From Candidatus Enterousia sp. (lineage in GTDB: Bacteria > Pseudomonadota > Alphaproteobacteria > Rs-D84), in assembly GCA_045614145.1 (NCBI GenBank), contig JAZLCH010000007.1:5806-69805 (forward strand): a stretch of DNA of 64,000 bases, written 5' to 3'. The notes below the pieces were generated by a model. The model did no database searches. It saw only the letters and a list, made by a program, of their open reading frames with translations, and was not told the origin of the DNA. Each line of letters opens with the position of its first letter. The stretch's first letter is position 1. Positions 1 through 64,000 of this stretch are shown one piece after another. Both the position numbers and the translations under genes were made by a program.

Positions 1-65
1 CGATTGTGCGGGATACACTGGAAAATGTGCGTGCGCAGGTGCTGGCGCTGTTCAAAGGAGAGTAG
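1..65 (+). CDS. 3' end of an upstream gene (partial, product not recognisable)
   Basis: In-frame ORF running off the window start, ...IVRDTLENVRAQVLALFKGE, ending with TAG at 63-65. Its GGAG doubles as the RBS for the next gene. Confidence 0.3.
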   Translation, partial: IVRDTLENVRAQVLALFKGE

Positions 66-68
66 AGA

Positions 69-680
69 ATGAAAAAAATAATGTTTGTTTTTGCCATGTT
101 GCTTTGCGAAATTGCAAATGCCGCAGTTGATGTTAAATTGGTGTCAAACGCGGAAAAATATTTGAATTCTATTACAGGACTAAATGGTACTTTTGTTCAG
201 ACGGCAAGCGGAAAACAGCAGGCAGGGAATTTTTCTATGCTGCGCCCGGGACGTGTGCGTCTGGACTATGACAATATGCCAATACAACTGATTTCAGATG
301 GACAGGATTTATATTTTTTTGATAAGTCTTTGGACCAAATTACAACTGTCCCGATTACCAGTACGCCTGCAGGGATTTTAGTGCGAAAAAATATAGATTT
401 GAAAAATGCAGATATTAATGTTGTAGAATCGATGGATTATAAAAATTCTTTTGCGTTAAAGTTAAATCTGCGCGGCCAGGAAGGTTTGGGATATATGACG
501 GTTGTGTTTGATAAAAGTCCAGTTAAATTAAATTCATGGACCGTTGTTGACGCAACAGGTGCCAGGACAGATGTCGCGTTTCATGGGCTGCGTCAGAAAA
601 CAGACTTTGGTAAGAATTATTTCCAAATTCAACGACATAAAACAGTCAGTACCAGTGGTGGTGATGATTACTATGATTAA
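69..680 (+). CDS. lolA: Outer-membrane lipoprotein carrier protein LolA-like (periplasmic, signal peptide)
   Basis: 203 aa with an N-terminal signal peptide. Composition and size match the LolA family. First gene of the tatBC operon. Confidence 0.6.
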   Translation: MKKIMFVFAMLLCEIANAAVDVKLVSNAEKYLNSITGLNGTFVQTASGKQQAGNFSMLRPGRVRLDYDNMPIQLISDGQDLYFFDKSLDQITTVPITSTPAGILVRKNIDLKNADINVVESMDYKNSFALKLNLRGQEGLGYMTVVFDKSPVKLNSWTVVDATGARTDVAFHGLRQKTDFGKNYFQIQRHKTVSTSGGDDYYD

Positions 681-685
681 ATAAA

Positions 686-982
686 ATGTTTGGAATCAGT
701 TGGGCAGAATTTTTCGTTATTTTATTGGTGGCGGTATTAGTTGTGCCGGTACGTTTGTGGCCTGATGTTGCACGGTTCTTGGCACGTGCGGTTAATGTGG
801 TGCGACGTGCATTGTGGAAAATTACAGATGTGTCCGAAAATATCAAGCAGCAGATAGAACTGGAAAAACCTATTGATGATTTGATAAAAAATACAACAAA
901 TGATGTGTTGGATTCCTTTTCTGATGTGTTGTCAAAAAAACAAAAAAAGCCGAAAACCGTGCGTAAAGGGCGTGTAAAATGA
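686..982 (+). CDS. tatB: Twin-arginine translocase subunit TatA/TatB family (TatB-like)
   Basis: MFGISWAEFFVILLVAVLVVPVRLWP: an FG motif, a TM helix, a Pro hinge, then an amphipathic helix. It overlaps tatC by 4 nt. Confidence 0.7.
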   Translation: MFGISWAEFFVILLVAVLVVPVRLWPDVARFLARAVNVVRRALWKITDVSENIKQQIELEKPIDDLIKNTTNDVLDSFSDVLSKKQKKPKTVRKGRVK

Positions 983-1686
983 AGCAGATGACGCTGTTAC
1001 AACATTTTTCGGAATTGCGACGCAGAATATTGTGGGTGGCTTTGATTTTTGTGCTGGCGTTTGTTGGTGGGTGGTATGTTGCACCAGTGTTACAAGATTT
1101 ATTAACTGCGCCTTTGTTGTCGGTATGGGGCGATGGTACGTTGCTGTATACCGGGTTGTCAGATGGTTTTATGATTCGTTTTTCATTGGCAACAATGTTT
1201 TCATTGATTGTTGTGTTACCGATTATCTTGTGGCATGTGTGGGCATTTGTCGCACCAGGATTGAAAAAAGATGAACGTCGATTAATTTGGCCATTGTTGG
1301 TCGCGTCGCCTTTGTTGTTTTTAGCCGGGGCGGGATTTGCATTTTATTTCTTGTTTCCGGTTGTTTTTAGGTTCTTTGTTGAATTAAATCAATCGGCGCC
1401 TGTGCCAAGTGTCTTGTTGCCGGTGGCGCGTGATTATTTAGCATTTGCAATCGGGATGTTAAAAGTATTTGGTGTTGCATTTCAATTCCCACTGTTAATG
1501 ATTTTGTTGAATAGAATTGGTGTGTTAACCCGTTCGGCGGTATTGAGAATGCGCAGATATGCCATTGTTTTGATTGTTGTCGCGGCCGCGATATTAACAC
1601 CGCCAGATGTTGTGTCGCAAGTAATGCTGGCGTTGCCAATGTGGGTATTGTTCGAAATCAGCATTTTGTTTATGCGTCGTGATTGA
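979..1686 (+). CDS. tatC: Twin-arginine translocase subunit TatC
   Basis: 235-aa polytopic membrane protein. The N-terminus LLQHFSELRRRIL is typical of TatC, and it has the expected 6-TM layout. Confidence 0.85.
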   Translation: MKQMTLLQHFSELRRRILWVALIFVLAFVGGWYVAPVLQDLLTAPLLSVWGDGTLLYTGLSDGFMIRFSLATMFSLIVVLPIILWHVWAFVAPGLKKDERRLIWPLLVASPLLFLAGAGFAFYFLFPVVFRFFVELNQSAPVPSVLLPVARDYLAFAIGMLKVFGVAFQFPLLMILLNRIGVLTRSAVLRMRRYAIVLIVVAAAILTPPDVVSQVMLALPMWVLFEISILFMRRD

Positions 1687-1706
1687 TTTTATGCTATAAT
1701 AGTCTT

Positions 1707-2906
1707 ATGAAAAAAATCATTTGGATTTTTGCAGGTGTTTTGTTGTCGCAAACTGCGTGTGATTTGCAACCTAAGATTCAGTCCTTGCCCGATTCGGTTG
1801 GAGATTTTATTTCTGCACGATATCCAGCATTGTTGGCAGACCCAAATGTTAACCCAGAAATTTATAATTCAGCAGTAACAGACTATGGCGTATATGCATC
1901 ACCTGATTTATATGGTCATGACGAGGCGGGGGATTACGTTACATATGCATCAATTGATGATTATATTATCCCGCCCCAGGCACACATGTCTGAATATGGT
2001 ACCCCACCTGTGGATGCAGGCGCAGAAATTGTAAAAATACAAGATACAGAAGTTGCGGCAGACGATTATTTGCGTGTCCCAGATCGAATTGCAGATAATG
2101 TCAAGACAAGGGATGATGTTCTGGAAATTCAAAAGCCAAAATCAGGCGTCCAGACTGTGACACGTGTGGAATTAGATACGGTGCGTGTTGCGCCAGGTGA
2201 TACACTGTATTCTTTGTCGCGCAGGTATTCGGTGCCGGTAAATGATTTGGCGGTTATGAATAATCTGCAGGCGCCATTTAATCTGATTGTTGGACAGGAA
2301 ATCCGTGTGCCAAATTTGAAAGACGTTAGGGTTGCGAATGTGGTAGAAAAAGAACCACAAAAAGTACCCGCGACAGAAATAAAAAAATCCCAGAAATCCA
2401 GTGTAGAGGTTCAGAAGAAAGAAACAAAAACTGGGGTGGCGCAGGATGTTGTGGTGGTAAAAAAAGATGCACCGAAAAAAATATCGTCTGATCCAACAAA
2501 AAAGTTGCCAAAGATTACATCACGATCTTCGTCAAAGTTTTCATGGCCGGTGCAAGGCAAGATATTGTCAAACTATGGTGCGAAATCAAATGGACTGTTT
2601 AATGACGGGATAAATATATCTGCATCACGGGGCGGTGCGGTCAAGGCGGCTGAAAATGGCGTTGTTGCGTATGCAGGAAATGAAGTAAAAGGTATGGGAA
2701 ATCTGGTTATAATTCAGCATGCCGGTGGTTGGATGACCGTGTACGCGCATATGGATGAAATGAATGTGCGACGCGGCGTGCGCGTAAATGTCGGACAGAA
2801 AATCGGTACAATTGGTCAAACGGGTAAAGTGGACAGTCCGCAGTTGCACTTTGAAATTCGCAAGGGGACCAAGGCGTATAACCCGACTGCGTATTTAAAA
2901 AAGTAA
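1707..2906 (+). CDS. nlpD: LysM / M23 metallopeptidase lipoprotein (NlpD-like)
   Basis: Lipobox LLSQTAC. A LysM motif (DTLYSLSRRYSVPVNDLAVMNNL). A C-terminal M23 domain (GINISASRGG...HLHFEIRKG). The ORF-table start at 1683 is probably upstream of the true MKK start at 1707. Confidence 0.8.
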   Translation: MKKIIWIFAGVLLSQTACDLQPKIQSLPDSVGDFISARYPALLADPNVNPEIYNSAVTDYGVYASPDLYGHDEAGDYVTYASIDDYIIPPQAHMSEYGTPPVDAGAEIVKIQDTEVAADDYLRVPDRIADNVKTRDDVLEIQKPKSGVQTVTRVELDTVRVAPGDTLYSLSRRYSVPVNDLAVMNNLQAPFNLIVGQEIRVPNLKDVRVANVVEKEPQKVPATEIKKSQKSSVEVQKKETKTGVAQDVVVVKKDAPKKISSDPTKKLPKITSRSSSKFSWPVQGKILSNYGAKSNGLFNDGINISASRGGAVKAAENGVVAYAGNEVKGMGNLVIIQHAGGWMTVYAHMDEMNVRRGVRVNVGQKIGTIGQTGKVDSPQLHFEIRKGTKAYNPTAYLKK

Positions 2907-2910
2907 TAAT

Positions 2911-2935
2911 GGTCACGTTTCGTGACCTTTTTTTA
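2911..2935 (+). terminator. Rho-independent terminator after nlpD
   Basis: Perfect palindrome GGTCACGTTTCGTGACC followed by T8. Confidence 0.7.
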
Positions 2936-3004
2936 TGAATACTGTCAAATAATATTTTTAAATACCATTTGCTAAAGTTTGTTTGTTAACAAGGGGGAGA
3001 TTAT

Positions 3005-4216
3005 ATGAAAAAACTAATTTTTATATTATGTGTGTTACTGGCGGTGTTCTTGATTGTTTGGGTGGTTGCGTATATGCATAAATCGCCAATAGTGCCAAAC
3101 AGTGATTACCAGGCATCGAATCGCGATACACAAATTGTTATTTACGATATCGATGATTTAGAATTGACTGCATCTGAAATTATCCCAAGGGGCGGGTTTG
3201 ACTATATTCGTGGTGGGGCAGAAACAGAACAGACAATGATGCGAAACACGTCGTCTTTTGACGAGGTGGATATTGTCCCACGTGTGCTGACCGGTGTGGT
3301 AGAACCAAATATTTCAACCAGTATTTTGGGCGTCGATATTTCTTTGCCTGTGATTGCTGCGCCGGCGGCTGCGCATGGTCTGGCGCATGTCAGTGCCGAG
3401 GCGGGAACTGCGCACGGCGTTGCGGCGTCAGGAACGATTATGAGTGTAAGTACATATGCCAGTTCAACACTGGAAGAAATTGCGCGCGCAGGGCGTGGCG
3501 CGCCCCAGTGGTTTCAGTTGTATCTGAGCAAGGATGAACAAGCGAATCGCCTGTTAATAAAAAAGGCAGAAGAGGCAGGTTATAGGGCAATTATTCTGAC
3601 GGTAGATGCGCCGGTTGGTGGAAACCGTGTGGCGGATTTGCGTAATGACTTTAAATTTCCGCTAGAGATGCCAAATGTGCCAAAAATATCCGGAAAAACC
3701 AAGGGGCAGGGGATAAGTAAAATTTTTGCGGCATCAAAAAATGACTTAACACCATATGATGTTATGTGGGTGAAATCTGTAACCAAATTGCCAGTAATTG
3801 TAAAAGGAATTCAACATCCTGATGATGCAGAATTGGCAATTTGGGCGGGCGCAGATGCTGTCTGGGTGTCAAACCATGGTGGGCGACAACTGGATGGCGC
3901 GCCAGCGGCGTTCGAGATGCTGCCGGAAATAGCAGAACGTGTAAATAAACGTGTGCCAATTATTTTTGACAGCGGTATTCGACGCGGTCAACATATATTC
4001 AAGGCAATCGCCAGCGGGGCAGATGTTGTCGCAATTGGGCGACCGGTTATTTATGGTCTGGCGTTGGGGGGATGGCGCGGTGTTGTCGATGTGTTCGATT
4101 GGCTGAAAAAAGATTTGCGACGGGTTATGACATTGGCGGGGGCACAAAATATTGAAGATATAAAAAATATAGAATTACGCAAGAAATGTATGATGCTTAG
4201 GTGTGAAAAAATCTAA
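3005..4216 (+). CDS. FMN-dependent alpha-hydroxy-acid dehydrogenase/oxidase (lactate oxidase / LldD family) with an N-terminal TM anchor
   Basis: TIM-barrel motifs of the glycolate/lactate oxidase family: ILTVDAPVGGNR, SNHGGRQLDG, VPIIFDSGIRRG. The N-terminal 25 aa are hydrophobic. Confidence 0.75.
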   Translation: MKKLIFILCVLLAVFLIVWVVAYMHKSPIVPNSDYQASNRDTQIVIYDIDDLELTASEIIPRGGFDYIRGGAETEQTMMRNTSSFDEVDIVPRVLTGVVEPNISTSILGVDISLPVIAAPAAAHGLAHVSAEAGTAHGVAASGTIMSVSTYASSTLEEIARAGRGAPQWFQLYLSKDEQANRLLIKKAEEAGYRAIILTVDAPVGGNRVADLRNDFKFPLEMPNVPKISGKTKGQGISKIFAASKNDLTPYDVMWVKSVTKLPVIVKGIQHPDDAELAIWAGADAVWVSNHGGRQLDGAPAAFEMLPEIAERVNKRVPIIFDSGIRRGQHIFKAIASGADVVAIGRPVIYGLALGGWRGVVDVFDWLKKDLRRVMTLAGAQNIEDIKNIELRKKCMMLRCEKI

Positions 4217-4218
4217 TA

Positions 4219-4248
4219 AAACCGCCGTATAGGCGGGTTTATTTTTAT
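4219..4248. terminator. Bidirectional rho-independent terminator
   Basis: ACCGCCGTATAGGCGGGT hairpin with T-runs on both strands, between convergent genes. Confidence 0.65.
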
Positions 4249-5210
4249 CGCATGTGTGATTGTTTTAGTATTGCGATTCCGTCATGAAATTTTTTGCCGT
4301 TTTGCAGTGCTGTTTTTATTTGTTCACGCAGATATGTGTCGGATGGATATTGTGATATATCTGTTGATGATGTGTTGAATAGGAATTTTGATAGACTGGA
4401 TTCTGCTAGTTGGTGCAAAATGTCAAAGCGTTCGCGAAATAATCGTATGTTTGATTTTTGTGGCAGGTATGGTTCCAGATTTTTATCCATCAGCCAACTG
4501 TCGATAAACATATTTGGGTTTGGGGGGCATTCTGGGAAATATGTTGGGATATTTTCTTGGGCGCGGTTCAATGATTCTGAAACCGATTCGTTTGATAGTT
4601 TTTGGCCACGTGGGACATGTATATTTATACAGTATTCGTGTTTTGGGGTAAATTTTGGAATTTGGTAATCGTATCTCATTAATTCATATTGTAGACGTCC
4701 AAATTCAATAATATGTGCATTGATAAAAAAACTGCCCCAGATTAATTGCGATATTTCAGATCCTTTTATTTTATATACATCCAAGCCGCGTGTACATGTT
4801 TCGCTTATTCTGAAGCGATGTTTGTCTTCTTGATAGCTGTCAAATTTTCTGGATTTCATGTTTTGTTGGTGTGTCTTATATCCAGACAGTAGAATTAATG
4901 CAGGTAGCGGGTCGATTATTTGACGCTTTAAATCATGTGTCCAATTGTATTTAGTAGGTGAAAATAGGTATTTGTTTAAAATGTATGCGCCAGCTTGTAA
5001 GTCGGGTGATGATTTAAATTGTGTTATGTATTTATTGAATAGTTTTTGAAAGTTTTGGTGTTGGTCTAAGCCATAAAATTGCATGGCGGAATTAAAATCA
5101 ATGGAATTTAACCAACTTCTGATTTTTTCTGGGTTTGAATCAATGCTGGATATGTCGTGTGGGGTTATTGTAAAACCGATTTTATGTAATGTTGCTGAAT
5201 TGTTTGACAT
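4245..5210 (-). CDS. Hypothetical protein, 321 aa, N/K/S/Y-rich
   Basis: Long ORF with an RBS and no recognisable motifs. It lies next to tRNA-Lys. Confidence 0.5.
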   Translation of the reverse strand: MSNNSATLHKIGFTITPHDISSIDSNPEKIRSWLNSIDFNSAMQFYGLDQHQNFQKLFNKYITQFKSSPDLQAGAYILNKYLFSPTKYNWTHDLKRQIIDPLPALILLSGYKTHQQNMKSRKFDSYQEDKHRFRISETCTRGLDVYKIKGSEISQLIWGSFFINAHIIEFGRLQYELMRYDYQIPKFTPKHEYCINIHVPRGQKLSNESVSESLNRAQENIPTYFPECPPNPNMFIDSWLMDKNLEPYLPQKSNIRLFRERFDILHQLAESSLSKFLFNTSSTDISQYPSDTYLREQIKTALQNGKKFHDGIAILKQSHMR

Positions 5211-5348
5211 ATGTGTTCTCTTTTTCCTGTTGTGTAAAAGTATTCATTTTATATGCATTTTTAGATAAATGTAAATAAGATTATAAAGACTTGCATTTTC
5301 TGGAATTATGGATATAATTATCCCGCTGATAAGAAAAAATCCGGTTTT

Positions 5349-5424
5349 GGATGCGTAGCTCAGTTGGTAGAGCAACTGACTCTTAATCAGTGGGTCCAGG
5401 GTTCGAGTCCCTGCGCGTCCACCA
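5349..5424 (+). tRNA. tRNA-Lys (anticodon CUU)
   Basis: Cloverleaf GGATGCG/CGCGTCC acceptor, anticodon loop CTCTTAA, T-loop TTCGAGT, encoded CCA. 76 nt. Confidence 0.9.
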
Positions 5425-5432
5425 AAAATAAA

Positions 5433-5459
5433 CGGTCACGAATGTGGCCGTTTTGTTTT
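5433..5459 (+). terminator. Hairpin and T-run immediately after tRNA-Lys
   Basis: CGGTCACGAATGTGGCCG followed by TTTTGTTTT. A near-identical copy lies at 5581-5604. Confidence 0.6.
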
Positions 5460-5568
5460 GAATGAAAGCGCGGATGAGAAACCGTGAATGGGTTCGCGCT
5501 ATTTGATGGCGAAAAGGGGTACATAGAGTAAAAACGAACAATGGAATATATGGTCTATTGTTGCGTCT

Positions 5569-5604
5569 GCTAAAAATAAATGGTCGCGAATGTGGCCATT
5601 TTAG
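5569..5604 (+). repeat. Second copy of the CCAAAAATAAA-hairpin segment (direct repeat of 5421-5456)
   Basis: ctAAAAATAAAtGGTCgCGAATGTGGCCaTTTTag versus ccAAAAATAAAcGGTCaCGAATGTGGCCgTTTTg. Confidence 0.6.
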
Positions 5605-5751
5605 TTGCGTGCGTTTATTATTATAAGAAAAAAATCCCAGAAATAATGCGTATGCGTCAGGTATTCATACCTATATAAATTTCTGATTTGTATTGATAGA
5701 ATTACGGTGTAGACATGAAACATAAAACATAAAATACAAAAAGGAGAGAAA

Positions 5752-6366
5752 ATGAAAAAGTTAGCTTTATCAACACTGGCAGTGCTGATGGCCTGCCCGG
5801 CATTTGCGGGTATTAATCATCCAGACCAGGGCAGCAGCTGGCAAATGTGGGGTATGGACCCATATATTGGATTGAGAGGAGGTATGAGCTATTCAAACCT
5901 GAATTATAAATATAATGGCAATAAGGAAGCCATGACAGATTATATCTTTCAGGGGCGTGCCGCATTAGGTTTGGAAGTGTGTGATACGGTTCGTTCTGAA
6001 ATCGAATGGTCTTATTTTGGCAAATTGTCTGATTCTGAACGCTTTGGCAGCGCAGGCAGCGTTGATGTAGAAGCCAAGATGCAGACCTTGTTGTGGAACA
6101 ATTATATGGAATTTGGTTCGTATAAAATCGTACGTCCATTTGTTGGTGTTGGCGCAGGTATTGCAATGACAGATGTTAAGCGTCATGGCGATTTGATTCC
6201 ACATCACAGCAAGGATGAAACGCGTTTCTCGGCAATGGGAACATTGGGCGTAACATTCGATATGGAACGCTTTGCGGTTGATTTAGCTGCGCGTTATACT
6301 TATGTAGATATTAATTCTGGTCTGCATAACTTTGGTGGTGATGTTGGTATTAGATTTATGTTCTAA
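5752..6366 (+). CDS. Outer-membrane beta-barrel protein (OmpA-like/Omp25/OmpW-type small barrel)
   Basis: Signal peptide, alternating amphipathic strands, C-terminal ...GIRFMF ending in Phe, RBS AAAGGAGAG. Confidence 0.65.
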   Translation: MKKLALSTLAVLMACPAFAGINHPDQGSSWQMWGMDPYIGLRGGMSYSNLNYKYNGNKEAMTDYIFQGRAALGLEVCDTVRSEIEWSYFGKLSDSERFGSAGSVDVEAKMQTLLWNNYMEFGSYKIVRPFVGVGAGIAMTDVKRHGDLIPHHSKDETRFSAMGTLGVTFDMERFAVDLAARYTYVDINSGLHNFGGDVGIRFMF

Positions 6367-6626
6367 GCCCAAAAGAGTGAAAGAAAGTACCCGCAGTTGT
6401 GGGTGCTTTTTTTATTAAGTGGGTTAAGGAATGTGGGAAAATTATGTGCCGGTGTCAATATATATTTGATTGTGATTTATTGGGATTTGTTTATTGTCAT
6501 ATTGTTTGTGATGTAAAGTGTTAAATAATTTTATGCTTGTACTCTTTGGGGGGCAGGTACAGATGGTTAAAGAAAAAAAGCGAAAGTGACGAAATAAAAT
6601 AATGCCCCATGTTTTGGGGCGTTTTT

Positions 6627-6983
6627 TTATGCCAGTTTTGCCAGGGCCAGTTTGTTTAAAAAGCCTTCTTCAATAGCGCTGAGCAGTGAGTTTAATCCTT
6701 CATTTGTGTCGCCATCGTTTTGTAGTTCTTCAAGATGAGAAATTATCTTTTCGCATGATTTTACTAAATCACGATTAACGAACTTAGGGTTCAAGATATC
6801 TGCCTTGAATACTGTTTTTTTGTCGTTGGCCATGAAGTACGTTTCTGCAATTGCGTCGGTCCAGGTGTCGATGTCTTCGGTCAAGCGGTCAAATAATAAA
6901 TGCTGGGAATAATTATCTGTGGACCAATGATTTATTTTACATGCATATTTGAACGCAATTAAATGTTGCATTAATTCATACAT
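6627..6983 (-). CDS. Hypothetical protein, 118 aa
   Basis: ORF with the RBS-like AGGAGAGAG upstream and no recognisable family. Confidence 0.45.
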   Translation of the reverse strand: MYELMQHLIAFKYACKINHWSTDNYSQHLLFDRLTEDIDTWTDAIAETYFMANDKKTVFKADILNPKFVNRDLVKSCEKIISHLEELQNDGDTNEGLNSLLSAIEEGFLNKLALAKLA

Positions 6984-7177
6984 TTTCTCTCTCCTTTTTT
7001 GTTGTATGCATAATTGACATTATCATGTTTCTCTTTTGTGCGATACAGGATTGATGTCAATGTTTGCTGTACGCATGATTTCCTAAGGATTATAGGGATT
7101 CAAACCTGGGGTAATTGCTAAAAAAATATAGTAAAGTATATGTGTGTAACCACAAAGGAACATAAAAGGAGAAACAA

Positions 7178-7735
7178 ATGAAAAATTCAGGTAAAAAAAT
7201 GTTAACGTTTGCGTCTTTGATGGCGGCGATGGCGGTTCTGTCGGGCTGTATGATGGAATGTCCGGGAAAAAAACATCATCATAAAAAAATGATGCATAAT
7301 AATTCGCGCCCAGTTGAGGTTGTTGAATCTGATACGATTGTTGTCTATCAGACATATGAAAATGCAGATGTTAATTCTGTATATGCTAAAATGTATACCC
7401 ACAGCAGCAATGGTGGTGAATCAAAAATGGGGCACATTAAATTCAAAGATACAGATAACGGTCTGAAAATGATGGTAGACTTAAAAGATATGCGCCCAGG
7501 TGTTCAATATAACGTAAAACTGTATCAGTGTGATATGTGTTATAACGATGTCAAATGTTGCAATAATTCTAAAAAGATGAATATTAATTTGCCTATGTTG
7601 CAGACGGGGATGAGTGGTCGTTTGGATCAGACATATATGATTCAGGGTATCAGTGCCGCACAGTTGAATGGTGCAAATATCTATCTGGAACGTGATGGCG
7701 GGTACAAGGCTGGATGGGGTAAATTGGAAAAATAA
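7178..7735 (+). CDS. Lipoprotein with a degenerate Cu/Zn superoxide dismutase (SodC)-like fold and a His-rich N-terminus
   Basis: Lipobox LSGC, then KKHHHKKMMH. The segment GHIKFKDTDNGLKMMVDLKDMRPGVQYNVKLYQC aligns with the SodC G-V-F-DkGl-V-L-gL-PG-HGFHIH core, but the metal-binding His residues are replaced. Confidence 0.4.
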   Translation: MKNSGKKMLTFASLMAAMAVLSGCMMECPGKKHHHKKMMHNNSRPVEVVESDTIVVYQTYENADVNSVYAKMYTHSSNGGESKMGHIKFKDTDNGLKMMVDLKDMRPGVQYNVKLYQCDMCYNDVKCCNNSKKMNINLPMLQTGMSGRLDQTYMIQGISAAQLNGANIYLERDGGYKAGWGKLEK

Positions 7736-7774
7736 GATTCCTTGTCCCAGTAAAAAAATCGCCCAGAAAATTTA

Positions 7775-9349
7775 ATGGGCGATTTAATTTTTATTCTTTG
7801 CTTAAGAAATAATTCTTATATACTGTGGGGCATGAGATGTTTGTCAGCTTTCTTTGTAATCTTGCTGTCTGTTATTCATGCTGCATGGTCGGGTGTGATT
7901 GGTGGTGATGCATTTGTTTCCGCGGATTTTGTTATTGAAAACGGTGATTTTTATATGCCCGATTCATTACATGTTTCTGGGGTGGTGAAAATAGAAAATA
8001 ATGGGATTTTGAATACTGATGTTTTTGTGAATGATGGTGCAATATTGTTTATAGAAAATCATTCTGGTGTAAATTCTGTATTTGATTTGGGGGATGGTGC
8101 ACAGGTGGTTCAGCTGATTTCAGATGCAGATGATATGAACCCAATTAACTTTAACGTTCCGTATTCTGTGTTGGTTGATGCGGCCAATATGTTGGCGTTG
8201 ACAGATGTAATAAATTTTGCAAATGGGGCAGATAAAATTATTCTGGATGATTCTGTTCTGGACATCAATGGAATCGCAGCCGGCAGTGTGAATAACATTG
8301 AACTGCGTGGCGATGTTTTCTTGGTTGTAGATAGCGTTGATGATTTATCTGATGTGCCATTTATATCAGGTGTGTCTGGCGCGGGAAGGGTACATGTCAT
8401 TTCACCGCAATTAAATCCTTTGTTTACGGATGTTGCGCGATTACGTGGTGGTGATTTGTATCTGGAACGCGTTCGTGTTCAGGATTACGAAAAGGTTTTT
8501 AATAACGATATGGGGCGTTATTTGAACGCATTACGATTAAAAAATAAAAATGATAAATTACTGTATGCGTTGGATTCTGCCAAAGATATCGATTCTTTCT
8601 ATAGTGTGTTAAGGCACAGTGTGCGTTTGAACAATAAAATGTTGGCGCGACCACTTAGAATTTTAAATGCATTTAATCGCTTTGAATCTGATGGTGTGAC
8701 ATCTGCGGATGTGTGGGGTGTAATGTCAGATGAATTCTATGCTTATGGTATAGGTGCGGGTGTGCGCGAAAATATAATGTCAAATTTGAATGTTGGAATT
8801 GAATTTGCTATTGGTAAAGTGAATTATGATGGTGATTATGATGTTTATGCGGGTGATTTGTTTAGTGCAGACCTGTCTGCACTGTGGAGTCTGAATGATA
8901 GTATAGCGGTTCGCGGAATTGCAGGTGTCTTGTACCAGAATACAGATGTTGGCGATGTGTTTTATGGGAATCATATTTATGAAAATCCAGATGTGATGAT
9001 GTGGGATTTAAAGGCAGATGTCGGTTATAAGTTACTTCTTGCCGATTCGTTTTATTTGGATGCTTATACAGGGCTAAATTTTAATGGTTATAGTGTGACG
9101 GGGTTTGTTGATAATGATTTTGATTTGTATTCAGGTGTAAATCTGGGGTATGAATTTGATGCAGTTGGTATAAGATATGATTGCCACATTGGCGCAAATG
9201 TGAATGCGGATTCAGATATTGGTGTGCATGGCAGCATAGGTTTTATGTCTGATATGGATATGGTTGGTGGTAACGTGAATTTTACTGCAATTCATATGTT
9301 TGATGTTATGACATACAAACTATCACTGGGTGTGCGTTTTTTATTCTAG
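7775..9349 (+). CDS. Autotransporter-like outer membrane protein (type V secretion); likely true start at 7832 (MRCLSAFF...)
   Basis: A signal peptide at the internal Met, a beta-rich passenger region, and a C-terminal beta-barrel ending ...LSLGVRFLF. Confidence 0.55.
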   Translation: MGDLIFILCLRNNSYILWGMRCLSAFFVILLSVIHAAWSGVIGGDAFVSADFVIENGDFYMPDSLHVSGVVKIENNGILNTDVFVNDGAILFIENHSGVNSVFDLGDGAQVVQLISDADDMNPINFNVPYSVLVDAANMLALTDVINFANGADKIILDDSVLDINGIAAGSVNNIELRGDVFLVVDSVDDLSDVPFISGVSGAGRVHVISPQLNPLFTDVARLRGGDLYLERVRVQDYEKVFNNDMGRYLNALRLKNKNDKLLYALDSAKDIDSFYSVLRHSVRLNNKMLARPLRILNAFNRFESDGVTSADVWGVMSDEFYAYGIGAGVRENIMSNLNVGIEFAIGKVNYDGDYDVYAGDLFSADLSALWSLNDSIAVRGIAGVLYQNTDVGDVFYGNHIYENPDVMMWDLKADVGYKLLLADSFYLDAYTGLNFNGYSVTGFVDNDFDLYSGVNLGYEFDAVGIRYDCHIGANVNADSDIGVHGSIGFMSDMDMVGGNVNFTAIHMFDVMTYKLSLGVRFLF

Positions 9350-10644
9350 TCCATGAACTTTCCGCGCAGACATGCCTTGTTCGCGGCAGTGATAATAATA
9401 TTTGCCATTTCAGGCGCATTATCACGGTGTGCGACGATACAGGGCTGCATATATTGTGTGCGGTATATCAGGTGTTTGCCGGTCTTGTCAGGGCCTTCTA
9501 GTAGACATGATAATGTTTTATCAATGCAAGAAATATTAAAGTCGCGTTGGACTTCGTTTAAATATGCGTCCAGTTTTGTCAGACGTTCAGATTTTATGTT
9601 TTCTGGGATTTGGTCTGGCATTAATGCGGCGCCTGTGTGTGGGCGTGGTGAATACTTAAATGAATATGAATTTATGTATTTTATCTGCTGGGCAATTTGC
9701 ATTGTTTGTTCAAAATCCGAATCGGTTTCGCCGGGAAATCCAACAATAAAATCTGACGAGATTTGAATGTCAGGGCGTGCGGTTTTTAATTTGTTTACTA
9801 TGTCACAATATAATTCCAGACTGTATGGTCGGTTCATGCGTTTTAAAACATTTGGTGCGCCACTTTGTATTGGCATGTTTAAAAATGGTAATAATTTTGG
9901 TTCAGTTGCAAACATGTCAATCAGGTCATCTGTCATTTCTGTTGGGTAACTGGAAGTAAAGCGTATACGCATGATTTCTGGGATTTTTGCTGTTTCGCGT
10001 ATTAAGTCGGACAGGCGATACAATTTGCCGTTCTCGTCGGTGTACTTATATCCATTTACATTTTGTCCCAAGAAGCAGATTTCAATTGCACCAGTTTTTG
10101 CAGCGTGAACTGTGTCGCGCATAACCGAATCAAATGCGCGTGATAATTCGCGCCCACGGGTATATGGAACAATGCAATATGTGCAGCAATGGTTGCAGCC
10201 TTCTTGGATTGGAATGTAGGCAACGCGTGGTGAAGTTGCCATCTGGGGCAGCGAATCAAATTTTTCCAGCCCGCCCAGGTCTATATTAAATAATCGTGTG
10301 TCGGGATTGTTTAATATTTCTGGTAATTTATGATAACTTTGTGGACCCAGAACAAAATTTAATTCTGGTATTCTGCGGAATGCATCTGCGCCCGATTCGC
10401 GTGCGACACAACCAACGATTCCAAACAGGGCAGATGGCTTTTTTGCGCGTCTGATGCGCCCCAGTGCAGAATAAACTTTATCCGTTGCCTTGGCACGAAC
10501 AGCGCATGTGTTCAGTATGATAATGTCTGCGTCTGGAATCTGTTCTGTACGCATAAATCCGTGGTGTTCCAGCAGACTGGCGATGCGCCATCCATCATAC
10601 ACGTTCATCTGACAGCCAAAGGTTTGGATAAAGAATTTCTTCAT
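9346..10644 (-). CDS. miaB: tRNA-i6A37 methylthiotransferase MiaB
   Basis: N-terminal MTTase motif TFGCQMNVYD, radical-SAM CNHCCTYCIVP, IVGFPGETDSDFEQT, and a C-terminal TRAM region. Confidence 0.85.
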   Translation of the reverse strand: MKKFFIQTFGCQMNVYDGWRIASLLEHHGFMRTEQIPDADIIILNTCAVRAKATDKVYSALGRIRRAKKPSALFGIVGCVARESGADAFRRIPELNFVLGPQSYHKLPEILNNPDTRLFNIDLGGLEKFDSLPQMATSPRVAYIPIQEGCNHCCTYCIVPYTRGRELSRAFDSVMRDTVHAAKTGAIEICFLGQNVNGYKYTDENGKLYRLSDLIRETAKIPEIMRIRFTSSYPTEMTDDLIDMFATEPKLLPFLNMPIQSGAPNVLKRMNRPYSLELYCDIVNKLKTARPDIQISSDFIVGFPGETDSDFEQTMQIAQQIKYINSYSFKYSPRPHTGAALMPDQIPENIKSERLTKLDAYLNEVQRDFNISCIDKTLSCLLEGPDKTGKHLIYRTQYMQPCIVAHRDNAPEMANIIITAANKACLRGKFMD

Positions 10645-10655
10645 TTTTGTTTCTT

Positions 10656-10832
10656 TTATTTGTGTCTGGTTCGTTGAATTTGAATTATTTTGTTTTTTAT
10701 GCTTTTTTGTTTTGCGTTGGCAGCATGCATTGCGTGTTGACGCATATATTTTTCTTCGCGTGCTTTTATTTTTGCGCGTGCTTCGGAGGTTGCCATGTTG
10801 CGCAATATAATGGCAATTGATTCTGAATACAT
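10656..10832 (-). CDS. Small ORF, 58 aa, basic (not in the ORF table; hypothetical)
   Basis: Translation MYSESIAIILRNMATSEARAKIKAREEKYMRQHAMHAANAKQKSIKNK..., 12 nt upstream of miaB. No family recognised. Confidence 0.25.
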   Translation of the reverse strand: MYSESIAIILRNMATSEARAKIKAREEKYMRQHAMHAANAKQKSIKNKIIQIQRTRHK

Positions 10833-10876
10833 TTATAAGCCTTTTGCTGTTTTGCTGGTATGAAAAGTATCGGTCT

Positions 10877-11125
10877 TTATTTCTGCTTTGTTCTGGCTGC
10901 GTTTATTATACGTTTTTTTGCGCCCGTCATTTTTTGTTCCCATCTGCGGCCAGGCTGTTTAATTTGTTTTGCCGTGTGTGTCGCGGGGTGAGATTTGCCA
11001 CGGATAACGGTGTTGGTTGCTGATGTCTGGAGAGAAGATGGTAATGGAGTGTCTTCAATTTCAACCAGGCCATATTGAACACCAGTAATTAAATTATTTG
11101 ATACTATTTTGATAACCTTTGTCAT
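10877..11125 (-). CDS. Hypothetical small protein, 82 aa
   Basis: ORF with the RBS AAAGGAA 7 nt upstream, between gatB and miaB. No family recognised. Confidence 0.4.
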   Translation of the reverse strand: MTKVIKIVSNNLITGVQYGLVEIEDTPLPSSLQTSATNTVIRGKSHPATHTAKQIKQPGRRWEQKMTGAKKRIINAARTKQK

Positions 11126-11155
11126 TGTGTATTCCTTTTGTTTTTTTTTGTGTTA

Positions 11156-12676
11156 TTAAGCCAATTTATTACGCAATATTTCGTTTACAACGGCTGGGTT
11201 TGCAGTGCCGCCAGTTTTCTTCATTACATTGCCAACAAAGAAGCCCAGTAATCCAACCTTGCCAGATTTGTATTGTTCAACTTGGGATGGATTTGTGGCG
11301 ATAACTTCGTCAACAATCGCTTCGATTGCACCGGTGTCGGTCATTTGTTTCATGCCAAATTTGTCGGCGATGTCACGCGGGGTGCCCGATTCGCCATCCA
11401 GCATTTTTATAAAGATTTCTTTGGCCTGTTTGCCGTTGATTGTGTTTTCGGCAACCATGTCAACCAGTTCGGCCAAATCAAATGGTGTGATAATACGCAT
11501 GTCATCCACAATGCCTGATTTTTCGTTTTTGACATCCCAGTTTTCTGGGTGCGCGAACAATTCAGAAATCATCCAGTTTGCAACGCCCTTGGCGCGTTTT
11601 TTGTCGCCATTTACAGATGCGTCATACCAATGTGATATATCAGTGCTTTCGGTCAGACGTGCGGCATCATATTCAGACAGCCCGAATTCATGCGTATAGC
11701 GCGTGCGTGTCGCAGATGGTAATTCCGGCATGGTGCTGCGTATGCGTTCAATTTGTTCATCAGATATTTCCAGTGGCAACAGGTCCGGGTCTGGGAAATA
11801 ACGATAGTCCAGTGCGTCTTCTTTGCTGCGCATAACAGATGTAGTGCCGTCGCCCTGGTGATAGCGCATTGTGTCCTGGGTGACTTGGCCGCCGTTTTCA
11901 TAGATTTCGATTTGACGGCGGGCCTCAAATTCAATGGCGGATTTGATAAATTTAAATGACACCATGTTTTTTGTCTCGGTGCGTGTGCGGAATTCGGTTG
12001 AACCAACAGGTCGGACAGAAACGTTAACGTCGGCGCGCATTGAACCTTCTTCCATGTTGGCGCGTGATACGCCCAGTGCGCGTGCGATTTCGCGAATTTC
12101 ACGCAGATAACGTTCTGCTTCGTCTGGGGATGTGATATAGGAATTATTTTCAGGATTTTTTGTATCCAAAAAAGTCACGATTTCCAGTAATGCAACCCCG
12201 GTGCGGTTATAGTCTGCAAATGATTTTGTTGGATGAACATCATGTTTTAATTTACCGGCGTCTTGTTCCAAATGTGCGCGTTCGATTAAAATTTTCTTTG
12301 GATTGCCATCGTCGCCCATAATTTCAACCCAACCGCGACCAACAACCGGTGGTTCGTCCGCAGGCTGTGAAATCTGGTATCCTTGGGGCAGGTCAGGGTA
12401 GAAATATTGTTTACGGGCAAAACGACTGATGCGGGAAATTTCTGCATTCAGCCCCAGCCCCATTTTAATTGCCTGGTCAACACAGAATTTGTTTATAACC
12501 GGCAACATTCCTGGCATTGCGACATCAATCATTGATGCCTGGGTGTTGGGTGATATGGTTGGGTTATAGTCGGCAGATGCGCCACTGAATAATTTTGAAT
12601 TAGAAAGGACTTCGATATGTGTTTCCAGTCCGATTACCAATTCCCAATCACATGTTTTGCCTTTTATCGTAAACAT
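11156..12676 (-). CDS. gatB: Asp-tRNA(Asn)/Glu-tRNA(Gln) amidotransferase subunit B
   Basis: GatB N-terminus MFTIKGKTCDWELVIGLETHIEV and a C-terminal YqeY-like domain. 506 aa. Confidence 0.9.
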   Translation of the reverse strand: MFTIKGKTCDWELVIGLETHIEVLSNSKLFSGASADYNPTISPNTQASMIDVAMPGMLPVINKFCVDQAIKMGLGLNAEISRISRFARKQYFYPDLPQGYQISQPADEPPVVGRGWVEIMGDDGNPKKILIERAHLEQDAGKLKHDVHPTKSFADYNRTGVALLEIVTFLDTKNPENNSYITSPDEAERYLREIREIARALGVSRANMEEGSMRADVNVSVRPVGSTEFRTRTETKNMVSFKFIKSAIEFEARRQIEIYENGGQVTQDTMRYHQGDGTTSVMRSKEDALDYRYFPDPDLLPLEISDEQIERIRSTMPELPSATRTRYTHEFGLSEYDAARLTESTDISHWYDASVNGDKKRAKGVANWMISELFAHPENWDVKNEKSGIVDDMRIITPFDLAELVDMVAENTINGKQAKEIFIKMLDGESGTPRDIADKFGMKQMTDTGAIEAIVDEVIATNPSQVEQYKSGKVGLLGFFVGNVMKKTGGTANPAVVNEILRNKLA

Positions 12677-12730
12677 TTTGTCTTTTTCCCTTGCTTTTTT
12701 ATTTTTTGTATCTTATTATTGTCGTCGCGT

Positions 12731-12806
12731 TGGCTAGGTAGCTCAGTTGGTAGAGCAAGGGACTGAAAATCCCTGTGTCGGCGGTTCGATTCCGTCCCTA
12801 GCCACC
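12731..12806 (+). tRNA. tRNA-Phe (anticodon GAA)
   Basis: Acceptor stem GGCTAGG/CCTAGCC, anticodon loop CTGAAAA, T-loop TTCGATT, encoded CCA. 76 nt. Confidence 0.9.
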
Positions 12807-12820
12807 ATCTCCTTTCTAAT

Positions 12821-12844
12821 TGCGACCGTTGCGGTCGTTTTTTT
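12821..12844 (+). terminator. Terminator after tRNA-Phe
   Basis: GCGACCGTTGCGGTCG hairpin followed by T8. Confidence 0.6.
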
Positions 12845-12876
12845 ATTGTCCATGGAGATGGTGCGGTTGTTCATTT

Positions 12877-14343
12877 TTATTTCCCCATAATTATTGTTGG
12901 GCGGTTGTCAATGGCGGCCGCGATTTCAATGTGTTTTGCCAATTGCAGAACGCGCATGTCGTCAAAACGGCGACCCACAACCTGAATCCCCAGTGGCAGA
13001 CCGTTGCCTGCCAGGCCGGCCGGGACACTGCATGCAGGTACGCCTGCCAGGTTCATCGCAACCGTGAATAAATCCAGTGCGTAATATTCCAATGGGGTCA
13101 GGTCTGAATCCAATGGCATTGCGGTGCCAGCAGATGACGGACAGATGATTAAGTCGCATTGATCAAAGGCGGCATTAAAACTGTCAGATATCATGCGGCG
13201 TACGCGTGCAGCCTGCATAAAGTATACATCGTATGATTCACTGGACAGTACCGCGGTGCCGATTACCATACGGCGTTGTACTTCGTCGCCAAAGCCGGCG
13301 GCGCGTGACTTTTTAAATGTGTCATAGATATCACGACCTTCGACACGAATGCCATAGCGCATGCCGTCATAACGTGCCAGGTTTGATGATGCCTCGGCCG
13401 GGGCGATGATATAGTATGCTGCCAATGCGTCCAGGATGTTGGGAATAGATACTTCAACAATTTCTGCGCCCATGGATTTTAAATCGGCAATGCGTTTTTC
13501 AAATAATGTCTTCATGTCGTCTGAAATCTTAACGTCGCCAAATTCGCGAATTATGCCAACGCGTAATTTTTTGCCATTGCCCAGAATAGGCTGAATTTCA
13601 GATGTACAGGTGAAATTGTTTTCGCAACTGGTGGATTCGTGCGCGTCGTGTCCCGCCATGATGTTTAATAATAATCCTGCATCGTCAACGGTGCGTGTGA
13701 TTGGGCCGGGGGTGTCCAGGGAAGACGCAAATGCGATACAGCCAAAGCGTGAACACAGACCGTATGTTGGCTTCATCCCAACCAAGCCGGTTATTGCCGC
13801 CGGAAAGCGAATTGAGCCGCCGGTGTCTGTACCCGTTGCCGCAATGGCCAATCCACCCGCCACCGCAGATGTTGAACCGCCCGAAGAGCCACCCGCGGTC
13901 AGGCGTTTTTCAATTTGCCATGGGTTGACAGGTGCGCCAAAGTAAGAAGTCTTGCTGAAAGTACCCATTGCGAATTCGTCCAGGTTTGCCTTGCCCAATA
14001 ATACGGTGCCGGCATCAATGAATTTTTGTGATATGGTTGATTCGTATTCAGGAACAAAATTTTCCAGCATGCGTGATGCCGCGGTTGTGCGAATGCCGCG
14101 CGTGGCAAATAAATCTTTCATTGCGATTGGTGCGCCGTCCAAGAATTTTGCGTCACCTGCGGCGCGACGCGCATCAGATGCGGCGGCGTCTGCCATTGCG
14201 CGTTCAGGCGTGGTTGTGATATAGCAATTTAAATCCGTGCCATATTTTTCAATGCGATCCAGATACGCGCGTGTTAATTCCACCGCAGAAATTTCGCGGG
14301 CGTTCAGTTTTTTTAGTGCTTCGGTCAATGTCAGGTTTATCAT
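12877..14343 (-). CDS. gatA: Glutamyl-tRNA(Gln) amidotransferase subunit A
   Basis: Amidase signature GGSSGGS... 488 aa. The start ATG overlaps the upstream ORF's stop (ATGA). Confidence 0.9.
   Translation of the reverse strand: MINLTLTEALKKLNAREISAVELTRAYLDRIEKYGTDLNCYITTTPERAMADAAASDARRAAGDAKFLDGAPIAMKDLFATRGIRTTAASRMLENFVPEYESTISQKFIDAGTVLLGKANLDEFAMGTFSKTSYFGAPVNPWQIEKRLTAGGSSGGSTSAVAGGLAIAATGTDTGGSIRFPAAITGLVGMKPTYGLCSRFGCIAFASSLDTPGPITRTVDDAGLLLNIMAGHDAHESTSCENNFTCTSEIQPILGNGKKLRVGIIREFGDVKISDDMKTLFEKRIADLKSMGAEIVEVSIPNILDALAAYYIIAPAEASSNLARYDGMRYGIRVEGRDIYDTFKKSRAAGFGDEVQRRMVIGTAVLSSESYDVYFMQAARVRRMISDSFNAAFDQCDLIICPSSAGTAMPLDSDLTPLEYYALDLFTVAMNLAGVPACSVPAGLAGNGLPLGIQVVGRRFDDMRVLQLAKHIEIAAAIDNRPTIIMGK
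14240..14343 (-). repeat. Direct repeat copy 1 (authentic gatA codons 1-35), also present at 14883-14986
   Basis: 104 bp, 5 mismatches relative to copy 2. Confidence 0.85.
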
Positions 14344-14882
14344 TTTTGTTTCTCTGATGGTTTTGTTGATTGTTTTTGCAGTTCTATAATTTCAAATTCT
14401 TTCTGTGCGATAAGTTTTTTTATGTTTTCAATAGAAGCATAATATTCAGCAATTTCTTTTTTGCGGATGTCAATTTTTGATTGGGTTGCAGAAGCGGTTT
14501 GTGCGTTTGGTGTGAATTCTACATTTTTTTCACGAATATAGTTGTGTAAAGCGTGTGCGTTCAGCCCAAGTGCCATAAATTCTTGATTGCTAAACTGGTT
14601 GAAGATGTCGATATGCTTTTCAATAAGTAACTCAATCATATATGTGATATCTGAAACTGCTTTTTTGCCTAAGTTTCTAAACCTAAGCAAGTCTTCTCTG
14701 CGGGTGTTCATCAAGTCTAACAGTGTGACAATTCGTGCTTTATCAAATGTGGCGGTTGCAGGGTTGTATGTATGCTGCGTGTTAGATAACGCGTTGATAG
14801 TGCGTGCGTTTAATCCCAAGTCTTGTATCTTTGTGTTTAAAAGTTCTTGTATAGTCATTGTATGTTCCTCTTTATTCACCAT
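14340..14882 (-). CDS. Stand-alone protein resembling the RNA polymerase alpha C-terminal domain (two helix-hairpin-helix repeats) with a coiled-coil tail; inserted into the gatCAB operon
   Basis: IQDLGLNARTINALSN...IVTLLDLMNTRREDLLRFRNLGKKAVSDITYMIELL closely parallels the RpoA alpha-CTD motif LELSVRSANCLK...LLKTPNLGKKSLTEIKDVL. The start overlaps the stop of the gatA stub (ATGGTGA), and the stop overlaps the gatA ATG. Confidence 0.6.
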   Translation of the reverse strand: MVNKEEHTMTIQELLNTKIQDLGLNARTINALSNTQHTYNPATATFDKARIVTLLDLMNTRREDLLRFRNLGKKAVSDITYMIELLIEKHIDIFNQFSNQEFMALGLNAHALHNYIREKNVEFTPNAQTASATQSKIDIRKKEIAEYYASIENIKKLIAQKEFEIIELQKQSTKPSEKQK

Positions 14883-14986
14883 CCATATTTTTCAATGCGA
14901 TCCAGATACGCGCGTGTTAATTCCACCGCAGAAAGTTCGCGGGTGTTTAGTTTTTTTAGTGCTTCGGTCAATGTTAGATTTATCAT
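14876..14986 (-). pseudogene. Duplicated 5' fragment of gatA (36-aa stub MINLTLTEALKKLNTRELSAVELTRAYLDRIEKYGW*)
   Basis: 95% identical at the DNA level to gatA codons 1-35 and their RBS. It terminates at a TGA created at the duplication boundary. Confidence 0.8.
14883..14986 (-). repeat. Direct repeat copy 2 of the gatA 5' segment
   Basis: See copy 1 at 14240-14343. Similarity extends about 12 bp further upstream through the RBS. Confidence 0.85.
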
Positions 14987-14998
14987 TTCTGTTTGCTC

Positions 14999-15430
14999 TT
15001 ACTTTTGTTTATCGGTTGCGTAGTGTTGTGGGTATAAGATTGCACCCAGTGTGTTGCGTATAAATTCATCCTGGCATTTGCCGTTTTTCAAATTGCGCGC
15101 GCAACGTTTTATTTTTGCCGCTTCATCCAGTTCGCAATTCTGTTTGCCGCATTGTGGGTATTGATCAAAATAAAACATTCCGTCAATAGACAGTGAACGA
15201 TGACGTGCGTTGCCGCCAATGGCACGACCAAACCCAGTGCTTTCCGTATATTCAAGATTTAGAGTTTTTATACAGGCATTGACAGCAACGTTTGGTGTAG
15301 ATAATTTTTCCATCAAGGTATCAAGTTCACTGCGTGTAAGATGGCCCAATGATGCAATGTGGTTTGGGAAATGTTCATATGGTTCATACTGAACAAAATG
15401 TACAGGAATGTTTTTTTCTGTGTCTGGCAT
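14999..15430 (-). CDS. Hypothetical Cys-rich protein (C-x4-C...C-x8-C zinc-ribbon-like), 143 aa, between gatC and the gatA stub
   Basis: ORF starting at the Met at 15430, immediately after the gatC stop. The ORF-table start at 15529 would overlap gatC. Contains QCGKQNC...RCARNLKNGKC. Confidence 0.5.
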   Translation of the reverse strand: MPDTEKNIPVHFVQYEPYEHFPNHIASLGHLTRSELDTLMEKLSTPNVAVNACIKTLNLEYTESTGFGRAIGGNARHRSLSIDGMFYFDQYPQCGKQNCELDEAAKIKRCARNLKNGKCQDEFIRNTLGAILYPQHYATDKQK

Positions 15431-15431
15431 T

Positions 15432-15728
15432 TTATTCTCCGTCCATAACCTTGGGTACTGCGAAATAGCCACGTGATGTGCCAGCGTTGTCGGGCGTGTT
15501 TGCCAAAACCAAATCTCGAATGTTGCCATCGGTGACGATGTCTTCGCGTTGTGGTAATTTGTGTTCTGATGGATTCAACATTGGGGTCACACCCGTTGTG
15601 TCAATTTTTTGTAATTTATCCAGCCATTCAACCACAGAATCAATGTTCATGGATTCCAGTTTTTCTGGGCTGATTTCAATTTTGATTAAATCTGCAAATT
15701 TTTGTAATTGTTGCTTGCTAAATGCCAT
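15432..15728 (-). CDS. gatC: Glutamyl-tRNA(Gln) amidotransferase subunit C
   Basis: About 98 aa starting MAFSKQQLQKFADLIKIEISPEKLE. Typical GatC in size and sequence, lying upstream of gatA and gatB. Confidence 0.8.
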   Translation of the reverse strand: MAFSKQQLQKFADLIKIEISPEKLESMNIDSVVEWLDKLQKIDTTGVTPMLNPSEHKLPQREDIVTDGNIRDLVLANTPDNAGTSRGYFAVPKVMDGE

Positions 15729-15766
15729 TTTCAATCCTATTATTTTAAAGTAAAAGGAATTATACA

Positions 15767-16216
15767 ATGATTTTGCCAGATTTCAAGGCTTTTCCACGCG
15801 CCGGGCGTGTTTTGGGAATTGATTGGGGACTGCGACGGATTGGGGTTGCGGTATCTGACCCAATGCGCGATTTTGTCTTTGCTCGTGATGCGATTGTTTT
15901 GCCACGTGGGGCAGAAAATCATGCCGATTTGGTTGCCGATATGGCAATGCGGGAAAATGTGGTTGGTGTTATTGTCGGGCTGCCGTTATATCCGGATGGC
16001 AGTGCATCAAATACAACGAAAATGGTGTGTGACTTTATTGATAAATTGGCAGAAAAAACAGATTTGCCAATTTGCACAATAGAAGAAAACCTGACATCTG
16101 TTTCGGCCCAAGAAGATATGGGGCGCGTTCGTGTGCGTGATTTAAAGACGCGTCTGGATTCGGAATCTGCACGCGTGATTTTGGAAAATGCAATTGCAAT
16201 GATTAACCGGGCATAA
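15767..16216 (+). CDS. ruvX: Putative pre-16S rRNA nuclease / Holliday junction resolvase-like YqgF
   Basis: RVLGIDWGLRRIGVAVSD motif of the RuvX/YqgF family. 149 aa. Confidence 0.8.
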   Translation: MILPDFKAFPRAGRVLGIDWGLRRIGVAVSDPMRDFVFARDAIVLPRGAENHADLVADMAMRENVVGVIVGLPLYPDGSASNTTKMVCDFIDKLAEKTDLPICTIEENLTSVSAQEDMGRVRVRDLKTRLDSESARVILENAIAMINRA

Positions 16217-16230
16217 TGCCCGGTTTTTAT
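16207..16230. terminator. Bidirectional terminator
   Basis: CCGGGCATAATGCCCGG hairpin followed by T5. Confidence 0.65.
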
Positions 16231-16246
16231 GCGTATAACGCGTTTT

Positions 16247-17278
16247 TTATTCTTCGTTTTTGTCGGGGATCTGACCGTCTGCGGACAGTAATACCGCAAT
16301 CCAACGTGTGTTATCAAACTGGGCGCATATTATGTACAGCGCAACCAATAACGGAACACTAAAGAACATGCCGGCGATTCCCCATATCATGCCCCATACA
16401 ACCAGGTTTATTAATATTGCCAATGTTGACAGGTTAAGGGTCTTGCCAGTCAATTTTGGTTCGATAATGTTTCCGAATAATATTTGCAGGCCGATTAAGC
16501 CGACGGCGGTTAATAGCGGTTCTTGCAATGTGGGGGATGATACCAGTGAATATAGTATTGGCAGACCGCATGCGACGATTGCGCCAATTGTTGGAATATA
16601 GCTGGTGATAAATACGATAAATGCCCAGACACCTGCGAATTCCAGGCCAATTGTCTGCAGCCACAGGTATGATGCGACACCAGTTATCGCAGATATAGTT
16701 GTTTTGACAAACAGGTATTTCTTCATGTTGGTATCAATGCTGTCCAGGATATAGCGCATCTTTTTATACTGTCGGCGGCCAGGGAACATAGCGTTGAATT
16801 TTTTGTTAAATGTACTTTGTTCAACAAACATGAATATCATGTATACCAGTACCATACCAAATGACGTAGCAATCCCTGCAATAGAGGAACCGATATTTGC
16901 AGCAATCTTGGTGATGTTTGGAATCATGTTTGCATCAAAGGTTAGTCCAACGGAATTTGACAGGTACGTCCCAAATTCGGTCAGTTTTGTTTGCAGGGCA
17001 GGCAACGCCGCCAGCAGTTCTGAAAACATTGGATGTATCTGGGTGGTAAATAGGTAGCCAACCATGCATACTGTTATCAATGTTGTTATGTTCGCAATCC
17101 AATCAAATATGTGATTTTGAAGTTGCTTGTCTTTGTGTGTTGGCAGCGCGCGACGATAATAGTCGGACATGGCATTCATTAAATACCACAGAAATCCTGC
17201 GATTAATAATGGGATGAATATGGAACGGCCAATCCATAACAGAAAAATACTGCCGATAAATATTATTATTTTGTTCAT
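16247..17278 (-). CDS. AI-2E family (PerM/UPF0118) transporter-like membrane protein
   Basis: 343-aa polytopic protein with the size and hydrophobicity pattern of AI-2E permeases. Confidence 0.55.
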   Translation of the reverse strand: MNKIIIFIGSIFLLWIGRSIFIPLLIAGFLWYLMNAMSDYYRRALPTHKDKQLQNHIFDWIANITTLITVCMVGYLFTTQIHPMFSELLAALPALQTKLTEFGTYLSNSVGLTFDANMIPNITKIAANIGSSIAGIATSFGMVLVYMIFMFVEQSTFNKKFNAMFPGRRQYKKMRYILDSIDTNMKKYLFVKTTISAITGVASYLWLQTIGLEFAGVWAFIVFITSYIPTIGAIVACGLPILYSLVSSPTLQEPLLTAVGLIGLQILFGNIIEPKLTGKTLNLSTLAILINLVVWGMIWGIAGMFFSVPLLVALYIICAQFDNTRWIAVLLSADGQIPDKNEE

Positions 17279-17289
17279 GGTGTTTCCTT

Positions 17290-18207
17290 TTACAGGTTTA
17301 TTGTTTCTGTGGTTTCGATTATGTTTATTGTTGTTGTCTGGTTTAGATGCGTATATATGTGCGTCCCAAGCGTAAGGGCGATAATTATTGCAATGTTGAT
17401 GATGACTGCAACAGTTGCGTATTTACCAGGCATAGTTTTTATGAATTTTTTTATTCCGACTGATATTGTCCATATGCCAAAAATCAGGCTGAGTATAAAG
17501 GTTAGCAGGACAGCGTTTATCCCATATACAAATCCAGACAGCATGGTTAATAATGCAAATACAGAAATGGTTGTTGCCGGGTTGGATGTGATAAGGTGGG
17601 TTATATTTTTATACCAATTTGGTTTTATCGTAATGCTGTTGGTGGGACCACGCAAATCAGGCAGTATGTAGCCAGGCGCCCACAGCGCAGAAAAGCCAAA
17701 AGGCATGCAGCAAATGATTTTCCATGTCGGTATGTTTAGAGTCTGTATACGGCGGAATTTTAGGAAAAAATTAGAAAGTAGTATGCCAATTAAGTATAAT
17801 AATAGTATGCTGGACATTGAAAATATAAATAATATGGATGCGGATGAGCTGCCAAGAGTTGCTAACTGAAGTAAAATCTTATTTGCGTTTTGTGTAATAA
17901 AGAGTGATATCGCTATAAAAGCGGTGGCGGTCAGTGCGGTCTGCAGATTGTGTGTCGCAATGAACGATTCGCGGTCAGGGGTGATGTGTGGCAGTTTATA
18001 AAACAGTCGGATTGCACAAATTATAAATGTGATGGTGGTCAGCCATAACAGTGGTTGATATGGGACAGGGGTTGGCGTGTATATTCGCACAGCAATGAAT
18101 GAATACAGCAATCCAATAATCGATGTGCTGAAAAATGTCGTTAGTGCAAATTTTAATGGCGCCCATAATGTCCAGATGGACAGTGTTGATGCGTTTGTAG
18201 GGTTCAT
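17290..18207 (-). CDS. Hypothetical polytopic membrane protein (8-9 TM) immediately downstream of sufC
   Basis: 305 aa, highly hydrophobic, no recognisable family. Confidence 0.5.
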   Translation of the reverse strand: MNPTNASTLSIWTLWAPLKFALTTFFSTSIIGLLYSFIAVRIYTPTPVPYQPLLWLTTITFIICAIRLFYKLPHITPDRESFIATHNLQTALTATAFIAISLFITQNANKILLQLATLGSSSASILFIFSMSSILLLYLIGILLSNFFLKFRRIQTLNIPTWKIICCMPFGFSALWAPGYILPDLRGPTNSITIKPNWYKNITHLITSNPATTISVFALLTMLSGFVYGINAVLLTFILSLIFGIWTISVGIKKFIKTMPGKYATVAVIINIAIIIALTLGTHIYTHLNQTTTINIIETTETINL

Positions 18208-18234
18208 TTCTTCCTCCTGGCCAGATGTTAACTG

Positions 18235-18912
18235 TTATTTTATCATAATTTTACCTTCTGATAAAGTTGTCGTGTTTGTTATGTTGATTAGGTTGGTGAA
18301 ATCTGTTTGGTGACTGATTATCAGAAATGTTGTGTTGGGCATATTGGCAATTGTATCTGCAATTAATTTTTTTGTATCGGTGTCTGCGCCAGAATCTGGT
18401 TCGTCCAGTATTGCAAATTTTGGATTGGCAATCATCAAGCGTAATAACATTATTCTTTTGCGTTCGCCACCAGAAAAACCAACGTTAATACCACGGTTTA
18501 GCCATTCACGCGGAATGTCCAGTTTGATTCGTGTGCTTTCCAGTGTTTCTAAAAATTCCGCCATTGATAAATCGTGACCGGTGTTAAAGTGTGCATGTGC
18601 AGCGCAAGAATGCTTTAGAAAACTGATTAGTGTCAGACCAGGGATTTCGGGTACGTGTTGTGCGCCCAGGAATATTCCCTGCAGGGCTCGTGTGGTTATG
18701 TTTTCTTTTGTTATGTCCTGATTTTCAAAAATAATTTGTCCTGATTTAACCTTGTATTCTGGAATGCCTGCGATTGTTTGGGCTAATGTTGATTTGCCAG
18801 AACCGTTGTGACCGCACAGCAGGTGGCGTTCGCCAGATTGTATTTCAAGATTTATATCCGTTAATAATTCGCGTTTATCCATGGATATGGTAAGATTTTT
18901 TATAGCTAGCAT
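18235..18912 (-). CDS. sufC: Fe-S cluster assembly ATPase SufC
   Basis: Walker A GHNGSGKST and the SufC-type N-terminus. 4-nt gap after sufB. Confidence 0.85.
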   Translation of the reverse strand: MLAIKNLTISMDKRELLTDINLEIQSGERHLLCGHNGSGKSTLAQTIAGIPEYKVKSGQIIFENQDITKENITTRALQGIFLGAQHVPEIPGLTLISFLKHSCAAHAHFNTGHDLSMAEFLETLESTRIKLDIPREWLNRGINVGFSGGERKRIMLLRLMIANPKFAILDEPDSGADTDTKKLIADTIANMPNTTFLIISHQTDFTNLINITNTTTLSEGKIMIK

Positions 18913-18915
18913 TTT

Positions 18916-20244
18916 TTAATCCTTGGCCAGTGCCATTTGTATTAATTGTTTTGATTCAACCAAAAATTCCATCGGCAGACGTGATAGTACAGGGGTTGCT
19001 GCTGCGCCAATAATCAGGGCGGTGGCAACATCTGTTTCAATACCGGCCATGTTCAGATAGTTTAATGCGGCAGCATCGATGGTGCCAGTGCGCGCTTCGT
19101 GTGATTGATGATTGTTTTGGCCGTTGTGAATTATGCGGGGCAGGGTGTTTGCAACTGCGTTGTCGCCTATTAAGCGACTGTCGCATTTCGAGGCGTTGTT
19201 GCAATGATTGCCTGTAAATGATACCAGGCTGCGAAAAGTTTGGACGGAGTGGTCCAGTGCCACCCCATACGATACGATGTTTGATGTTGAGTTGTCGCCA
19301 ATGTGTATCATTTTCGTGCCGGTGTCTGCCTGTTGGCCACCACGTGTTATGGATAGTGAATAAAAGTCGCTGTATGCATTGTTTCCGCGTAAAATTGTCG
19401 ATGGATACTTCCAGGTTAGGGCGCTGCCGATTTCCATTTGGGTCCATAATAATTTTGCATTGTCGTGACAGATGCCGCGTTTCGTTACAAAATTAAAAAT
19501 GCCACCATTGTTCTGTTTGCCGTCAAAGTCACCTGCAAACCAATTTTGTACGGTTGCATATTTCACGATTGCGTTATCGTGGGCGATAATTTCAACAACC
19601 CCGCTGTGCAGTTGGTGATTGGGGCGACGGGGCGCGCTGCAGCCTTCCATGTATGTTAATTCGGCGCCTGTGTCTGCAATGATTAATGTGCGTTCAAATT
19701 GCCCGATTTTTGCGGTCTCGATTCTAAAATAGCTGGCTAAATCAATTGGGCATTTGGTGTTAGGTGGGATGTATACAAACGTTCCGTCTGAAAATACGGC
19801 GGCATTAAGGGCCGCAAAAAAGTTGTCGGTTGCAGGTACTACGGTGCCCAGGTGTTTCTGTACCAGATCAGGGTGCTGTTTTACTGCATCAGAAAATGGC
19901 AGGAATATAATTCCATGTTTTTCCAATTCGGACGTGTATGATGTGTGGACAGAACGACTGTCGATGACGGTGTCTGTTGCCATGCCCAGCAGTGCGCGCT
20001 TTTCAGATTCAGGCAGCCCCATCTTGTCGTATACGGATTCTAAATCAGAATTATCAATTGGCCTGGTTTCGTTGTAATAATTTAGGTCGTCATAGTCAAT
20101 CGCAGAATAATCAATCGTTCCCCAGTGGGGTTCTGTCATTTTTTTCCAGGCGGTAAATGCGTCCAGTCGCCATTGCAATAACCATGTGGGTTCATCGCGG
20201 GATGATGATATTTCGCGAATAAGATTTTCACACAGTTTTGCCAT
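18916..20244 (-). CDS. sufB: Fe-S cluster assembly protein SufB
   Basis: YMEGCSAP...LHSGVVEI motif and a beta-helix C-terminal region shared with SufB/SufD. 442 aa. Confidence 0.8.
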   Translation of the reverse strand: MAKLCENLIREISSSRDEPTWLLQWRLDAFTAWKKMTEPHWGTIDYSAIDYDDLNYYNETRPIDNSDLESVYDKMGLPESEKRALLGMATDTVIDSRSVHTSYTSELEKHGIIFLPFSDAVKQHPDLVQKHLGTVVPATDNFFAALNAAVFSDGTFVYIPPNTKCPIDLASYFRIETAKIGQFERTLIIADTGAELTYMEGCSAPRRPNHQLHSGVVEIIAHDNAIVKYATVQNWFAGDFDGKQNNGGIFNFVTKRGICHDNAKLLWTQMEIGSALTWKYPSTILRGNNAYSDFYSLSITRGGQQADTGTKMIHIGDNSTSNIVSYGVALDHSVQTFRSLVSFTGNHCNNASKCDSRLIGDNAVANTLPRIIHNGQNNHQSHEARTGTIDAAALNYLNMAGIETDVATALIIGAAATPVLSRLPMEFLVESKQLIQMALAKD

Positions 20245-20260
20245 TTATGCCTTTCTTTTG

Positions 20261-20803
20261 TTATGCGCTTTGGGTGGCCAGTTGCTTTGCCTGGGCAAAA
20301 AATGTCAGGGATTGCCCCAGCAGGCCATCTGTAAACGTGTTAGACAGTAAACCATCTGGTTCGGTCGTTGTCAAATGGTGCAGGAAATTATCTGCGCGGT
20401 GCATATAGTTGTCAATGTTGCGGGCGACTTCGGAATCCAGTTTTATTGCGCGACGTAATTTTTCCAGGGCAAATGGGTTTTTTGCATATTCGTCCATTAT
20501 GCCGCCCAGGGCGCGCCATAATGCATGCTCGGGCGTGTTGCGTGGCATAATGTCAATGGCGGCCATGACAGGAATCAGATTTTGTAACAGGTCTTGGTAA
20601 ATCATTTCGGCGTTTTCTGCAACCGCATTCGTTGCCGATTTGTTTTTTAGTATCGATTGAATCTTTACCATCAGGTTGTATTGGTGTTCCAGCGTTTTGT
20701 TTATGCCGTTGATTTGTGAATTTGTTCGATGGATGTAATATGCAATAAAACCAACTGATAAAACAATAATGCTAAGTGCGATAAAAATTATAGTGTTTGT
20801 CAT
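20261..20803 (-). CDS. Hypothetical single-pass membrane protein, 180 aa from the Met at 20803
   Basis: RBS AGGAGA upstream of the internal Met, followed by an N-terminal TM helix. It is the first gene of the suf-containing operon. Confidence 0.5.
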   Translation of the reverse strand: MTNTIIFIALSIIVLSVGFIAYYIHRTNSQINGINKTLEHQYNLMVKIQSILKNKSATNAVAENAEMIYQDLLQNLIPVMAAIDIMPRNTPEHALWRALGGIMDEYAKNPFALEKLRRAIKLDSEVARNIDNYMHRADNFLHHLTTTEPDGLLSNTFTDGLLGQSLTFFAQAKQLATQSA

Positions 20804-20979
20804 GTTCTTTGTCTCCTGGGGGGTAATTCTGGGCATTAGTATAACATCTTTTTGCGATTCGCGCGATTTTATCTTTTGCAGATTGATTTATGTGTGTTTT
20901 AGGTCTTGCACAGATTCGGCCAAATTGTTATAATATATTACAAAGCAAGGGAAGTTTTATAAGGGAAAGGAAGGTTCTT

Positions 20980-21918
20980 ATGTTCCGTAAGGTGTTGATT
21001 TTTGCTATGTTTGCAACGGCGGCAGGCTATTGCTTTGCGTCGGAATTGCCCCAGGTTATAACGTCAGAAGTTTTTTATGAACAAGACAGGTATGTTGATG
21101 GTTCAGATTATGAACAGGTTGACGTGATGCAGGTCGAGGTGCCGGCGTGGCCCTTGGCAGGCAGTGATGCGGATGTCGAAGTTTCGTGCGAACATGGGGC
21201 GTGTAATAAAAAAAAGCAGGATGAAAATATTCGTATAGTCTCAAAGATTGGGGCGGATTTAGTCGTGGAAAATAATTTTAATCTGGGGGCACGTGGTTCG
21301 TTTGCTGGTTGGTCTGGTGGCGCAAATATGTTGCACGGTAATCAGGTTCCGGTTGGCTTTGATGATGAATGCAATAATAATTCAGAAATGCCATTGCTGC
21401 ATCGCGAGGTTTTAGAGGATGATGGTGGTAATGTGTTGGCTGTGTCGCGCAGTGGTCGCAAGAATTGCGGTAAATATGCCAATAATTATGAGGGCTTTGC
21501 TTTGCGTAACGGTATGCGGGTTGATGCAAAAACGGCAGACGGTAAAAGAATTGTGACCAAAGAAGATGGAACAAGTGTTGTAGAAGAATTTGTAGAAGAA
21601 TCTGAAACGGAAATTTTGGTCGATGCGTCTGCAGATGCCGAAGCGCCACAGATTGTGAAAGACCAGGTTCGTTCTTGGGTTGTGGCAAATGGTCAGACGT
21701 TGCGCGAAGTGCTGCAATCGTGGTGTGACAAAGAAGGTTGGGATTTGGTGTGGACAACCCCGCGTGAGTATCCGATTGAGGCCAGTGCTGTCTTTAAGGG
21801 GCGCTTTGTCGATGTGGCGTCGGCGTTGGTTCGTAATTTTGGGCGTGCGACACCAATCCCGTATGCGAAGTTCTATAAGGGAAATCGTGTGTTGGTGATT
21901 TCTGCTTCGCAGGAATAG
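20980..21918 (+). CDS. Secreted protein with a TcpQ/BfpG-like C-terminal domain (type IVb pilus secretin accessory protein-like)
   Basis: Signal peptide. The C-terminus WVVANGQTLREVLQSWCDKEGWDLVW...FKGRFVDVASALVRNFG resembles the TcpQ domain. It immediately precedes a lipoprotein secretin, as tcpQ precedes tcpC and bfpG precedes bfpB. Confidence 0.45.
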   Translation: MFRKVLIFAMFATAAGYCFASELPQVITSEVFYEQDRYVDGSDYEQVDVMQVEVPAWPLAGSDADVEVSCEHGACNKKKQDENIRIVSKIGADLVVENNFNLGARGSFAGWSGGANMLHGNQVPVGFDDECNNNSEMPLLHREVLEDDGGNVLAVSRSGRKNCGKYANNYEGFALRNGMRVDAKTADGKRIVTKEDGTSVVEEFVEESETEILVDASADAEAPQIVKDQVRSWVVANGQTLREVLQSWCDKEGWDLVWTTPREYPIEASAVFKGRFVDVASALVRNFGRATPIPYAKFYKGNRVLVISASQE

Positions 21919-21951
21919 TTTAATATACAGATGTCGTAGGAGAATATAAAT

Positions 21952-23580
21952 ATGATTAAGCCAATGAAATTTTTGATTTTGTCTGTGCTGGTGTTGGCAA
22001 CTGTTACAGGGTGTGCTAAGCGCGAATCGGCCAAGGTTGCGGCATCTGTTGACCAGGATTTTATTAATGCGTACGATGCGTTTGAAATGGCAAAGAATCC
22101 GCGTGCTAAGGTGGCTAGTGGTGATACTGTTTCTATGTCTGAAGGGGTTTGGTTGGGTAATAAATCTGTTGCATTAGAGCATAGAAATAAATTGCCGTCT
22201 AAATTTGAAACGGATATGGGTGTGACTATTTTATTGGATGAGCCTGTGGCGTTGCAGGTGTTGGCAAATGATGTTTATTCTGTGACAGGAATTCCGGTTA
22301 AAATTGATGGTCAAGTGTCAGGGGAAAAATTAAAAAAACAGGTTAATGTTGCCTATACGGGACGTTTGTCGGGTTTGCTGAATCAGGTTGCGACAGATTT
22401 GGATTTGTTGTGGTATTATGACAATAATTCAATTGTTTTCTATGAAACAGAAACGAAAACGTTTTCGTTATATGCACTGGGGACTGAGGTTGCGTATCAG
22501 ACGTCTGTGTCAACGGATAATTCAAATGAGGTGTCTTTGGAATCAACGTTGAAGGAGTGGGATGAAGTTGAAAAAGCGATTTCTTCAATTATTGGTAAGG
22601 CGGAAAATGCGGACTTTACCGTGTCGCGCAGTTTGGGAACAATTACGGTGACTGCATCACCATCTGTGTTAGCGCGCGTTAGTGAATATATTGAACGTCA
22701 GAATAAGCGTTTGAGCCAGCTGGTTACAATCGACGTTAAGGTTTTGCAGGTCACGATTTCTAATAATTCGGCATTTGGTCTGAATTTGGCGGCGGCAATT
22801 AATTCTACGTCGGGGTTGAATATTGTTGCAAATCCAAAAAATAATCTGGCATCGACCGAGGCCAGTTCTATGAATATTGCGGTTCTGTCAAATACAGTAT
22901 CTGCATTGACGGGTGCGACGCACATGGAAAATGGTTCGTTGGTAGATGGTGCGTATACAAATGATCAAATTATGAATGGGTCTTTGTCGGGTGCCGCAGG
23001 CAGTAATGCATTAATTGAGGCCTTGGCAAAGCAGGGCAAGGTTTCTTTGGTGACGAATGTTGGTGTGACGACACGTTCAAATCGTGTTGCACCCGTCAGC
23101 AATACCCGTACAACAGGATATATTAAACGTTTTGAATCACGCAACTTTACAACCGTTGAATCCAGTACAGTTGATCAGGATGATTTAGAGACAGGATTTA
23201 CAATGCAGTTATTGCCAAATGTGTTAGAAAATGGGAAAATTTTGTTGCTGTTCCGTATGTCTGTGCGTGAATTGCTGCGTATGTCAACCCAGACAATTGG
23301 CGAAGTGACACTGCAGTTGCCAGAGGTGGAAGAACGCAGCTTTATGCAAGAAGTTATTATGGAATCGGGTCAGATGTTGGTTGTTTCTGGTTTTGAAAAG
23401 CAGACAAACCAAGATACGCGTTATGGATTGGGTGATCCGGACTTTATGGCGCTGTCTGGTTCGCGTGAAACCCAGGCAACGCGTGAAGTATTGGTCGTTA
23501 TCCTGACGCCACAGGTTCTGATTAGCCCAATGGATATGGAACGCAGTATTCAGCAGCATTGGGGCGCGCCACTGAATTAG
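21952..23580 (+). CDS. Outer-membrane lipoprotein secretin (BfpB/TcpC/PilN type IVb-pilus secretin family)
   Basis: Lipobox VTGC. A secretin-N-like segment (TITVTASPSVLARVSEYIERQNKRLSQLVTIDVKVLQV). A C-terminal secretin domain ending ...VLVVILTPQVLI. 542 aa, close to BfpB in size. Confidence 0.7.
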   Translation: MIKPMKFLILSVLVLATVTGCAKRESAKVAASVDQDFINAYDAFEMAKNPRAKVASGDTVSMSEGVWLGNKSVALEHRNKLPSKFETDMGVTILLDEPVALQVLANDVYSVTGIPVKIDGQVSGEKLKKQVNVAYTGRLSGLLNQVATDLDLLWYYDNNSIVFYETETKTFSLYALGTEVAYQTSVSTDNSNEVSLESTLKEWDEVEKAISSIIGKAENADFTVSRSLGTITVTASPSVLARVSEYIERQNKRLSQLVTIDVKVLQVTISNNSAFGLNLAAAINSTSGLNIVANPKNNLASTEASSMNIAVLSNTVSALTGATHMENGSLVDGAYTNDQIMNGSLSGAAGSNALIEALAKQGKVSLVTNVGVTTRSNRVAPVSNTRTTGYIKRFESRNFTTVESSTVDQDDLETGFTMQLLPNVLENGKILLLFRMSVRELLRMSTQTIGEVTLQLPEVEERSFMQEVIMESGQMLVVSGFEKQTNQDTRYGLGDPDFMALSGSRETQATREVLVVILTPQVLISPMDMERSIQQHWGAPLN

Positions 23581-23730
23581 GTGCTGTATTGATTTAGGTT
23601 TGAAACGGACATCTGGGGGCGGTATATGCATCTTGGGTGTCCGTTTTTTTGTGGCTGGATTGCCGGGGATGATTTATTTGTTAAGTGTTGTAATGATATG
23701 TTTTGGCTTTTGTCTGTGGTTTTTTTGTGG

Positions 23731-23736
23731 TATAAT
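23731..23736 (+). promoter_or_regulatory. Extended -10 element (TGgTATAAT) upstream of the outer membrane protein gene
   Basis: gTGgTATAAT lies 22 nt before the RBS AAAAGGAG. Confidence 0.4.
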
Positions 23737-23758
23737 TTTACGTAAAAGGAGATTAATT

Positions 23759-24976
23759 ATGAAAAACACATTGTTTGGTCTTATGGGGGTGTTGTCTGTG
23801 TTAGCGGTCTTGGATGCAAATGCGGCAACAAATTTTGGTGCGCGTTCGGCATCCAGTGCAGATTTGTCAGGTGCGCCGGCGGTACGTACGCGTGAAAAGG
23901 TGAATTATCAGAAATATCAGACGCGCACAACGAAAAAAACCTATGAAACAAAAGATGCGGCAGATTTGTACTATACAAAACCGGCAAATCGCAGTGCGCT
24001 GTATAAACAGTATGAGGGGGCGTCTTCATCTGCAGCATCTGCGGTCAAGACAACAAAGCGCACAACGCGTTCTGAAAAGGTTGTTAATAAGTTGTCACGT
24101 AAATATTTTATAGCCCATCCGTTCTATCAGCCTTTGGGTGGTGTGTTTGGTTCGGTGACCGATTTGGGTTATACGTCCAGTGGATATGATTTTGATATTG
24201 CAACCACAACACCAATTGGTGGTAACTGGGATATGAGCCGTTTTACCATCAAAGAAGATCTTAGTTATGGTATCACAGATACAATTGCAATGATGGCTAT
24301 GTTGCAATTTGATATGGATGAATATAAATTCGAATGGGACGATAATTCGTCATCTGATAAAATGGATGATAATGGTTTAAATATGTTTGGTATTGGTGGT
24401 CAATGGCGTTTCAAGGATAATGAAAAATGGATTGGTATGGCATCCGCATACTACCAGCATCAGAAAGATATTTCTGATAACTTCTTGTTAGAGGTTAAGG
24501 CAGGATACAAAATTGCATCGTCAACTGTTTATGGGCTGATGCGTGGATGGTATCTGGCATTGGATGGAAATTCATATGGTAATGGGGTAGAAGGTAAGGA
24601 TGAAGCTGGAAATTACCAGGTTTTGTATATGCCGTACCAAATTGGTGAAGATTCAGCAATCTATTTCGAAGGTGGAATGGGTGTGTTCAGCGTGCTGAAC
24701 AAAGATTGGACGCTGAATCTGGAGGGTGTATTTGGACACTATGATTGGCACAATTCTGCAACGATCAAGGGGGCCATTGGGTGGCAGCCAAATGATTGGT
24801 TCGCGTTGAATCTGTATGCAAAAACAGTGTTCTGGGACAGTGCAGATGGCAAGAAATTGGACACATTGTATTTGTCGCCAGATTTGGGGTATGACCAATG
24901 GACAAATATTGGCAAAGCAAAGTTAGATAATTATGCGGAAACGTCAATCGGCCTGCAGGTTATGTTCCAGTTCTAG
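23759..24976 (+). CDS. Outer-membrane beta-barrel protein, about 405 aa
   Basis: Signal peptide MKNTLFGLMGVLSVLAVLDANA, alternating beta strands, C-terminal ...GLQVMFQF. Confidence 0.6.
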   Translation: MKNTLFGLMGVLSVLAVLDANAATNFGARSASSADLSGAPAVRTREKVNYQKYQTRTTKKTYETKDAADLYYTKPANRSALYKQYEGASSSAASAVKTTKRTTRSEKVVNKLSRKYFIAHPFYQPLGGVFGSVTDLGYTSSGYDFDIATTTPIGGNWDMSRFTIKEDLSYGITDTIAMMAMLQFDMDEYKFEWDDNSSSDKMDDNGLNMFGIGGQWRFKDNEKWIGMASAYYQHQKDISDNFLLEVKAGYKIASSTVYGLMRGWYLALDGNSYGNGVEGKDEAGNYQVLYMPYQIGEDSAIYFEGGMGVFSVLNKDWTLNLEGVFGHYDWHNSATIKGAIGWQPNDWFALNLYAKTVFWDSADGKKLDTLYLSPDLGYDQWTNIGKAKLDNYAETSIGLQVMFQF

Positions 24977-25050
24977 GGACGTGCTAAATTAATGCCCCCG
25001 GTTACGGGGGCAGGGGTGTTTTATCGCAAAAGGGGGAGAGAGGGTTCACT

Positions 25051-25782
25051 ATGCGTAAATTTTTGTCAGTATTTATGTTGTCTGTTTGTGTGTTGGTGCC
25101 AACGTTGTCACATGCAAATGATTTGTCCCAGGATACGTCTGATCCATTGTTTATGTTGCAGACCGAAGGGATTTTGTCGCGTTCGTCTTTGACGTATTGG
25201 GACCATATCTTGCGTGCAGGACAGGCAATGTCGTATGGTATGAACAATCGTTTAACAATTGGGGCGGATGTTCATTATCAGCATGATTTTAATGGCCCAG
25301 AAGACGGCTTTTCTGCGATTGATTTGGGGGCGACGTATCGTATGGGGGCGGCAGATGATAACGATTCCCACATAATATCGGATGTCTTGTTTGGTTTTAA
25401 ATTTGGTGGCAGTTCGCGTGTGCGCACACCAGATTATGCGGATTCAACGTATTATGCGGGTTTGCGTTTTGGGCGTCAGTATGCAGGAATGACACTGGCA
25501 GCGACAATTAAGTCTACATGGGTGTTTGATGATGTGCGTGGTGTTGCATTCTTGGATTTTACGCCAGAGGCATACTTTCGTATCGCACCTGATTTTCGTT
25601 TGGGAACAGGGCTGACCGTGCGCAAGGCAACCCATAAAATCGATGGAATGGATTTTGACCAAGAATGGCTGCATACGAAGCTGGTACGTCAATTTGGCTA
25701 TACCCAATATATTGGGCGTGTTGATTATGAATTTGAATCTGATGATTTTCAGGTTGGCGCCCAGATTAACGTGCTGTTTTAA
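25051..25782 (+). CDS. Outer-membrane beta-barrel protein, 243 aa
   Basis: Signal peptide, C-terminal ...GAQINVLF. Confidence 0.6.
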   Translation: MRKFLSVFMLSVCVLVPTLSHANDLSQDTSDPLFMLQTEGILSRSSLTYWDHILRAGQAMSYGMNNRLTIGADVHYQHDFNGPEDGFSAIDLGATYRMGAADDNDSHIISDVLFGFKFGGSSRVRTPDYADSTYYAGLRFGRQYAGMTLAATIKSTWVFDDVRGVAFLDFTPEAYFRIAPDFRLGTGLTVRKATHKIDGMDFDQEWLHTKLVRQFGYTQYIGRVDYEFESDDFQVGAQINVLF

Positions 25783-25846
25783 CCGGTTGCGTATTGTAAG
25801 GTTTGATGTAAACGGGGCGGTTGTGTCCCGTTTTTATTAATCAAAG

Positions 25847-25867
25847 TGTTTGAATTTTTTTTTTTTT
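25847..25867. repeat. Homopolymeric poly-T tract (T21)
   Basis: 21 consecutive T residues immediately upstream of a TATAAT at 25872-25877. Confidence 0.9.
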
Positions 25868-26020
25868 TTTTTTTTTTGCTGTATAATGTGTGTGCATTGG
25901 GAAAACTGTGTGGGGTGTAACGGCCCGTTCAGTCGTCAGTGATGACGTTAAATACCAGAACCGATGTTAGAAAAAATAATTTGCAATGGTATGGCCATGA
26001 TTTTATGTAAACGACGTAAA

Positions 26021-26056
26021 TAAAAATCCCCCAAACGGGGGATTTAATTTTTTCTG
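26021..26056. terminator. Bidirectional terminator (rpsT 3' end)
   Basis: ATCCCCCAAACGGGGGAT hairpin with T-runs on both strands. Confidence 0.7.
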
Positions 26057-26064
26057 AAATGATA

Positions 26065-26325
26065 TTAAGCCATTTTGGCAATTTTTTTGGCCAGACGTGA
26101 AATCTTGCGTGCAGCGCGTTTCTTAGGCATGATTTTGCCAGCAGATTTCATAATCTTGCTTTCTGCGTTGCGGGCCGCAACAGTTGCCGCCGCCTTGTCG
26201 CCAGATTCAATTGCAATCAATGCCTTTTTAGTCGCGGTTTTAACAACACTGCGACGTGATGTGTTGATTGCGTTTTTCTTGGCAGTTACCAAAATTCTTT
26301 TTTCAGATGACTTATGATTTGCCAC
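26065..26325 (-). CDS. rpsT: 30S ribosomal protein S20
   Basis: MANHKSSEKRILVTAKKNAINTSRRS..., a basic 86-aa protein typical of S20. Confidence 0.9.
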   Translation of the reverse strand: MANHKSSEKRILVTAKKNAINTSRRSVVKTATKKALIAIESGDKAAATVAARNAESKIMKSAGKIMPKKRAARKISRLAKKIAKMA

Positions 26326-26398
26326 TTTATTTTCCTTTTATTTTTGTTTTGATTTTGCTATTTTATAAAAAACAAACATAAAATCAAGGAAAAATAAC

Positions 26399-26986
26399 AT
26401 GATTTACTTAATTGCAATTATTATCTCTTATTTGTTGGGCAGTGTGCCAATGGGATTAATACTGACAAAACTGGCGGGCAAGGGTGATTTGCGAAAGGTG
26501 GGCAGTGGTAATATTGGCGCAACCAATGTTATGCGTGTTGGTGGACTGCGTATGGCAGGATTGGTTTGGTTGATGGATATGGCCAAGGCAATCGCAGCCG
26601 TGTTGGTTGGAAAATATGTTGCAGGTGATGCGTTTGGTGCATGGTGTGGATTTGCTGCAATTGTTGGGCACTGTTATCCGGTTTGGCTGCGTTTCAAGGG
26701 CGGTAAAGGGATTTCGTCGCTGTTTGGGGTGCTGTTGGCAGTTAGTCCTGTGTCATTCGCTGTTTGTGGAATTGAATGGTTGGTGGTCGCACTGGCCAGT
26801 GGGATTTCTTCGTTAGGGGCGGTGATTGTATTCTGCCTGATTCCAGTGTTGGGTTTCGTAATTTCTGTGCAGGTTGGGTTTGCTTTCTTGGCGATTGGGT
26901 TGCTGTGCATGTGGCGGCATCGTGAAAATATTAAACGGTTGATTGCAGGTGTGGAATCTAAAATCGAATGGAAGTGGAAGAAATAA
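26399..26986 (+). CDS. plsY: Glycerol-3-phosphate acyltransferase PlsY
   Basis: GSGNIGATNVMRVGG motif. 195-aa membrane protein. Confidence 0.85.
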   Translation: MIYLIAIIISYLLGSVPMGLILTKLAGKGDLRKVGSGNIGATNVMRVGGLRMAGLVWLMDMAKAIAAVLVGKYVAGDAFGAWCGFAAIVGHCYPVWLRFKGGKGISSLFGVLLAVSPVSFAVCGIEWLVVALASGISSLGAVIVFCLIPVLGFVISVQVGFAFLAIGLLCMWRHRENIKRLIAGVESKIEWKWKK

Positions 26987-26990
26987 AAAT

Positions 26991-27020
26991 AAGCGGGAAA
27001 GTTCCCGCCTATTTTTATTT
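26991..27020 (+). terminator. Terminator after plsY
   Basis: GCGGGAAAGTTCCCGC hairpin followed by a T-run. Confidence 0.65.
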
Positions 27021-27084
27021 GGGACTTTATTTTTTGTCAAATTTGTGATATAATATGGCCAAGCATTTTAATGGGGGATAGAGA

Positions 27085-27981
27085 ATGAAAAAGTTCATTT
27101 CTGTTGTTTTATCTGTTTTGTGTATTGTTCCTGCTGTCGCGGCAACAGGCCGGGGACGCGCAGGAAATACACTGTCTGCACAGATGGATGCGGCGCAGGA
27201 ACGCGCGGGCGTTGTTTCGAAAAATCAGATCTCCGCCATGGCGGGATTGGCGCCTGAGACCGTTGTTGTTCAAAAATCCAGCCTCAAGGTTGATAATGAT
27301 GTTACTGATGATATCACGACAGATGCGATGATTGCGCCAGATGTAACAATTTCTGGTGGTGCACTAAAGGATATGCGTGAAAAGGAAAAAGGTGCCTGTA
27401 TCGCTAATAATATTGGTGTGGGGAATACTTTTGTTTGGGCGTCGCGTTACAGCAATCTGAACAGTTATTCAACAATGGTGGAAGATATTGAAAATCCAGA
27501 AAATAATACATGCTTTGTTAAGGTTGAATTAAAATCAAACGATTCGAAAATTGGTGTGTCGGATGTGCCTGTGAAATATTATGAATGGGGACAGAATATT
27601 ACATGTGGCGCGTGGGCTGATTATGATGTGCTGAAAAAACGTATTTTAGATGCTAAAAAAACGGCACGAACATGGGCAACTGTTGCTGGCGCAGTTGGTG
27701 GTGCAGGTGTCGGTGTTGGTGCGATGGAAGCGTTCGGTAACAGATTGATTGGTGGTGATGTAGAAGGACAAAAGCATCTGGAACGAAATAATCCAACCGC
27801 TTTGTTGCGGTCACAGCTGGCGGTGTTAAAACAAGATAATCAGGCAGAATATAAAAAGTTTATTAGTAATTTAAGGGTGCTGAAGTTGGAATGTGCCAAG
27901 GAACATGTTTTGAATTCAGATGATATTGAGCTGAAGGCGATGTGTGAAGACTTTAAGCCTGTATTTGATTTGGCTGTGTAA
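27085..27981 (+). CDS. Secreted hypothetical protein, 298 aa
   Basis: Signal peptide MKKFISVVLSVLCIVPAVAA. No recognisable domain. Own terminator. Confidence 0.5.
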   Translation: MKKFISVVLSVLCIVPAVAATGRGRAGNTLSAQMDAAQERAGVVSKNQISAMAGLAPETVVVQKSSLKVDNDVTDDITTDAMIAPDVTISGGALKDMREKEKGACIANNIGVGNTFVWASRYSNLNSYSTMVEDIENPENNTCFVKVELKSNDSKIGVSDVPVKYYEWGQNITCGAWADYDVLKKRILDAKKTARTWATVAGAVGGAGVGVGAMEAFGNRLIGGDVEGQKHLERNNPTALLRSQLAVLKQDNQAEYKKFISNLRVLKLECAKEHVLNSDDIELKAMCEDFKPVFDLAV

Positions 27982-27985
27982 ATAG

Positions 27986-28012
27986 AAAAATCCCGCAAGA
28001 CGGGATTTTTTA
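27986..28012 (+). terminator. Terminator
   Basis: ATCCCGCAAGACGGGAT hairpin followed by T6. Confidence 0.65.
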
Positions 28013-28030
28013 ATGAAATATGTGTAGTAA

Positions 28031-29062
28031 TTGTCGTATAGTGCGTATATGTCAGATGTGTTTAATAAGTTATTGATATTGCGCAGCCCAGGTATTGGGC
28101 CAGCAAGATATAATGATTTGCTGAGGCAATTTGAAACGCCAGCAGCAGCGGTCGATTTTTTGAATGTTAGTGATGAGATGCGCGATTCTGTTCTGCGTGA
28201 AATGGAACGTGCTGAACAACTGGGGGTGCGTTATATCTGTGATACCGATGCGCAATATCCAGAAAATTTACGTGCGGTCAAAAATCATGCGCCTGTTATT
28301 AGTGTGCGCGGAAATTTGAGCGTGCTGGGCAAGAAAATGGTCGCTGTGGTTGGTACCAGGCATGCGACTGCCACAGGGATGGGGTTCGTTGCCGATATCG
28401 CCCAGAAATTTGCAGAACATAATTATGCAGTTGTGTCGGGAATGGCAATCGGAACAGATACGGCGGCACACCGTGGCGCGTTGCGGGCAAATGAAAATGC
28501 AGTCACAATTGCAGTACTGGCCGGTGGGGTGGACTATGTCTGGCCACTTGAAAACGAATCGTTATATTATGAAATATTAGAACGTGGGCTGGTGATTAGT
28601 GAAATGCCAGTCGGGTTTGTGCCGGTTGCAACAAACTTTGTCCAACGTAATAAGTTGATTGCAGGATTGGGGGAAAAATTAATTCTGGGCGAGGCTGATT
28701 TAAAATCAGGTTCAATGACAACTGCGCGATTCGCAATTGATATGAAACGTGAAATCTGGGCAATTCCATCGCATCCTGCAGATTTGCGCGCGTTTGGGCC
28801 AAATTCACTGATTCGGGATGGGGTGGCGCGCATGTGTATGGGGGCGGATGATTTTTTCGGGACAATAAAAAAAGATGTAAAAATTTTAAAAAAAGTTGAT
28901 GCGGAAAATAATCTGATTGACGCATTGGGAATGATTCCGGTATCAGAATCTGTATTGGCAGATGTTGTCAAAAAATCTGTTCCGGAAATTAAAGCGCAGT
29001 TGGTCGTTTTAGAATTGCAGGGTCTTGTGCGAAAAGTTGATGGTGGATATGTTCGCGCATAG
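28031..29062 (+). CDS. dprA: DNA processing protein DprA (Smf)
   Basis: Rossmann-like DprA core GTRHATATGMGFVADIAQKFAEHNYAVVSGMAIGTDTAAHRGAL. 343 aa. Confidence 0.85.
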   Translation: MSYSAYMSDVFNKLLILRSPGIGPARYNDLLRQFETPAAAVDFLNVSDEMRDSVLREMERAEQLGVRYICDTDAQYPENLRAVKNHAPVISVRGNLSVLGKKMVAVVGTRHATATGMGFVADIAQKFAEHNYAVVSGMAIGTDTAAHRGALRANENAVTIAVLAGGVDYVWPLENESLYYEILERGLVISEMPVGFVPVATNFVQRNKLIAGLGEKLILGEADLKSGSMTTARFAIDMKREIWAIPSHPADLRAFGPNSLIRDGVARMCMGADDFFGTIKKDVKILKKVDAENNLIDALGMIPVSESVLADVVKKSVPEIKAQLVVLELQGLVRKVDGGYVRA

Positions 29063-29460
29063 GAAAAATGTTGTCTATACACTGTATATACAAATGGCAG
29101 AAAACAGGCGGAAAAACGAATCGTTGTCAAAAAATAAAAGTGTTTTTTTGAGGGAAGATTTGCTTGTAAACCGGAAATAATGTTTTAACTTGTTTGTCGT
29201 ATCCAAAACGAGAAGAAGGTAATCAAAAAACAAGATTGGTTTTATTAATGGCATTAATTGTAACAGCCGGAAAATAAAATTAATCTATAACATTTAAAGA
29301 ACGCGAGAGAGTTTTAGTAGGACAATATAAAATACCATGAAAGTGGCGTTTTATGTAGGTGACTTTTACAACCTGGATTCGAAGAAATAAGTCTGGTTGT
29401 AGAATATAAGGTCTGGGATGGATAACTCTTTTGAAAAAAAAGAAAAAGGGAGAAAAGGGC

Positions 29461-30741
29461 ATGCAGACAATGGCGGCAAAATCACAAATGACAAACTTGG
29501 AAACAATCAAGGGGGCCATTGCCGCAAAAATTGATGCAGCATCTTTTACTTCTTGGATTGCACCTTTGTCTTTTGATGTTGTTGATGGTGTTTTGGTTTT
29601 GGGCGCACAGAATCAGTTCTCGGCAGATTTTATTAACAGTGTTCATTTCGGTGCAATTTCATCGGTAGCGGCAGAATTTGGCTTGACAGCATCAGTTGTA
29701 GTTCGTGCGGCAAAACAAACAGTCGCGCCAGTCGCAAATGATAATCGTGCCCAGGCATATGCGCCAGCGGCACCGGTTGCATCTAATACGCTTGCGTTTG
29801 ATTCTTTTGTTTGTTCAGATGAAAATTTGTTTGTTGTTTCTGCGGGTAAAAAAGTCGCAGCGGGGTCGGTTCCTTTTTCTCCACTGTTTATTTACGGGCC
29901 AGCGGGGGCGGGTAAATCTTTGTTGACAGAATGCATCGCAGGCGCATCAACTGCAAAAGTTGTTAAAATGAGTGGCGCACAGTTTGTTTCTGAATTCACA
30001 CGCAGCCTGAAAGAACATAATGTTTTCGCGTTCAAGGATTTTTGTCGTAATTGTGATACTTTTATTTTAGACGATGTTCAGGCATTGTCTGGCAAGAAAG
30101 CGTCAACCGAAGAATTTATGCAGTTGGTTGTTGATTTGCGCGGGGCGGGTAAAAATGTTGTACTGACTGCAAATGCGATGCCAGGTAATCTGACAGGTTT
30201 TGACCGTCATGCACAGTCTTTGATGGCGTCTGGTTTGGTTGCGGATGTTGTGGCACCAAATGCACATGTAAAATCTGTTATGCTGATGCGCGCAGGTGTG
30301 AAATCTGATGTTGCGAATACACTGGCGGGGCGTATCGCAAATGATGGTCACATGATTGCAGGTGTTGCAACAAAAATCAAAGCGTATACAGATTTGATGG
30401 GGGCGTGTGTTGATATGTCGGTTGCAACGCGTCTGTTGGCGGATACGCTGCAGGTGGTTAAGACACCGGTTGCAATGGTTAAGATGATGTGTGAAAAATT
30501 GGGTGTGTCTTATGATGCTGTTTGTGGGGCGGGGCGCAGCCGCAGCCTGGTGTTGGCGCGTCAGATTATGATGAGCGTTTTAAAAGAAGCGACACAGTTG
30601 TCTTTGTCTGAAATTGGTAATTTTGTTGGTGGTCGTGATCATGCCACGGTTTTGTACGCGATTAAGCAGATTGAAAAGAATGTTGCAGGGGATTTGGTAT
30701 TGGCAGCACAGATTCAACAGTTGGTTGAAGAATGCAAATAA
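29461..30741 (+). CDS. dnaA: Chromosomal replication initiator DnaA (divergent)
   Basis: Walker A IYGPAGAGKSLL, the box VII region, and C-terminal domain IV GRDHATVLYAIKQIEK. The ORF-table start at 29431 (MKKKKKGEKG) lies in the A-rich RBS region; the start at 29461 is preferred. Confidence 0.75.
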   Translation: MQTMAAKSQMTNLETIKGAIAAKIDAASFTSWIAPLSFDVVDGVLVLGAQNQFSADFINSVHFGAISSVAAEFGLTASVVVRAAKQTVAPVANDNRAQAYAPAAPVASNTLAFDSFVCSDENLFVVSAGKKVAAGSVPFSPLFIYGPAGAGKSLLTECIAGASTAKVVKMSGAQFVSEFTRSLKEHNVFAFKDFCRNCDTFILDDVQALSGKKASTEEFMQLVVDLRGAGKNVVLTANAMPGNLTGFDRHAQSLMASGLVADVVAPNAHVKSVMLMRAGVKSDVANTLAGRIANDGHMIAGVATKIKAYTDLMGACVDMSVATRLLADTLQVVKTPVAMVKMMCEKLGVSYDAVCGAGRSRSLVLARQIMMSVLKEATQLSLSEIGNFVGGRDHATVLYAIKQIEKNVAGDLVLAAQIQQLVEECK

Positions 30742-30808
30742 TTTATTGATATCAGCAGAAGATGTTAGTGAAATATTATGTTTTTTATGGTATAATTAGC
30801 ATCAGAAA

Positions 30809-33079
30809 ATGAAAAAAATGTTATCATTTTTTTTCAGTGTGATTTTAATTGCGCCCTGGGCATTTGGTGCCAGTGGCGCTGTTTCGCGTGTTATTCCAAC
30901 CAGTGTAGCTGATGCCAAAAATCAAGAGATGTCAGGTGGTGGGATTGTTGCGCGTACTGCGACGCGTGCGATATCAGACGCGGGTGAAAAAAGTAGGGGT
31001 GTTGAAAAAACAGATAATGTTGCAGCGCGCAGCACGGTGTCGCGTCTGGTCACCGGTGTGCCAGCGGTTAAACAGGAAAAAGATGTCAAGGTTCAGGCGC
31101 GTGGGGCGGTTGCTTCGCGTTCTGTAAAATCTGGAACGGATGCGCGCAGCGGTTTGGATGCAGCAGTTAATACGGTTGGACGCAATAAGCGTGTCGCAGA
31201 CGCCAGTATAAACAGTAATCCTGCGGTTCGCAGGTTGGGGGTGACATTACGCCCCAGCACGGCCGAGGTTGGTGGACGTGCGACGATTGGTGATACAGGT
31301 GTGCAGACGGGGTCAAATATAGACGAACAATTACGCAATGTGCATTCGCGTGCGGCAAAAAAAGAAATTACAGCCGAAGGTATTGCGGAGGCTAAGACAC
31401 GATTGGAACAGACAGCAGAATTGAATAAGTCGTGTCAGGAACAGTATAATGATTGTATGGATCAATTCTGTGCGGTGATAGATTCAAACCAGGGACGGTG
31501 TTCGTGTTCGTCTAATTTATCCAGGTATACTAAGGTTGAAGAAGCTGTAAAGGATGCGAATAATCAGCTGAACGAGGTTGCGCAGCGTATACGTTATGTT
31601 GGTTTGTCTGCAGACGAGATTCGCGCAATCTTGACCGAGACCGAGGCAGAAGAGGTATTGTCGGGTACAACGGATAATTCTGAAAACAGAAATATGTTGG
31701 AACAGATTGAAGAATTAATTCGTGACCCGGTTTCAAATACGGCGACATTTTCTGGGACAGATGATTTCGGACTGAATATGGATTTGGATTTTTCATCAGA
31801 AAGTGGTGATTTGTTTAATCTGGACTTTTTGAATTTTGGTAATACAGGCAGTTTTTCAAATTTGCGTGGGGCGGAATTGTATCGGGCGGCCAAGAATCGC
31901 TGTAATACGGTTTTAAATCAGTGCAAAGAGGCAGGATCGACAACGTCACAGATTACGGGAAATTATGATTTGGCGATTGATAAAGATTGTATCGCATATG
32001 AAAAAGGATTAAAGAAGATGAATGAAACACTGGTCGCAAATGTGGGCAGTGCGAATCGTATGCTGCAAAAGGCGCGATTGGCCGTGTTGCAGAATAAAAA
32101 CATGTATGATGCCAAGGGGTGTATTGGTGCGTTGGAGGCATGTATGAAGGACGAGATGGTTTGTGGCGAAAAGTACTATAAGTGTATTGACCCAACCAAA
32201 ATATATATTGATGAAAATGCCGAAGTTGTGTTGGGACAACCGGTGTCGCAGATTCAGAATTTTATGACATCTTATAATAATGCAGCGATTAATAAGGACT
32301 TTTTGAAAGGTGCGTATGAGACAATAACTATAAATACGACAAATTGTACGGGGGAAAATGGTCCCAAATGTGTTGCCAAATATTTGTTACAAAAAATTGG
32401 AACCAAGCAAAAGGTGACGGATGAAGGGTTGTGTCGCGCGGTTTTGGACAAGTGTCAGGCGTATACATATAATTCCGAAGGTGTTTATCAACCATATAAT
32501 GATGTTGTTGTGAATTATATTCAGCGTGCAATGGTGAACATTCGTGCGGCCCAAAGTATGGCAATTTCAGAATATGCATCAACGTGTATCGTTGATATCG
32601 CAGATTGTTATAATTCACAGATAACCCAGGTTAATTCATGGGCCTCAGGTGCAAATGTGGGCAGTGTTCAAAAGGTTCTGGCCGGGGCATGTCGTAATGT
32701 GGCACTGACCTGTGCATATGCAGTGTTCAAGGATGATACGGATAGTTGTCCATCGAAAGATCCTGCGACTTGTATTGCTTCGATTTCAGAAATGTTCTAT
32801 CAATCGTTGTTATGTCCGGAAAATTCAATGTATGAAGCTAGCGGGAAGGATGATGAAAAAACTGATAGCGAGAAAGCAAAGTATGTTAATTTGCATTGTA
32901 AATGTAATGAGGGGTATCAGGTATTTGGTGGTGCGTGTTTGGTTAACTGTGGTGGTTTAGAAAACCGTGACAGTTATGGCGTTTGTCAGTGTGTAGAGAA
33001 TGCTTCTTTGAAGAACGGTGTGTGTTATTGTGATGAAGGATATGAAAAAAAAGATAACACCTGTGAAAAGAAAAAATAA
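30809..33079 (+). CDS. Large secreted Cys-rich protein with an EGF-like C-terminal region, 756 aa
   Basis: Signal peptide. The N-terminal region has repeated A-x-R-S/T motifs. The C-terminus is CKCNEGYQVFGGACLVNC...CQCVENASLKNGVCYCDEGYEKKDNTCEKK. Own terminator. Confidence 0.55.
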   Translation: MKKMLSFFFSVILIAPWAFGASGAVSRVIPTSVADAKNQEMSGGGIVARTATRAISDAGEKSRGVEKTDNVAARSTVSRLVTGVPAVKQEKDVKVQARGAVASRSVKSGTDARSGLDAAVNTVGRNKRVADASINSNPAVRRLGVTLRPSTAEVGGRATIGDTGVQTGSNIDEQLRNVHSRAAKKEITAEGIAEAKTRLEQTAELNKSCQEQYNDCMDQFCAVIDSNQGRCSCSSNLSRYTKVEEAVKDANNQLNEVAQRIRYVGLSADEIRAILTETEAEEVLSGTTDNSENRNMLEQIEELIRDPVSNTATFSGTDDFGLNMDLDFSSESGDLFNLDFLNFGNTGSFSNLRGAELYRAAKNRCNTVLNQCKEAGSTTSQITGNYDLAIDKDCIAYEKGLKKMNETLVANVGSANRMLQKARLAVLQNKNMYDAKGCIGALEACMKDEMVCGEKYYKCIDPTKIYIDENAEVVLGQPVSQIQNFMTSYNNAAINKDFLKGAYETITINTTNCTGENGPKCVAKYLLQKIGTKQKVTDEGLCRAVLDKCQAYTYNSEGVYQPYNDVVVNYIQRAMVNIRAAQSMAISEYASTCIVDIADCYNSQITQVNSWASGANVGSVQKVLAGACRNVALTCAYAVFKDDTDSCPSKDPATCIASISEMFYQSLLCPENSMYEASGKDDEKTDSEKAKYVNLHCKCNEGYQVFGGACLVNCGGLENRDSYGVCQCVENASLKNGVCYCDEGYEKKDNTCEKKK

Positions 33080-33106
33080 AACCGGCGATTGCCGGTTTTT
33101 ATCTTT
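33080..33106. terminator. Bidirectional terminator
   Basis: ACCGGCGATTGCCGGT hairpin with T-runs on both strands. Confidence 0.7.
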
Positions 33107-33114
33107 TAATTTTT

Positions 33115-35094
33115 TTATACGAACAAGTCTTTTACAAATTGGGCGTGTTCTGTTATGAACTTGAATCGAAATTCTGGTTTTTTTCCCATCAGTTCAGAAA
33201 CAATCGTACGTGTTTTTTCCGTGTCTTCGGCCCCTTCTTCGGTGCGGGGGGGCAGGTCAACACGTATCAAACGACGCGTTTTTGGGGACATGGTTGTTTC
33301 TTTTAGTTGATTGGGCATCATTTCACCAAGTCCCTTGAATCGTGATATTTCAACGCGTTTGTTTTTATATTTGTTTGCCTTTAAATTTTCCAATTCTTCG
33401 TCCGTATCAACGTAAATCGATTCGGTGCCACATGTTAATTTATACAGCGGAGGACATGATAAATATAGGTGGCCACCATAGATTAATTGAGGCATGAATT
33501 GATAAAAGAACGCCATCAGTAATGATGCAATATGGCTGCCGTCAACGTCGGCATCGGTCATGATAATTATTTTTTCATAACGCAATTTGTCTTGGTTCCA
33601 ATCTTTGGCAGTGCCGGCCCCGATAATGTCTATAAGGTCATTTAATTCTTTGTTCGCACCGAATCGTTCGTCGGAATTTGATATAACATTTAAAACCTTG
33701 CCACGCAGGGGCATAATTGCCTGGGTCGCACGATCGCGTGCCTGTTTTGCGGTGCCGCCAGCTGATTCCCCCTCAACAATAAATAATTCTGTGCCGGCGA
33801 TACCATGTTTGGAGCAATCCGCCAATTTTGCGGGCATGCGAATGCGTTTCGTTGGTGTTTTGCGCGCAACATCTTTGACCTGTTTTGTCTTAATACGCGC
33901 ATTTGCCAAATTGATTACAAATTCCAGTAATGCGTTTGCAGTCTTTGGGTCAGATGCCAAAAACATTTCCCATGGGTCGCGCAGTGCGTTTTCTGTATAG
34001 CGGGCAATTTCTGGGTTGGACAGTTTTTCTTTGGTCTGGCCCAAAAATTGTGGCGTTTTGTAAAACACAGATACGATTGCAGCAACGGAATCAAATACAT
34101 CTTCGCCGATGATTGATGCGGCGGCCTTGTTATTTGTTTTTTCGCCGTATGCTTTAAGCCCCTTGGTAATTGCGGATTTAAAGCCCGTTTCGTGTGTGCC
34201 ACCGTCAATTGTTGCAATTGTATTACAGTATGATGAAAAGAATCCATCATCAGATGCCGCGCCATTTTCGTCTGTTAAAAATGTCAGCGCCCATTCAACG
34301 CGCCCGCAGTCGTCAGGGAAATCAACGCTGCCACTGAAAATGCGTGGCAGGATGCGCGGTTTTGAATCTGTTTTCTCTGCCAGGAAGTCTGCAACACCAT
34401 TTGGATAATAAAATGTTGTTGTGGCAGGGATGTTCATGTCTTCGGTTAGTAATTCGGGATTGCAATGCCAATCAATTTTTACACCGCGGGACAGGAACGC
34501 CTTGGCACGGGCCATGCGGTAAATCTTGATTGGTTTAAAGGTCGCGTTCGTACCGAATATGTCATCATCAATTGTAAAGCGAATCTTGGTGCCGTGGTTT
34601 TTTGTTGCATCCCCGCGGGTCATGGGGGACGTGGTCAGACCACGTGAAAACGTCTGGTGCCAGTTATAGCCATCACGTGCAATATCAACAACCATTTCTG
34701 ATGACAGGGCATTCACAACCGCCGAGCCAACGCCGTGCAGACCGCCACTGGTCTTATAAACATTATTGTTAAATTTACCGCCAGAATGAAGGGTGGTTAA
34801 AATAACCTCTAGGGCGGATTTGCCAGGGTATTTGGGGTGTTCATCAACGGGGATGCCACGTCCGTCGTCTGCGATTTCAATTGTTTTAGAATCAATTAAA
34901 TTTACGGTGATTTTCTTGGCAAAACCAGCGACGGCTTCGTCAATAGAATTGTCCATTATTTCAATTGGCAGGTGGTGCCATGCCTTTTCATCTGTGCCGC
35001 CGATGTACATTCCAGGGCGCAGACGTACGGGTTCCAATCCTTCCAACACCTGAATGTCGGACGCGTCATATGTGTTTGTCTTTTTCTCTGTCAT
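33115..35094 (-). CDS. parE: DNA topoisomerase IV subunit B (type IIA topoisomerase B subunit)
   Basis: GHKL ATPase N-terminus, TOPRIM domain, EGDSAGG. At 659 aa it lacks the GyrB insert, which favours ParE. Confidence 0.8.
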   Translation of the reverse strand: MTEKKTNTYDASDIQVLEGLEPVRLRPGMYIGGTDEKAWHHLPIEIMDNSIDEAVAGFAKKITVNLIDSKTIEIADDGRGIPVDEHPKYPGKSALEVILTTLHSGGKFNNNVYKTSGGLHGVGSAVVNALSSEMVVDIARDGYNWHQTFSRGLTTSPMTRGDATKNHGTKIRFTIDDDIFGTNATFKPIKIYRMARAKAFLSRGVKIDWHCNPELLTEDMNIPATTTFYYPNGVADFLAEKTDSKPRILPRIFSGSVDFPDDCGRVEWALTFLTDENGAASDDGFFSSYCNTIATIDGGTHETGFKSAITKGLKAYGEKTNNKAAASIIGEDVFDSVAAIVSVFYKTPQFLGQTKEKLSNPEIARYTENALRDPWEMFLASDPKTANALLEFVINLANARIKTKQVKDVARKTPTKRIRMPAKLADCSKHGIAGTELFIVEGESAGGTAKQARDRATQAIMPLRGKVLNVISNSDERFGANKELNDLIDIIGAGTAKDWNQDKLRYEKIIIMTDADVDGSHIASLLMAFFYQFMPQLIYGGHLYLSCPPLYKLTCGTESIYVDTDEELENLKANKYKNKRVEISRFKGLGEMMPNQLKETTMSPKTRRLIRVDLPPRTEEGAEDTEKTRTIVSELMGKKPEFRFKFITEHAQFVKDLFV

Positions 35095-35224
35095 AATGAT
35101 GTATTATTAAAACATTTTTGAATTTTGTGCAAGCCTAAAGAATTTCTGCCTAAATCATATTTTGGGGTTGAATTTTTGTTGTGGGCGACTATATATGTGT
35201 TAACAACAAACCATATGGAAAATA

Positions 35225-36361
35225 ATGATGAATAAAAACCCGTACGAAGTCTTGGGCGTGGCCCGTGATGCGTCTGATGCTGATATTAAAAAGGCGTATC
35301 ATAAGTTGGTGATGAAATATCATCCAGACAGAAATCCAGATAACAAAGATGCAGAAGAAAAGTTCAAGGAAGTTAATAATGCATTTGATATTCTAAAAGA
35401 TCCGCAAAAACGCGCGGCCTATGACCGATTTGGTGATGCGGCATTTGCAAATGGTAATGGGGCGGGGGCTGGCTTTGGCGGTGGCAATCCGTTCGGCGAT
35501 GGTGCGTTTCACTTTAATATGGGTGGTGGCGCAGGTATGGAAGATATCCTGCGCGAGGCTATGCGTGGATTTGGGTTTGGTGACTTTGGCGGTGGGGCGT
35601 CCGGGCGCAGCGCGCAACAACGCGGTGGACGTGACCTGCTGGACGAAGTGGTAATTGATTTAAAAGATGCTTATTTTGGCAAGACGCATACAGTTAAATT
35701 TTCCAGTAATGTAGAATGCGAAAAATGTCATGGAAATGGTACGGCCGATGGTAAACCGGCGCCTGTCTGTTCGCGTTGTGGCGGCAGTGGATTTGTCCAT
35801 ACCCGCCAAGGTTTCTTTGCGATGGAGGCGCCGTGTCCAGAATGTAATGGCCTGGGCAGAAAGATTAGTAAAAAGTGCAGCGCATGTGATGGTACAGGTA
35901 CACAACATAAACAGCGCACATTAGAAGTAAAAATTCCAGCAGGAATCGAAGATGGTGCGCGCCTGCGTCTGGCTGGTCAGGGTGAAGCGGGGGCAAATGG
36001 GGCGCCTGCAGGGGATTTTTATTTAGATGTACGGATTCGTCCAGATAAACGGTTCGAGCGTCAGGGAAATAATCTGGTTGTGCGTATGGATGTTCCGTTT
36101 ACAACACTGGCCCTGGGGGGCGAGATTGAAGTTGAAACAATCGATGATAAAAAACTGTCGGTCAAGGTGCCGGCCGGTACCCAGGTTGGTGAAAAGCTGC
36201 GTGTGCGCGGCCATGGCATGCCATCGGTTCGTCGCGCAGAGGCGTATGGGGATTTGTATATAGATGTTGCAATTAAAATCCCAACAAAATTATCTGAGAG
36301 GCAGAAAAAGATTTTGAATGAATTTGCAGACGCCAAAGATGATAAAAAAGGGTGGTTCTGA
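35225..36361 (+). CDS. dnaJ: Chaperone DnaJ
   Basis: J-domain with HPD, a Gly-rich linker, and four CxxCxGxG zinc-finger repeats. Confidence 0.9.
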
Positions 36362-36371
36362 TAAAAAATAA

Positions 36372-36398
36372 AAACCGGCAAATATGCCGGTTTTTATG
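36372..36398. terminator. Bidirectional terminator
   Basis: ACCGGCAAATATGCCGGT hairpin followed by T-runs. Confidence 0.7.
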
Positions 36399-36415
36399 TG
36401 TATAGCGCGTTTTTT

Positions 36416-37015
36416 TTATTTAATCTTTTTCATGTGTCCCAGGAATGTTTTTGTGTACTGGGTTGCAGACCAGATGGATGCCAGTAACGAAATCCATAAT
36501 CCATAAATACCAATTTGTGGCAGGATGTAAATCATGTACATTAATGTGCGACTGTCGGTATTTGGTTTTATTAATGTGCCGATGGCAAAGATTAATAAAA
36601 ACGCTGCGATTGAAATCATTTGAAATGTCGTTTTGATTTTGCCCATAGAGAAGCGTGCTTTGGGGACAGGCATTTCAATCTTTTGTGTGCCCAGGAATTC
36701 GCGCAGGCCAGATATATATAATTCACGCGCAATCATTATTATAACGGGGACTACAACAAACCATACCGGCATCATAACCGTTAGCATAATTAATGTATTA
36801 ACAACCAGTAATTTGTCGCCAATGTGGTCCATTACACCGCCGATTTTTGTGCAGACATTGTATTTGCGTGCCAGATAGCCATCAAACCAATCTGACATTG
36901 CAGCCAATGCAAATAAAATAAATGTGGTCCAATACATTTGGAACATTAGTGTCGGTATTATTGCAAACGAGGCTGCAATCCGAAATGCAGATAAAAAATT
37001 TACAAAGAATTTCAT
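36416..37015 (-). CDS. pgsA: CDP-diacylglycerol--glycerol-3-phosphate 3-phosphatidyltransferase (CDP-alcohol phosphatidyltransferase family)
   Basis: DWFDGYLAR...GGVMDHIGDKLLV motif. 199 aa. Confidence 0.8.
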   Translation of the reverse strand: MKFFVNFLSAFRIAASFAIIPTLMFQMYWTTFILFALAAMSDWFDGYLARKYNVCTKIGGVMDHIGDKLLVVNTLIMLTVMMPVWFVVVPVIIMIARELYISGLREFLGTQKIEMPVPKARFSMGKIKTTFQMISIAAFLLIFAIGTLIKPNTDSRTLMYMIYILPQIGIYGLWISLLASIWSATQYTKTFLGHMKKIK

Positions 37016-37054
37016 ATGTGTCTCCTTTTTTTGATTCTATATGAATTGCTTTAA

Positions 37055-38482
37055 TTATACCACTTCTGTATGAAAATGGGCATAAATTTTTTCTGCGATA
37101 TTATCCCCAAGGCCGGGAACGTGTCTTAGTGCGTTCAGGTCGGCGTCAATTATTGCGCGCGGTGTGCCAAAGTGCTGAAGCAGGGCGCGTTTGCGCGCAG
37201 GTCCAATGCCGTCGATTTCGTCCAAGACGGATGCGGTCATTTGTTTTGCGCGCAGTGTGCGATGATATGTGATTACAAAGCGGTGCGCTTCGTCACGGAC
37301 GGTGCGTAGCATCAGAAATAATGCCGAAGCCTTGGGCAGGGTACGATAAATAGTGCCGTCGGGCAGAATAAAGTGTTCGTCGCCATCGCGGACGGCCCCC
37401 TTGGTTACGCCAAAGACGGGTATATTGCTGGCGGCGCGTTTGGCAATGTTCCACTGTGCCATGCCGCCGTCAACGATTATTAAATCTAGTTTTGGGCCGT
37501 GTTCGGTTGCGCGTTTTACAAATTCTGACATCATTGCAATGTCGTTGCCTGCGCGTGATTTGTCGTGTAATTTAAAATGTCTGTAGCCAGATTTTTCAAA
37601 GCCATTATGTCCAAATGTTATCATTGCGCCAACGGGTTGTTTGCCAAACAGGTGTGAATTATCAAATACGCCCGCCAGATTTATTTTTATCTCCAACCAT
37701 TTTTCCAGTTCTGATACATTTTTTTTCCAGTCTAAATTTGGTGTATACGCATGCTTTTGGGCGTTTCCGCGGTTTGAGGTATGTGTGATTGCAGATATTT
37801 TGTCGCGAACAATTGCAGCGGATTCAAAATCCATTTTTTGTGCAAGTGTTTGCATTTGTTGGGTTAGGTCGGATATTATTGGCGCACTGTCGCCGGTTAA
37901 GATTTTGCGCGCTATACGCACGGAATCTGCGTATTTTTGTTTGTCTGGATTGCAGCATGGTGCGCTGCATCGTCCGATTTGGTGTAACAGGCATGGTCGT
38001 GTTCGGTTGCGCATTTGTGTGTCGGTACATGTGCGAATTTGACAGACCTTTTGTATGGTTTTTATTGTTTCGTTCAAACTGGATACAGATGGGTATGGGC
38101 CGTATACGTCGCGACGTTGGTTAATGCGGCCGCGGAATTTTAGTAGGCGTGGAAAATCGCTGGACGTTAATGCCAGCATTGGGTACATTTTACCATCTGT
38201 CAGCATTATGTTATATTTTGGACGTTGCGTTTTTATCAGTTCTTGTTCACGGATAAGGGCGTCTGATTCAGTGGCGACAGTTTCCCATTCAATACGTGAA
38301 ACCAGTGTGCGCATAACCTGTTTGTGTAATTCCAGTTTGTCAATGTCCATGTATTGGTGCAGGCGGTTGGACAGGTTTTTTGCCTTGCCAACATAGAGCA
38401 GGTTATTGTCGCAATCATACATCCGATACACGCCGGGGGCATGTGGTGCGTTTTCAATTAAATCTGAAAATTGAATATTCAT
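37055..38482 (-). CDS. uvrC: Excinuclease ABC subunit C (compact form, 475 aa)
   Basis: GIY-YIG N-terminus (GVYRMYDCDNNLLYVGKAKNL), a Cys cluster, a UVR-like helix, an RNase H-like domain, and a C-terminal HhH (GIGPARKRALLQHFG). Confidence 0.75.
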   Translation of the reverse strand: MNIQFSDLIENAPHAPGVYRMYDCDNNLLYVGKAKNLSNRLHQYMDIDKLELHKQVMRTLVSRIEWETVATESDALIREQELIKTQRPKYNIMLTDGKMYPMLALTSSDFPRLLKFRGRINQRRDVYGPYPSVSSLNETIKTIQKVCQIRTCTDTQMRNRTRPCLLHQIGRCSAPCCNPDKQKYADSVRIARKILTGDSAPIISDLTQQMQTLAQKMDFESAAIVRDKISAITHTSNRGNAQKHAYTPNLDWKKNVSELEKWLEIKINLAGVFDNSHLFGKQPVGAMITFGHNGFEKSGYRHFKLHDKSRAGNDIAMMSEFVKRATEHGPKLDLIIVDGGMAQWNIAKRAASNIPVFGVTKGAVRDGDEHFILPDGTIYRTLPKASALFLMLRTVRDEAHRFVITYHRTLRAKQMTASVLDEIDGIGPARKRALLQHFGTPRAIIDADLNALRHVPGLGDNIAEKIYAHFHTEVV

Positions 38483-38533
38483 AATCTTTATGATAGAATA
38501 TTAATTAGTAAATAGCAAATAAGAGGTTTTTCA

Positions 38534-38998
38534 ATGAATCAGGAATCAGGTCGTTCAATGATTGAAATGCTGGGGGTGTTGGCAATTATGGGGGTTATTA
38601 CCGTTGGGGCAATTGGTATGATTTCAACCGCGATGCGTACGCAAAAATTGACAACTGTTAACGACCAGGTGGTTCAGATGGTTACGATGGTTCGTAACAT
38701 TCATGGTGAATATGATGATTTTTCAAATATGAATGGAACAACTATTTTTGGCGCAATCGGTATGAGTAATCAGAACCCGTATGGTGGGACGTATACTTTG
38801 TCTGTTAATCCGTCAAACCCACGTCAGTTTATTGTTGGGATAAATGGTTTGGGGCAATCTGAGTGCGAATCGCTGTTAGCCAAGGCGTGGTCTGATTCAG
38901 TTGGGTATCAGTTGTCGAATGGTAAACAGGGGGGGGCAACCGGTGATTGTAAATCAGCGGGGGCAAATAATTCTGTTCAGATTGTTTATGGTGAATAA
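38534..38998 (+). CDS. Type IV pilin (prepilin with G/-1, E/+5, C-terminal disulfide pair)
   Basis: MNQESG|RSMIEMLGVLAIMGVITVGAIG class-III signal. A C-terminal C...C pair. 154 aa. Confidence 0.65.
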   Translation: MNQESGRSMIEMLGVLAIMGVITVGAIGMISTAMRTQKLTTVNDQVVQMVTMVRNIHGEYDDFSNMNGTTIFGAIGMSNQNPYGGTYTLSVNPSNPRQFIVGINGLGQSECESLLAKAWSDSVGYQLSNGKQGGATGDCKSAGANNSVQIVYGE

Positions 38999-39025
38999 TT
39001 TATTCGTGCCGGTTAAGGTGTTGGT

Positions 39026-39997
39026 ATGGCAGATTTTGTTGAGGTTTCAAAGGTAGAAGAAGGAACACGCTTGTTGCGTTGGTTTCTGCGGCATTTTCCG
39101 TCAATGCCGCAGCGCGAATTTTATAAACTGTGTCGTGGCGGACAGATACGCGTGAATTCAAAACGTGTTCGGGGTACAGAAATTCTGTGCGCAGGTGATG
39201 CGATTCGCGTGCCGCCAACACTGGTCGGTTATGCAGAGGCAAAACCAAAAAAAACAGAAAGTGGCGAGCATTTTACGCTGGAAGATTTAGAGACATTGCG
39301 AAAATGTATTATTCACAATGATGCGGATATCGTTGTTTTTAATAAACCTGCTGGGTTGGCGGTGCAGGGCGGAACGGGAATTCGGAAATCTGTGGATAAA
39401 ATGGCGACGGCTTTATTCCCGTATGATAAAATTTCATTGGTTCATCGTTTGGATAAAGAGACCAGTGGAATTTTAGTCGTCGCAAAAAATCAAAAGGCGG
39501 CCCAATGTCTGGCGGGACAATTTCAAACAAAAACAGCACACAAGGAATATTTGGCATTGCTGGCCGGGGATGTTAGCCCGAAAAGTGGTGTTATAGATAA
39601 CTATATGTTAAAGGGCCAGGTGTTTGATAGTCCAGGGCGTCTAAATAATGGTGCGGGCCCAAGACCCCAGCGCGCGATTACAGAATATTCGGTGTTAACA
39701 TGTGCTGCGGGGTGTGTCTCGTGGGTGCGGTTTTCGCCGAAAACAGGGCGTACACATCAATTAAGGTTGCACAGTGCGATGTCACTGAATGCGCCAATTG
39801 TTGGCGATTCCTTGTATGGGGGGGCGCAAAAACTGGATGGGGCGGTGGCATCTATGTTGGAGACAAATAATTTGTTCTTGTTCGCCTATAAGCTGACGTT
39901 TCAGCATCCGACAACAGGTCGTATGATGACATTGCGTGCTACGGTGCCTGATTTTATGGTGCCAGTGATGAAGTTTTTAGAATTTAAATTACCGTAA
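39026..39997 (+). CDS. RluA-family 23S rRNA pseudouridine synthase (RluC/RluD-like)
   Basis: S4-like N-terminus, catalytic HRLDKETSG motif. Confidence 0.8.
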   Translation: MADFVEVSKVEEGTRLLRWFLRHFPSMPQREFYKLCRGGQIRVNSKRVRGTEILCAGDAIRVPPTLVGYAEAKPKKTESGEHFTLEDLETLRKCIIHNDADIVVFNKPAGLAVQGGTGIRKSVDKMATALFPYDKISLVHRLDKETSGILVVAKNQKAAQCLAGQFQTKTAHKEYLALLAGDVSPKSGVIDNYMLKGQVFDSPGRLNNGAGPRPQRAITEYSVLTCAAGCVSWVRFSPKTGRTHQLRLHSAMSLNAPIVGDSLYGGAQKLDGAVASMLETNNLFLFAYKLTFQHPTTGRMMTLRATVPDFMVPVMKFLEFKLP

Positions 39998-42069
39998 TGA
40001 GAATTAGAAGAAATGCTTTTTTGCCAATATTGCGAATCGTCGGATTGTTTTTTGTCGGACTGGTTGTGGCGGTTGTGGTGGCATTAAGTCGGGTGAATTT
40101 AGAAACCTTGCGTGGGAATTTGGTTGCAGTGTTGCGTGATGCAACAGGTATGCCGATTGAAATTGATGGGGCGGTGTCTTGGAAATTATCACTGCGACCG
40201 TACGTGGAATTAAGTCAGGTGCGTGTGGCAAATGCAGCCTGGGCCAAGGAAAAGTATGCGTTCAGTGCAGAAAAAATTGACGTTCGGTTGAATTTAGTCT
40301 CGCTGTTTCGTAATCGACCAACAATTCAAAATGTGCGTGTGTATGACGCTGATGTTAATATAGAAAGAAATAGCGATGGGGAATATTCGTTGAAACGCCT
40401 GGCGCGGGTGAGAAAAACGACGGACACTGCCAGTGTGGGGCCGGAAAAGTATCCGTTTCGTGATGCGGGACTGGGGGGTGTTCAGGTTAAGAATTTGCGT
40501 GTAAATTTCTTGGGGGATTTTTATTCGCTGTCTGGTTTAAATGTTCGATTAATGCCGCATGCCCCGGGACGAGAATATTCGGGATGGGTAAAGTCAGGAG
40601 ATGATGTTTTGCCGTTCATTGTTTCTTTTGCAGAATATAATGCCGAACGCAAGATTTATCCTGTCCGCGTTGCGTTATCAACAGGTGGTGGGGATGCATT
40701 GATTGCTAATGTGGCATTAGAAGGTAAAAGTAAAATGCCAATCGACTTTATTATCAAGGGTGATGTCTTTGATGCCGAAAAGTTTGGGCGTTTGTTTAAT
40801 TTGGATATGACGGATGTGCCTGGGTTCAGTGTTAATATGACAGGGGGGATGGACAGAAGAAAAATAACATTGCGAAAATCAGAGGTTGTTTTGCGTGATA
40901 CCAGGTTCAATATTTCAGGAGATTTTGATTGGGGCAAGAAAAATTTAATAATGAATGTTGATATATTTTCGCCGCGTGTTGATTTGGCACAATTGTTCCC
41001 AGGATTGTATGATGAGGGACGGATGCCCAAAAAGAAAAAATTGAATGTATTTAAAAATATCCCATTGTTTGCAGATGAATTGGTGGATAGACAGATAGAC
41101 TTGAATATAAAAATTGATGATTTTGTGGTATATCGTGACTTAAATTTGAATAAACTAAATTTGAATTTGGATGCGCGCGATAATCATGTGCGACTTGATG
41201 TTGATACGGGTTTCGCAGATGGAAATATTAAAATTGGTATCGATGCAGATGTCGAAGAAAATGGGCATATCTGGTTGCAATCTGCGATGCGTGGTGAAAA
41301 GGTCGTGGTCGGAGAAATTTTGAAAGAAATTGGTAATAATGATTTTATATCTGAATTGCCCATGGATTTCGAAGCGTATGTTCGCGCAAATGGCAAGGAT
41401 TTGTCGCAGATTATGCAGACAATCACAGGGCCAGTGCGTGTCTATTCGTCGGGGGCAGGGTATGCGCATTCGGCGCTGGTTGCAAATATGTACGGGACAG
41501 ATTTTTTAACATCACTGCGTCACAGTATCCAAGATTTATTCAGTTCTCAGAAAAAACATGACCAAATAAAGATAAAGTGCGTCGCACTGAATGTTAAGTT
41601 ACGGAACGGAGAATTTGAAACACAGAATGGTTTCGCAATTGAAACTAATGCGATTAATGTTCGGTTGGCAGGGGCGCTGAATTTAGGGGGCGAGGAAATG
41701 CGTCTGTCTTTGACGACTGTGCCGGTGCGTGGGTTGAAATTGTCGCTGACGGGGAATGTTGTTAATTCTGTATCTTTGTCTGGCAGTTTGGCCCAACCAG
41801 ATATAAAAATCAGCGGCGCTGCCATGGTAGGCAAGGTCGCGTCTGCAACCGGTTTGGGATTGTTGTTGGCGCCTTTTACAGGTGGTATCAGTTTGGTGGC
41901 GGGCGCAGGTATTGGTTTGGTCGCAGGAGATTTGCTGGAAAACTGGTTGGCGGACAGTAATCCGTGTCAGACCGCCTTGGAATATGGTGCGCCGGATAAG
42001 CATGATGATCCAGAATGGATGGCACAACCGATGTCAGAATTAATGAAATTTGTTTTTGTAGAAAATTAA
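39997..42069 (+). CDS. AsmA-family protein (outer membrane assembly-related), 690 aa
   Basis: N-terminal TM anchor followed by a long beta-rich periplasmic region typical of the AsmA family. Confidence 0.6.
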   Translation: MRIRRNAFLPILRIVGLFFVGLVVAVVVALSRVNLETLRGNLVAVLRDATGMPIEIDGAVSWKLSLRPYVELSQVRVANAAWAKEKYAFSAEKIDVRLNLVSLFRNRPTIQNVRVYDADVNIERNSDGEYSLKRLARVRKTTDTASVGPEKYPFRDAGLGGVQVKNLRVNFLGDFYSLSGLNVRLMPHAPGREYSGWVKSGDDVLPFIVSFAEYNAERKIYPVRVALSTGGGDALIANVALEGKSKMPIDFIIKGDVFDAEKFGRLFNLDMTDVPGFSVNMTGGMDRRKITLRKSEVVLRDTRFNISGDFDWGKKNLIMNVDIFSPRVDLAQLFPGLYDEGRMPKKKKLNVFKNIPLFADELVDRQIDLNIKIDDFVVYRDLNLNKLNLNLDARDNHVRLDVDTGFADGNIKIGIDADVEENGHIWLQSAMRGEKVVVGEILKEIGNNDFISELPMDFEAYVRANGKDLSQIMQTITGPVRVYSSGAGYAHSALVANMYGTDFLTSLRHSIQDLFSSQKKHDQIKIKCVALNVKLRNGEFETQNGFAIETNAINVRLAGALNLGGEEMRLSLTTVPVRGLKLSLTGNVVNSVSLSGSLAQPDIKISGAAMVGKVASATGLGLLLAPFTGGISLVAGAGIGLVAGDLLENWLADSNPCQTALEYGAPDKHDDPEWMAQPMSELMKFVFVEN

Positions 42070-42196
42070 AATCTGTTAGTCGTTTTCGCTTTTGTTGTGA
42101 CTGCTTTTGGTCTTGCACCGAATCGGGGTTTTTTGGTAAAGTTGGGGTAAAAGAGTGTAGGTTACACAAATTTTATAAGGAAACAGGAGTAGTATT

Positions 42197-43315
42197 ATGG
42201 AATTTTCAGTGTTTCGTCAGGTCTTGATACGTGCGCTGGGGCATATGCAGTCGATTGTGGAAAAGCGCGCGACATTGCCTATTTTGATGAATGTTAAAAT
42301 AGAAGCGGCAGATGATTTAATTTTATCGGCGACCAATGTGGATTTGGAATTGGTTGAACATGTGGCGGCAGATATCACACTGGGGGGCAAGATTACTGTG
42401 CCGGTTCAGATGTTGTATGATATTGTTCGTAAATTGCCAGATGATGCAGAAATTTCTTTTAAACAGTCTGGTGACCAGTTGGTTGTATCCAGTGGACGCG
42501 CAGTATTCCGTCTGCCAACATTGCCAGCAGAAAATTTCCCAGCAATGGCGGGCAGTAATTTGACAACTAAATTCCAGATGACAACAGGTGATTTGGCGCA
42601 TCTGATTAATCAGACGAAATTTGCAATTCCAACAGATGATGTGCGCTATCATTTGGGGGGGATTTATTTCCATATTGCAGACGAAGGCGATACGAAAAAA
42701 TTGACTGCGGTTGCAACTGATGCCCAGCGTATGGCGCTGTGTGCAATGCCGGCGCCGGTGGGCAGTGCAGAAATGCCATCGGTTATTTTGCCACGTCGTG
42801 TGATTGGGGAATTGTCAAAATTGTTGGAAGATGCCAATGTTGATGATGTTATGGTTGAATTGTCCGATACCAAGGCGCGCTTTACAGTTGGCACTGCAAC
42901 ATTGACCAGTAAATTGGTTGATGCGCAATATCCAAACTATCGCGTTGTAATCCCTAAGGGGAATGACAAGATTGCAATCTTGGACAGAAAACAGTTTATT
43001 AATGCGGTTGACTTGGTTTCGGTTGCCAGTGTTGATAAGACAAAATCTGTTCAATTGACATTCAGTATGAACAAGTTGGTTATTAATGCATCCAGTCCAG
43101 ATGCAGGAACCGCAACCCAGGAATTGGATATTGAATACAATGGCGACAGTTCCTTTACAGTTGTGTTTAATGTAAAGTTCTTGTTGGATGTTGCAGGTCA
43201 GGTCGAAGGTGAAAAGTTCCAGATGGAAATGCAGGACCCGTTGGCACCGACCAAGATTAATTCAGTTGATAAAGATACGGATGCGTTATATGTATTAATG
43301 CCAATGCGCATGTAA
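42197..43315 (+). CDS. dnaN: DNA polymerase III beta subunit (sliding clamp)
   Basis: Three-domain beta-clamp, 372 aa, N-terminus MEFSVFRQVLIRALGHMQSIVEKRATLPILMNVKIEA. Confidence 0.9.
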   Translation: MEFSVFRQVLIRALGHMQSIVEKRATLPILMNVKIEAADDLILSATNVDLELVEHVAADITLGGKITVPVQMLYDIVRKLPDDAEISFKQSGDQLVVSSGRAVFRLPTLPAENFPAMAGSNLTTKFQMTTGDLAHLINQTKFAIPTDDVRYHLGGIYFHIADEGDTKKLTAVATDAQRMALCAMPAPVGSAEMPSVILPRRVIGELSKLLEDANVDDVMVELSDTKARFTVGTATLTSKLVDAQYPNYRVVIPKGNDKIAILDRKQFINAVDLVSVASVDKTKSVQLTFSMNKLVINASSPDAGTATQELDIEYNGDSSFTVVFNVKFLLDVAGQVEGEKFQMEMQDPLAPTKINSVDKDTDALYVLMPMRM

Positions 43316-43321
43316 AAAGTG

Positions 43322-43421
43322 AATTATAATAATTCATCTAAAAACAAATCGAGAATCTCATGTAGCGTTTGTACACTACGATTCTCGATTTGTTTTTATC
43401 TAAATCATTCTAATTTATTTT
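43322..43421 (+). repeat. Conserved-loop hairpin repeat element, copy A (directly 3' of dnaN)
   Basis: Stem AAAAACAAATCGAGAATC...GATTCTCGATTTGTTTTT around the loop TCATGTAGCGTTTGTACACTACG. Shares about 100 bp with the copy at 55658-55756. Confidence 0.8.
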
Positions 43422-43519
43422 CAATAAAACTTAATGGTGTATTAAAAAATAATTTGGAACACTTATGCATTGTTGGTATACAGTGTGTTTCTGATTCATT
43501 TGTCTTTTAATTTTTTATA

Positions 43520-43552
43520 AAAAAAATCCCGTCGGTTGACGGGATTTTTTGT
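43520..43552. terminator. Bidirectional terminator (tsf 3' end)
   Basis: ATCCCGTCGGTTGACGGGAT hairpin with T-runs on both strands. Confidence 0.7.
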
Positions 43553-43565
43553 TTGGGTTTGTATA

Positions 43566-44435
43566 TTAACCCAGCATTTTTGCAACTTCATCAGCCAGGT
43601 TGTCTTCGCGTTTTTCAATACCTTCGCCCAGTACGAAATATGCAAATCCAGCCAATTTGCCGTTTGCGTCTGCGATAACTTCGCGTACAGTCTTGGAAGG
43701 GTCCATAACGAATGGCTGTTCTTCCAGAACTGATTCGCCATAGTATTTTTTTATACGGCCTTCGACCATCTTTTCAACGATGTTTTCTGGTTTGCCAGCA
43801 GTTGCACCCGATTCGATAAATACTTTCTTTTCGCGTTCAACAGCCACCGGATCAACGTCGGCAATTGTCATGAATTCTGGTTTGTTTGCAGCAATGTGCA
43901 TTGCAATTTTTGAACCGATTTCATCGATTTTTGCATCGTCGCCGTTAATTGCAACTGCAACACCAATCTGACCCATGCCTGGGACCAATGCATTGTGGAT
44001 GTATGTAAAGATTTTGTCGCCTTCTACTTTGGCAATGCGGCGCAAATTCATATTTTCGCCGATTGTTGAAATTGTTGCGGCAATGTCGTCTTTTACAGCG
44101 GCCATTGTTGCGTCAAAATCACCTTTTAATTCGGCGGCTTTGTTTGCAACGTCTGCAACCAATTTCTGGAATTTTTCATTCTTTGCAACAAAGTCTGTTT
44201 CTGCGTTCAATTCAACAACGCAACCCATGTTGTCGCATTTTACAACAGTTACCAAGCCTGATGCAGCAACACGACCGGCCTTGGATGCAGCTTTTACGAT
44301 ACCTTTCTGGCGCAACCAATCGGCAGCAGCCTGGATATCGCCATCGTTTTCCATCAAGGCTTTTTTACAATCCATCATACCTGCAGATGTTTTTTCACGC
44401 AGTTCTTGGATTAATTTTGCTGTAATTTCTGCCAT
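43566..44435 (-). CDS. tsf: Elongation factor Ts
   Basis: MAEITAKLIQELREKTSAGMMDCKKAL, 289 aa. Confidence 0.9.
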   Translation of the reverse strand: MAEITAKLIQELREKTSAGMMDCKKALMENDGDIQAAADWLRQKGIVKAASKAGRVAASGLVTVVKCDNMGCVVELNAETDFVAKNEKFQKLVADVANKAAELKGDFDATMAAVKDDIAATISTIGENMNLRRIAKVEGDKIFTYIHNALVPGMGQIGVAVAINGDDAKIDEIGSKIAMHIAANKPEFMTIADVDPVAVEREKKVFIESGATAGKPENIVEKMVEGRIKKYYGESVLEEQPFVMDPSKTVREVIADANGKLAGFAYFVLGEGIEKREDNLADEVAKMLG

Positions 44436-44518
44436 GTGTAATCTCCCATAATGTGTTTTAATAAAAGAATTCTTGTGGCACGGGGAAAATCCCCGTGCAT
44501 TTTATATTGCAGATAATA

Positions 44519-45370
44519 TTATTTGTCTGCTTTGTCAGCCTGTTTGCCGCGACGTTCGGCACGTGCTTCGGATGTCTTGGATTTAATCTTGGCTTCTTTT
44601 TCCTTGATTTCATCTTCGAATTCATCGGCTGCATCTGCCTTGATGTCTGCTTCGGCTTTCTTACCAGCGGCGCCGCCCAGACGTTTTTCAATACCAGATA
44701 AGATTGCGTCTACGAATAAATCGCAATATAACTGGGTCGCGCGTGCAGCGTCATCGTTGCCAGGGACCGGGTAGTCAACCATTTCTGGATTCGCGTTTGT
44801 GTCGCAAATCGCAATTGTTGGAATGTCCAGGTTTTTAGCTTCGCGGACAGCGTTCATTTCGCGTGGAACGTCAATAACGACCATTGCCTGTGGTGTGCCG
44901 TGCATTTCCATGATACCACCGAAAATGTCGCGCAATTTTTCAACTTCTTTGGTCATAACACCAACTTCTTTCTTGGTCAGACCCAATTTGTCGGCGTTTG
45001 CAATGTCTGCTTCCATTTTCTTTAGGCGACGGATAGACTGAGAAACCGTAGACCAGTTTGTCATCATACCACCCAACCAACGGTTGTTTACATAGTATTG
45101 TCCGCAACGTTCAGCCGCATCTTTTACGATGTCTTTGGCCTGATGTTTCGTTGCAACAAACAATATTTTGCCACCGGCGGCTGCAATCGCTTCTAATGCG
45201 ACCAAGGAACGGTGCAACAATGGTGCAGTTTTGTTCAAATTGATGATATGGATTTTGTCTTTTACGCCATAAACATATGGTGTCATCAACGGATTCCAGC
45301 GACGTGTGTGGTGACCAAAATGCACACCAGCTTCCATCAGCTGTTTCATTGTAAATGTTGGCAATGCCAT
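44519..45370 (-). CDS. rpsB: 30S ribosomal protein S2
   Basis: MKQLMEAGVHFGHHTRRWNP motif. A Lys/Glu-rich C-terminal tail. 283 aa. Confidence 0.9.
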   Translation of the reverse strand: MALPTFTMKQLMEAGVHFGHHTRRWNPLMTPYVYGVKDKIHIINLNKTAPLLHRSLVALEAIAAAGGKILFVATKHQAKDIVKDAAERCGQYYVNNRWLGGMMTNWSTVSQSIRRLKKMEADIANADKLGLTKKEVGVMTKEVEKLRDIFGGIMEMHGTPQAMVVIDVPREMNAVREAKNLDIPTIAICDTNANPEMVDYPVPGNDDAARATQLYCDLFVDAILSGIEKRLGGAAGKKAEADIKADAADEFEDEIKEKEAKIKSKTSEARAERRGKQADKADK

Positions 45371-45552
45371 GATTTATCCTTTGTTTTTTCTGTTGTTATC
45401 CTCGTCGTGTGTGGCAGACCAGGGCGTGCCCCAGACAGAAATTTTACATCACGACTGTGTTATTCGCACCGCAGTGCGTGCCGTGATAATAGTCTATTAT
45501 ATATGAAAAATCAAGTAAAATTATAAAAATAATCTGTGAAAATATATAAAAA

Positions 45553-45580
45553 ATCCCCCGCGTATGCGGGGGGATTTTTA
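45553..45580 (-). terminator. Terminator after typA
   Basis: ATCCCCCGCGTATGCGGGGGAT hairpin with a T-run on the minus strand. Confidence 0.65.
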
Positions 45581-47410
45581 TTCGTCTATGTGTTTCTTTA
45601 ATTTTTTACGGGTGTTGCTGTCCAGTTCTTTTTTGCGCAGACGAATTGTATCAGGTGTGATTTCAACCAATTCGTCGTCCAAGATATAGGACAAGGCTTC
45701 TTCCAGCGAAATGCGACGCGGTGGTGCCAAGAATAATTTTTCATCGGCAGTGACCGAACGCATGTTTGTTAATTCTTTACCCTTGATTGGGTTGACTTCC
45801 AAATCATTTTCTTTGCTGTGTTCGCCGATAATCATACCGGAATAAACCTCGGTCTGGGGGTCAATGAACAGTGTGCCGCGTGGTTGCAGATTAAACAGTG
45901 CATATGTTGCGGCTGTGCCTTTCTCCATTGATACCAATACACCGGGGCGGTATTGCTGAATCGCACCGCGGTATGTGTCGTATTTATCAAATACGCGGTT
46001 CATAATGCCAGTGCCGCGCGTGTCAGTGCGAAATTCAGACAGGTATCCAATCAATCCGCGTGATGGGGCAGAAAATACAATACGTGTTTTGCCTGCACCA
46101 GATGCCTTCATTTCGGTGATTGTTGCCTTGCGCTTGGTCATTTTTTCAATAACGACACCGCTGAATTCGTCGTCTACATCAATTACGACGTCTTCGATTG
46201 GTTCTAACTTTTCGCCGTTTTCGTTTGTTTGCATTACAACGCGTGGGCGCGATACGGACAATTCAAAGCCTTCGCGACGCATTGTTTCAATTAAAATGCC
46301 CAGCTGCAATTCGCCACGACCAGAAACTTCGAATGCTTCGTTGTTTTCACTTTGTTCAACTTTTAATGCAATGTTTGTTTCGGCTTCTTTAAATAATCTT
46401 TCGCCAATCATGCGGGATGTTAATTTCTTGCCGGATTTACCAGCCAAAGGTGATGTGTTTACAAAAAATGTCATCGTCAGGGTTGGCGGGTCAATCGGCA
46501 TTGCAGGAATCGGTTCGGTGACAGATGGGTCACATAAAGTGTCGGCCACGGTCGCCTTGGAAAAGCCGGCAACAACCACAATGTCGCCTGCGGATGCGGT
46601 ATCGCGGGAAATCTTTTCAATGCCACGATGTTCGATGATTTTTGTAATCTTGGCGTTTTCAATAAATTCGCCATTGCGATTTATTGCCTTGACCGATTGG
46701 CCAACGCGAACGGTGCCAGATTCAATTTTGCCGGTCAGAATACGGCCGACGTACGGGTCCGCTTCCAGTGTGGTGGCCAGCATTGTAAATGGTGCGTCCA
46801 GTTGACAACGGCTGCCGTTGCAATCAGGGGCCGGAACATGGTCAACAATTAATTGGAATAATGGGGTCAGGTCTTTGCGTTCGTCATTTAAATCGCGTAC
46901 CGCCCAACCATCACGGCCAACAGAATATAAATATGGGAAATCCAGTTGGGAATCGGTAGCACCCAGTTTGTCAAATAAATCAAATGTTTCGGTTAAGACT
47001 TCGTCAGGGCGTGCGTCGGCACGGTCAACCTTGTTAATACATACGATTGGGCGCAGCCCCAGCTTTAATGCCTTGGACAATACGAATTTAGTCTGGGGCA
47101 GGGGGCCTTCGGCACTGTCGACCAACAGGACAACACCATCAACCATGGATAAAATGCGTTCAACTTCGCCGCCAAAGTCTGCGTGCCCAGGCGTGTCAAC
47201 AATGTTAATTTTGTATTCGCCCCACTGAATCGAAGTTGGCTTGGCAGAAATAGTAATGCCGCGTTCGCGTTCGATATCACCACTGTCCATAACGCGTTCG
47301 TCAACGCGTTCGTTGTCGCGGAATGTTCCTGCTTGTTTTAGCATATTGTCAACCAATGTGGTTTTGCCATGGTCAACGTGCGCAATAATTGCAATGTTGC
47401 GAATTTTCAT
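45578..47410 (-). CDS. typA: Translational GTPase TypA/BipA
   Basis: AHVDHGKTT, DTPGHADF, NKVD GTPase motifs and the EF-G-like domain layout. 610 aa. Confidence 0.9.
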   Translation of the reverse strand: MKIRNIAIIAHVDHGKTTLVDNMLKQAGTFRDNERVDERVMDSGDIERERGITISAKPTSIQWGEYKINIVDTPGHADFGGEVERILSMVDGVVLLVDSAEGPLPQTKFVLSKALKLGLRPIVCINKVDRADARPDEVLTETFDLFDKLGATDSQLDFPYLYSVGRDGWAVRDLNDERKDLTPLFQLIVDHVPAPDCNGSRCQLDAPFTMLATTLEADPYVGRILTGKIESGTVRVGQSVKAINRNGEFIENAKITKIIEHRGIEKISRDTASAGDIVVVAGFSKATVADTLCDPSVTEPIPAMPIDPPTLTMTFFVNTSPLAGKSGKKLTSRMIGERLFKEAETNIALKVEQSENNEAFEVSGRGELQLGILIETMRREGFELSVSRPRVVMQTNENGEKLEPIEDVVIDVDDEFSGVVIEKMTKRKATITEMKASGAGKTRIVFSAPSRGLIGYLSEFRTDTRGTGIMNRVFDKYDTYRGAIQQYRPGVLVSMEKGTAATYALFNLQPRGTLFIDPQTEVYSGMIIGEHSKENDLEVNPIKGKELTNMRSVTADEKLFLAPPRRISLEEALSYILDDELVEITPDTIRLRKKELDSNTRKKLKKHIDE

Positions 47411-47563
47411 GATTGTATCCCTAAAATTTTGTTTTAATTAGGTACAGGGTATAACTAAAAATAAGAAATTTCAACTTTTTTTATGCAAAAGGTTGACATT
47501 TGTTTGTGTTTGTCTATATTTGTAGTGTGAGTTGTTAATAACCGTAAACAAAGGAGACATGAA

Positions 47564-48004
47564 GTGGTGGATTTTAATGCAACGTTGACCAAGTTTTTTG
47601 AGGAGATTATAAAGTATTTGGCAAAACGCGCCCAGAATGCAAAGACGCTGGAGATTAGGGATGATGTAATGGCTGCAATAACGGCTGTGCGCAGGGTTAT
47701 GGCAGATCCAAAGGGATTTGCGGATTATAATGTGCGTGTAAAAGCAGGATTGGAAGCCCATACTGTTGTTGATGGATTTATGGCAGGAACGCGTGATAAT
47801 TCAGTGTTTTTGCTGTATAACAGCGTTTTATGGGCAATTAATGATTTGTATAGCCCGTATGAATGGGAACGTGAACAGGCCCAGCAAAAGCTGTTGAACG
47901 CCAAAAAATCAATTGAATATAAAAATTCTACAAATTTATTGAAAAGTTTATACTATCCATTTTTGCCAGAAAAAATGTTTGCAGAAAAAGTAAAACAGAA
48001 ATAA
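47564..48004 (+). CDS. Hypothetical protein, 146 aa (GTG start); tandem paralogue of the next gene
   Basis: RBS AAAGGAGA 8 nt before the GTG. Own terminator. Weak similarity to the downstream ORF. Confidence 0.45.
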   Translation: MVDFNATLTKFFEEIIKYLAKRAQNAKTLEIRDDVMAAITAVRRVMADPKGFADYNVRVKAGLEAHTVVDGFMAGTRDNSVFLLYNSVLWAINDLYSPYEWEREQAQQKLLNAKKSIEYKNSTNLLKSLYYPFLPEKMFAEKVKQK

Positions 48005-48005
48005 A

Positions 48006-48030
48006 AAAACGCCCAATTGGGCGTTTCTTT
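48006..48030 (+). terminator. Terminator
   Basis: AACGCCCAATTGGGCGTT hairpin followed by TCTTT. Confidence 0.55.
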
Positions 48031-48065
48031 ATGTTATAATGTACATAGTTATAAAAGGAGTTTAT

Positions 48066-48518
48066 ATGAGTAATAATTTCTCAGATGCAGAGGTTTATCT
48101 GGCGATTAAGTCGGCATTTGGTGCATTAAAGGGGCTGGCAAAAAATTCTTTGAATAAGGCGGCATTGCCAAAAAGTCAGGCAATGGTAAAGAAATCAATG
48201 GAAAATATAGACTTTATCATTAAAAGACCGCGCGCCGCATTAGAGGCGTATCGTGATACAGGTGGAAAAAAATCTGTTTCTGATAAAATATTAGATGATG
48301 TCGAAGGAATATTGGGGGTGACGGCTGATCATGACCTGTATGTTCTATTCCATAATATTTCTGTGTATATTGATCATTGGTTTACAAATGGCAAAGATGA
48401 AAATAATGCAAAAAAGATTGTCGCAGAATCAAAGCGCTTGAATAATATGTTGGATTTGCAAAATTCAAATGCGATTGTGCGACCATTTAAAAAATTAGCC
48501 CAGATGTTCCAACGATAA
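48066..48518 (+). CDS. Hypothetical protein, 150 aa; tandem paralogue of the previous gene
   Basis: RBS AAAAGGAG. A TATAAT at 48035-48040. Own terminator. Confidence 0.45.
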   Translation: MSNNFSDAEVYLAIKSAFGALKGLAKNSLNKAALPKSQAMVKKSMENIDFIIKRPRAALEAYRDTGGKKSVSDKILDDVEGILGVTADHDLYVLFHNISVYIDHWFTNGKDENNAKKIVAESKRLNNMLDLQNSNAIVRPFKKLAQMFQR

Positions 48519-48547
48519 AAAACGCCCGTATGGGCGTTTTTCTTTTA
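48519..48547. terminator. Bidirectional terminator (also the serS 3' end)
   Basis: AACGCCCGTATGGGCGTT hairpin with T-runs on both strands. Confidence 0.65.
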
Positions 48548-49822
48548 ATGTTTGCCACCAATTTTTGTGCGTCCACCCATCAGTGGTTGCAGCTTCTTGG
48601 GGATGTTTACAGAACCGTCTGGGTTTTGGTGATTTTCAATTACTGGCACAATCGCGCGTGGCAGGGCGATTCCCGTGTTGTTCAGGGTTGCGCAGAACTG
48701 CATATTGCCATTTTTATCACGAAAGCGCGTGTTGGTGCGACGGGCCTGGAATTGGCCAATTGATGAACAAGACCCCAGTTCGCGGTATGCGCCTTCGCTG
48801 GGGAACCAGGCTTCGACATCGTTCATTTTTACTTTGTTAAAGCCCATGTCGCCGGTGCAGGCCGCAATAACGCGGTATGGTAATTCCAGATCTTCCATGA
48901 TTTCACACAGATTGTTTAACAGATGTTCATGCATTTCGTCTGACTGTTCAGGGGTGCAGTATATGTACTGTTCGACCTTGTTAAATTGGTGTATGCGCAC
49001 GATTCCGCGGGTGTCACGACCGGCGGCACCTGCTTCTTTGCGGAAACATGGTGAAAAACCCGCATATTTTATCGGCAGGTCTTTTTCGTTCAGGACTTCG
49101 TCACTGTGCAGGCAATTCAAGATGATTTCTGCGGTGCCTGCCAGGCAACGGTCTGTGTCTGTTAACATGAACACATCGTTTGACATAACAGATGGATCGG
49201 TGCCCATAAAGTGGCCTGCGTTAAATATTGTTTGTGGCTTGGTGATTGATGGACAGCTGACGAATGTAAAGCCTTTGCTTATTAATTTTTGTAAAACGTA
49301 TGTTTCAATCGCCAGTTCTAATTCGGCGGCTTCGCCAAACAGGGCATATGTGCGTGCGCCACAAATTGATGCGATTTTTTCAGGTTTCCACCATCCGTTC
49401 ATTTCCAATAAATCCCATTGGGGGCGTGGTGTGAAATCAAATTCACGCGGTGTGCCAACACGGCGAACTTCGACATTTTCGGTGTCGTCACGACCGATTG
49501 GTGCTGCGTCAGATGGAATTTGTGGTACGCGGTGTAGCAGGTCTGTTAATTGTTTTTCTTTTTCGTCCAGTTCCGCCATGTCGTTTGCGATTTCGTTTGC
49601 AATTGCCTTGGAGGCAGCAATCAATGGTGCCTTGTCTGTGGCGGTTGGAATTTCGCGTGTGATTTTGTTCTTTTCGGCGGTCTTGGACTGGGTGATTGTT
49701 TTTAATTCACGAACGCGCGCATCCAGTTCCAGAATCTGGTCGGTGTAATCTGTAAAGCCTTTTAATTCGCATGCACGTTTTACGGTATCTGGATTTTCAC
49801 GAATGAATTTTATATCAAGCAT
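48545..49822 (-). CDS. serS: Seryl-tRNA synthetase
   Basis: Class II aaRS motifs, N-terminal coiled-coil arm, 425 aa. Confidence 0.9.
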   Translation of the reverse strand: MLDIKFIRENPDTVKRACELKGFTDYTDQILELDARVRELKTITQSKTAEKNKITREIPTATDKAPLIAASKAIANEIANDMAELDEKEKQLTDLLHRVPQIPSDAAPIGRDDTENVEVRRVGTPREFDFTPRPQWDLLEMNGWWKPEKIASICGARTYALFGEAAELELAIETYVLQKLISKGFTFVSCPSITKPQTIFNAGHFMGTDPSVMSNDVFMLTDTDRCLAGTAEIILNCLHSDEVLNEKDLPIKYAGFSPCFRKEAGAAGRDTRGIVRIHQFNKVEQYIYCTPEQSDEMHEHLLNNLCEIMEDLELPYRVIAACTGDMGFNKVKMNDVEAWFPSEGAYRELGSCSSIGQFQARRTNTRFRDKNGNMQFCATLNNTGIALPRAIVPVIENHQNPDGSVNIPKKLQPLMGGRTKIGGKH

Positions 49823-50050
49823 AATGTCTTACCTTCTTTAATAATTAATATTTTTTTTGAAATTTTAAATTTAAAAATATCTGTGTGACAAATTATTCCC
49901 CCGACGGGGATGAAGTGTGACTGAAAAATGAAAATTTCATTGTCATATCGATTGGATTATAAATTAATCATATTTTAAATGCAACGATTTCATTTGCATA
50001 TTTTGTGTGTATTTTGTATCGTGTGGCCAAACAAGGAAAGGAAGGTTATC

Positions 50051-50950
50051 ATGTATGATGTAATTATTTTGGGTTCGGGTCCGGCAGGTTTGACCGCGGC
50101 ACTATATACGGCGCGTGCAAATAAAAAGACATTGGTCTTGGGCGGTGACAGATTGGGCGGTCAGACCGCGGGGATTGCTGTGTTGGAAAATTATCCGGGC
50201 TGGGCCGGCAGTGGTTTGGAATTGGCCCAGTTTATGCAAAAACAGTGTGAAACATTTGGTGCACAGGTGACATTTGTATCTGCCAGAAATGTTTCGGGTG
50301 ATGCAGAAAATGGATTTGTGGTTAGCTGTGATGATGGCTGTGAATTTACGGGGCGTACAGTCATTGTTGCAACTGGTGCGTCGCCACGAAAATTAGAAGT
50401 TGCCGGTGCACGTGAATTAATGGGGCGCGGTGTTTCGTATTGTGCAACGTGTGATGGGTTCTTTTATACTGGCAAGACAGTAATTGTTTTGGGTGGTGGA
50501 AACAGTGCGTTAAATGATGCATTGTACCTGGCCGATTTGGCAAAAACAGTTAAAATTGTTTATCGCAAAGATGCCTTTACCCGGGCCGAGGCCGTTTTGC
50601 GTGAACGCGTTGCGGCGCGCGATAATATAGAATGCCTGTTTAATACAGATTTGGCAAAAATTGCGGAAAAGCCAGATTCAGCAGATGGTGAATTAATTGT
50701 GACCACAACAGATGGTACAGAATTAGTTGTTGATGGTGTTTTTGTTGCAATTGGACACGAAGCCAATACAGACTTTTTAACCGAAGATATTGCACGTGAT
50801 GCGCTGGGGCGCTTGGTACCTGATGCGTTGCCGTCTGGGATGTTCGTTGCTGGTGATGTTCGCAGTGGGCTGAAGATGCAAATTGCCACTGCAGTGGGTA
50901 CAGGGTGTGAAGTGGGGATGGACGCTGTCGCATTTCTTAATAAAAATTAA
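50051..50950 (+). CDS. trxB: Thioredoxin reductase
   Basis: FAD-binding GSGPAG, redox-active CATCDG, NADPH-binding GGGNSA. The true start is the Met at 50051; the ORF-table start at 49979 is upstream. Confidence 0.85.
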   Translation: MYDVIILGSGPAGLTAALYTARANKKTLVLGGDRLGGQTAGIAVLENYPGWAGSGLELAQFMQKQCETFGAQVTFVSARNVSGDAENGFVVSCDDGCEFTGRTVIVATGASPRKLEVAGARELMGRGVSYCATCDGFFYTGKTVIVLGGGNSALNDALYLADLAKTVKIVYRKDAFTRAEAVLRERVAARDNIECLFNTDLAKIAEKPDSADGELIVTTTDGTELVVDGVFVAIGHEANTDFLTEDIARDALGRLVPDALPSGMFVAGDVRSGLKMQIATAVGTGCEVGMDAVAFLNKN

Positions 50951-50955
50951 ATCTA

Positions 50956-51142
50956 ATGGCATATCTATGAACGGTGCCGTCCCCTCATGTAGCGTGTGTA
51001 CACTACGGGGACGGCACTGTCCATATCTATACCATTATCTTTAATTTTGTTCCGCTGCGAGGTGTTGGGCGGGGCTCAGCATGTAGCGTTATGTACACTG
51101 CGCCAACGGATTTTAACATATCTAAACATTCTGATTTATTTA
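50956..51142 (+). repeat. Conserved-loop hairpin repeat element, copy C (two tandem units, directly 3' of trxB)
   Basis: Unit 1 stem ATGGCATATCTATGAACGGTGCCGTCCCC...GGGGACGGCACTGTCCATATCTATACCAT around CATGTAGCGTGTGTACACTACG. Unit 2 is GTTGGGCG...CATGTAGCGTTATGTACACTGCG...CGCCAAC plus the shared tail ATATCTAAACATTCTGATTTATTT. Confidence 0.75.
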
Positions 51143-51198
51143 AACGCCCTGCAAGGGGTTGGGGCCATATAATTTTTATTTTATTTTATTTGTTTTCG

Positions 51199-51207
51199 TG
51201 CTATAAT
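51199..51207 (+). promoter_or_regulatory. Extended -10 (TGcTATAAT) upstream of the secreted-protein operon
   Basis: gTGcTATAAT lies 28 nt upstream of the ATG at 51235. Confidence 0.4.
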
Positions 51208-51234
51208 GCTTTGTGTAAGTTTTGTGGGGGATAT

Positions 51235-52155
51235 ATGCGTATTTTTGTGATTGTGGTGTTGGTGTTATTGTCTGCCGGGGCATTTGCTGTGGGGGTGGAT
51301 GATGCGTTATTGATGGCGCAGAGAAATTGTGTTGGGATTTCTGGTGAATTATCAGATTTGAAAAAAATGGCAGGTATTGGTGCCGCTGTTAGTGGTGTTG
51401 GTGTGGCGACTGGCGGGGTTGCGCTGGGGGTTGGGATTGCCAAGACGAATGTTGATGAACTGTTGGAACAATTAAAACAGGAAGTTATAGAATTGTCTAA
51501 ATCTGCCCAGGATATACCGGTGTATCCCATTGATGTGGATTGGGCAGGTTTTGATGATGCGATTGCTGTATCGGATGTGGGTGGCCAGGTAGCCGTACAA
51601 AATAATTCAGAAGTGGAAAAATTAGAAAAAAAATCAAAAACATTGGGAAATGTTCGTACAGGAATGTTAGGGGCATCAACGGTGACAAATATTGTTGGGG
51701 CCGTTGTTGCAAATGAAAGTAAAGTTAAGGGTGATTTGCAGGAACAGATAAATTCATGTTTATCATCGGTAAAGGTGTTAGAACGTGAATATAACCAAGC
51801 CAGGATTTCGCGTTCTATATCAGAAGAACAATTGGCGTATGTTAAACGTGTCATAACAGAATGTGGTGAATGGCAAATGGTTGATGTGTCGGTTGTAAAT
51901 TCTGGGGCGCGTGGTGCGGTTGTCTCGTCAGGTGTTGCAGCGGGGGCAGGTGCAGTTGGTACTGTCACTAGTGCAATGGCAAATTCTGATTCAGATGGGG
52001 ATTATAAAAAAGAAAAGAATTTGAATGCGGTATCAAATGTTATGGCGGGTGGTGCGACTGTGGCCAGTGTTGCTGCAACAGTATTTAATGTAAAACAGAT
52101 GGATTCTGTTAAGAAGATTGTATCTGTTGCAGATAATTGTGAGGGGGCTTTTTAA
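51235..52155 (+). CDS. Secreted hypothetical protein, 306 aa, Gly/Ala/Val-rich
   Basis: Signal peptide MRIFVIVVLVLLSAGAFA at the internal Met. No recognisable domain. Confidence 0.5.
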   Translation: MRIFVIVVLVLLSAGAFAVGVDDALLMAQRNCVGISGELSDLKKMAGIGAAVSGVGVATGGVALGVGIAKTNVDELLEQLKQEVIELSKSAQDIPVYPIDVDWAGFDDAIAVSDVGGQVAVQNNSEVEKLEKKSKTLGNVRTGMLGASTVTNIVGAVVANESKVKGDLQEQINSCLSSVKVLEREYNQARISRSISEEQLAYVKRVITECGEWQMVDVSVVNSGARGAVVSSGVAAGAGAVGTVTSAMANSDSDGDYKKEKNLNAVSNVMAGGATVASVAATVFNVKQMDSVKKIVSVADNCEGAF

Positions 52156-52158
52156 AAA

Positions 52159-52938
52159 ATGAAAAGATTATTAGGAAGTTTTTGTTTTTTCTTGTTCTTG
52201 GCGGTTGGCGTTAGCAGGGGAGATGGATATATAGAAGCAGATAAATTAAAGTTTGATACGCGGTATCAGTGGAATTCTGCGGTGGTTGCTGCGGCATTTG
52301 CAGTGACCCCGATGGAGATTTCAGGTATGTTGGGAAGAAGTAATGTGACATTGATGCAGGTCAAGGATTATGAGCTTACATCAGATACAAGGCTGCTTTG
52401 GTCATGGACAAATGATGCAATTAATAATTTTGTAGATGGTATAGACGAAGATGATAAAATTTTAGCGCTGCAAAAGTATGAAGAGCTGTTGACTGTTTTT
52501 AAAAAAAGTGAATGGAAATTTTCCTTGTCTACGGCGTATAATGATTGTGTTAGAACTTTTCTGACTGTTGATTTGATGCCAGAAGATTCTGTTAAGAATT
52601 ATTGTGCAAAATTTGTGAAAAATATGGTTGTTGCTAATAATGAAATAGCCTCTGCAGGATATCAAACGGATGAACCGCTTGGGTTATGTAAAGAGATGGT
52701 GGCAAGTAATGGTCTGGGATATCCTGTGGTTTGTGGTGGGAAGTGTGCCGCGATAATTGGAGATGATGAATTGGGCCTGTATTATGGACAAGATGCAGTG
52801 TACACAAAAAAATTTAATGATATTTGTGATGGAAGTTTTGGTAGAGATAAGTTCTGGTATGTTTTTTGTAATGGGGCTGAATTTAGGAAATACAACTCAA
52901 AAGATGCTGCATTAGAAAATATTAATAGGGGTTGTTAG
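52159..52938 (+). CDS. Secreted Cys-rich hypothetical protein, 259 aa
   Basis: Signal peptide. About 12 Cys. 3-nt gap after the previous gene, so an operon. Confidence 0.5.
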   Translation: MKRLLGSFCFFLFLAVGVSRGDGYIEADKLKFDTRYQWNSAVVAAAFAVTPMEISGMLGRSNVTLMQVKDYELTSDTRLLWSWTNDAINNFVDGIDEDDKILALQKYEELLTVFKKSEWKFSLSTAYNDCVRTFLTVDLMPEDSVKNYCAKFVKNMVVANNEIASAGYQTDEPLGLCKEMVASNGLGYPVVCGGKCAAIIGDDELGLYYGQDAVYTKKFNDICDGSFGRDKFWYVFCNGAEFRKYNSKDAALENINRGC

Positions 52939-52941
52939 TAA

Positions 52942-52972
52942 AAAGCAGTGAACAATTCACTGCTTTTTTATT
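52942..52972. terminator. Bidirectional terminator
   Basis: GCAGTGAACAATTCACTGC hairpin with T-runs on both strands. Confidence 0.7.
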
Positions 52973-52976
52973 GTTA

Positions 52977-53921
52977 TTAAATTTTGTCTTCTGAACCCAT
53001 GATGTTGCGGATTTCATCAACGCAGATTTGTGTCATTGTTTGACGTGCAACAGATAAAAATTCGCGTGGGTTAAAGTTTTCGGGATTCTCAGATAATGAT
53101 TTGCGTGTTGCGGCGGTAAAGCCCAGGCGCAGGTCGCTGTCTACATTTATCTTACATATATTCATTTTTGTTGCATGGCGCAGTTGGATTTCATCAATGC
53201 CGCGTGCGCCAGATAATTTGCCACCAAATTCATTAATTGTTGTTATTAATTTTTGAGGGATGTTTGATGCGCCGTGCAATACCAACGGAAATCCAGGCAG
53301 GCGAACTGCGACGTCGGCCAATATGTCAAAGCGCAATTCTTGGTCGTCTTTTTTGCGTTTATAGGCGCCGTGGCTGGTGCCGATTGCAATTGCCAGGGAA
53401 TCAATGCCGGTTGCGTTTACAAATTTTTCAACATCTGCTGGATTGGTGTAACTGGAAAAATCGGATTGTGTGTTTTCGTCTTCAATTCCCGCCAGGACCC
53501 CCAGTTCTGCTTCGACCGATACATTATATTTATGGGCGTATTCTGCGACGCGCTGTGAAAGTTCTGTATTTTCGTCAAATGGTAATTTGCTGGCATCAAT
53601 CATGACGGATGAAAAGCCGATTTCAATCGCGTGTGCGCATGCGTCAAAGCTGGACCCGTGGTCCAAGTGCAGGGCGATTTTGTCGTCGGGCGAAATGTTT
53701 GCGCCACGAATCAGGCCGGTCAGCATATCTGCCCCCATATATTTTAATGCAGATTCTGATACAGCCAGTATTATTGGGCTGTGTGTGATGCGGGCTGCGT
53801 CCAGAATGGATTGCAGTGTTTCCATGTTATAAAAATTAAATGCAGGCACGGCATAGTTGCGTGCAATTGCATCGCGAAACATTTCATTAGTATTAACCAG
53901 CCCCAGTTCGGTGTATGTCAT
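52977..53921 (-). CDS. fba: Class II fructose-bisphosphate aldolase
   Basis: FbaA/tagatose-bisphosphate aldolase family: DHGSSFD, the GTSHGAYK zinc-binding region, LVLHGASN. 314 aa. Confidence 0.8.
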   Translation of the reverse strand: MTYTELGLVNTNEMFRDAIARNYAVPAFNFYNMETLQSILDAARITHSPIILAVSESALKYMGADMLTGLIRGANISPDDKIALHLDHGSSFDACAHAIEIGFSSVMIDASKLPFDENTELSQRVAEYAHKYNVSVEAELGVLAGIEDENTQSDFSSYTNPADVEKFVNATGIDSLAIAIGTSHGAYKRKKDDQELRFDILADVAVRLPGFPLVLHGASNIPQKLITTINEFGGKLSGARGIDEIQLRHATKMNICKINVDSDLRLGFTAATRKSLSENPENFNPREFLSVARQTMTQICVDEIRNIMGSEDKI

Positions 53922-54057
53922 CAGATTTCCTTTTTTCTTTGATTGAATTATAGCATGTTTTTTTGTTTTTTAATACAAAATCTTGACAGGACGCATATTT
54001 GTGCAACAATTATTGCGAATCGGGGGTTGGGCAGAGATAGGTATAAAGGTGTAACAG

Positions 54058-54408
54058 ATGAAAAAAACTTTATTTGCTTTGTTTGGTCTGGCGATTCTGA
54101 CGGGGTGTGCGGGCTATTATGATTATTACAAGGGTGGTGTTCGATATACCCAGGATGGTGAAGATTGCGTTTTCTATGCAGCGGAACGTGGGCGCCATTA
54201 TTCGGATGATATTCGCAAACTGGATACAGATAAAAAGATTGTTTATCGCAATACAATGTGTCGTGATTTGTATGCGCGCGACAATATGGGGGTTGCGTCA
54301 ACAAATGCACGCCAGATCTTGGTGCCGGCTGCAACGGTCGCAGATGCGCCAAAATGTAATGCCTGCAATAAATGCGCAACAAAAAAGAAATATGTTTTTG
54401 TAAAATAA
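54058..54408 (+). CDS. Small lipoprotein, 116 aa, hypothetical
   Basis: Lipobox LTGC. Cys-containing. Own terminator. Confidence 0.5.
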   Translation: MKKTLFALFGLAILTGCAGYYDYYKGGVRYTQDGEDCVFYAAERGRHYSDDIRKLDTDKKIVYRNTMCRDLYARDNMGVASTNARQILVPAATVADAPKCNACNKCATKKKYVFVK

Positions 54409-54410
54409 TA

Positions 54411-54437
54411 TATCCCGCGTAATGCGGGATTTTTTAT
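54411..54437 (+). terminator. Terminator
   Basis: ATCCCGCGTAATGCGGGAT hairpin followed by T6. Confidence 0.7.
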
Positions 54438-54503
54438 GCGTAATATAATTGCAAATTGATTTTTATGTGGTATTATTTTGTCAACAAAATAAGAGGATTA
54501 TAT

Positions 54504-55046
54504 ATGACACTAGAAGAAATTTCACCGGGCAAGCTGCCGCCAAAGCGCATGAATGCGATTATAGAAGTGCCAGAAAATGGTTATGTTAAATATGAAATTA
54601 ACAAAGAAACCGGTCTGTTAAAGGTGGACAGAATTTTGCATGCGCCAATGGCATATCCGGCGAACTATGGTTACTTTCCGGGTACATTGGGGGATGATGG
54701 TGACCCGTTGGATTGTGTTGTCGTTTGTAATGCGCCGCTGCGTCCCGGTGTTCTGATTGAGGTTCGACCAATCGGTGTTCTGTTGATGGAAGACCAGGCG
54801 GGGGGTGATGAAAAAATTATCTGTGTGCCGCTGGATAAAATCGACCCATTTTATACAAATACAGAATTTGTGGAACAGTTTCCATCAATTCTGCGTTCGA
54901 AAATTGAATATTTCTTTCAGCACTATAAAGATTTGCAGCCGAATGCGTGGTCCAAGATTTTGGGCTGGGCAGGCCGAGAGACGGCAGATAAACTAATCAT
55001 GGACAGTATTGATCGTTATTGGGCGCATAAGCGTGAAATGCAATAA
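54504..55046 (+). CDS. ppa: Inorganic pyrophosphatase
   Basis: Family I PPase motifs, including DGDPLD. RBS AAGAGGA upstream of the internal Met. The ORF-table start at 54456 is upstream. Confidence 0.85.
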   Translation: MTLEEISPGKLPPKRMNAIIEVPENGYVKYEINKETGLLKVDRILHAPMAYPANYGYFPGTLGDDGDPLDCVVVCNAPLRPGVLIEVRPIGVLLMEDQAGGDEKIICVPLDKIDPFYTNTEFVEQFPSILRSKIEYFFQHYKDLQPNAWSKILGWAGRETADKLIMDSIDRYWAHKREMQ

Positions 55047-55087
55047 TGATTCTAAAATTTTAACGAAAAACAAAAAGGGTATGAAAA

Positions 55088-55657
55088 ATGGCATCTTATA
55101 TTGCAAATGATATGCGTGTGGGTTGGGTGATTTCACATAATGGTAAACGTTATTCAGTAACATCGATTACCAAGGTAAAACCAGGTAAGGGTGGCGCGTT
55201 TGTTCAGGCGGATTTGCGTGATATCGATTCTGGTAACAAAGGTGGTGATCGCTGGCGTGCAGAAGACAAAGTTGAAAAATTGATGGTGGAAGATTTTGAT
55301 TGTCAGTATCTGTATGCGGATGGCACAGATGCGTTCTTTATGAATCTGTCAGATTATGAACAGTTTACAATGCCTGTTGAAACAATGGGTGATGCAATGA
55401 AATTCTTGGCGCCGGAAATGGTTGTTAAAGCAAACTTTGTAGAAGGACAGCCTGTGTCAATTTCCCTGCCTAAGACAGTAATTGCGACGGTTGAAGAGAC
55501 AGAACCGGCACTGAAAGGTCAGACGGTTTCGGGCAGTGGTGGAAAACCGGCTATCTTGGATAACGGTGTTCGCGTTCAGGTTCCAGTATTTATTGAACAG
55601 GGTGAAAAGATTGTGGTTAATACGGAAACCTTGGAATACGTAGAACGTGCGAAATAA
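55088..55657 (+). CDS. efp: Elongation factor P
   Basis: KPGKGGAF motif (Lys34 loop). 189 aa. Confidence 0.9.
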   Translation: MASYIANDMRVGWVISHNGKRYSVTSITKVKPGKGGAFVQADLRDIDSGNKGGDRWRAEDKVEKLMVEDFDCQYLYADGTDAFFMNLSDYEQFTMPVETMGDAMKFLAPEMVVKANFVEGQPVSISLPKTVIATVEETEPALKGQTVSGSGGKPAILDNGVRVQVPVFIEQGEKIVVNTETLEYVERAK

Positions 55658-55756
55658 ATTATAATAATTCATCTAAAAACAATTCGGGCATCTTATGTAG
55701 CGTCTGTACACTGCGATGCCCGAATTGTTTTTATCTAAATCATTCTAATTTATTTT
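55658..55756 (+). repeat. Conserved-loop hairpin repeat element, copy B (directly 3' of efp)
   Basis: Stem AAAAACAATTCGGGCATC...GATGCCCGAATTGTTTTT, with compensatory changes relative to copy A, around TTATGTAGCGTCTGTACACTGCG. The arms match copy A. Confidence 0.8.
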
Positions 55757-55810
55757 GTTCCCAGTCCTGGGTGGGTGATTATATTATTTGAAATGGGGCG
55801 TTTTTTGTGA

Positions 55811-55816
55811 TATAAT
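55811..55816 (+). promoter_or_regulatory. -10 element (TGaTATAAT) upstream of the VirB2-like gene
   Basis: Extended -10 lies 27 nt before the ATG at 55844. Confidence 0.35.
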
Positions 55817-55843
55817 CCTGTAAAAGGAATAAAGGGGTTTTGT

Positions 55844-56200
55844 ATGAAAAAATTGATTAAAAAATTAAATTTTGCAGTTATTGGTGTCATGGCATCTGCG
55901 CCTGCGATGGCTTTGGACGGTAATATGAAGGATGCCTTGTGCAAAATGGGTGAACAGTTTGGTGGTATTTTTGAAATTTTGCAAATTTTGGCCTTTGTTG
56001 GTGCGGGCGTGACAATCGCTGGATGGGCATGGGGCTATATTTCGGGCGGTAAAATTGATGCGATTAAGGAAGTAAAGGAAAAGGGTATTGCTATGTTGAT
56101 TGGCTTTTTCTTGCTGTTCGGTATTGGTACGGTACTAAGTATCTTTATGGGAATGGTCGGGGAAAATGGCGCCTTGGATTGTGTTTCAAAGTTCTTTTAA
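55844..56200 (+). CDS. VirB2/TrbC-like pilin (type IV secretion pilus subunit family), 118 aa
   Basis: Signal peptide ending AMA, followed by two hydrophobic helices separated by a short loop. The size is typical of VirB2/TrbC. Confidence 0.45.
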   Translation: MKKLIKKLNFAVIGVMASAPAMALDGNMKDALCKMGEQFGGIFEILQILAFVGAGVTIAGWAWGYISGGKIDAIKEVKEKGIAMLIGFFLLFGIGTVLSIFMGMVGENGALDCVSKFF

Positions 56201-56203
56201 AAA

Positions 56204-56230
56204 ATACGGGGCAACGCCCCGTTTTTTTAT
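56204..56230. terminator. Bidirectional terminator
   Basis: ACGGGGCAACGCCCCGT hairpin followed by T7. Confidence 0.7.
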
Positions 56231-56259
56231 TATTATGATTATATGTTGTATATATTTAT

Positions 56260-57192
56260 TTATCTTAATTTTTCAAATGCGTATTTGTTAATAAAATCCC
56301 GTTCGGTTTGCATTAGTTTTGATTGAACCTGGGGGGCGGAAATACGAAATATGTCATCTTCTGGTTGGATGTGCAGGTTTTTTATCATATTAATTCGGGC
56401 GCTGTCTAATTCCGTGAATATGATTTCCAGAATCTTTTTAGAATTAATTTGATGCGTATGGTTTATTTCTGCAATTGCATTTTTTAATGCCTGGGTGCGT
56501 GCGTATAATGTCGCAGCGCCCATATGGTCGGCCAGTGGTGTGTTATGTGATATGTAAAAATCATTTCGTTCGGCGATGTGTGATTTGCTGTGGTCGGCAA
56601 ACAAGGCAGCGCGGTTGATGCGTCTGAATTCATTAAAGTCTATTTTATTTTTGTGCGCGATTGCATTTATGATTTTTTCGCATTTTGCCAATTGTTGGCG
56701 CAGGGCCGGACGGGCAAACTGATAACACCATGAATTCATAGTTGCAAAATCCATGTGCGGGTCGATGATGCAGCTGATGAAATAAGTGCGTGAAAAAATC
56801 ATGTTTGGATTGTTGCGCGACATGCACCAACATGCATAGCGGGACAGTTTAAAGTCTTTGGCGCATTTAAAGTGATGATTGTCCAGTGTGTACGGGTGGT
56901 TTAGTTGTACGACATGGTCGTTGTAAAAATTAATGTTGGTTGGTGATAATTGTGGTGTGCCGCGTTTGGAATTTGATGTGCAGGGCATGACCAGGTTTTG
57001 CCATATGTGTGCGCTGAATGATGGTTGGGTTGGGAACGATGTTTCGCCGAATAAATTGTGCAGGTCGGAATAAAGCCAGCTGTCTGTGTTTGTGCTGTGT
57101 GGGTGTATTTCAGGAAATAGTGTTGGCGCAGCGCTGGGTGGCGCAATGCGTGTTTGATTTAGTGTTTTAAAGATTGTTTCTTTGTGTGGCAT
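56260..57192 (-). CDS. Hypothetical protein, 310 aa, His/Cys-containing, downstream of a ribbon-helix-helix (RHH) gene
   Basis: ORF 19 nt after the RHH gene on the same strand. No recognisable family. Confidence 0.5.
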   Translation of the reverse strand: MPHKETIFKTLNQTRIAPPSAAPTLFPEIHPHSTNTDSWLYSDLHNLFGETSFPTQPSFSAHIWQNLVMPCTSNSKRGTPQLSPTNINFYNDHVVQLNHPYTLDNHHFKCAKDFKLSRYACWCMSRNNPNMIFSRTYFISCIIDPHMDFATMNSWCYQFARPALRQQLAKCEKIINAIAHKNKIDFNEFRRINRAALFADHSKSHIAERNDFYISHNTPLADHMGAATLYARTQALKNAIAEINHTHQINSKKILEIIFTELDSARINMIKNLHIQPEDDIFRISAPQVQSKLMQTERDFINKYAFEKLR

Positions 57193-57210
57193 TGCGGAAC
57201 CTTGTGCATG

Positions 57211-57435
57211 TTATTTCTTGTCGTCCAGGTTGGCCAGTGAATATAAAACAGATGATATTAATGACTGGTACGGGACGTGTTGGGTTTCGGCCAGCTCTTT
57301 TATCTTGTCCAGAATAGGGCGCGGAATTCGCATGTTGATAACGCAATCGGATTTATTAAAAGCCTTGTACGCGGCATATTCGCGCAGCAAGGATTCCATA
57401 TTCATTACAAATAATTGTTGCATTACGTTTGGCAT
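57211..57435 (-). CDS. Ribbon-helix-helix protein, BrnA-like antitoxin/regulator family (about 74 aa from the Met at 57435)
   Basis: VINMRIPRPILDKIKELAETQHVPYQSLISSVL matches the BrnA/CopG RHH pattern (...YQSLI...). RBS GGAGGTG 7 nt upstream of the internal Met. Confidence 0.55.
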   Translation of the reverse strand: MPNVMQQLFVMNMESLLREYAAYKAFNKSDCVINMRIPRPILDKIKELAETQHVPYQSLISSVLYSLANLDDKK

Positions 57436-57480
57436 ATACGCACCTCCATACATACCACAATACAGCGGTAATTACAACGA

Positions 57481-57508
57481 ACTATACCATTGTAAATACA
57501 TTTGTCAA
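57481..57508 (-). promoter_or_regulatory. Sigma70-like promoter for the RHH gene, with an adjacent inverted-repeat candidate operator
   Basis: On the minus strand: TTGACA, a 16-nt spacer, then TATAGT. Inverted repeat CAAATA-N11-TATTTG at about 57506-57535. Confidence 0.5.
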
Positions 57509-57654
57509 TACAAATATAAATACGTCTGTATTTGCAGTTGTGATGGCGGTTGTGTTGTAGGGTGTGTGGGCGTGCGTTGAGTGCGCTTTTGGTTTGATTT
57601 TTGTAATTTGTGTGTTTAAAATTGTTGTGTATTAAGCAAGGAAAGGATTTTTAG

Positions 57655-58974
57655 ATGTTTAAACGTGTCTTGGCTGCAATTGTGGCTGTGTTCGTTGTTT
57701 TGGGTGATGTGCGCGCTGAATTAAAGGTTGATATTATTGCCGGCGCGGCCGAGCCGATTTCAATCGCGGTTCAGAAGTTTGAGGTGTCGGGGGATGTTCC
57801 GATCAAGGTTGCGTCAATGATGCGTGGGGTGGTCGAAAATGATTTAAAAAGTACGGGGTTGTTTCGTATCGTGAATCATAATGCGTTCCCTGAATATGTC
57901 AAGATGCATGCAATGCCGACCTTTAATTCGTGGGCGGCAATTAAAACCCAGGTATTGGTTCAGGCACAACTGACGGCGGAATCTGATAATCGGTATAAAT
58001 TGGATTTCTTTGTATGGGATGTTAACGGGCGTGAACAGATAGAGGCGCAATCCCTGGTCGCAACGCGCAAGACGGCGCGTCGCCTGGCGCATATAATGGC
58101 GGATGCGATTTATGAACGTCTGACCGGCGAGATTGGATATTTTGATACTCAGATTGTATTCATCGCTGAAACAGGCGACGTGTCAAAACGTGAAAAACGT
58201 CTGGCGATTATGGATCAAGACGGGGCAGGAGTGCGATATTTATCGGATTCGGGGGTGATGGTTATGTCGCCACACTTTTCGCCAAATATGCAGTCGATTG
58301 TTTTCTTGTCTTATTATAATGATGACCCAATGGTGTGGAGTTTGGATTTGGACACTGGGGAACAACGGCGCCTGGGGCAGTTTGGCGGAATGAACTTTGC
58401 GCCACGTTTTTCGCCTGATGGGTCGCGTGTGGCGATATCGTTGGTGAAAAATGGTATTACGCATATTTATGAATTTAATCTGGAAACAAATGAATTGCGC
58501 CAATTGACGTTTGGTAATTCGATTAATACCAGTCCGTCTTATTCCCCAGATGGTAAAAAGATGGCATTTAATTCAGACCGTTCAGGGCGGCAACAGATTC
58601 ATATCTTGGACCTGGATACAGGCGAGGTTGAACGTATAACGTATGGTTCAGGGCGTTATGCAACGCCGGCATGGTCGCCAGATGGGCAATTTATTGCCTT
58701 TACAAAAATTGCGGATGATACATTTTATGTTGGTATTATGGATCCGCGGGGGCGTAATGAAAAGATTTTGGCAGGTGGATGGTTTATGGAGGCGCCATCC
58801 TGGGCGCCGGGATCGCGTCGCATTGTTTACTATGAAACGGAAAAGCATTTAGATGGCATTGACCGCATCAGCCATATTCGCAGTGTAGATATTACAGGAC
58901 AGAATTTCTATGATATCGAATTGCCTGATGGCGTAAACGGGACCGAGCCAACATGGTCGCCAAAGTTGCCATGA
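57655..58974 (+). CDS. tolB: Tol-Pal system periplasmic protein TolB
   Basis: N-terminal domain followed by beta-propeller repeats (WSPDG...). 439 aa. Confidence 0.85.
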   Translation: MFKRVLAAIVAVFVVLGDVRAELKVDIIAGAAEPISIAVQKFEVSGDVPIKVASMMRGVVENDLKSTGLFRIVNHNAFPEYVKMHAMPTFNSWAAIKTQVLVQAQLTAESDNRYKLDFFVWDVNGREQIEAQSLVATRKTARRLAHIMADAIYERLTGEIGYFDTQIVFIAETGDVSKREKRLAIMDQDGAGVRYLSDSGVMVMSPHFSPNMQSIVFLSYYNDDPMVWSLDLDTGEQRRLGQFGGMNFAPRFSPDGSRVAISLVKNGITHIYEFNLETNELRQLTFGNSINTSPSYSPDGKKMAFNSDRSGRQQIHILDLDTGEVERITYGSGRYATPAWSPDGQFIAFTKIADDTFYVGIMDPRGRNEKILAGGWFMEAPSWAPGSRRIVYYETEKHLDGIDRISHIRSVDITGQNFYDIELPDGVNGTEPTWSPKLP

Positions 58975-59385
58975 ATGAAACGTCTGGTGGTTGCGATTTT
59001 CGGGGTGTTTGTGTGTTGGGCATCTTGTGCGGTGCCGGCGGTGGTGGACTATGTGCTGGATGGTGATACGGTTGCAGCGCGTGTTGGTGTTGCCGATGGG
59101 GTTGATATAACCGTGCGCGTTCGTCTGATAAACGTTGACACGCCCGAAATAAATGGTAAATGTGCATCTGAATCAAAGATGGCGCGCAGTGCGCGTGGGC
59201 GACTGGAAAAATTGTTGCCGCGCGGTGCGAAAATCGAACTGCGAAATATCAAAGACGATAAATATCTGGGGCGGATTGATGCAAATGTGTTTCTGCCAGA
59301 TGGGCGTGATGTTGGTGATGTGTTGGTTCGTGAAAATTTAGCGCGGCCGTATAATGGCGGGAAAAGAAAATCGTGGTGTAAATAA
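58975..59385 (+). CDS. Secreted staphylococcal-nuclease-like (thermonuclease/SNase fold) protein
   Basis: DGDTV...VRLINVDTPE...KYLGRID...VLVRENLARPY matches the SNase catalytic core. Signal peptide. It follows tolB, where pal is normally found. Confidence 0.65.
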   Translation: MKRLVVAIFGVFVCWASCAVPAVVDYVLDGDTVAARVGVADGVDITVRVRLINVDTPEINGKCASESKMARSARGRLEKLLPRGAKIELRNIKDDKYLGRIDANVFLPDGRDVGDVLVRENLARPYNGGKRKSWCK

Positions 59386-59413
59386 AAATCCCCACAGATG
59401 TGGGGATTTTTTA
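59386..59413. terminator. Bidirectional terminator
   Basis: ATCCCCACAGATGTGGGGAT hairpin followed by T6. Confidence 0.7.
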
Positions 59414-60118
59414 TGCACTGTGGCGATTAATGGCCGCGCCAATTTCGTCCAGTGATGCCTTGCTGGGCAAGATTGGTTCAAATGTTACAGTTGCGGTTCC
59501 AGGGGTTACGCGACCATGTTTTGGCCAATATAATCCTGCGTCGGTGCCAACAGGTAGAATTGGCAGCTTTAGCTGACGTGCCAGGAATAACAGACCGCCT
59601 TTTAATGGAACGGGCTGGCCGGGTTTGGCGCGGGTGCCTTCGGGGAATATTACCAGTATGCGGCCGTCTAATATTTCTTTTTCGACCTGGTGTGATAGTT
59701 TTGACAGGTTTGTGCGACCGGCTGCACGGTTTACACCAATCATGCCCATGCGCCAAAATGCCCATCCATAAATAGGTATCCATAATAATTCACGCTTTAG
59801 AATAAAGAATGTGTTGCGTGCCACCTTGGATATGACGGCGATTTCAAGGATAGACATGTGCTTTGCGGCGATTATAACTTTGCCGTCCAGACGATGATTC
59901 TCGTTCGGGATCATTGGGATACCGTTTTCTTCGGTTTTCGGGAATACTACGCGATACTTTATGCCGGCAAATATGCGGGCAACGGTTAATACGCCGTATG
60001 CGCAACGAAATACCAGCCAGCCACATAATTTCTTGTTAATCAGGCCGATTAATAATATGGGACTCCATAAAACAAAGTGGGTCGCCAGTGCAATTTTAAA
60101 TATGATTGTTCTGAGCAT
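59411..60118 (-). CDS. plsC: 1-acyl-sn-glycerol-3-phosphate acyltransferase (LPLAT family)
   Basis: Acyltransferase blocks AAKHMSILE and FPEGTR. N-terminal TM. 235 aa. Confidence 0.7.
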   Translation of the reverse strand: MLRTIIFKIALATHFVLWSPILLIGLINKKLCGWLVFRCAYGVLTVARIFAGIKYRVVFPKTEENGIPMIPNENHRLDGKVIIAAKHMSILEIAVISKVARNTFFILKRELLWIPIYGWAFWRMGMIGVNRAAGRTNLSKLSHQVEKEILDGRILVIFPEGTRAKPGQPVPLKGGLLFLARQLKLPILPVGTDAGLYWPKHGRVTPGTATVTFEPILPSKASLDEIGAAINRHSA

Positions 60119-60133
60119 TTGTGTTTCCTTTTT

Positions 60134-60649
60134 TTAGCTTTCTTTGATTCCAAACATGGTGACGATATATTTTATATATTCTGTGGCCCATCTTTCAAGT
60201 CTTTTTGAGGGCGGCATACTGGTTAAAATTGCAGGACAGGCGATTATTTCAGCTGTTGGTAATTCGGACTGTATCAAATGTTTCGCGCGTGGCATGTGAT
60301 CTTCGGTCGTGATAATTACCAGTCGTTTCAAATCGCGGGTTTCTGCAATTTCACGAATTGCCAGTGCGTTTTGGTATGTGGATTTTGACTTTGATTCAAT
60401 GATTGCGGGGCGGGTAACGTCTAGTTTGCTTGGGGTGCCGGCGCCGATTATGTACAGGTCTGCGTTCGGAAATTCATGCATTTTTTGAATGGCAAACGGA
60501 ATGCGGCGTTCGTCGCCGGTCAGGACGAATATGCTGTCGTTTGGAAGAATGGTGCCGCATTGAATTGGTGCGGTGGATTTAAAAATCATGCCGCCCAAGA
60601 TGAATAAACTGAATATTAAAAAAGATGGTGTTAGTAAACGTCTGGGCAT
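60134..60649 (-). CDS. DUF218 (YdcF/ElyC/SanA-like) domain protein
   Basis: N-terminal TM helix plus a DUF218-like Rossmann core (IFVLTGDERRI...LYIIGAGTP). 171 aa. Confidence 0.5.
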   Translation of the reverse strand: MPRRLLTPSFLIFSLFILGGMIFKSTAPIQCGTILPNDSIFVLTGDERRIPFAIQKMHEFPNADLYIIGAGTPSKLDVTRPAIIESKSKSTYQNALAIREIAETRDLKRLVIITTEDHMPRAKHLIQSELPTAEIIACPAILTSMPPSKRLERWATEYIKYIVTMFGIKES

Positions 60650-60652
60650 TTA

Positions 60653-61504
60653 TTAGCTGTTCTTTAATAAATTTATTGTGGTGTGGCGGGTGACGGTTAT
60701 TGCAAACAGGATTATTGCAATCGGCAGCATGGCCAGTGTTGCCCAGCCCGCGCCAGATAAATTGATTGTTGCCATCAGACCAACGCGCGCACGATGGGCC
60801 GCAGATATTATTAATAACAGTATTGGGCAGGCGGCCAGAAATCCGATGCTAGTTGCAATTATTGAAATCTTGGCAACAATTATTTGCATTTGCTGAGCGA
60901 CAAAATTGTCCGATGCGCCAATTTGATTCAATATTTCCAGTTCGCGACGGTGCAACATTGCGGTGTTGCGGGCAATGTATGATATGCATATGCCGATTGC
61001 GCCCAAAATTAATACAAGTATTAATCCAGACATTAATATCATGTACATGCCGGCGGTTGTTGATGACCGCAACGCCGATGCGTGTGGCAGAAAACGCGCG
61101 TGTTTAGAAATCTGTTCGGAAAAGCCAGCCATTGCGTCAGGTGATTTGAATTTTATTTCCCACATTTGCGGCAAATAGTTTTTTAGTACATTCGTGCTGC
61201 CGGTTATCCATGGGGACATCAGGTCTTGCATTTCAGCGGTGCTGATTTGGGTGACGGATTCTATTTTGTCTGAATTTGAATCAATTATTTTTTTTGCAGA
61301 TTCTGATTTTGTTGTGTCAATAACCTGGACCGTGGCGAACAGTTCCCATTGGCTGTTCCAACGGATGACGCCTGTCCCGATGGCCAAGGCAACCCCCAAT
61401 GCCAGAACAGATAAAAATGTCAGCAGTGACATTATTGTCGTCATAAACATGGATTGTTCGCGTACCAGTGAAAATACAGTCGATTTTGTAGTTCTTTTTA
61501 TCAT
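60653..61504 (-). CDS. ftsX: Cell division ABC transporter permease FtsX
   Basis: 4-TM FtsX topology with a large periplasmic loop. It lies immediately downstream of ftsE. Confidence 0.75.
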   Translation of the reverse strand: MIKRTTKSTVFSLVREQSMFMTTIMSLLTFLSVLALGVALAIGTGVIRWNSQWELFATVQVIDTTKSESAKKIIDSNSDKIESVTQISTAEMQDLMSPWITGSTNVLKNYLPQMWEIKFKSPDAMAGFSEQISKHARFLPHASALRSSTTAGMYMILMSGLILVLILGAIGICISYIARNTAMLHRRELEILNQIGASDNFVAQQMQIIVAKISIIATSIGFLAACPILLLIISAAHRARVGLMATINLSGAGWATLAMLPIAIILFAITVTRHTTINLLKNS

Positions 61505-61506
61505 TT

Positions 61507-62295
61507 CTATGCGTTCCCGATGTCGTCAAATTGCTTTGATAATTCGTTAAAATAATTTTGTGGTTTAGGGCCGCGCCAAACTTTCTTGGATTCAGGTTCT
61601 GACTTGGTTGGGGTGGGCTTGCCAGAAAAGCTAACGCGATGATTTTCAACACGTATAACAGGAAACTTGTACGTTTCCATTAATTTCTTGCTGTGTGTCG
61701 CCAGTATAATGGTTGTGCCAAATAATTTGTTCATCTGAATGAATAATTCCATCAGGCGTGATGCGTTTTCGTCATCCAAATTCCCGGTTGGTTCATCAGC
61801 CAATAATATCGATGGCTGGACAATAATCGCGCGCGCAACAGAAACACGTTGCTGTTGACCACCAGATAATGTTTTGGGGTTCGCGTCAGCGTATTTGCCC
61901 AAGCCGACCCAGTCTAAGACCTTGGCCACCAGTTTTTTTATCTTAGCCTCAGATACATGGCGAACGCGCAGGGGCAGGGCGACGTTATCAAATACAGACA
62001 TGTGTGATAACAGTGAATATTCCTGGAATACAATTGCCATTTTTTGGCGCAGCTTGGCAATTTCGTCGCGTGTCATATCATTTGTAATATGGCCAAATAA
62101 TTTTATCTGGCCGCGTGACGGTTTGTGCAGTTGATATATTAATCGCAGCAGTGTTGTTTTGCCAGCGCCAGATGCGCCAGATAAAAAGTAAAAGCCGCCA
62201 TTGCCGATGTTGAATGATACGTCGGTTATTATTTCGGGCGAGTCGTCATAGCGTGTCGCCACATTTGCAAAGGATATTGCTGTCTTTTCTTCCAT
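61507..62295 (-). CDS. ftsE: Cell division ABC transporter ATP-binding protein FtsE
   Basis: Walker A GASGAGKTT, the signature LSGGQQQR, Walker B LLADEPTGNLD. Confidence 0.85.
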   Translation of the reverse strand: MEEKTAISFANVATRYDDSPEIITDVSFNIGNGGFYFLSGASGAGKTTLLRLIYQLHKPSRGQIKLFGHITNDMTRDEIAKLRQKMAIVFQEYSLLSHMSVFDNVALPLRVRHVSEAKIKKLVAKVLDWVGLGKYADANPKTLSGGQQQRVSVARAIIVQPSILLADEPTGNLDDENASRLMELFIQMNKLFGTTIILATHSKKLMETYKFPVIRVENHRVSFSGKPTPTKSEPESKKVWRGPKPQNYFNELSKQFDDIGNA

Positions 62296-62400
62296 GACTT
62301 GAATATAGAAAAAAATTTATTTGCGGTCAATATTTGTTTTTTGTTTGGTTGGATTGCTTTTTTGTGATATACTTAGGTAAAAAAGGAAAAGGAGTTTTTT

Positions 62401-63066
62401 ATGAAAAAAATTATGTCTGTTGCAGTGTTGGCTGCTTTGATTGTTCCGGGTGTTGCAAGTGCAGCAAGTGTCGCAGCGCAGCCTGATGTGTCATCGGTGA
62501 ATCCATGGTATGGCGCAATTCGTGGAGAGATGAGTCTGTTGAATTGGAAAAATAAATATTCGTCTGATGTTGTGGATTTGGACGGTAGGTCAGAAAGTTT
62601 TTCATTTGAACCGGTTTTTGGTGGATCTTTGGCTGTTGGATATGTGGCAAATGCCGACTGGCGTGGCGAAGTTGAAGCGGGCATAATTGGTCAGTTTACA
62701 GACAGCGGTTATGATGCGGATTTTAAAATGACGATACCGTATCTGTCGGTAAATGTAATGCATGATTTTGCAAATAATGTATATGTTGGCGGTGGCTTAG
62801 GGATTGCGATTCCAAAGGCTGAATTAAGTTGGAGTACGTTTGAGGCGGATGAGCGTGCGGTTACTCCAAAATTTGATTTGATGGCGGGTTTTTCGCATGG
62901 GTTGACAGAACGTTTGAATTTAGATTTTCGTTATCGCTTGTCGTTTATGTTTGGCCCAGATGTTAAGGCCGAGGGTATTTCTTATACGGGTGAACACTGG
63001 CTGAAAACTGATGTTGAATTGATTTTGAATAATTCGTTTTCTGTTGGGCTGAGATACGATTTTTAA
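62401..63066 (+). CDS. Outer-membrane beta-barrel protein (OmpA-like/Omp25 family), 221 aa
   Basis: Signal peptide, C-terminal ...SVGLRYDF, RBS AAAAGGAAAAGGAG. Confidence 0.65.
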   Translation: MKKIMSVAVLAALIVPGVASAASVAAQPDVSSVNPWYGAIRGEMSLLNWKNKYSSDVVDLDGRSESFSFEPVFGGSLAVGYVANADWRGEVEAGIIGQFTDSGYDADFKMTIPYLSVNVMHDFANNVYVGGGLGIAIPKAELSWSTFEADERAVTPKFDLMAGFSHGLTERLNLDFRYRLSFMFGPDVKAEGISYTGEHWLKTDVELILNNSFSVGLRYDF

Positions 63067-63146
63067 AATGTCAGTTTGTGTAAAAAGAGGGTTGACCCCG
63101 ATTCGCAAATTGTGATAGAATTAAGAACAAGTAGAGAGAATATAAC

Positions 63147-64000
63147 ATGAAAAATAAAATGAAATTTTCAACATTGTCAATTGTTTGTGTGTTGGGTGCG
63201 GCTGCTGTTGTGCCAGCTTTTTCTGCGTCGTCTGTGCGTTCGTTGGGTGGTGCGGGTACCTTTTCTGGTGCATCAAGTGCCGCGGCGGCAAAGTCTGACG
63301 GGGACGCGGGCAGTGGTGCGATTAATTCTGTGCGTGCGGGGTCTATGCGTCTAAATAATGTTGCGGGTGCGACATCGGGGGCGACGCGTTCTGGGTCAAC
63401 GCGTGCAGCAACAACGCCACGTTTGTCAATTGGTAAGTATTTGTCTGGTTCTAGTGCGATTAGTGGTGGGTCTTCGGTTTCTGGGTCGCATGCGGGCAAG
63501 CCAGGGGGTGGCGCCGGTGCGCCGTCGGGTGATGTGAAATATTTGGAAGAATTTGTTGGCTATACGGTTAATGGCGATACGGTGCCGGAACAGTTGACGG
63601 AAATTAAGTTGGATGTAGAAAGTTTGAGAGCGGATGTGGAATCTGTTACGGGTTTTGTCTCTGATGTAACATTTGATGAAACAGCGGGGGTTTTGACGGT
63701 TACGGTTGAAGGTGAGGGGGCGGTTGAATATCCTTTGGCTAATTATTTTGATGGCGAGCTGAAAAGTGTTAATGATAAGGTTGAAGCTTTGCAGGCTATA
63801 CTGGATGATGTTGTAGACCAGGATGGTAAGTTGTCTGACTATTATACTAAGTCGGAGACGGATGCTATGTTAAGTGAGTATGCCAAAAAAGGCGAAATGT
63901 CAGAGGTTAGCGCAGCTATGTTGGATTTGGGTGCGGCAGGTGACCAGGCGGTTGAAGAAGGCGGTGGTTTGTTGATGTTGCAAACGAATCCGGATGGCTC
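63147..64000 (+). CDS. Secreted/surface protein with a Ser/Gly/Ala-rich N-terminal region (partial; runs off the window end)
   Basis: Open frame from the ATG at 63147 to the window end, with the signal peptide MKNKMKFSTLSIVCVLGAAAVVPAFSA. Not in the ORF table because it has no stop. Confidence 0.55.
   Translation, partial: MKNKMKFSTLSIVCVLGAAAVVPAFSASSVRSLGGAGTFSGASSAAAAKSDGDAGSGAINSVRAGSMRLNNVAGATSGATRSGSTRAATTPRLSIGKYLSGSSAISGGSSVSGSHAGKPGGGAGAPSGDVKYLEEFVGYTVNGDTVPEQLTEIKLDVESLRADVESVTGFVSDVTFDETAGVLTVTVEGEGAVEYPLANYFDGELKSVNDKVEALQAILDDVVDQDGKLSDYYTKSETDAMLSEYAKKGEMSEVSAAMLDLGAAGDQAVEEGGGLLMLQTNPDG

Follow-up and report, generated by a model that had tools for sequence, protein, structure and literature searches.

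A hypervariable accessory-gene slot between gatC and gatA in Candidatus Enterousia, with a probable microhomology-mediated joining of two of its alleles

Candidatus Enterousia has a hypervariable slot for accessory genes at the junction between gatC and gatA, within the essential gatCAB operon. In the window (the whole stretch of DNA that was analysed, 64,000 nucleotides), two extra genes, orf143 and orf172, occupy this slot, and between them lie a second copy of the gatA start and a short remnant of a gatC 3' end. This scar was probably left by one unequal, microhomology-mediated (illegitimate) recombination, which joined two slot alleles in tandem. A sequence-only reading of the same DNA had described the duplication and had taken it for the mark of a selfish or homing-type insertion; as a whole, its observation was confirmed and its interpretation was only partly supported. 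The host genus belongs to the order Rs-D84 of the Alphaproteobacteria, lives in animal guts and has genomes below about 1 Mb. The sequence probably comes from a metagenome-assembled genome, as do those of all its relatives.

The gatC-gatA slot in the window and in related loci

The gat genes and both extra genes lie on the minus strand. A sigma-70-like promoter candidate (TTGAAA-16-TATAAT, 11/12 matches) is found at 15759..15786, upstream of gatC (98 aa, 15432..15728; Pfam GatC, 44.5 bits), whose own 3' end reads ...GTTATGGACGGAGAATAA. One nucleotide past the gatC stop begins orf143 (143 aa, 14999..15430), which ends in ...DKQK-TAA. Further on comes orf172 (172 aa, 14340..14858), whose stop overlaps the start of gatA (ATGA). 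Gene gatA itself is intact (488 aa, 12877..14343; Pfam Amidase, 442 bits), and its product is 98% identical to GatA of two related loci (L001 and L078). The sequence-only reading had placed two genes inside the operon in just this manner, tight against gatC on one side and overlapping gatA on the other, and these points hold. No terminator-like site above chance was found on the minus strand from gatC to gatA, and all the genes would be co-transcribed from the promoter upstream of gatC. For context, gatA is followed by an antisense tRNA-Phe(GAA) on the plus strand (12732..12807), which alone was matched in an Rfam scan of 12000-16500, and by gatB (506 aa, 11156..12676, minus strand, identified by Pfam). 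The called neighbours are housekeeping genes (RuvX, an AI-2E-family transporter, a SufBD-like protein, an ABC-ATPase and GatA/GatB).

Related genomes had been proposed as the place to look for an uninterrupted locus, and the junction is indeed uninterrupted in 21 of the 79 related loci compared. It holds one gene in 30 of them, two in 20, three in seven and four in one; the slot region spans 0-1.6 kb. All slot genes point the same way and are closely packed. Four multi-member families and three singletons account for them, and the only feature common to the 3' ends of the cassettes is an A-rich ...AAACAAAAA-stop. Genes of the family of orf143 (F1) are the common residents, with 70 copies in 53 of the 79 loci. 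Median pairwise identity is 88% for both GatA and GatC and 39% for F1. Among the 20 pairs of loci with GatA at least 95% identical, F1 identity is bimodal, either 42-56% or 77-98%. The gene content of the slot is discordant with the phylogeny of its flanks, and the fast turnover of alleles suggests conflict-type selection. Our search of the literature for variable genes within gatCAB returned nothing.

The two genes of the slot

The protein encoded by orf172 carries an N-terminal domain resembling the C-terminal domain of the RNA polymerase alpha subunit (alpha-CTD), with a predicted long C-terminal helix behind it. The gene was first read as a 180-aa frame (14340-14882) starting at the ATG of the string ATGGTGA, where it was thought to overlap the end of the truncated gatA copy. 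Homologues, the NCBI-derived product P0001 and a Shine-Dalgarno sequence (AAGAGGA) place the start at the ATG at 14858, which gives 172 aa. The ATG of ATGGTGA is thus very probably not the start of this gene: the string belongs to the remnant of the gatC 3' end, 24 nt upstream of the true start.

The proposed likeness to alpha-CTD was borne out. Against Pfam PF03118, orf172 scores 41.4 bits (cut-off 23.8), its homologue in L018 38.5 bits and the F6 protein of L051 51.1 bits. A profile of the orf172 family gave 13 matches in the PDB, all of them RpoA CTDs, the best at 6e-6. The (HhH)2 signature is common to orf172 and RpoA (e.g. B. subtilis, PDB 1z3e_B), as are a conserved arginine and the N-L-G-K-K motif: R19 and G64 are invariant within the orf172 family, and N62-L63-G64-K65-K66 aligns with NLG(R/K)K of RpoA chains. 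Equivalents of E. coli R265, N294, G296 and K298, which we take to be the DNA-contact residues of alpha-CTD, are kept in orf172. Unlike RpoA alpha-CTD, the protein is stand-alone, has an insertion of about 14 aa between the two hairpins (in the window allele) and continues into the predicted long helix. An AlphaFold2 model built from a 4-sequence alignment was of low quality, with a pLDDT of 49 and residues 1-64 below 50.

No Pfam domain other than the N-terminal CTD-like one was found in orf172. A bona fide RNA polymerase alpha subunit was considered and rejected, as the alpha N-terminal dimerisation/assembly domain is missing and the protein has only 172 aa. Judging from these sequence features, orf172 is possibly a stand-alone alpha-CTD-like DNA-binding domain, which may dimerise through its C-terminal helix. 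The family is rare, with only 19 members found in 5.8 billion proteins, and a literature search for stand-alone alpha-CTD proteins of this kind found nothing.

The other gene, orf143, belongs to a far larger orphan family (F1 comprises at least 182 clusters at 50% identity). It had been described as a Cys4 zinc ribbon, a description that does not fit: its four cysteines are invariant but isolated, and there are no CxxC knuckles. An HNH nuclease, also suggested for it, found no matching model or fold. Pfam, PHROGs and PADLOC gave no match for orf143 or for families F2 and F3, a structure search detected no structural relative of orf143, and profile-profile comparison found no relationship between F1 and F2. 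In particular, the PADLOC anti-phage defence models (E<=0.1) matched neither orf172 nor orf143, nor the F2 and F3 representatives. Elsewhere (P0055 and L039), F1 occurs in fusion with an alpha-CTD-like domain, and for this reason orf143 is probably an orphan-fold protein acting in the same pathway as orf172.

The scar and its origin

Alignment of the two copies of gatA codons 1-35, at 14240-14343 (part of intact gatA) and 14883..14986, confirmed the duplication: the copies share 104 nt with 5 mismatches (95.2% identity), and the second lies 643 nt upstream of intact gatA. With 8 further leader bases, the repeat comes to 112 nt (14240-14351 vs 14883-14994, 6 mismatches), and it is the sole long repeat within 11000-17000. 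The A-rich leader at 14344..14351, AAACAAAA, here forms the final codons of orf172, while the second copy keeps 12 nt of gatA leader upstream (GAGCAAACAGAA, 14987..14998). As had been noted, the second copy opens a 36-aa ORF, MINLTLTEALKKLNTRELSAVELTRAYLDRIEKYGW (14876..14986). This frame runs into a gatC-tail remnant, in a phase other than that of gatC, and ends in a TGA (14876-14878) just beyond the repeat boundary. The initiation region of gatA is kept, and translation of the stub probably yields a 36-aa peptide, which would end 17 nt before the orf172 start.

What follows the stub points to the second partner. Right after it stand the last 16 nt of a gatC gene (TATGGATGGTGAATAA, coding for ..M D G E and a stop; 14872..14887), known from the gatC tails of other loci. 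The commonest variant of the gatC tail (9 loci) matches this remnant exactly, as does that of L094, whereas this genome's own gatC tail differs from it at 2 of 16 nt. Next comes the spacer between gatC and orf172, AGAGGAACATACA (14859..14871), which includes the Shine-Dalgarno sequence; the spacer is the same in L081 and L082 and has one mismatch in L093 and L094. In these four assemblies gatC directly precedes the same alpha-CTD-like gene, and the post-stub sequence TATGGATGGTGAATAAAGAGGAACATACAATG matches their junctions of gatC end and orf172 start at 31/32 positions (L081, L082 and L094) or 30/32 (L093). In BLAST, L081, L093 and L094 begin to align with the window exactly at 14887. The other partner is represented by L084, whose allele is gatC-orf143-gatA (orf143 99% identical at the amino acid level), with neither stub nor orf172; its 12-nt spacer between orf143 and gatA is identical to the one before the stub of the window.

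The proposed crossover would have taken place between a gatC-orf143-gatA and a gatC-orf172-gatA allele at TATGG (14883..14887), 5 nt that occur both in gatA codons 33-35 (AAATATGG) and in the final codons of gatC (GTTATGG). Its product would read gatC, orf143, gatA leader with codons 1-35, last 16 nt of gatC with spacer and Shine-Dalgarno sequence, orf172 and intact gatA. Only the orf172 segment would be a newcomer here, orf143-type genes being the usual residents (53 of 79 loci), and the earlier idea that both genes arrived as one cassette is dropped. Since the crossover would run between two such alleles, the duplicated gatA start would be a by-product of its geometry, and neither a target-site duplication nor a product of homing repair.

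The genus offers a second illegitimate junction with the same cassette. That is, L083 is of L058 type up to ...AAAATGGA and then of L081 type from ACATACAATG..., with the join at a GGA microhomology. The scar itself is confined to this genome in the comparison across 79 related loci, so that such crossovers need not have a general role in array building. No remnant of a gatA head or gatC tail was found in other occupied slots (62 other slots were scanned for the tail).

It is also conceivable, if rather unlikely, that the scar arose in two steps within one lineage. An unequal exchange between sister chromosomes at TATGG would have duplicated the segment from the gatC tail to gatA codon 35, and homologous recombination in the flanks would then have swapped one cassette. 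Each gatA head is closer to the other (5/104 mismatches) than to the head of any other locus (at least 6), which fits this route as well as it fits the one-step crossover, and cassette replacement is frequent in the genus. The heads differ from L084 at 6-7 positions, from L001 and L078 at 6-8 over the 112-nt repeat, and from L093/L094 at about 13. Polarising the five variable sites against relatives gave an ambiguous answer as to the donor, since the distances to L084, L001 and L078 are about the same for either copy. The two-step route, however, needs two events where one suffices, and a remnant that departs from the genome's own gatC tail at 2/16 nt and is exact in other lineages favours a foreign allele, although later substitutions are possible.

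An assembly or library artefact, in which two co-occurring strains of a metagenome (one bearing orf143, the other orf172) were joined into a chimera, appears very unlikely. In its favour, the relatives are all metagenome-assembled genomes or metagenome contigs, both parental alleles occur in nature, and similarity to L084, about 96% upstream, is down to about 92% in gatA. Neither junction nor stub was found in any other assembly. A degenerate 22-mer of the junction gave 6 chance matches in JGI metagenomes, with no homology outside the pattern, and no record was retrieved by exact searches for the stub peptide, the 180-aa frame or P0001. Yet mosaic identity is found throughout the genus, and the product is in phase, operon-compatible and leaves gatA intact. 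Moreover, the two parts have only the 5 nt of TATGG in common at the junction; a mis-join in the assembly graph would be unexpected, because 5 nt is far below any assembly k-mer. The one-step crossover remains our preferred account.

The homing-type, mobile or integron-like capture originally put forward, with a cassette inserted into gatA and the target regenerated, was not supported by the comparison, and we regard it as extremely improbable. Presence and absence do vary between conserved essential genes, and a direct repeat does flank the insert. But the left border is not the end of an element: it is the 16-nt gatC tail, which meets gatA codon 35 at the 5-nt microhomology, and the left border of the cassette differs between the window and L083. 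Target-site duplications are far shorter than 104 nt. No inverted repeats were found at the cassette ends, and scans of the two window genes and of family representatives with Pfam, PHROGs and PADLOC detected no domain of a transposase, an integrase or a nuclease; orf143 had no structural match either. A transposable element with target-site duplication was rejected on the missing transposase domain, the 104-nt repeat and the gatC tail at the left end. A free-standing homing endonuclease gene was rejected on the absence of LAGLIDADG, GIY-YIG, HNH or PD-(D/E)xK nuclease domains by Pfam/PHROGs and of such a fold by structure search.

Relation to known systems and significance

The closest parallel for the scar is microhomology-mediated illegitimate recombination/unequal crossing-over in bacteria, with which it shares a 5-nt microhomology, a direct repeat with new sequence between its copies, and a preserved downstream gene. 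In contrast to a typical bacterial tandem duplication, the partners here carried different cassettes, so that two accessory genes are stacked, and the event took place within an essential operon, where a 36-aa stub that can be translated was left behind. The slot as a whole recalls integron cassette arrays: small, co-oriented, packed genes, a single predicted upstream promoter, 0-4 variable genes for which no promoter-like site was detected, and cassettes common to several species. An integron array was nevertheless rejected, as there is no integrase among the called neighbours and there are no attC-like inverted repeats; the borders also vary between genomes, and the array is flanked by two essential genes that need read-through.

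Two further systems invite comparison. Streamlined genomes can carry hypervariable regions at fixed positions, such as the HVRs of SAR11 and the islands of Prochlorococcus. A small genome, variable content at a conserved position and exchange between lineages are common to these and to Candidatus Enterousia, whereas the slot is only 0-1.6 kb long, packed, inside an operon and dominated by one orphan family. The seg/mob genes of phage T4 are free-standing homing endonuclease genes between conserved phage genes. Like them, the slot genes are optional, wedged between conserved essential genes and discordant in phylogeny; unlike them, they have no detected endonuclease domain or fold, and the junction is explained without cleavage/repair.

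We offer, as a speculation unlikely to be right, a view of the slot as a locus devoted to diversification. A cassette array embedded in an operon and independent of any integrase would here supply fast-exchanged small proteins directed at DNA or RNA polymerase (F1 and alpha-CTD mimics, sometimes fused), expressed via the essential operon and used in conflicts against phages, hosts or competitors. Crossovers between gatA heads and gatC tails would lengthen the array, and this genome would have been caught before loss of the scar.

Of a genome below 1 Mb one expects stability and the loss of optional genes. Despite such a small genome, a short gap within an essential operon is here the most variable spot of its neighbourhood, and it carries a large orphan family together with stand-alone versions of alpha-CTD, which are rare. 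The scar, on the reading preferred here, is a base-resolved case of how two genes can come to lie in tandem with no recombinase at work and with the essential downstream gene left intact. The slot may serve as a handy marker of strain-level exchange. If its proteins act on transcription or DNA, uncultured gut symbionts would possess in them accessory factors of a new class.

Structure and origin of the junction in gatCAB

On the minus strand of the window, the operon comprises gatC (15432-15728), a 143-aa ORF (orf143, 14999-15430), a 36-aa GatA stub (14876-14986), a second extra gene that the sequence-only reading took as a 180-aa ORF (14340-14882), gatA (12877-14343) and gatB (11156-12676), with ruvX in divergent orientation to gatC. 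The repeat of the gatA start was re-found with the coordinates and counts of that reading (14240-14343 versus 14883-14986, 104 nt, 5 mismatches) and reaches 112 nt when 8 leader bases are added (14240-14351 versus 14883-14994). No comparable repeat was found between 11 and 17 kb of the window.

Directly after the last repeated base, the window reads TATGGATGGTGAATAAAGAGGAACATACAATG. In four independent assemblies (L081 and L082 from ENA, L093 and L094 from Logan), the gene directly after gatC is homologous to the window's second gene (amino acid identity from 84% to at least 90%), and the gatC end and second-gene start read GTTATGGATGG(A/T/C)GAATAAAGAGGA(A/G)CATACAATG. Judged by this match, the window string corresponds to the last 16 nt of gatC (..M D G E stop), a 13-nt spacer with a Shine-Dalgarno sequence, and the ATG at which the second gene truly starts. 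With the junction identified as a gatC tail, the TGA thought to have been created at the repeat boundary is gatC in the wrong reading frame, and the proposed ATGGTGA start overlap very probably contains no start codon, being part of the same remnant. The second gene instead begins at 14858 and is 172 codons long (orf172), in agreement with its NCBI-derived product and all homologues. The remnant has exactly the sequence of the gatC tail most often seen in the genus (9 loci) and differs at two positions from the window genome's own.

BLAST alignments of the window with L081, L093 and L094 all start precisely at position 14887, where the T of TATGG lies. This motif occurs in gatA codons 33-35 (AAATATGG) as well as at the end of gatC (GTTATGG). 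The complementary arrangement, gatC-orf143-gatA, is found in L084 (Logan, SRR28221503), which lacks both stub and orf172; its orf143 is 99% identical to that of the window, and the 12 nt between its orf143 and gatA match, base for base, those preceding the stub in the window. Both parental arrangements thus occur in nature, and the window sequence equals their fusion at TATGG. We consider an unequal, microhomology-mediated crossover at TATGG between two alleles of the gatC-gatA locus the probable origin. The leading alternative, in which a tandem duplication came first and a cassette was then replaced, would explain why the window's two gatA heads resemble each other more than they do any relative; we regard it as rather improbable. 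An assembly artefact is more improbable still, since a k-mer assembler would not be misled by a 5-nt overlap, even though look-ups (for the junction, in JGI metagenomes) found no independent record of junction, stub or 180-aa reading. Under the favoured crossover, the gatA head and gatC tail form a scar, which in a gatC-tail scan of 63 occupied slots, window included, was seen in the window only.

A variable slot between gatC and gatA

The genomes closest to the window belong to Candidatus Enterousia and are MAGs from the guts of animals; this genus of the order Rs-D84 has genomes mostly below 1 Mb (PMC12306168). Among 79 loci holding both gatC and gatA, the slot between them is empty in 21 (gap of 5-67 nt) and carries one gene in 30 (one a truncated remnant), two in 20, three in seven and four in one, all closely spaced and in the orientation of the operon. 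These genes fall into F1, the orf143-like family (70 copies, at most three in any locus), F2 (12 copies), F3 (6 copies), F4 (orf172-like) and three singletons, of which F6 is likewise alpha-CTD-like. A Q-K/R-stop ending (A-rich, ...AAACAAAAA) closes 70 of 96 cassette ORFs versus 3 of 80 window ORFs; in many occupied slots the A-rich 3' end lies directly upstream of gatA, and many cassette ORFs read through it. The only other window ORF of at least 120 aa with this ending (...KVKQK) is a 146-aa ORF that, with a 159-aa neighbour, occupies 47564-48518 (+) between two large minus-strand ORFs (45578-47410 and 48545-49822).

Pairwise identity has a median of 88% for both GatA and GatC but of 39% for F1, and pairs with GatA identity of at least 95% show F1 identities of either 42-56% or 77-98%. 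The loci closest by GatA (L001 and L078, 98%) carry F1 proteins only 41-43% identical to the window's, while in L013 and L075 (GatA 88-90%) F1 is 91% identical. This discordance between slot content and flanks indicates that cassettes have moved from one species to another. In L083 the orf172 cassette shows another illegitimate junction, with GGA microhomology and L058-type sequence upstream, so the cassette has no fixed left end. Specifically, L083 3940-4010, compared with L058 5614-5670 and L081 711-745, joins an orf171 cassette to an L058-type F1 spacer at the 3-nt GGA, within the start codon region of the L058 F2 gene. In L038 (5810-5989), all that the 183-nt slot contains is a truncated F1 remnant of 59 aa (matching residues 6-49), which suggests that cassettes are also lost by deletion.

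L008 (3756-5273) and L072 (4801-5265) have additional DNA between ruvX and gatC. In L008, part of this DNA (4596-4697) gives an F1 C-terminal-like match; the gatC-gatA gap is thus not strictly the sole place where variable genes occur. Between gatA and gatB, an antisense tRNA-Phe(GAA) occupies the same place in the window (12732-12807, +) and in all five related loci checked that reach there (L001 7505-7580, L002 9097-9172, L009 8788-8863, L071 7888-7963, L081 2886-2961). In L002 (7471-9172), gatA is directly followed by a 426-aa ORF ending ...KQK like the cassettes, then by repeated tRNA-Phe 3'-like fragments and the real tRNA-Phe, an arrangement that looks like integration at the tRNA. This gap is also enlarged in L009 and L071.

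Proteins encoded in the slot

The alpha-CTD-like call for the inserted gene holds: orf172 matches Pfam RNA_pol_A_CTD at 41.4 bits (cut-off 23.8), split by an insertion of about 14 aa, and insertion-free relatives give contiguous matches (38.5 and 51 bits). Its PDB matches (phmmer, family profile) are RpoA CTDs only, the best (1z3e_B, 6e-6) covering the whole domain. The Arg and the NLGKK motif through which RpoA touches DNA are conserved. AlphaFold models the C-terminal third as one long helix, at low confidence (pLDDT 49). The family numbers 19 proteins among 5.8 billion; its most distant profile match, P0200 (222 aa, Logan), fuses an alpha-CTD-like domain to sigma-70 region 4 domains (PF04545, PF08281). 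Across the orf172 alleles compared (window, L081-L083, P0002-P0004), variation is greater in the N-terminal HhH half, the C-terminal half being near-identical. A 530-nt ENA contig (L085, 1-530) is 99% identical to window 14705-14324 except for its first 148 nt, which are unrelated and thus point to a breakpoint inside the alpha-CTD-like gene.

For orf143, the proposed zinc ribbon is unsupported, as the four invariant cysteines of F1 are isolated; metal binding is possible. The family also has a strongly conserved C-terminal C..NL..GKC.DEFIR.TLG..L.P..Y. For F1, 32 close relatives were found, as were at least 182 clusters (50% identity) among 1.84 billion representatives; orf143 has no match in Pfam, PHROGs, PADLOC or PDB sequences. 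A confident AlphaFold model (pLDDT 82) predicts a beta/alpha unit with four strands and, C-terminal to it, three helices. F1 also occurs fused to F2 (P0061), to itself (P0104) and to an alpha-CTD-like domain (P0055, L039); from the last we infer a functional tie between orf143 and orf172. Three further proteins (P0098, P0109, P0126) join an N-terminal acyl-carrier-protein-like domain (GMDSLD motif; PP-binding score 18.7 bits, under cut-off) to a C-terminal F1 module. One of them, P0098, lies outside gatCAB (L086, 1155-1871), adjoining a 297-aa ORF.

Expression and significance of the slot

Upstream of gatC there is a sigma-70-like site (11/12 matches). Within the slot, no terminator-like site exceeded chance, and an Rfam scan of the locus returned the tRNA only. 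The spacings from gatC to gatA are tight (1 nt, 12 nt, 17 nt and an ATGA overlap), which suggests co-transcription and coupling.

Recombination of this type is already known. As far as the searched libraries and literature show, the slot, the F1 family and these stand-alone alpha-CTD proteins are undescribed. Rather than a selfish insertion that regenerated its target, as had been proposed, the window holds what we read as a recombination scar inside a hypervariable, integrase-free accessory-gene slot of an essential operon.

What the first reader, a model, noticed from the sequence alone, without database searches (positions are those of the whole stretch)
20980..25782. Isolated type IVb-pilus-like outer-membrane module: TcpQ/BfpG-like protein, lipoprotein secretin and two beta-barrel outer membrane proteins, with pilin genes elsewhere
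A signal-peptide protein carrying a TcpQ-like C-terminal domain (20980-21918) directly precedes a 542-aa lipoprotein secretin of the BfpB/TcpC/R64-PilN type (21952-23580). This is the same order as tcpQ-tcpC and bfpG-bfpB. Two predicted beta-barrel outer membrane proteins follow (23759-24976 and 25051-25782).

No pilus ATPase, platform protein or prepilin peptidase gene is adjacent. The only type IV pilin (38534-38998) and a VirB2/TrbC-like pilin (55844-56200) are encoded 13-30 kb away as solo genes. A scattered or reduced type IV pilus or secretion apparatus in an apparently streamlined, intracellular-style genome is unusual. It could represent a host-interaction or DNA-uptake system; dprA is also present.
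Basis: partly seen in the sequence, partly recalled or inferred. Interest (0 to 1): 0.6.

Follow-up and report, generated by a model that had tools for sequence, protein, structure and literature searches.

The report
Split type IVb pilus, outer-membrane half
Two adjacent genes in a tiny-genome gut bacterium (Candidatus Enterousia) encode the outer-membrane pore and its partner protein of a known kind of adhesive hair (type IVb pilus), whose motor genes sit elsewhere in related genomes; the two neighbouring outer-membrane protein genes do not belong to it.

Summary
The core observation holds. Window 20980-21918 encodes a secreted protein with a C-terminal TcpQ/BfpG domain. Window 21952-23580 encodes a 542-aa lipoprotein secretin of the PilN/BfpB type. 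Both match the two chains of the solved BfpB-BfpG complex, and the BfpG-binding motif of BfpB is conserved.

The "four-gene module" does not hold. In 84 related loci the pair is always present, but the two putative outer-membrane protein genes never follow it. In this genome they are a 2.4-kb insertion in a slot that carries different cargo in other species.

The apparatus is not reduced. The organism is Candidatus Enterousia (Alphaproteobacteria, order Rs-D84, genomes of about 0.75-1.0 Mb). Congeners carry pilO2-pilP-ATPase-platform at a second conserved locus, seen once in the same assembly and twice on the same contig as the secretin. More distant relatives still have one contiguous operon, TcpQ-PilN-PilO-PilP-ATPase-platform, colinear with R64/PAPI-1-type plasmid clusters. 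The operon was therefore split.

The solo pilin (38534-38998) is type IVb-like. The "VirB2-like" gene has no support. No prepilin peptidase was found, and the second locus was not verified in the window's own genome.

Verdict: a new member of a known kind, under strong purifying selection; modest interest.

The parts
20907..20934 (+). Promoter-like site (TGCACA-16-TATAAT with an extended TG) in the 143-bp divergent intergenic region upstream of the TcpQ-like gene
   Evidence: This is a consensus match only. It favours the ATG at 20980 over the ORF-list start at 20890.
20980..21918 (+). TcpQ/BfpG/PilL-like periplasmic secretin partner, 312 aa. It has a Sec signal peptide (…AGYCFA|SE, not a lipobox), an acidic Cys-containing N-terminal region with no known domain, and a C-terminal TcpQ domain (about residues 231-309 of the 312-aa protein).
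   Evidence: PF10671 E 5.8e-18. PDB 9u5s chain R (BfpG) E 3e-15, aligned over BfpG residues 23-112 including strands beta3 and beta5 that contact BfpB. Present next to the secretin in all 84 related loci. Median dN/dS 0.10.
21952..23580 (+). PilN/BfpB-type lipoprotein secretin, 542 aa. It has a lipobox with C21, an LG domain carrying a conserved BfpG-binding motif (D58…V66-W67-L68-G69-N70…S72), N0/N3 domains, a secretin domain (about residues 338-523) and no S domain.
   Evidence: PF00263 1.4e-13 and TIGR02520 5.6e-71. Aligns to BfpB 9u5s_A over residues 33-117, 130-303 and 338-523. The motif was mapped onto BfpB D38…I46-Y47-I48-G49-N50…S52. C21, W67, L68 and G69 are invariant in 20 homologues down to 31% identity. 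Median identity across species is 89.4% and median dN/dS is 0.055.
38534..38998 (+). Solo type IVb-like major pilin, 154 aa. It has a class III signal (MNQESG|RSMIEML…, Gly at -1 and Glu at +5) and a C-terminal Cys pair. It is the probable substrate of the machine.
   Evidence: Weak N_methyl match. PDB TcpA 8uhf E 5.9e-4 and CofA 9iuf E 0.018. Aligns to the plasmid pMsip01 major pilin N-terminus at E 6e-5. The N-terminus is invariant in 19 loci. In L175 it lies 5.4 kb from pilOPQR.
23581..26016 (+). 2.4-kb species-specific insertion in the variable slot downstream of the secretin. It is NOT part of the pilus system. It carries OMP405 (23759-24976) and OMP243 (25051-25782), each followed by a terminator-like hairpin.
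   Evidence: The window aligns to L005 up to 23579 and again from 26017, and about 300 bp replace the insertion there. The pair is absent from this slot in 84 of 84 loci and is found elsewhere in L008, L044 and L163. Other species hold other cargo in the slot. Terminators are at 24993-25012 and 25810-25833.
23759..24976 (+). Putative outer-membrane beta-barrel protein, 405 aa (signal peptide …DANA|A; C-terminus …IGLQVMFQF). Cargo gene, function unknown.
   Evidence: Supported by sequence features only. No Pfam, NCBIfam or PDB match. AlphaFold pLDDT 31.6.
25051..25782 (+). Putative outer-membrane beta-barrel protein, 243 aa (signal peptide …LSHA|N; C-terminus …VGAQINVLF). It travels with the 405-aa gene.
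   Evidence: Supported by sequence features only. No significant family or PDB match. AlphaFold pLDDT 35.3. It is paired with the OMP405 homologue in L008 and L163.
20261..20836 (-). Conserved, divergently transcribed 191-aa single-pass membrane protein of unknown function. It always lies between sufB and the TcpQ-like gene in genomes with the split arrangement. Whether it belongs to the system is unknown.
   Evidence: Present in 84 of 84 loci and in L087, L092 and L093. Not seen near the contiguous operons L085, L086 and L094. No family match.

Best explanation
Window 20980-23580 is the outer-membrane half of a chromosomal type IVb pilus machine of the R64/PAPI-1 (PilL-N-O-P-Q-R) type in Candidatus Enterousia. 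In this lineage the ancestral operon has been split.

Proposed mechanism, by homology with the solved BfpB-BfpG complex:
1. The secretin is acylated at Cys21 and delivered to the outer membrane by the Lol pathway (lolA is in the window).
2. It oligomerises into a gated channel.
3. The secreted TcpQ-like protein binds, through its N0-like C-terminal domain, to the conserved beta1-linker-beta2 motif in the secretin's LG domain. It hoops the ring at the level of the N3 domain and stabilises assembly.
4. The inner-membrane half is encoded at a separate locus: PilO2, PilP, a PilB/GspE-type assembly ATPase with a tetracysteine motif, and a GspF/PilC-type platform. It polymerises the solo 154-aa type IVb-like pilin, and the filament leaves through the secretin.

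Shown here: the homology of both proteins and of their contact regions; the conserved pairing; strong purifying selection; the second locus in congeners; and the contiguous operon in outgroups.

Inferred: the complex itself, its stoichiometry, the pilin assignment, the presence of the second locus in this very genome, and the biological role. The most likely role is adhesion to a partner cell or host surface in a partner-dependent organism.

The two OMP genes are unrelated cargo inserted downstream.
For: Identity of the two proteins:
- Pfam, NCBIfam and PDB matches for both proteins, both to chains of one solved complex.
- The BfpG-binding motif is conserved and invariant among homologues.

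Organism:
- It is an Enterousia. The secretin is 84-99% identical to those of named Ca. Enterousia MAGs, whose genomes are 0.75-1.0 Mb.

Conservation:
- The TcpQ-secretin pair is present in 84 of 84 loci.
- Median dN/dS is 0.055 for the secretin, against 0.070 for sufB and 0.079 for gatA.
- Against L005 the secretin is 99% identical in protein but 88% in DNA.

Second locus:
- lpxC, a lipoprotein gene, pilO2, pilP, T2SSE, T2SSF and gyrB lie together in L088-L090 and in 80 metagenome contigs.
- The PilP model TIGR03021 and the GspE/PilB and GspF/PilC models match these proteins.
- L090 and L057 come from the same assembly.
- L055 and L175/L049 carry both halves on the same contig.

Operon history, ordered by secretin identity to the window:
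- Contiguous TcpQ-N-O-P-Q-R at 40% (L085) and 64% (L086).
- Loosened at 69% (L094).
- Split at 70% and above (L093, L092, L087, Enterousia).

Comparators:
- Plasmid pMsip01 has the same order TcpQ-PilN-PilO2-PilP-ATPase-T2SSF-pilin.
- The pilin's best PDB hits are type IVb pilins.
Against: - pilO/P/Q/R are not in the 64-kb window, and the window's own genome could not be read beyond it. Their presence there is extrapolated from congeners.
- No prepilin peptidase, minor pilin or retraction ATPase was found in any fetched locus.
- The secretin scores below the TIGR02520 equivalog cut-off.
- The pilin's match to type IVb pilins is weak (E 5.9e-4), and its predicted mature N-terminus (Arg) is unusual.
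- The one published genomic survey of Rs-D84 that could be read here (PMC12306168) does not report type IV pili in the order; an earlier paper on Enterousia that it cites was not held.
- No structure model or experiment supports the complex in this organism.
Confidence: 0.8

Rival explanations
1. One reading: a self-contained four-gene outer-membrane module (TcpQ-like protein, secretin and two beta-barrel OMPs) that works together.
For: - The four genes are co-oriented in the window, and no terminator-like hairpin lies between the secretin and the first OMP gene.
- In one metagenome contig (L163) the same OMP pair lies 1 nt after the platform gene pilR. The cassette has therefore landed next to pil genes twice.
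Against: - The OMP pair is absent from this position in 84 of 84 related loci, including L005, whose secretin is 99% identical.
- It is a clean 2.4-kb indel.
- The slot carries unrelated cargo in other species.
- The pair occurs away from pil genes in L008 and L044.
- Sampling was restricted to the neighbourhoods of pil genes, so adjacency is over-represented.
Confidence: 0.05
2. An orphan secretin pair that works without a pilus, for example as a gated outer-membrane channel for uptake or export in a genome that lacks standard transporters, or as a decaying relic.
For: - No inner-membrane pilus genes lie in the window.
- Rs-D84 genomes are reported to lack standard sugar, amino-acid and peptide transporters.
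- The operon has been physically uncoupled.
Against: - Congeners keep an intact pilO2-pilP-ATPase-platform locus and a conserved pilin.
- A dN/dS of 0.055 rules out decay.
- The BfpG-binding motif and the partner protein are retained.
Confidence: 0.07
3. The same split machine, but its main role is DNA uptake (competence or nucleotide scavenging) rather than adhesion.
For: - dprA lies 3-5 kb downstream of the secretin in the window and in 45 related loci.
- Nucleotide biosynthesis is reported missing in the comparably reduced UBA9783 genomes of the same study, which do carry competence genes. Whether this holds for Rs-D84 was not checked.
- From general knowledge, type IV filaments drive DNA uptake in many bacteria.
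Against: - dprA is near-universal and sits beside dnaA among housekeeping genes.
- No comEA, comEC or comF was seen in the window.
- From general knowledge, R64/PAPI-1-type and Bfp/Tcp-type pili are known for adhesion, aggregation and mating-pair stabilisation, not for transformation.
- No retraction ATPase was found.
Confidence: 0.15
4. A remnant of an integrated conjugative plasmid or ICE (R64/PAPI-1-like thin-pilus genes) that is still part of a mobile element.
For: - The closest annotated relatives in the plasmid collection are PilN genes of conjugative plasmids: 2,473 of 2,926 matching records are conjugative.
- Integrase and phage-like genes lie several kb upstream of the pilOPQR locus in L088-L090.
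Against: - Identity to plasmid PilN is only about 27%.
- Both half-operons sit in conserved housekeeping synteny (sufBC, rpsT-plsY-dprA-dnaA, lpxKC, gyrB) across more than 80 species each.
- No relaxase, T4SS or integrase is adjacent to the pair.
- Selection is as strong as on core genes.
Confidence: 0.03

Closest known systems
EPEC bundle-forming pilus secretin complex BfpB-BfpG (PDB 9u5s; Pei et al., Nat Commun 2025, PMC12531336)
   Same: - A lipoprotein secretin with LG-N0-N3-secretin architecture and no S domain.
- A non-lipoprotein partner with a TcpQ-family, N0-like domain.
- The partner gene lies immediately upstream of the secretin gene.
- The BfpG-binding motif (I46-Y47-I48-G49 in BfpB, V66-W67-L68-G69 here) and the BfpG beta3/beta5 regions align.
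   Different: - Overall similarity is low (E 2e-43 for the secretin).
- The partner here is 312 aa with a roughly 210-residue acidic N-terminal extension, against 114 aa in the solved BfpG chain.
- The remaining genes are PilO2/PilP-type, not BfpC/BfpU-type.
- The genes are chromosomal and split, not a 14-gene plasmid operon.
- The 17-fold stoichiometry was not tested.
R64 thin pilus / P. aeruginosa PAPI-1 type IVb pilus clusters (PilL-(M)-N-O-P-Q-R-S…), represented here by Methylovorus plasmid pMsip01 (NC_012970.1)
   Same: - The same gene families in the same order in the outgroup operons L085 and L086: TcpQ-family protein, PilN secretin, PilO2 (PF06864), PilP (TIGR03021), GspE-type ATPase and GspF-type platform.
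- The best NCBIfam model for the secretin is PilN.
- The pilin N-terminus aligns with the plasmid's major pilin.
   Different: - Only about 27% identity to plasmid PilN, and the score is below the equivalog cut-off.
- The genes are chromosomal, in housekeeping synteny, with no conjugation genes nearby.
- In Enterousia the operon is split into two or three loci.
- No PilM, PilT, PilU (peptidase) or PilV/shufflon genes were found in the fetched loci.
- The pilin leader is short (6 residues).
Vibrio cholerae toxin-coregulated pilus TcpQ-TcpC
   Same: - The Pfam family of the partner (PF10671) is named after TcpQ.
- The order tcpQ-tcpC matches.
- TcpA is the pilin's best PDB hit.
   Different: - TcpC was not retrieved as a specific match.
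- The accessory genes differ.
- The Tcp genes lie in one pathogenicity-island operon.
Scattered type IVa pilus genes (pilQ, pilMNOP, pilBCD, pilA in several loci) of Pseudomonas, Neisseria and Myxococcus (general knowledge)
   Same: The machine is encoded at several chromosomal loci, and the secretin is separated from the ATPase and platform genes.
   Different: The subtype differs: PilQ with an AMIN domain, PilMNOP and a PilF pilotin there, against a lipoprotein secretin with a TcpQ partner and PilO2/PilP here. Type IVb systems are typically single operons, so the split is a departure for this subtype.

Membership tests
Secretin superfamily (PF00263) | A C-terminal secretin domain scoring above Pfam's gathering threshold | tested here: met
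   51.2 bits against a cut-off of 27.5, E 1.4e-13, residues 357-523 covering profile positions 1-168 of 169.
PilN-family type IVB pilus secretin (NCBIfam TIGR02520, equivalog) | A whole-protein score at or above the curated equivalog cut-off | tested here: not met
   239.6 bits against a cut-off of 287.65 (E 5.6e-71). It is the best-scoring model by far; the next is MshL at 98.6 bits. The protein is a divergent relative, not a certified equivalog.
PilN/BfpB/TcpC-type lipoprotein secretins | An N-terminal lipobox cysteine (self-piloting lipoprotein) and no C-terminal S domain | tested here: met
   The sequence reads …LATVTG|C21AK…. C21 is invariant in 20 homologues. The alignment to BfpB ends at the secretin domain, with only 19 residues beyond it.
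PilN/BfpB/TcpC-type lipoprotein secretins | An LG domain carrying the partner-binding region (beta1-linker-beta2, with the conserved aromatic and aliphatic pair Y47-I48 of BfpB) | tested here: met
   D58-T-V-S-M-S-E-G-V66-W67-L68-G69-N70-K-S72 aligns to BfpB D38…I46-Y47-I48-G49-N50-S-S52. W67, L68 and G69 are invariant in alignments A1 and A2. Actual binding was not tested.
TcpQ/BfpG family (PF10671) | A TcpQ domain above the gathering threshold, encoded immediately upstream of the secretin | tested here: met
   65.2 bits against a cut-off of 27, covering profile positions 1-79 of 80. BfpG chain 9u5s_R E 3e-15. The gap to the secretin gene is 33 bp. The adjacency holds in 84 of 84 loci.
TcpQ/BfpG family (PF10671) | An N0-like fold that forms a ring around the secretin N3 domain | not tested
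   No model was made for this protein. The feature is inferred from sequence homology only.
Type IVb pilus system, R64/PAPI-1 type | PilO2 (PF06864), PilP, a GspE-type assembly ATPase and a GspF-type platform in the same genome | not testable with these tools
The feature is met in congeners: L088-L090, 80 metagenome contigs, the same assembly as L057, and the same contig in L055 and L175.
Type IVb pilus system, R64/PAPI-1 type | All genes in one operon next to the secretin | tested here: not met
   The operon is split in Enterousia and in relatives at or above 70% secretin identity. It is contiguous only in L085 and L086.
Type IVb pilus system, R64/PAPI-1 type | A major pilin with a class III signal peptide, and a prepilin peptidase | tested here: inconclusive
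   A pilin is present, with Gly at -1 and Glu at +5, and hits to TcpA and CofA. However, its leader is short (6 aa) and residue +1 is Arg. No A24 peptidase was found in about 2.7 Mb of fetched loci, using only a crude motif scan and precomputed Pfam hits.
Outer-membrane beta-barrel proteins (the two ORFs at 23759-24976 and 25051-25782) | A signal peptide plus a C-terminal beta-signal (terminal Phe, with hydrophobic residues at -3, -5, -7 and -9) | tested here: met
   The C-termini are …I-G-L-Q-V-M-F-Q-F and …V-G-A-Q-I-N-V-L-F. The signal peptides end ANA|A and SHA|N (read directly from the sequence).
Outer-membrane beta-barrel proteins (the two ORFs at 23759-24976 and 25051-25782) | A beta-barrel fold or membership of a known OMP family | tested here: inconclusive
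   No Pfam, NCBIfam or PDB match. Single-sequence AlphaFold2 gave pLDDT 31.6 and 35.3, which is unusable.
VirB2/TrbC pilin (ORF 55844-56200) | A match to a VirB2/TrbC family model or to a solved T4SS pilin | tested here: not met
   No Pfam or NCBIfam hit, and the PDB hits are noise. Only the topology (a signal peptide plus two hydrophobic segments) resembles VirB2.

The most novel reading that the evidence does not exclude
A thin-pilus machine of the conjugative-plasmid type (R64/PAPI-1 family) has been domesticated as a core chromosomal organelle in the Rs-D84/Enterousia radiation. Its secretin evolves as slowly as tRNA-amidotransferase and Fe-S assembly genes. It would then be the key device by which these bacteria, with genomes under 1 Mb and no respiration or standard transporters, attach to and exploit a partner cell or the host. 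This would parallel the type IV pili of episymbiotic Patescibacteria. The system may also work with a non-canonical pilin-processing step, given the Arg at +1, the short leader and the absence so far of an A24 peptidase.
Probability: 0.25. Interest if true: 0.55.

Novelty: new member of a known kind. Interest (0 to 1): 0.3.

Why it matters
Ca. Enterousia and the order Rs-D84 are abundant, uncultured gut Alphaproteobacteria with genomes under 1 Mb. Their lifestyle (free scavenger or partner-dependent) is unknown. The only genomic survey of the order that could be read here reports no motility or pilus apparatus for it.

This work shows that they keep a complete-looking type IVb pilus core under core-gene-level purifying selection, in a genome that has shed most of its metabolism. 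That marks the pilus as a prime candidate for their cell-cell or host interaction device, and it gives concrete targets (pilin, secretin) for imaging, enrichment or antibody work.

The graded series from contiguous to loosened to split operon is also a tidy example of operon fission in a subtype that is normally a single operon. It is not a new kind of machine.

Tried and rejected
- Looking up the window's own secretin, and its 100%-identical database twin P0001, on encoding contigs found nothing on record. The source genome could therefore not be walked.
The rerun with A2 returned only close relatives (at least 84% identity), so the distant contexts had to come from a profile search plus contig look-ups.
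- My first Walker-A regex for PilB-like ATPases (G.[TS]GSGK) missed the Enterousia ATPase, which reads GPTSSGKST. It returned only an ABC protein, so that negative result was discarded.
- Single-sequence AlphaFold2 on both OMPs gave pLDDT 32 and 35, so no fold search was attempted. PDB sequence searches for them returned noise.
- The 124-146-aa lipoprotein upstream of pilO2 was tested as a PilM homologue against pMsip01 PilM and showed no similarity.
- A crude A24 prepilin-peptidase motif scan (G.GD.K) over all loci held at that point (about 1.7 Mb) gave no hits. This is weak negative evidence only.
- The Begmatov 2023 paper on Enterousia is not held in the library.
- I considered and rejected a T2SS/T3SS or filamentous-phage secretin (MshL 98.6 bits and SctC 29 bits against PilN 239.6 bits) and an ICE remnant (conserved housekeeping synteny).

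Full report
**1. What is in the sequence**

The ORF list shows four co-oriented ORFs at 20890/20980-21918, 21952-23580, 23600/23759-24976 and 25051-25782.

The first ORF most plausibly starts at the ATG at 20980. A purine-rich ribosome-binding site precedes it, and a promoter-like site lies at 20907-20934. It has a Sec-type signal peptide (…AGYCFA|SE, not a lipobox). It also has a C-terminal TcpQ domain (PF10671, E 5.8e-18, 65 bits against a cut-off of 27).

The second ORF begins 33 bp later.
- It has a lipobox (VTG|C21).
- It has a Secretin domain (PF00263, E 1.4e-13).
- Its best NCBIfam model is the PilN type IVB secretin TIGR02520 (E 5.6e-71, 239.6 bits). This is far ahead of MshL (98.6 bits) and SctC (29 bits), but below the equivalog cut-off of 287.65.

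Both proteins hit the two chains of one PDB entry, 9u5s, the EPEC BfpB-BfpG secretin complex. The secretin matches BfpB at E 2e-43 and the TcpQ-like protein matches BfpG at E 3e-15.

The secretin aligns to BfpB in three blocks: residues 33-117, 130-303 and 338-523. These correspond to the LG, N0/N3 and secretin domains, and there is no S domain.

The published structure (PMC12531336) places the BfpG-binding region at BfpB residues 39-53, with Y47 and I48 conserved and essential. In the HMMER alignment this maps onto D58…V66-W67-L68-G69-N70…S72 of the window protein. W67, L68, G69 and the acylated C21 are invariant in 20 homologues down to 31% identity. The BfpG strands beta3 and beta5, which pair with BfpB, also fall within the aligned part of the TcpQ-like protein.

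The identification of the first two genes is therefore confirmed, and a BfpB-BfpG-like complex is a well-founded inference.

**2. The two 'OMPs'**

Both ORFs have signal peptides and a textbook C-terminal beta-signal (…IGLQVMFQF and …VGAQINVLF). They have no Pfam, NCBIfam or PDB match. Single-sequence AlphaFold2 models were unusable (pLDDT 31.6 and 35.3). 'Outer-membrane beta-barrel' therefore remains a reasonable reading from sequence, not a tested one.

**3. The organism**

Homologues of the secretin at 84-99% identity come from gut MAGs labelled Alphaproteobacteria or Candidatus Enterousia. By the pattern used, 419 GTDB species genomes encode a relative.

Enterousia belongs to the order Rs-D84. 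Its genomes are about 0.75-1.0 Mb and lack the TCA cycle, respiration, flagella and standard transporters. A partner-dependent lifestyle has been proposed. That paper reports type IV pili only for a different lineage (PMC12306168).

The window itself is ordinary chromosome. It holds lolA, tatC, gatCAB, sufBC, rpsT, plsY, dprA, dnaA, parE, dnaJ, uvrC, dnaN, tsf, rpsB, serS, efp, tolB and other housekeeping genes. No pilus ATPase, platform or peptidase gene is present.

**4. Is it a four-gene module? No**

I compared 84 related loci (L001-L084).
- The order sufC-sufB-h191(-)-TcpQ(+)-secretin(+) is present in every locus that reaches that far.
- Homologues of the two OMP genes never follow the secretin.
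- L005, whose secretin is 99% identical, runs from the secretin straight to rpsT with a 354-bp gap.
- At the DNA level the window aligns to L005 up to 23579 and again from 26017. Positions 23580-26016 are therefore a clean 2.4-kb insertion.

The OMP pair travels as a two-gene cassette. It lies after dnaN in L008, near dnaA in L044, and directly after the platform gene in metagenome contig L163.

The slot downstream of the secretin is a variable cargo site, with a gap of 61-3647 bp. In other species it holds Cys-rich secreted proteins, small secreted proteins with a 330-aa partner, or uvrD.

The two adjacencies to pil genes (the window and L163) are noted. However, every locus I could see was chosen for lying near a pil gene, so I do not read them as linkage.

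**5. Is the apparatus isolated or reduced? No, it is split**

A search of 50%-identity representatives showed that the family drops from 82% to 43% identity outside the Enterousia clade. A profile of the distant members retrieved intermediates, and I looked up their contexts.

| Locus | Secretin identity to the window | Arrangement |
|---|---|---|
| L085 | 40% | One compact operon: TcpQ, Secretin, PAP_PilO, a ~230-270-aa protein, T2SSE ATPase, T2SSF platform |
| L086 | 64% | The same compact operon |
| L094 | 69% | Same genes, loosened by two inserted genes |
| L093, L092, L087 | 70%, 72.5%, 78% | Enterousia-like: TcpQ-secretin next to sufBC, without pilOPQR |

The plasmid pMsip01 has the same order: TcpQ-family protein, PilN, PilO2, PilP, ATPase, T2SSF, then pilin, PilM and PilV. 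This is the R64/PAPI-1 type.

With the outgroup PilO as a query, tblastn found a PilO start at the very end of Enterousia locus L055, 9.2 kb downstream of its secretin. That fragment retrieved 877 PilO2 proteins. Their contexts (L088-L090) show a second conserved locus:

lpxK, lpxC, lipoprotein (124-146 aa), PilO2 (420 aa), PilP (219-233 aa), ATPase (545 aa), platform (356 aa), a 189-aa gene on the minus strand, gyrB.

Further points on this second locus:
- NCBIfam assigns PilP to TIGR03021 (33.9 bits, cut-off 34.65), the ATPase to GspE/PilB models and the platform to GspF/PilC models.
- The ATPase carries the CxxC…CxxC motif of assembly ATPases (sequence).
- L090 is contig 7 of GCA_045645645.1, and L057, which carries that assembly's secretin, is contig 5.
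- In GCA_045635705.1 one 43-kb contig carries the pair, then pilOPQR about 20 kb further on, then the pilin 5.4 kb after that.
- A metagenome scan with the ATPase gave 80 contigs with the same second locus. None has a secretin within 10 kb.
- In L086 the contiguous operon lies next to gyrB, as the pilOPQR half does in Enterousia. The secretin half is therefore most simply the piece that moved.

None of pilO, pilP, pilQ or pilR is in the window. For this particular genome, the second locus is inferred from congeners.

**6. The pilin and the 'VirB2-like' gene**

The 154-aa ORF at 38534-38998 reads MNQESG|RSMIEMLGVLAIMGVI…, with Gly at -1 and Glu at +5.
- This N-terminus is invariant in 19 loci.
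- Its best PDB matches are the type IVb pilins TcpA (E 5.9e-4) and CofA (E 0.018).
- Its N-terminus aligns with the pMsip01 major pilin (E 6e-5).
- It is 80% conserved across species.

It is the likely substrate. The short leader and the Arg at +1 are atypical.

The 118-aa ORF at 55844-56200 matches nothing in Pfam, NCBIfam or the PDB. Only its topology recalls VirB2.

**7. Selection**

Across the related loci, median protein identity to the window is as follows:

| Protein | Median identity |
|---|---|
| Secretin | 89.4% |
| GatB | 89.4% |
| SufB | 82% |
| Pilin | 80.5% |
| TcpQ-like | 71% |
| DnaA | 68% |
| DprA | 66% |

Median dN/dS is 0.055 for the secretin and 0.10 for the TcpQ-like gene. 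For comparison it is 0.070 for sufB, 0.079 for gatA and 0.14 for sufC.

Two caveats apply. dS is near saturation, and the loci were ranked by secretin similarity, which slightly favours the secretin. Even so, the pair against L005 (99% protein identity, 88% DNA identity; dN/dS 0.01) is unambiguous. The genes are functional and tightly constrained.

**8. Mechanism (shown or inferred)**

Shown:
- Homology of both proteins and of their contact regions to BfpB and BfpG.
- The lipobox.
- The invariant pairing of the two genes.
- Strong purifying selection.
- The existence and conservation of the inner-membrane half and of the pilin in congeners.
- The ancestral contiguous operon.

Inferred:
- The Lol pathway delivers the acylated secretin to the outer membrane.
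- The secretin forms a ring.
- The TcpQ-like protein hoops the ring through beta-augmentation on the LG-domain motif.
- PilO2, PilP, the ATPase and the platform polymerise the pilin, and the filament leaves through the channel.

The biological role is open. I consider adhesion or aggregation (to a partner cell or host surface) most likely, given what the related systems do and the proposed lifestyle. DNA uptake is a minority alternative. The synteny with dprA is not evidence for it, because dprA sits in a housekeeping block beside dnaA.

**9. Comparison and novelty**

The system works like BfpB-BfpG or TcpC-TcpQ at the outer membrane. By gene content and order it belongs with the R64/PAPI-1 PilL-N-O-P-Q-R systems.

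It is a divergent member. It scores below the PilN equivalog cut-off and is about 27% identical to plasmid PilN.

It departs from the typical single-operon layout of type IVb systems. It is also chromosomal and behaves like a core gene set in a lineage with reduced genomes.

No prepilin peptidase, minor pilin or retraction ATPase was found in about 2.7 Mb of fetched loci. Those loci cover only a small, redundant part of the genome, so this is unresolved rather than negative.

Overall this is a new member of a known kind. It has a neat operon-fission history and some ecological interest.

Noticed in passing
window 23581-26016; L001-L084 just downstream of the secretin gene: The position immediately 3' of the secretin gene is a variable cargo slot across Enterousia species (gap 61-3647 bp). 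Depending on the species it holds the OMP pair, Cys-rich secreted proteins of 463-936 aa ending …YGG.TYH.IK, small secreted proteins ending PEGQVY(I/V)WFN with a ~330-aa partner, or uvrD plus an RNase T-like gene.
   Followed up: partly
L163:3341-5436: Homologues of the window's two OMP genes lie directly after the pilus platform gene, 1 nt after its stop codon, in one metagenome contig. A 1905-aa protein that also ends in a C-terminal Phe follows them. The cassette has thus landed next to a pil half-operon twice. Sampling was biased towards pil neighbourhoods, so the meaning is unclear.
   Followed up: partly
window 20261-20836 (-): A 191-aa single-pass membrane protein with no family match is divergently transcribed from the TcpQ-like gene. 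It is present in every genome with the split arrangement (84 of 84 loci, plus L087, L092 and L093), and its dN/dS is 0.084. It was not seen near the contiguous operons.
   Followed up: partly
window 1-64000: GC skew is positive in nearly every 2-kb bin across the window (from -0.02 to 0.34, mostly 0.1-0.3). Cumulative skew rises almost monotonically, with no lasting sign change at dnaA (29431-30741) or dnaN (42197-43315). The replication origin therefore does not appear to lie next to dnaA here.
   Followed up: no
window 52977-53921 (-): A class II fructose-bisphosphate aldolase gene is present (PF01116, E 1.5e-90), and also in L175. The published survey states that Rs-D84 genomes lack fructose-bisphosphate aldolase.
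   Followed up: no
window 38534-38998: After cleavage at ESG|R, the pilin's predicted mature N-terminal residue is Arg. The leader is only 6 residues long. Both features are invariant in 19 loci and atypical for type IVb pilins.
   Followed up: partly
window 33115-35094 (-): The 659-aa 'GyrB-like' gene is only 38% identical to the 799-aa GyrB that lies next to pilOPQR in congeners. It is probably ParE.
   Followed up: partly
window 30809-33079, 50974-52938, 7178-9349, 27085-27981: Several sizeable ORFs (756, 393, 259, 185, 524 and 298 aa) have no significant Pfam match. The 756-aa and 298-aa ORFs also have no significant NCBIfam match. The 298-aa ORF has a signal peptide and is conserved between plsY and dprA in 40 loci.
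   Followed up: no
L083 (CAVGNU010000003.1): A 98-kb contig carries a secretin 85% identical to the window's and upstream gene order typical of Enterousia, yet it is deposited under the name Bacteroides fragilis. This is probably a mislabelled bin.
   Followed up: no
L101 (ERZ1026780.1 NODE-1, 935,024 bp): A single 935-kb metagenome contig carries the pilOPQR locus. It is probably a near-complete Enterousia-like chromosome. It would be the ideal sequence for a whole-genome inventory of pilus genes.
   Followed up: no

Follow-up and report, generated by a model that had tools for sequence, protein, structure and literature searches.

Bacteria build modular surface fibres in which a conserved anchor or stalk carries swappable tips, as in the mosaic adhesive fibres of Bdellovibrio or the trimeric autotransporter adhesins, and the Helicobacter cysteine-rich proteins (Hcp) consist of Sel1-like repeats in which each helix pair has one disulfide. 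Among small extracellular modules, the EGF domain is described by the PROSITE-type pattern C-x-C-x2-[GP]-[FYW]-x4-8-C, and the Listeria-Bacteroides repeat domain is typical of cell-surface proteins. [quoted passage not shown] Bacteria of the order Rs-D84, which includes Candidatus Enterousia, occur widely in the guts of humans, ruminants and birds and have genomes of <1 Mb from which most biosynthesis and the standard transporters are missing; dependence on a partner has been proposed for them, and hypothetical membrane-bound proteins have been named as possible mediators of their cell interactions (PMC12306168).

The locus considered here lies in a 64,000-nucleotide stretch of a Candidatus Enterousia contig (the window hereafter) and encodes a protein of 756 aa that resembles several of these systems in part. 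Its likeness to the modular fibres and adhesins would lie in a conserved N-terminal and body part, a hypervariable C-terminus that differs in length and domain type, tip recombination and the presence of multiple paralogues per genome; it differs from them in that no beta-barrel, tested trimeric coiled-coil signature or known anchor domain is present, and in that its body is a disulfide-stapled helical fold without structural neighbour. The explanation that we prefer, albeit tentatively, is that the gene product belongs to the envelope or surface of Candidatus Enterousia (Rs-D84), is specific to this lineage and forms an envelope-anchored stalk with a variable binding tip, for which we infer a surface location, an anchoring role of the N-terminal part and an adhesive function.

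The gene and its surroundings

The coding sequence (30809-33079, + strand) comprises 756 codons from an ATG start to a TAA stop; the earlier note had called it as an ORF, and the full-length homologues and the purifying selection acting on it show a real and constrained gene. A promoter-like site, GTGAAA-17-TATAAT with a TG-extended -10 (30768-30796, + strand), is a consensus match only; it ends 13 nt upstream of the ATG, with no Shine-Dalgarno in between, and would thus imply a very short leader. The RBS with which the gene had been credited was not recovered, since the 20 nt upstream of the ATG hold no Shine-Dalgarno-like motif; such a motif is present in 27 of the 41 other window genes. The proposed terminator, on the other hand, is there: directly after the stop, AAAACCGGCGATTGCCGGTTTT and a T-run (33078-33099) form a bidirectional intrinsic terminator hairpin with a 9-bp stem, common to this gene and the convergent parE-like gene and also kept in the relatives L084 and L085.

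The placement of the gene between dnaA and parE was correct, with dnaA at 29431-30741 (Pfam) and, at 33115-35094 on the - strand, a gene for a 659-aa GyrB/ParE-type topoisomerase subunit, recognised by the Pfam domains of its L084 orthologue. Nor does the gene sit on an island: its GC content (0.433) is native to the window genes (0.435 ± 0.034) and the phage and plasmid collections searched contain no match to it; horizontal transfer and a mobile origin were rejected. Profile, regex and tblastn searches found no second family member within the 64-kb window. Paralogy with a neighbouring secreted 298-aa ORF (27085-27981) was rejected, the resemblance being limited to the signal peptides.

An exported protein with a predicted disulfide-stapled helical core

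The protein begins with a Sec-type signal peptide of about 20 or 22 residues (30809-30874, + strand; MKKMLSFFFSVILIAPWAFG, with AS after the cleavage point), in agreement with the earlier reading of the N-terminus. Its features are read from the sequence, namely KK in the n-region, a hydrophobic core of 15 residues and A-x-G at positions -3/-1, as for Sec/SPase I, and are conserved in the alignment of homologous N-termini; there is no lipobox Cys. The description of the product as Cys-rich and secreted holds, with a total of 32 Cys, the first of which is residue 209. The Cys count is even in 204 of 237 family members (P=1.4e-31), which indicates disulfides and an extracytoplasmic location, and the optional Cys 513 and 521 co-vary (both in 24 cases, one only in 3, neither in 61). 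At the level of sequence comparison, and to that extent indirectly, the protein is shown to be disulfide-bonded.

Residues 191-670 (31379-32818, + strand) form a core of ~480 aa, delimited by Cys conservation and an AlphaFold model and predicted to be alpha-helical and disulfide-stapled. The 18 Cys of the core that are invariant in the family, down to 27% identity, are mostly arranged as C-x6-C pairs (209, 216, 221, 231, 233, 365, 372, 394, 438, 445, 452, 459, 542, 549, 593, 600, 628 and 635), and the core is under strong purifying selection (dN/dS 0.065-0.098). Within it, an acidic/aromatic loop with conserved D/F/L positions (aa 306-354, ..FGLNMDLDFSSESGDLFNLDFLNFGNTGSFSNLRG, 31724-31870, + strand) is predicted to be disordered, with pLDDT <50 over aa 309-335 and 337-340 and climbing towards aa 354. 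A first AlphaFold run, based on 38 close homologues, modelled the core poorly (mean pLDDT 50.7), so that the Foldseek result of that model is meaningless; the model that replaced it (m65bf3ccdfdc5), built on a deep alignment of 88 sequences, is helical, with a mean pLDDT of 81.6, a pTM of 0.60 and values mostly >90 from aa ~350, and predicts two helices of ~50 residues each (379-428 and 565-611). Searched with Foldseek against PDB and BFVD, the good model gave no match at E <= 0.001; sub-significant matches were to generic long-helix proteins, with short local ones to giant-virus and adenovirus-fibre proteins that are assumed to fall on the beta-hairpin tail. On this model, the core is confidently predicted to be helical, would be held by nine conserved disulfides and has no neighbour in PDB.

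Like Hcp, the protein is secreted and helical, comes from a host-associated bacterium and has its helices stapled by Cys pairs at regular spacing; here, however, the C-x6-C pairs are separated by irregular gaps of 22-132 residues, against the 36-residue repeat of Hcp, no Sel1 or TPR profile matches the window protein or any of 57 diverse family members (Pfam), and no Foldseek match to Sel1-like repeat structures was obtained. The signal peptide, the invariant and even-numbered cysteines and the confident model of the helical body favour the surface stalk. An elongated body with two ~50-residue helices, as modelled, also speaks for a periplasmic structural or tether protein, whose N-terminus would be fixed to peptidoglycan and whose stapled helices would serve as a spacer or scaffold in a bacterium without Lpp, an alternative that we regard as rather improbable and whose N-terminal evidence is weighed below.

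The N-terminal region and the routes out of the cell

Between the signal peptide and the core lie two segments. Residues 23-114 (30875-31150, + strand) are a variable, basic, low-complexity region rich in Ser, Thr, Ala and Arg (pI 10.6, enriched in [AST]R[AST]), with 34% mean identity, a dN/dS of 0.40-0.56 and mean pLDDT values of 25-38 in 10-residue blocks of the full-length model of the first AlphaFold run. Residues 115-190 (GRNKRV..ASINSNPAVRRLGVTLRPSTAEVGGRATIG..TGSN, 31151-31378, + strand) show 78% mean identity with many invariant residues and a dN/dS of 0.025-0.097, a constraint equal to that of the core, and are nevertheless predicted to be disordered, with a pLDDT no higher than 41-57 for aa 110-189 in the deep-alignment model. 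An A-x-R-S repeat had been proposed for this part of the protein; the strict motif occurs only twice, and what remains of the claim is that aa 23-190 are basic (pI >10), of low complexity and rich in Ser, Thr, Ala and Arg, with [AST]-R-[AST] found 6 times against 1.7 expected (P=0.005) and with a composition that recurs in distant family members. The segment 115-190 is a candidate docking, anchoring or export motif, and the combination of core-like constraint with modelled disorder, which suggests an interaction motif, is among the points in favour of the surface stalk.

The same conserved, strongly constrained and predicted-disordered motif can be read as an export signal. The protein would then fold in the periplasm, be exported through a type IVb-pilus or T2SS-type secretin that recognises the disordered N-terminus, as TcpF and CofJ are, and act as a released exoprotein or effector away from the cell, e.g., on the membrane of a partner or in scavenging lipids or nutrients. 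Sec export, periplasmic folding and a disordered mature N-terminal segment (here predicted) would be shared with TcpF/CofJ, for which pilus recognition of such a signal is established in V. cholerae and ETEC (PMC10120004), and the window includes a TcpQ-domain protein and a lipoprotein secretin (20890-23580, the secretin at 21952-23580) as well as a type IV pilin-like gene (38534-38998), a homologue of which lies ~1.5 kb upstream of the family gene at 5 loci (about 3 distinct genomes). The lack of lipid and other biosynthesis in Rs-D84 genomes (PMC12306168) also speaks for the exoprotein. We nonetheless consider this reading unlikely: the gene is outside the pilus operon, with the TcpQ and secretin genes 7-10 kb away and a linkage that is weak and inconsistent; the disordered region of ~170 aa is far longer than the short export signals of TcpF and CofJ (PMC10120004); the protein has no sequence or fold similarity to TcpF, CofJ, any toxin or any lipid-binding fold; and the pilus genes, with dprA as a neighbour, may function in DNA uptake instead.

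For a periplasmic tether, fixation to the wall could be achieved by an L,D-transpeptidase that links an N-terminal Ala-Asp, as happens with outer-membrane proteins of Brucella and Agrobacterium, or by binding of the basic region to the wall. In most family members the mature protein does start with A-D-G or A-E-V right after the signal peptide, in line with the documented alphaproteobacterial linkage (PMC10787603), and the family gene often adjoins housekeeping or envelope genes, e.g., ompA-like, ompH or lptD. The mature N-terminus of the window protein is, however, A-S and not A-D, and a recombining tail with extensions to ~1,600 aa that carry Listeria-Bacteroides and Cys-rich repeats is hard to explain in a periplasmic tether. 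Neither a YkuD-type nor a DsbA-type motif was found within the window, a result that is uninformative for a 64-kb sample; the absence of the YkuD type is weak evidence against the tether because the genome of the genus measures about 0.75-1.0 Mb (PMC12306168).

Searches for autotransporter, two-partner, sortase or T9SS-type features gave no such Pfam domain and neither a C-terminal beta-barrel nor a conserved sorting signal; the last follows from the C-termini being different among close homologues, and any targeting determinant must therefore be in the N-terminal or core part. That no outer-membrane export route was found favours the tether and counts against the surface stalk.

The variable tail and the EGF question

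The C-terminal tail (aa 671-756, 32819-33076, + strand) is Cys-rich and hypervariable, with 34% mean identity, as compared with 75% in the core, with indels, and with a dN/dS of 0.14-0.43; in the comparison with L084, the closest relative, identity drops sharply at aa 671-693 and again beyond aa 715. It contains a half-unit identified by alignment and pattern match, C697-x-C699-NEGY-x6-C710-x3-C714 (32897-32950, + strand), which has the form of the EGF-type C-terminal hairpin motif and in which C699, G702, Y703, C710 and C714 are >=90% conserved across the Candidatus Enterousia clade (alignment A1). This is followed at aa 714-754 (32948-33070, + strand) by one copy of a ~40-aa six-Cys repeat, C-x11-C-x-C-x10-C-x-C-x2-G-Y-x6-C (alignment A3), which occurs in tandem in the family member P0126 (6 regex-defined copies). 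The ~60 C-terminal residues are predicted by AlphaFold as stacked beta-hairpins with pLDDT >90, and tail units 2-3 show 18% mean identity within the Candidatus Enterousia clade and are missing in many relatives. A stretch of 65 nt (32966-33030, + strand) is identical to the L085 orthologue, with which the gene shares 76% identity overall and a next-longest exact run of 28 nt, and is absent from L084; to judge from this gene comparison, it is a footprint of recombination or gene conversion in the tail. The contrast between a tip of this variability, mosaic and carrying an identical 65-nt cassette, and the conserved core is among the points in support of the surface stalk.

The resemblance of the C-terminus to EGF modules, which was the central claim of the earlier note, survives in part. 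The segment CKCNEGYQVFGGACLVNC...CQCVENASLKNGVCYCDEGYEKKDNTCEKK is present as described, the EGF C-terminal hairpin pattern C-x-C-x2-[GP]-[FYW]-x4-8-C matches it twice (aa 697-710 and 739-752, vs 0.003 expected in tail shuffles) and is found in 126 of 275 family proteins, and beta-hairpins are predicted, while no EGF model reaches threshold. In a Pfam scan of aa 679-756, Pvs28 scored 16.1 bits (cut-off 26), EGF_Tme5 14.9 (22), cEGF 12.1 (26.6) and EGF_2 9.8 (22.1), so that the EGF models range over 9.8-16.1 bits against cut-offs of 22-33, with only the C-terminal half of each model aligned; neither the laminin-type EGF nor the TNFR Cys-rich family, both of which had been envisaged, was seen in the tail even at E <= 10, and scans of 12 long-tailed relatives at E <= 0.01 and E <= 0.1 gave no EGF match. 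A profile of the repeat produced only marginal matches in PDB, and those that make sense fall, with few exceptions, on small Cys-rich modules of the EGF type or akin to it (Pvs25/Pfs25, the Cys-rich region of EphA2, EGF2 of factor X, reelin and the TIL-type inhibitor IMPI). As compared with the Pfam EGF clan, e.g., Plasmodium Pvs25/Pfs25, the unit of ~40 aa with six Cys, the C-x-C-x2-G-Y-x6-C hairpin, the two-stranded beta-hairpins (predicted here) and the tandem arrays in extracellular proteins are alike, whereas the spacing of the unit, C-x10/11-C-x-C-x10-C-x-C-x10-C, is not canonical, its first half being C-x10/11-C-x-C instead of the C-x4-7-C-x4-5-C of EGF, and the module accounts for no more than ~8% of the protein and can be missing from family members.

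The pattern matches, the predicted hairpins and the mainly EGF-type or related marginal profile matches are what can be advanced for a protein with eukaryote-like EGF or laminin-EGF domains, taken from a eukaryotic host or mimicking it, that would act as an effector through its EGF modules. This is very improbable, given the sub-threshold scores with half-covered models, the non-canonical Cys spacing, the native base composition, the absence or difference of the module in most relatives, the closest included, and the bacterial, order-specific helical core that accounts for 92% of the protein; nothing favours a eukaryotic origin, and mimicry of a eukaryote, for which the gene had first been flagged, is the least well supported part of the account. 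What looks "EGF-like" consists of a half-unit and a single copy of the 40-aa six-Cys beta-hairpin repeat, a small swappable appendage in the least conserved ~8% of the protein and not its essence.

A family of gut Alphaproteobacteria

The earlier note saw no recognisable bacterial family, and this is so for curated libraries: searches of Pfam, NCBIfam and PDB-sequence with the whole protein, the core, the tail, a deep family profile and 57 diverse members one by one gave best scores far below cut-off, at noise level, and any curated family assignment was rejected. It does not hold for proteins at large, since there are at least 999 bacterial homologues, from 272 GTDB species genomes. All are from uncultured MAGs, and every informative label is that of a gut Alphaproteobacteria or Candidatus Enterousia MAG (order Rs-D84; PMC12306168), in agreement with the host association suggested beforehand. 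In the databases, thousands of entries go by the name "hypothetical protein", and at least one carries the erroneous label of a chemotaxis receptor. We define the family by a signal peptide, a basic S/T/A/R-rich region, a C-x6-C-x4-C-x9-C-x-C cluster and the 18 invariant core Cys, all of which the window ORF has (family profile score, 782 bits); the protein is a member of a large uncharacterised family, whose exported helical proteins are rich in disulfides and confined to gut Alphaproteobacteria with tiny genomes.

Beyond the conserved N-terminal ~650 aa, family members carry C-terminal extensions of 0 to >1,600 aa. The six-Cys repeat is absent in some relatives, tandemly amplified in others, as in P0126, or replaced by other Cys-rich or Listeria-Bacteroides repeats, the latter in P0127, P0128 and P0129; the architecture is thus shown to be modular, with variable and recombining ends, and this range of extensions and repeats argues for the surface stalk. 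Distantly related to these proteins is a second, paralogous family of at least 1,203 members, which lies upstream or in tandem at 25 of 84 loci, and this duplication, together with the partner dependence proposed for Rs-D84 (PMC12306168), points in the same direction. Against the surface stalk, the neighbourhood is not conserved and has no dedicated secretion or partner gene: at the 84 loci, the gene is flanked by housekeeping genes (RNase T-like, UvrD, rplU-rpmA, dnaA, parE), and no secretion gene recurs consistently beside it. Pfam recognises no adhesin domain in the window protein. Every regional dN/dS, that of the tail included, is <1, with dS close to saturation, so that diversifying selection of the tip is not demonstrated.

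Implications for Candidatus Enterousia

On the surface-stalk reading, the protein would be exported by Sec and, after removal of the signal peptide, would fold where conditions are oxidising and adopt an elongated, alpha-helical shape locked by the nine family-conserved disulfides. The basic disordered N-terminal region, above all aa 115-190, would dock to another envelope component or serve as an export or anchoring signal, and the C-terminus would project a small, rapidly changing Cys-rich beta-hairpin module, here 1.5 units of the 40-aa "EGF-like" repeat. This tip may be the ligand-contacting end, meeting partner cells or host surfaces, that is, those on which these auxotrophic bacteria with sub-1-Mb genomes are thought to depend.

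A further-reaching and doubtful extension, by analogy with the cassettes that vary host range or antigenicity in phage tail fibres and in the surface antigens of protozoa, is that these proteins represent a new fold class of a bacterial cell-contact organelle component, in which stapled helical stalks of at least two ancient paralogous families, ancestral to and widespread in Rs-D84, would carry recombining EGF-like and other tip cassettes that set partner or host specificity. An exported protein of 756 aa that genomes of this size retain under strong purifying selection, that occurs in 272 species-level genomes, has been duplicated into paralogous families and bears a recombining variable tip is a prime candidate for the partner interface. 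The predicted helical fold, with its nine conserved disulfides and without PDB neighbour, is relevant to structural genomics and annotation, and the family is a good candidate for the contact of partner-dependent bacteria with other cells; if the new-fold-class reading were true, identification of the ligand would indicate what Candidatus Enterousia lives on.

Gene and export signals

The open reading frame at 30809–33079 (+) starts with ATG and encodes 756 aa, as the earlier note had it, and most of the features which that note assigned to the gene are confirmed: a Sec/SPase I signal, with its n-, h- and c-regions, can be read at the N-terminus (MKKMLSFFFSVILIAPWAFG/AS); the protein is Cys-rich, with 32 Cys, many as C-x6-C pairs; dnaA lies on one side and a 659-aa GyrB/ParE-type gene on the other; and a 9-bp-stem hairpin with a T-run (33078–33099) provides a terminator, which begins within the stop codon of the gene and is common to it and the convergent downstream gene. 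The signal peptide aligns in the clade alignment with the N-termini of all full-length homologues and contains no lipobox on sequence inspection, and the first 208 residues of the protein are free of Cys. The ribosome-binding site attributed to the gene is not confirmed, no Shine-Dalgarno sequence being found upstream, whereas one is present in 27 of 41 other window genes; a promoter-like site with a TG-extended −10 ends 13 nt 5' of the ATG. The reported "A-x-R-S repeat" occurs as a strict motif only twice, its place being taken by a basic, Ser/Thr/Ala/Arg-rich low-complexity region with a pI above 10, where [AST]-R-[AST] appears six times against 1.7 expected (P=0.005).

The mature protein has an even number of Cys in 204 of 237 full-length family members (binomial P=1.4e-31), and the optional Cys 513 and 521 are both present in 24 sequences and both missing from 61, with three carrying one of them, indicating that Cys are gained and lost in pairs. 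Such behavior is expected only with disulfide bonding, so the protein would mature outside the cytoplasm, and Cys parity indicates, indirectly, that it is disulfide-bonded.

Family size and host lineage

The statement that the protein has no recognisable bacterial family is correct for curated resources, since no model in Pfam or NCBIfam and no PDB sequence matches, yet at least 999 homologues exist among 5.8 billion proteins; the best 120 of these show 60–94% identity over almost the full length, and all are named "hypothetical protein" and come from Alphaproteobacteria MAGs. The gene is present in 272 genomes in a scan of GTDB species representatives, those with names including Candidatus Enterousia, "uncultured Rickettsiales" and gut MAGs of ruminants, humans and chickens, and 1.84 billion cluster representatives, searched exhaustively with a profile, yield 682 matches, 220 below 1e-30, many of the 682 being much longer than 756 aa. 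The gene is real and its family large, and we found no published description, curated family or informative annotation for it. The Rs-D84 order, which includes Candidatus Enterousia, has genomes mostly <1 Mb, devoid of most biosynthetic pathways, respiration, flagella and standard transporters, and its members have been proposed to be obligate symbionts or parasites of other cells (PMC12306168).

Two database labels deserve mention. Contig CAVGNU010000001.1 (locus L020), labelled "Bacteroides fragilis", bears a typical Candidatus Enterousia-type copy (62% identity) plus a paralogue; the assembly has almost certainly been mis-binned or mislabelled. The distant member P0264 (MDR0741188.1) is named "methyl-accepting chemotaxis protein" at NCBI; none of the family members scanned gave an MCP domain, and the name is probably an artefact of long helices.

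Domain anatomy and predicted structure

Five parts can be defined from the clade alignment, a deep alignment (88 sequences, down to 27% identity) and regional statistics: the signal peptide (aa 1–22; clade mean identity 47%; Sec/SPase I type); the basic low-complexity region (aa 23–114; 34%; dN/dS 0.40–0.56; pI 10.6); a conserved "disordered" segment (aa 115–190; 78%; dN/dS 0.025–0.097; pLDDT about 41–57); a helical core (aa 191–670; 75%; dN/dS 0.065–0.098); and a tail (aa 671–756; 34%; dN/dS 0.14–0.43) with indels, whose units 2–3 are 18% identical. The core contains 18 Cys that are invariant or nearly so throughout the superfamily (209, 216, 221, 231, 233, 365, 372, 394, 438, 445, 452, 459, 542, 549, 593, 600, 628 and 635). 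The housekeeping neighbors are better conserved in the same genomes (in the homologous locus L006, DnaA is 88% and ParE 98% identical, against 72% for the 756-aa protein); the protein as a whole evolves fairly fast, and its core is clearly under purifying selection. The segment at aa 115–190 (GRNKRV..ASINSNPAVRRLGVTLRPSTAEVGGRATIG..TGSN) is under constraint as tight as that on the core but is modelled as disordered, a combination that, as far as the model goes, would be the signature of a segment folding on a partner.

A first AlphaFold run with 38 close homologues gave a poor core (mean pLDDT 50.7), whereas the deep alignment raised the mean pLDDT to 81.6 (pTM 0.60), with 10-residue-block means mostly >90 from aa ~350 to the C-terminus. 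In this model the core is almost wholly alpha-helical, including two helices of ~50 residues (379–428 and 565–611), and the final ~60 residues form stacked short beta-hairpins. Foldseek gives no significant neighbor in the PDB (best E 0.78, TM <0.25, generic long-helix proteins) or in the viral BFVD library (best E 0.05), the family profile matches no PDB sequence, and no recurrent Pfam family emerges among 57 diverse members scanned individually. The core is thus predicted to be a fold without a described relative in the PDB, BFVD and Pfam libraries, and no sequence or fold relative outside the family was found in Pfam, NCBIfam, PDB or BFVD.

The variable C-terminal tail

Family members share the N-terminal ~650 residues, beyond which the sequences diverge completely: some proteins end immediately past the core (P0165, P0189, P0241), others bear extensions with several types of Cys-rich repeats (P0161, P0162) or with Listeria-Bacteroides repeats (P0127, P0128, P0129), and the longest extensions reach ~1,600 residues. 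The closest relative, L084, shares 91% DNA identity with the gene overall and ~97–100% across the core, with similarity lost at aa 671–693 and units 2–3 wholly absent. The copy at locus L085 is only 76% identical in DNA to the gene overall, but shares a 65-nt exact stretch (window 32966–33030), encoding unit 2, while exact runs elsewhere in the gene reach 28 nt at most; this stretch is a footprint of recombination or gene conversion. At the same 3' end, close relatives have a 173-aa ORF between the family gene and parE (L005 8266–8787 (−)), whereas in the window the two stop codons are 35 bp apart, so that a gene has been gained or lost locally, on a small scale, at a variable end.

The tail holds one copy of a six-Cys repeat of ~40 aa (aa 714–754; C-x10/11-C-x-C-x10-C-x-C-x2-G-[FY]-x6-C), and another, partial unit contributes its final hairpin (aa 697–714), which is kept across the Candidatus Enterousia clade; the longer relative P0126 has six copies by motif search, e.g. 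CGALEQLVNGQCVCVANANKDSGKCQCNSGFVKSGNACVP. The element C-x-C-x2-G-Y-x6-C, the C-terminal hairpin signature of EGF domains, occurs twice in the tail against 0.003 expected by chance. Pfam EGF-type models nevertheless score 9.8–16.1 bits, below cut-offs of 22–33, and align just through their C-terminal halves. The repeat profile finds marginal matches among PDB sequences (E 0.04–1), mainly EGF-type or small Cys-rich proteins (Pvs25/Pfs25, the EphA2 Cys-rich region, factor X EGF2, reelin and the TIL-type inhibitor IMPI), and in the alignments shown, as well as by the profile positions that the EGF-type matches cover, the last hairpin alone aligns; the other matches, to the IL-2 receptor alpha chain and to a designed protein of helical repeats, look spurious. 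The EGF-like module of the earlier note therefore survives in part: the label is fair for the last hairpin of each unit, whereas the first three Cys are spaced non-canonically and EGF family membership is not established by these comparisons. Laminin-EGF and TNFR models give no match at all to the tail. The composition of the gene is native (GC 0.433 against 0.435±0.034; GC3 0.389 against 0.419±0.049), and no relatives were found in phage or plasmid collections. With the EGF models sub-threshold and the composition native, the proposal of a eukaryote-derived EGF effector, to which the shared hairpin had lent itself, is largely not borne out and appears very improbable.

The N-terminus invites another reading, that of a periplasmic tether or scaffold, for most homologues begin their mature sequence with Ala-Asp/Glu, the peptidoglycan cross-link site of Brucella outer-membrane proteins (PMC10787603). 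The window protein carries Ala-Ser instead and long variable tails suit the periplasm poorly, however, making this role unlikely.

Gene neighborhood and paralogues

The order plsY, 298-aa secreted ORF, dprA, dnaA, family gene, parE, dnaJ is confined to the closest relatives (loci L004–L007 and L084/L085, partly L062), and none of the neighboring genes of the window is found at 78 of the 83 loci checked. Elsewhere the commonest arrangement has an RNase T-like gene directly downstream (39 of about 80 loci with assignable neighbors), then UvrD, and rplU-rpmA lies directly upstream at some loci, e.g. L001. Across the loci compared, no gene for secretion or for a partner recurs as a regular neighbor, so that the family gene looks to be transcribed as a unit of its own.

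A distant relative accompanies the family gene at 25 of 84 loci, either 1–3 kb upstream or directly in tandem (L001 4951–7020; L027 3696–5912). The two are ~25% identical where they align best locally, and have in common the signal peptide, the R/S/T-rich region and two of the Cys clusters; the shared Cys motifs include CxxxYxxCMDxxC..RCxC. This paralogous family, with at least 1,203 members, is as large as the first and likewise unannotated throughout, and it occurs on one contig together with a member of the first family (P0037/P0377). No second copy of the family gene is found in the 64-kb window.

Other features of these regions include a recurrent 3–4-gene block without Pfam families, a few kb from the family gene at L001 (13135–18268 (−)) and about 36 other loci, with products of about 429, 479, 404 and 437 aa, at least one of which looks like a membrane protein. 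The exported 298-aa protein of the window (27085–27981 (+)), without a family match, is syntenic with plsY, dprA and dnaA in the closest relatives and fast-evolving (50–73% identity where DnaA has 79–94%); its likeness to the 756-aa protein stops at the signal peptide. GC skew is positive in every 1-kb bin of the window (1–64000) but one (−0.065 at 44001–45000), and its cumulative curve rises near-monotonically without a switch near dnaA, so that, judged by skew, the replication origin does not lie beside dnaA.

Envelope and secretion genes

A TcpQ-domain gene (20890–21918 (+)) is followed by that of a lipoprotein-type secretin (21952–23580 (+)), a pair representing type IVb pilus/T2SS-like outer-membrane machinery in a <1 Mb genome, with DNA uptake, adhesion and protein export as its possible uses. 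A type IV pilin-like gene (MNQESGRS/MIEMLGVLAIMG...) lies at 38534–38998 (+), and pilin homologues are found ~1.5 kb upstream of the family gene at L002, L003, L026, L035 and L052. Three ORFs without a Pfam family, at 23600–24976 (+), 25051–25782 (+) and 7775–9349 (+), have aromatic, outer-membrane-protein-like C-termini (..VMFQF, ..INVLF and ..GVRFLF, respectively) and are probably lineage-specific beta-barrel outer-membrane proteins. The TcpQ, secretin and pilin genes encoded nearby could suggest that the 756-aa protein is an exoprotein released through this machinery, with its disordered N-terminus as the export signal, as in TcpF and CofJ (PMC10120004); the linkage between the family gene and pilus genes is weak, however, and this route seems doubtful.

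Possible function

The exported 756-aa protein is maintained by purifying selection. Its helical body is conserved, its N-terminal motif is disordered but constrained, and its C-terminal module varies and recombines. Since the C-termini are not conserved, targeting or anchoring information would have to lie in the N-terminal part or the core. Relatives append domains of kinds that are characteristic of cell-surface proteins; together with the cassette exchange in the tail, this points to the C-terminus as, most plausibly, the exposed, ligand-contacting end. We tentatively favor, as a possible role, an envelope-anchored stalk whose variable tip would contact partner cells or host surfaces. In a host-associated bacterium, an envelope protein that is exported, modular and rich in disulfides and that ends in a variable tip is not unprecedented in kind. 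With the function and location that we infer for it, the family constitutes a strong lead on the cell biology of Rs-D84, as well as a candidate new fold.
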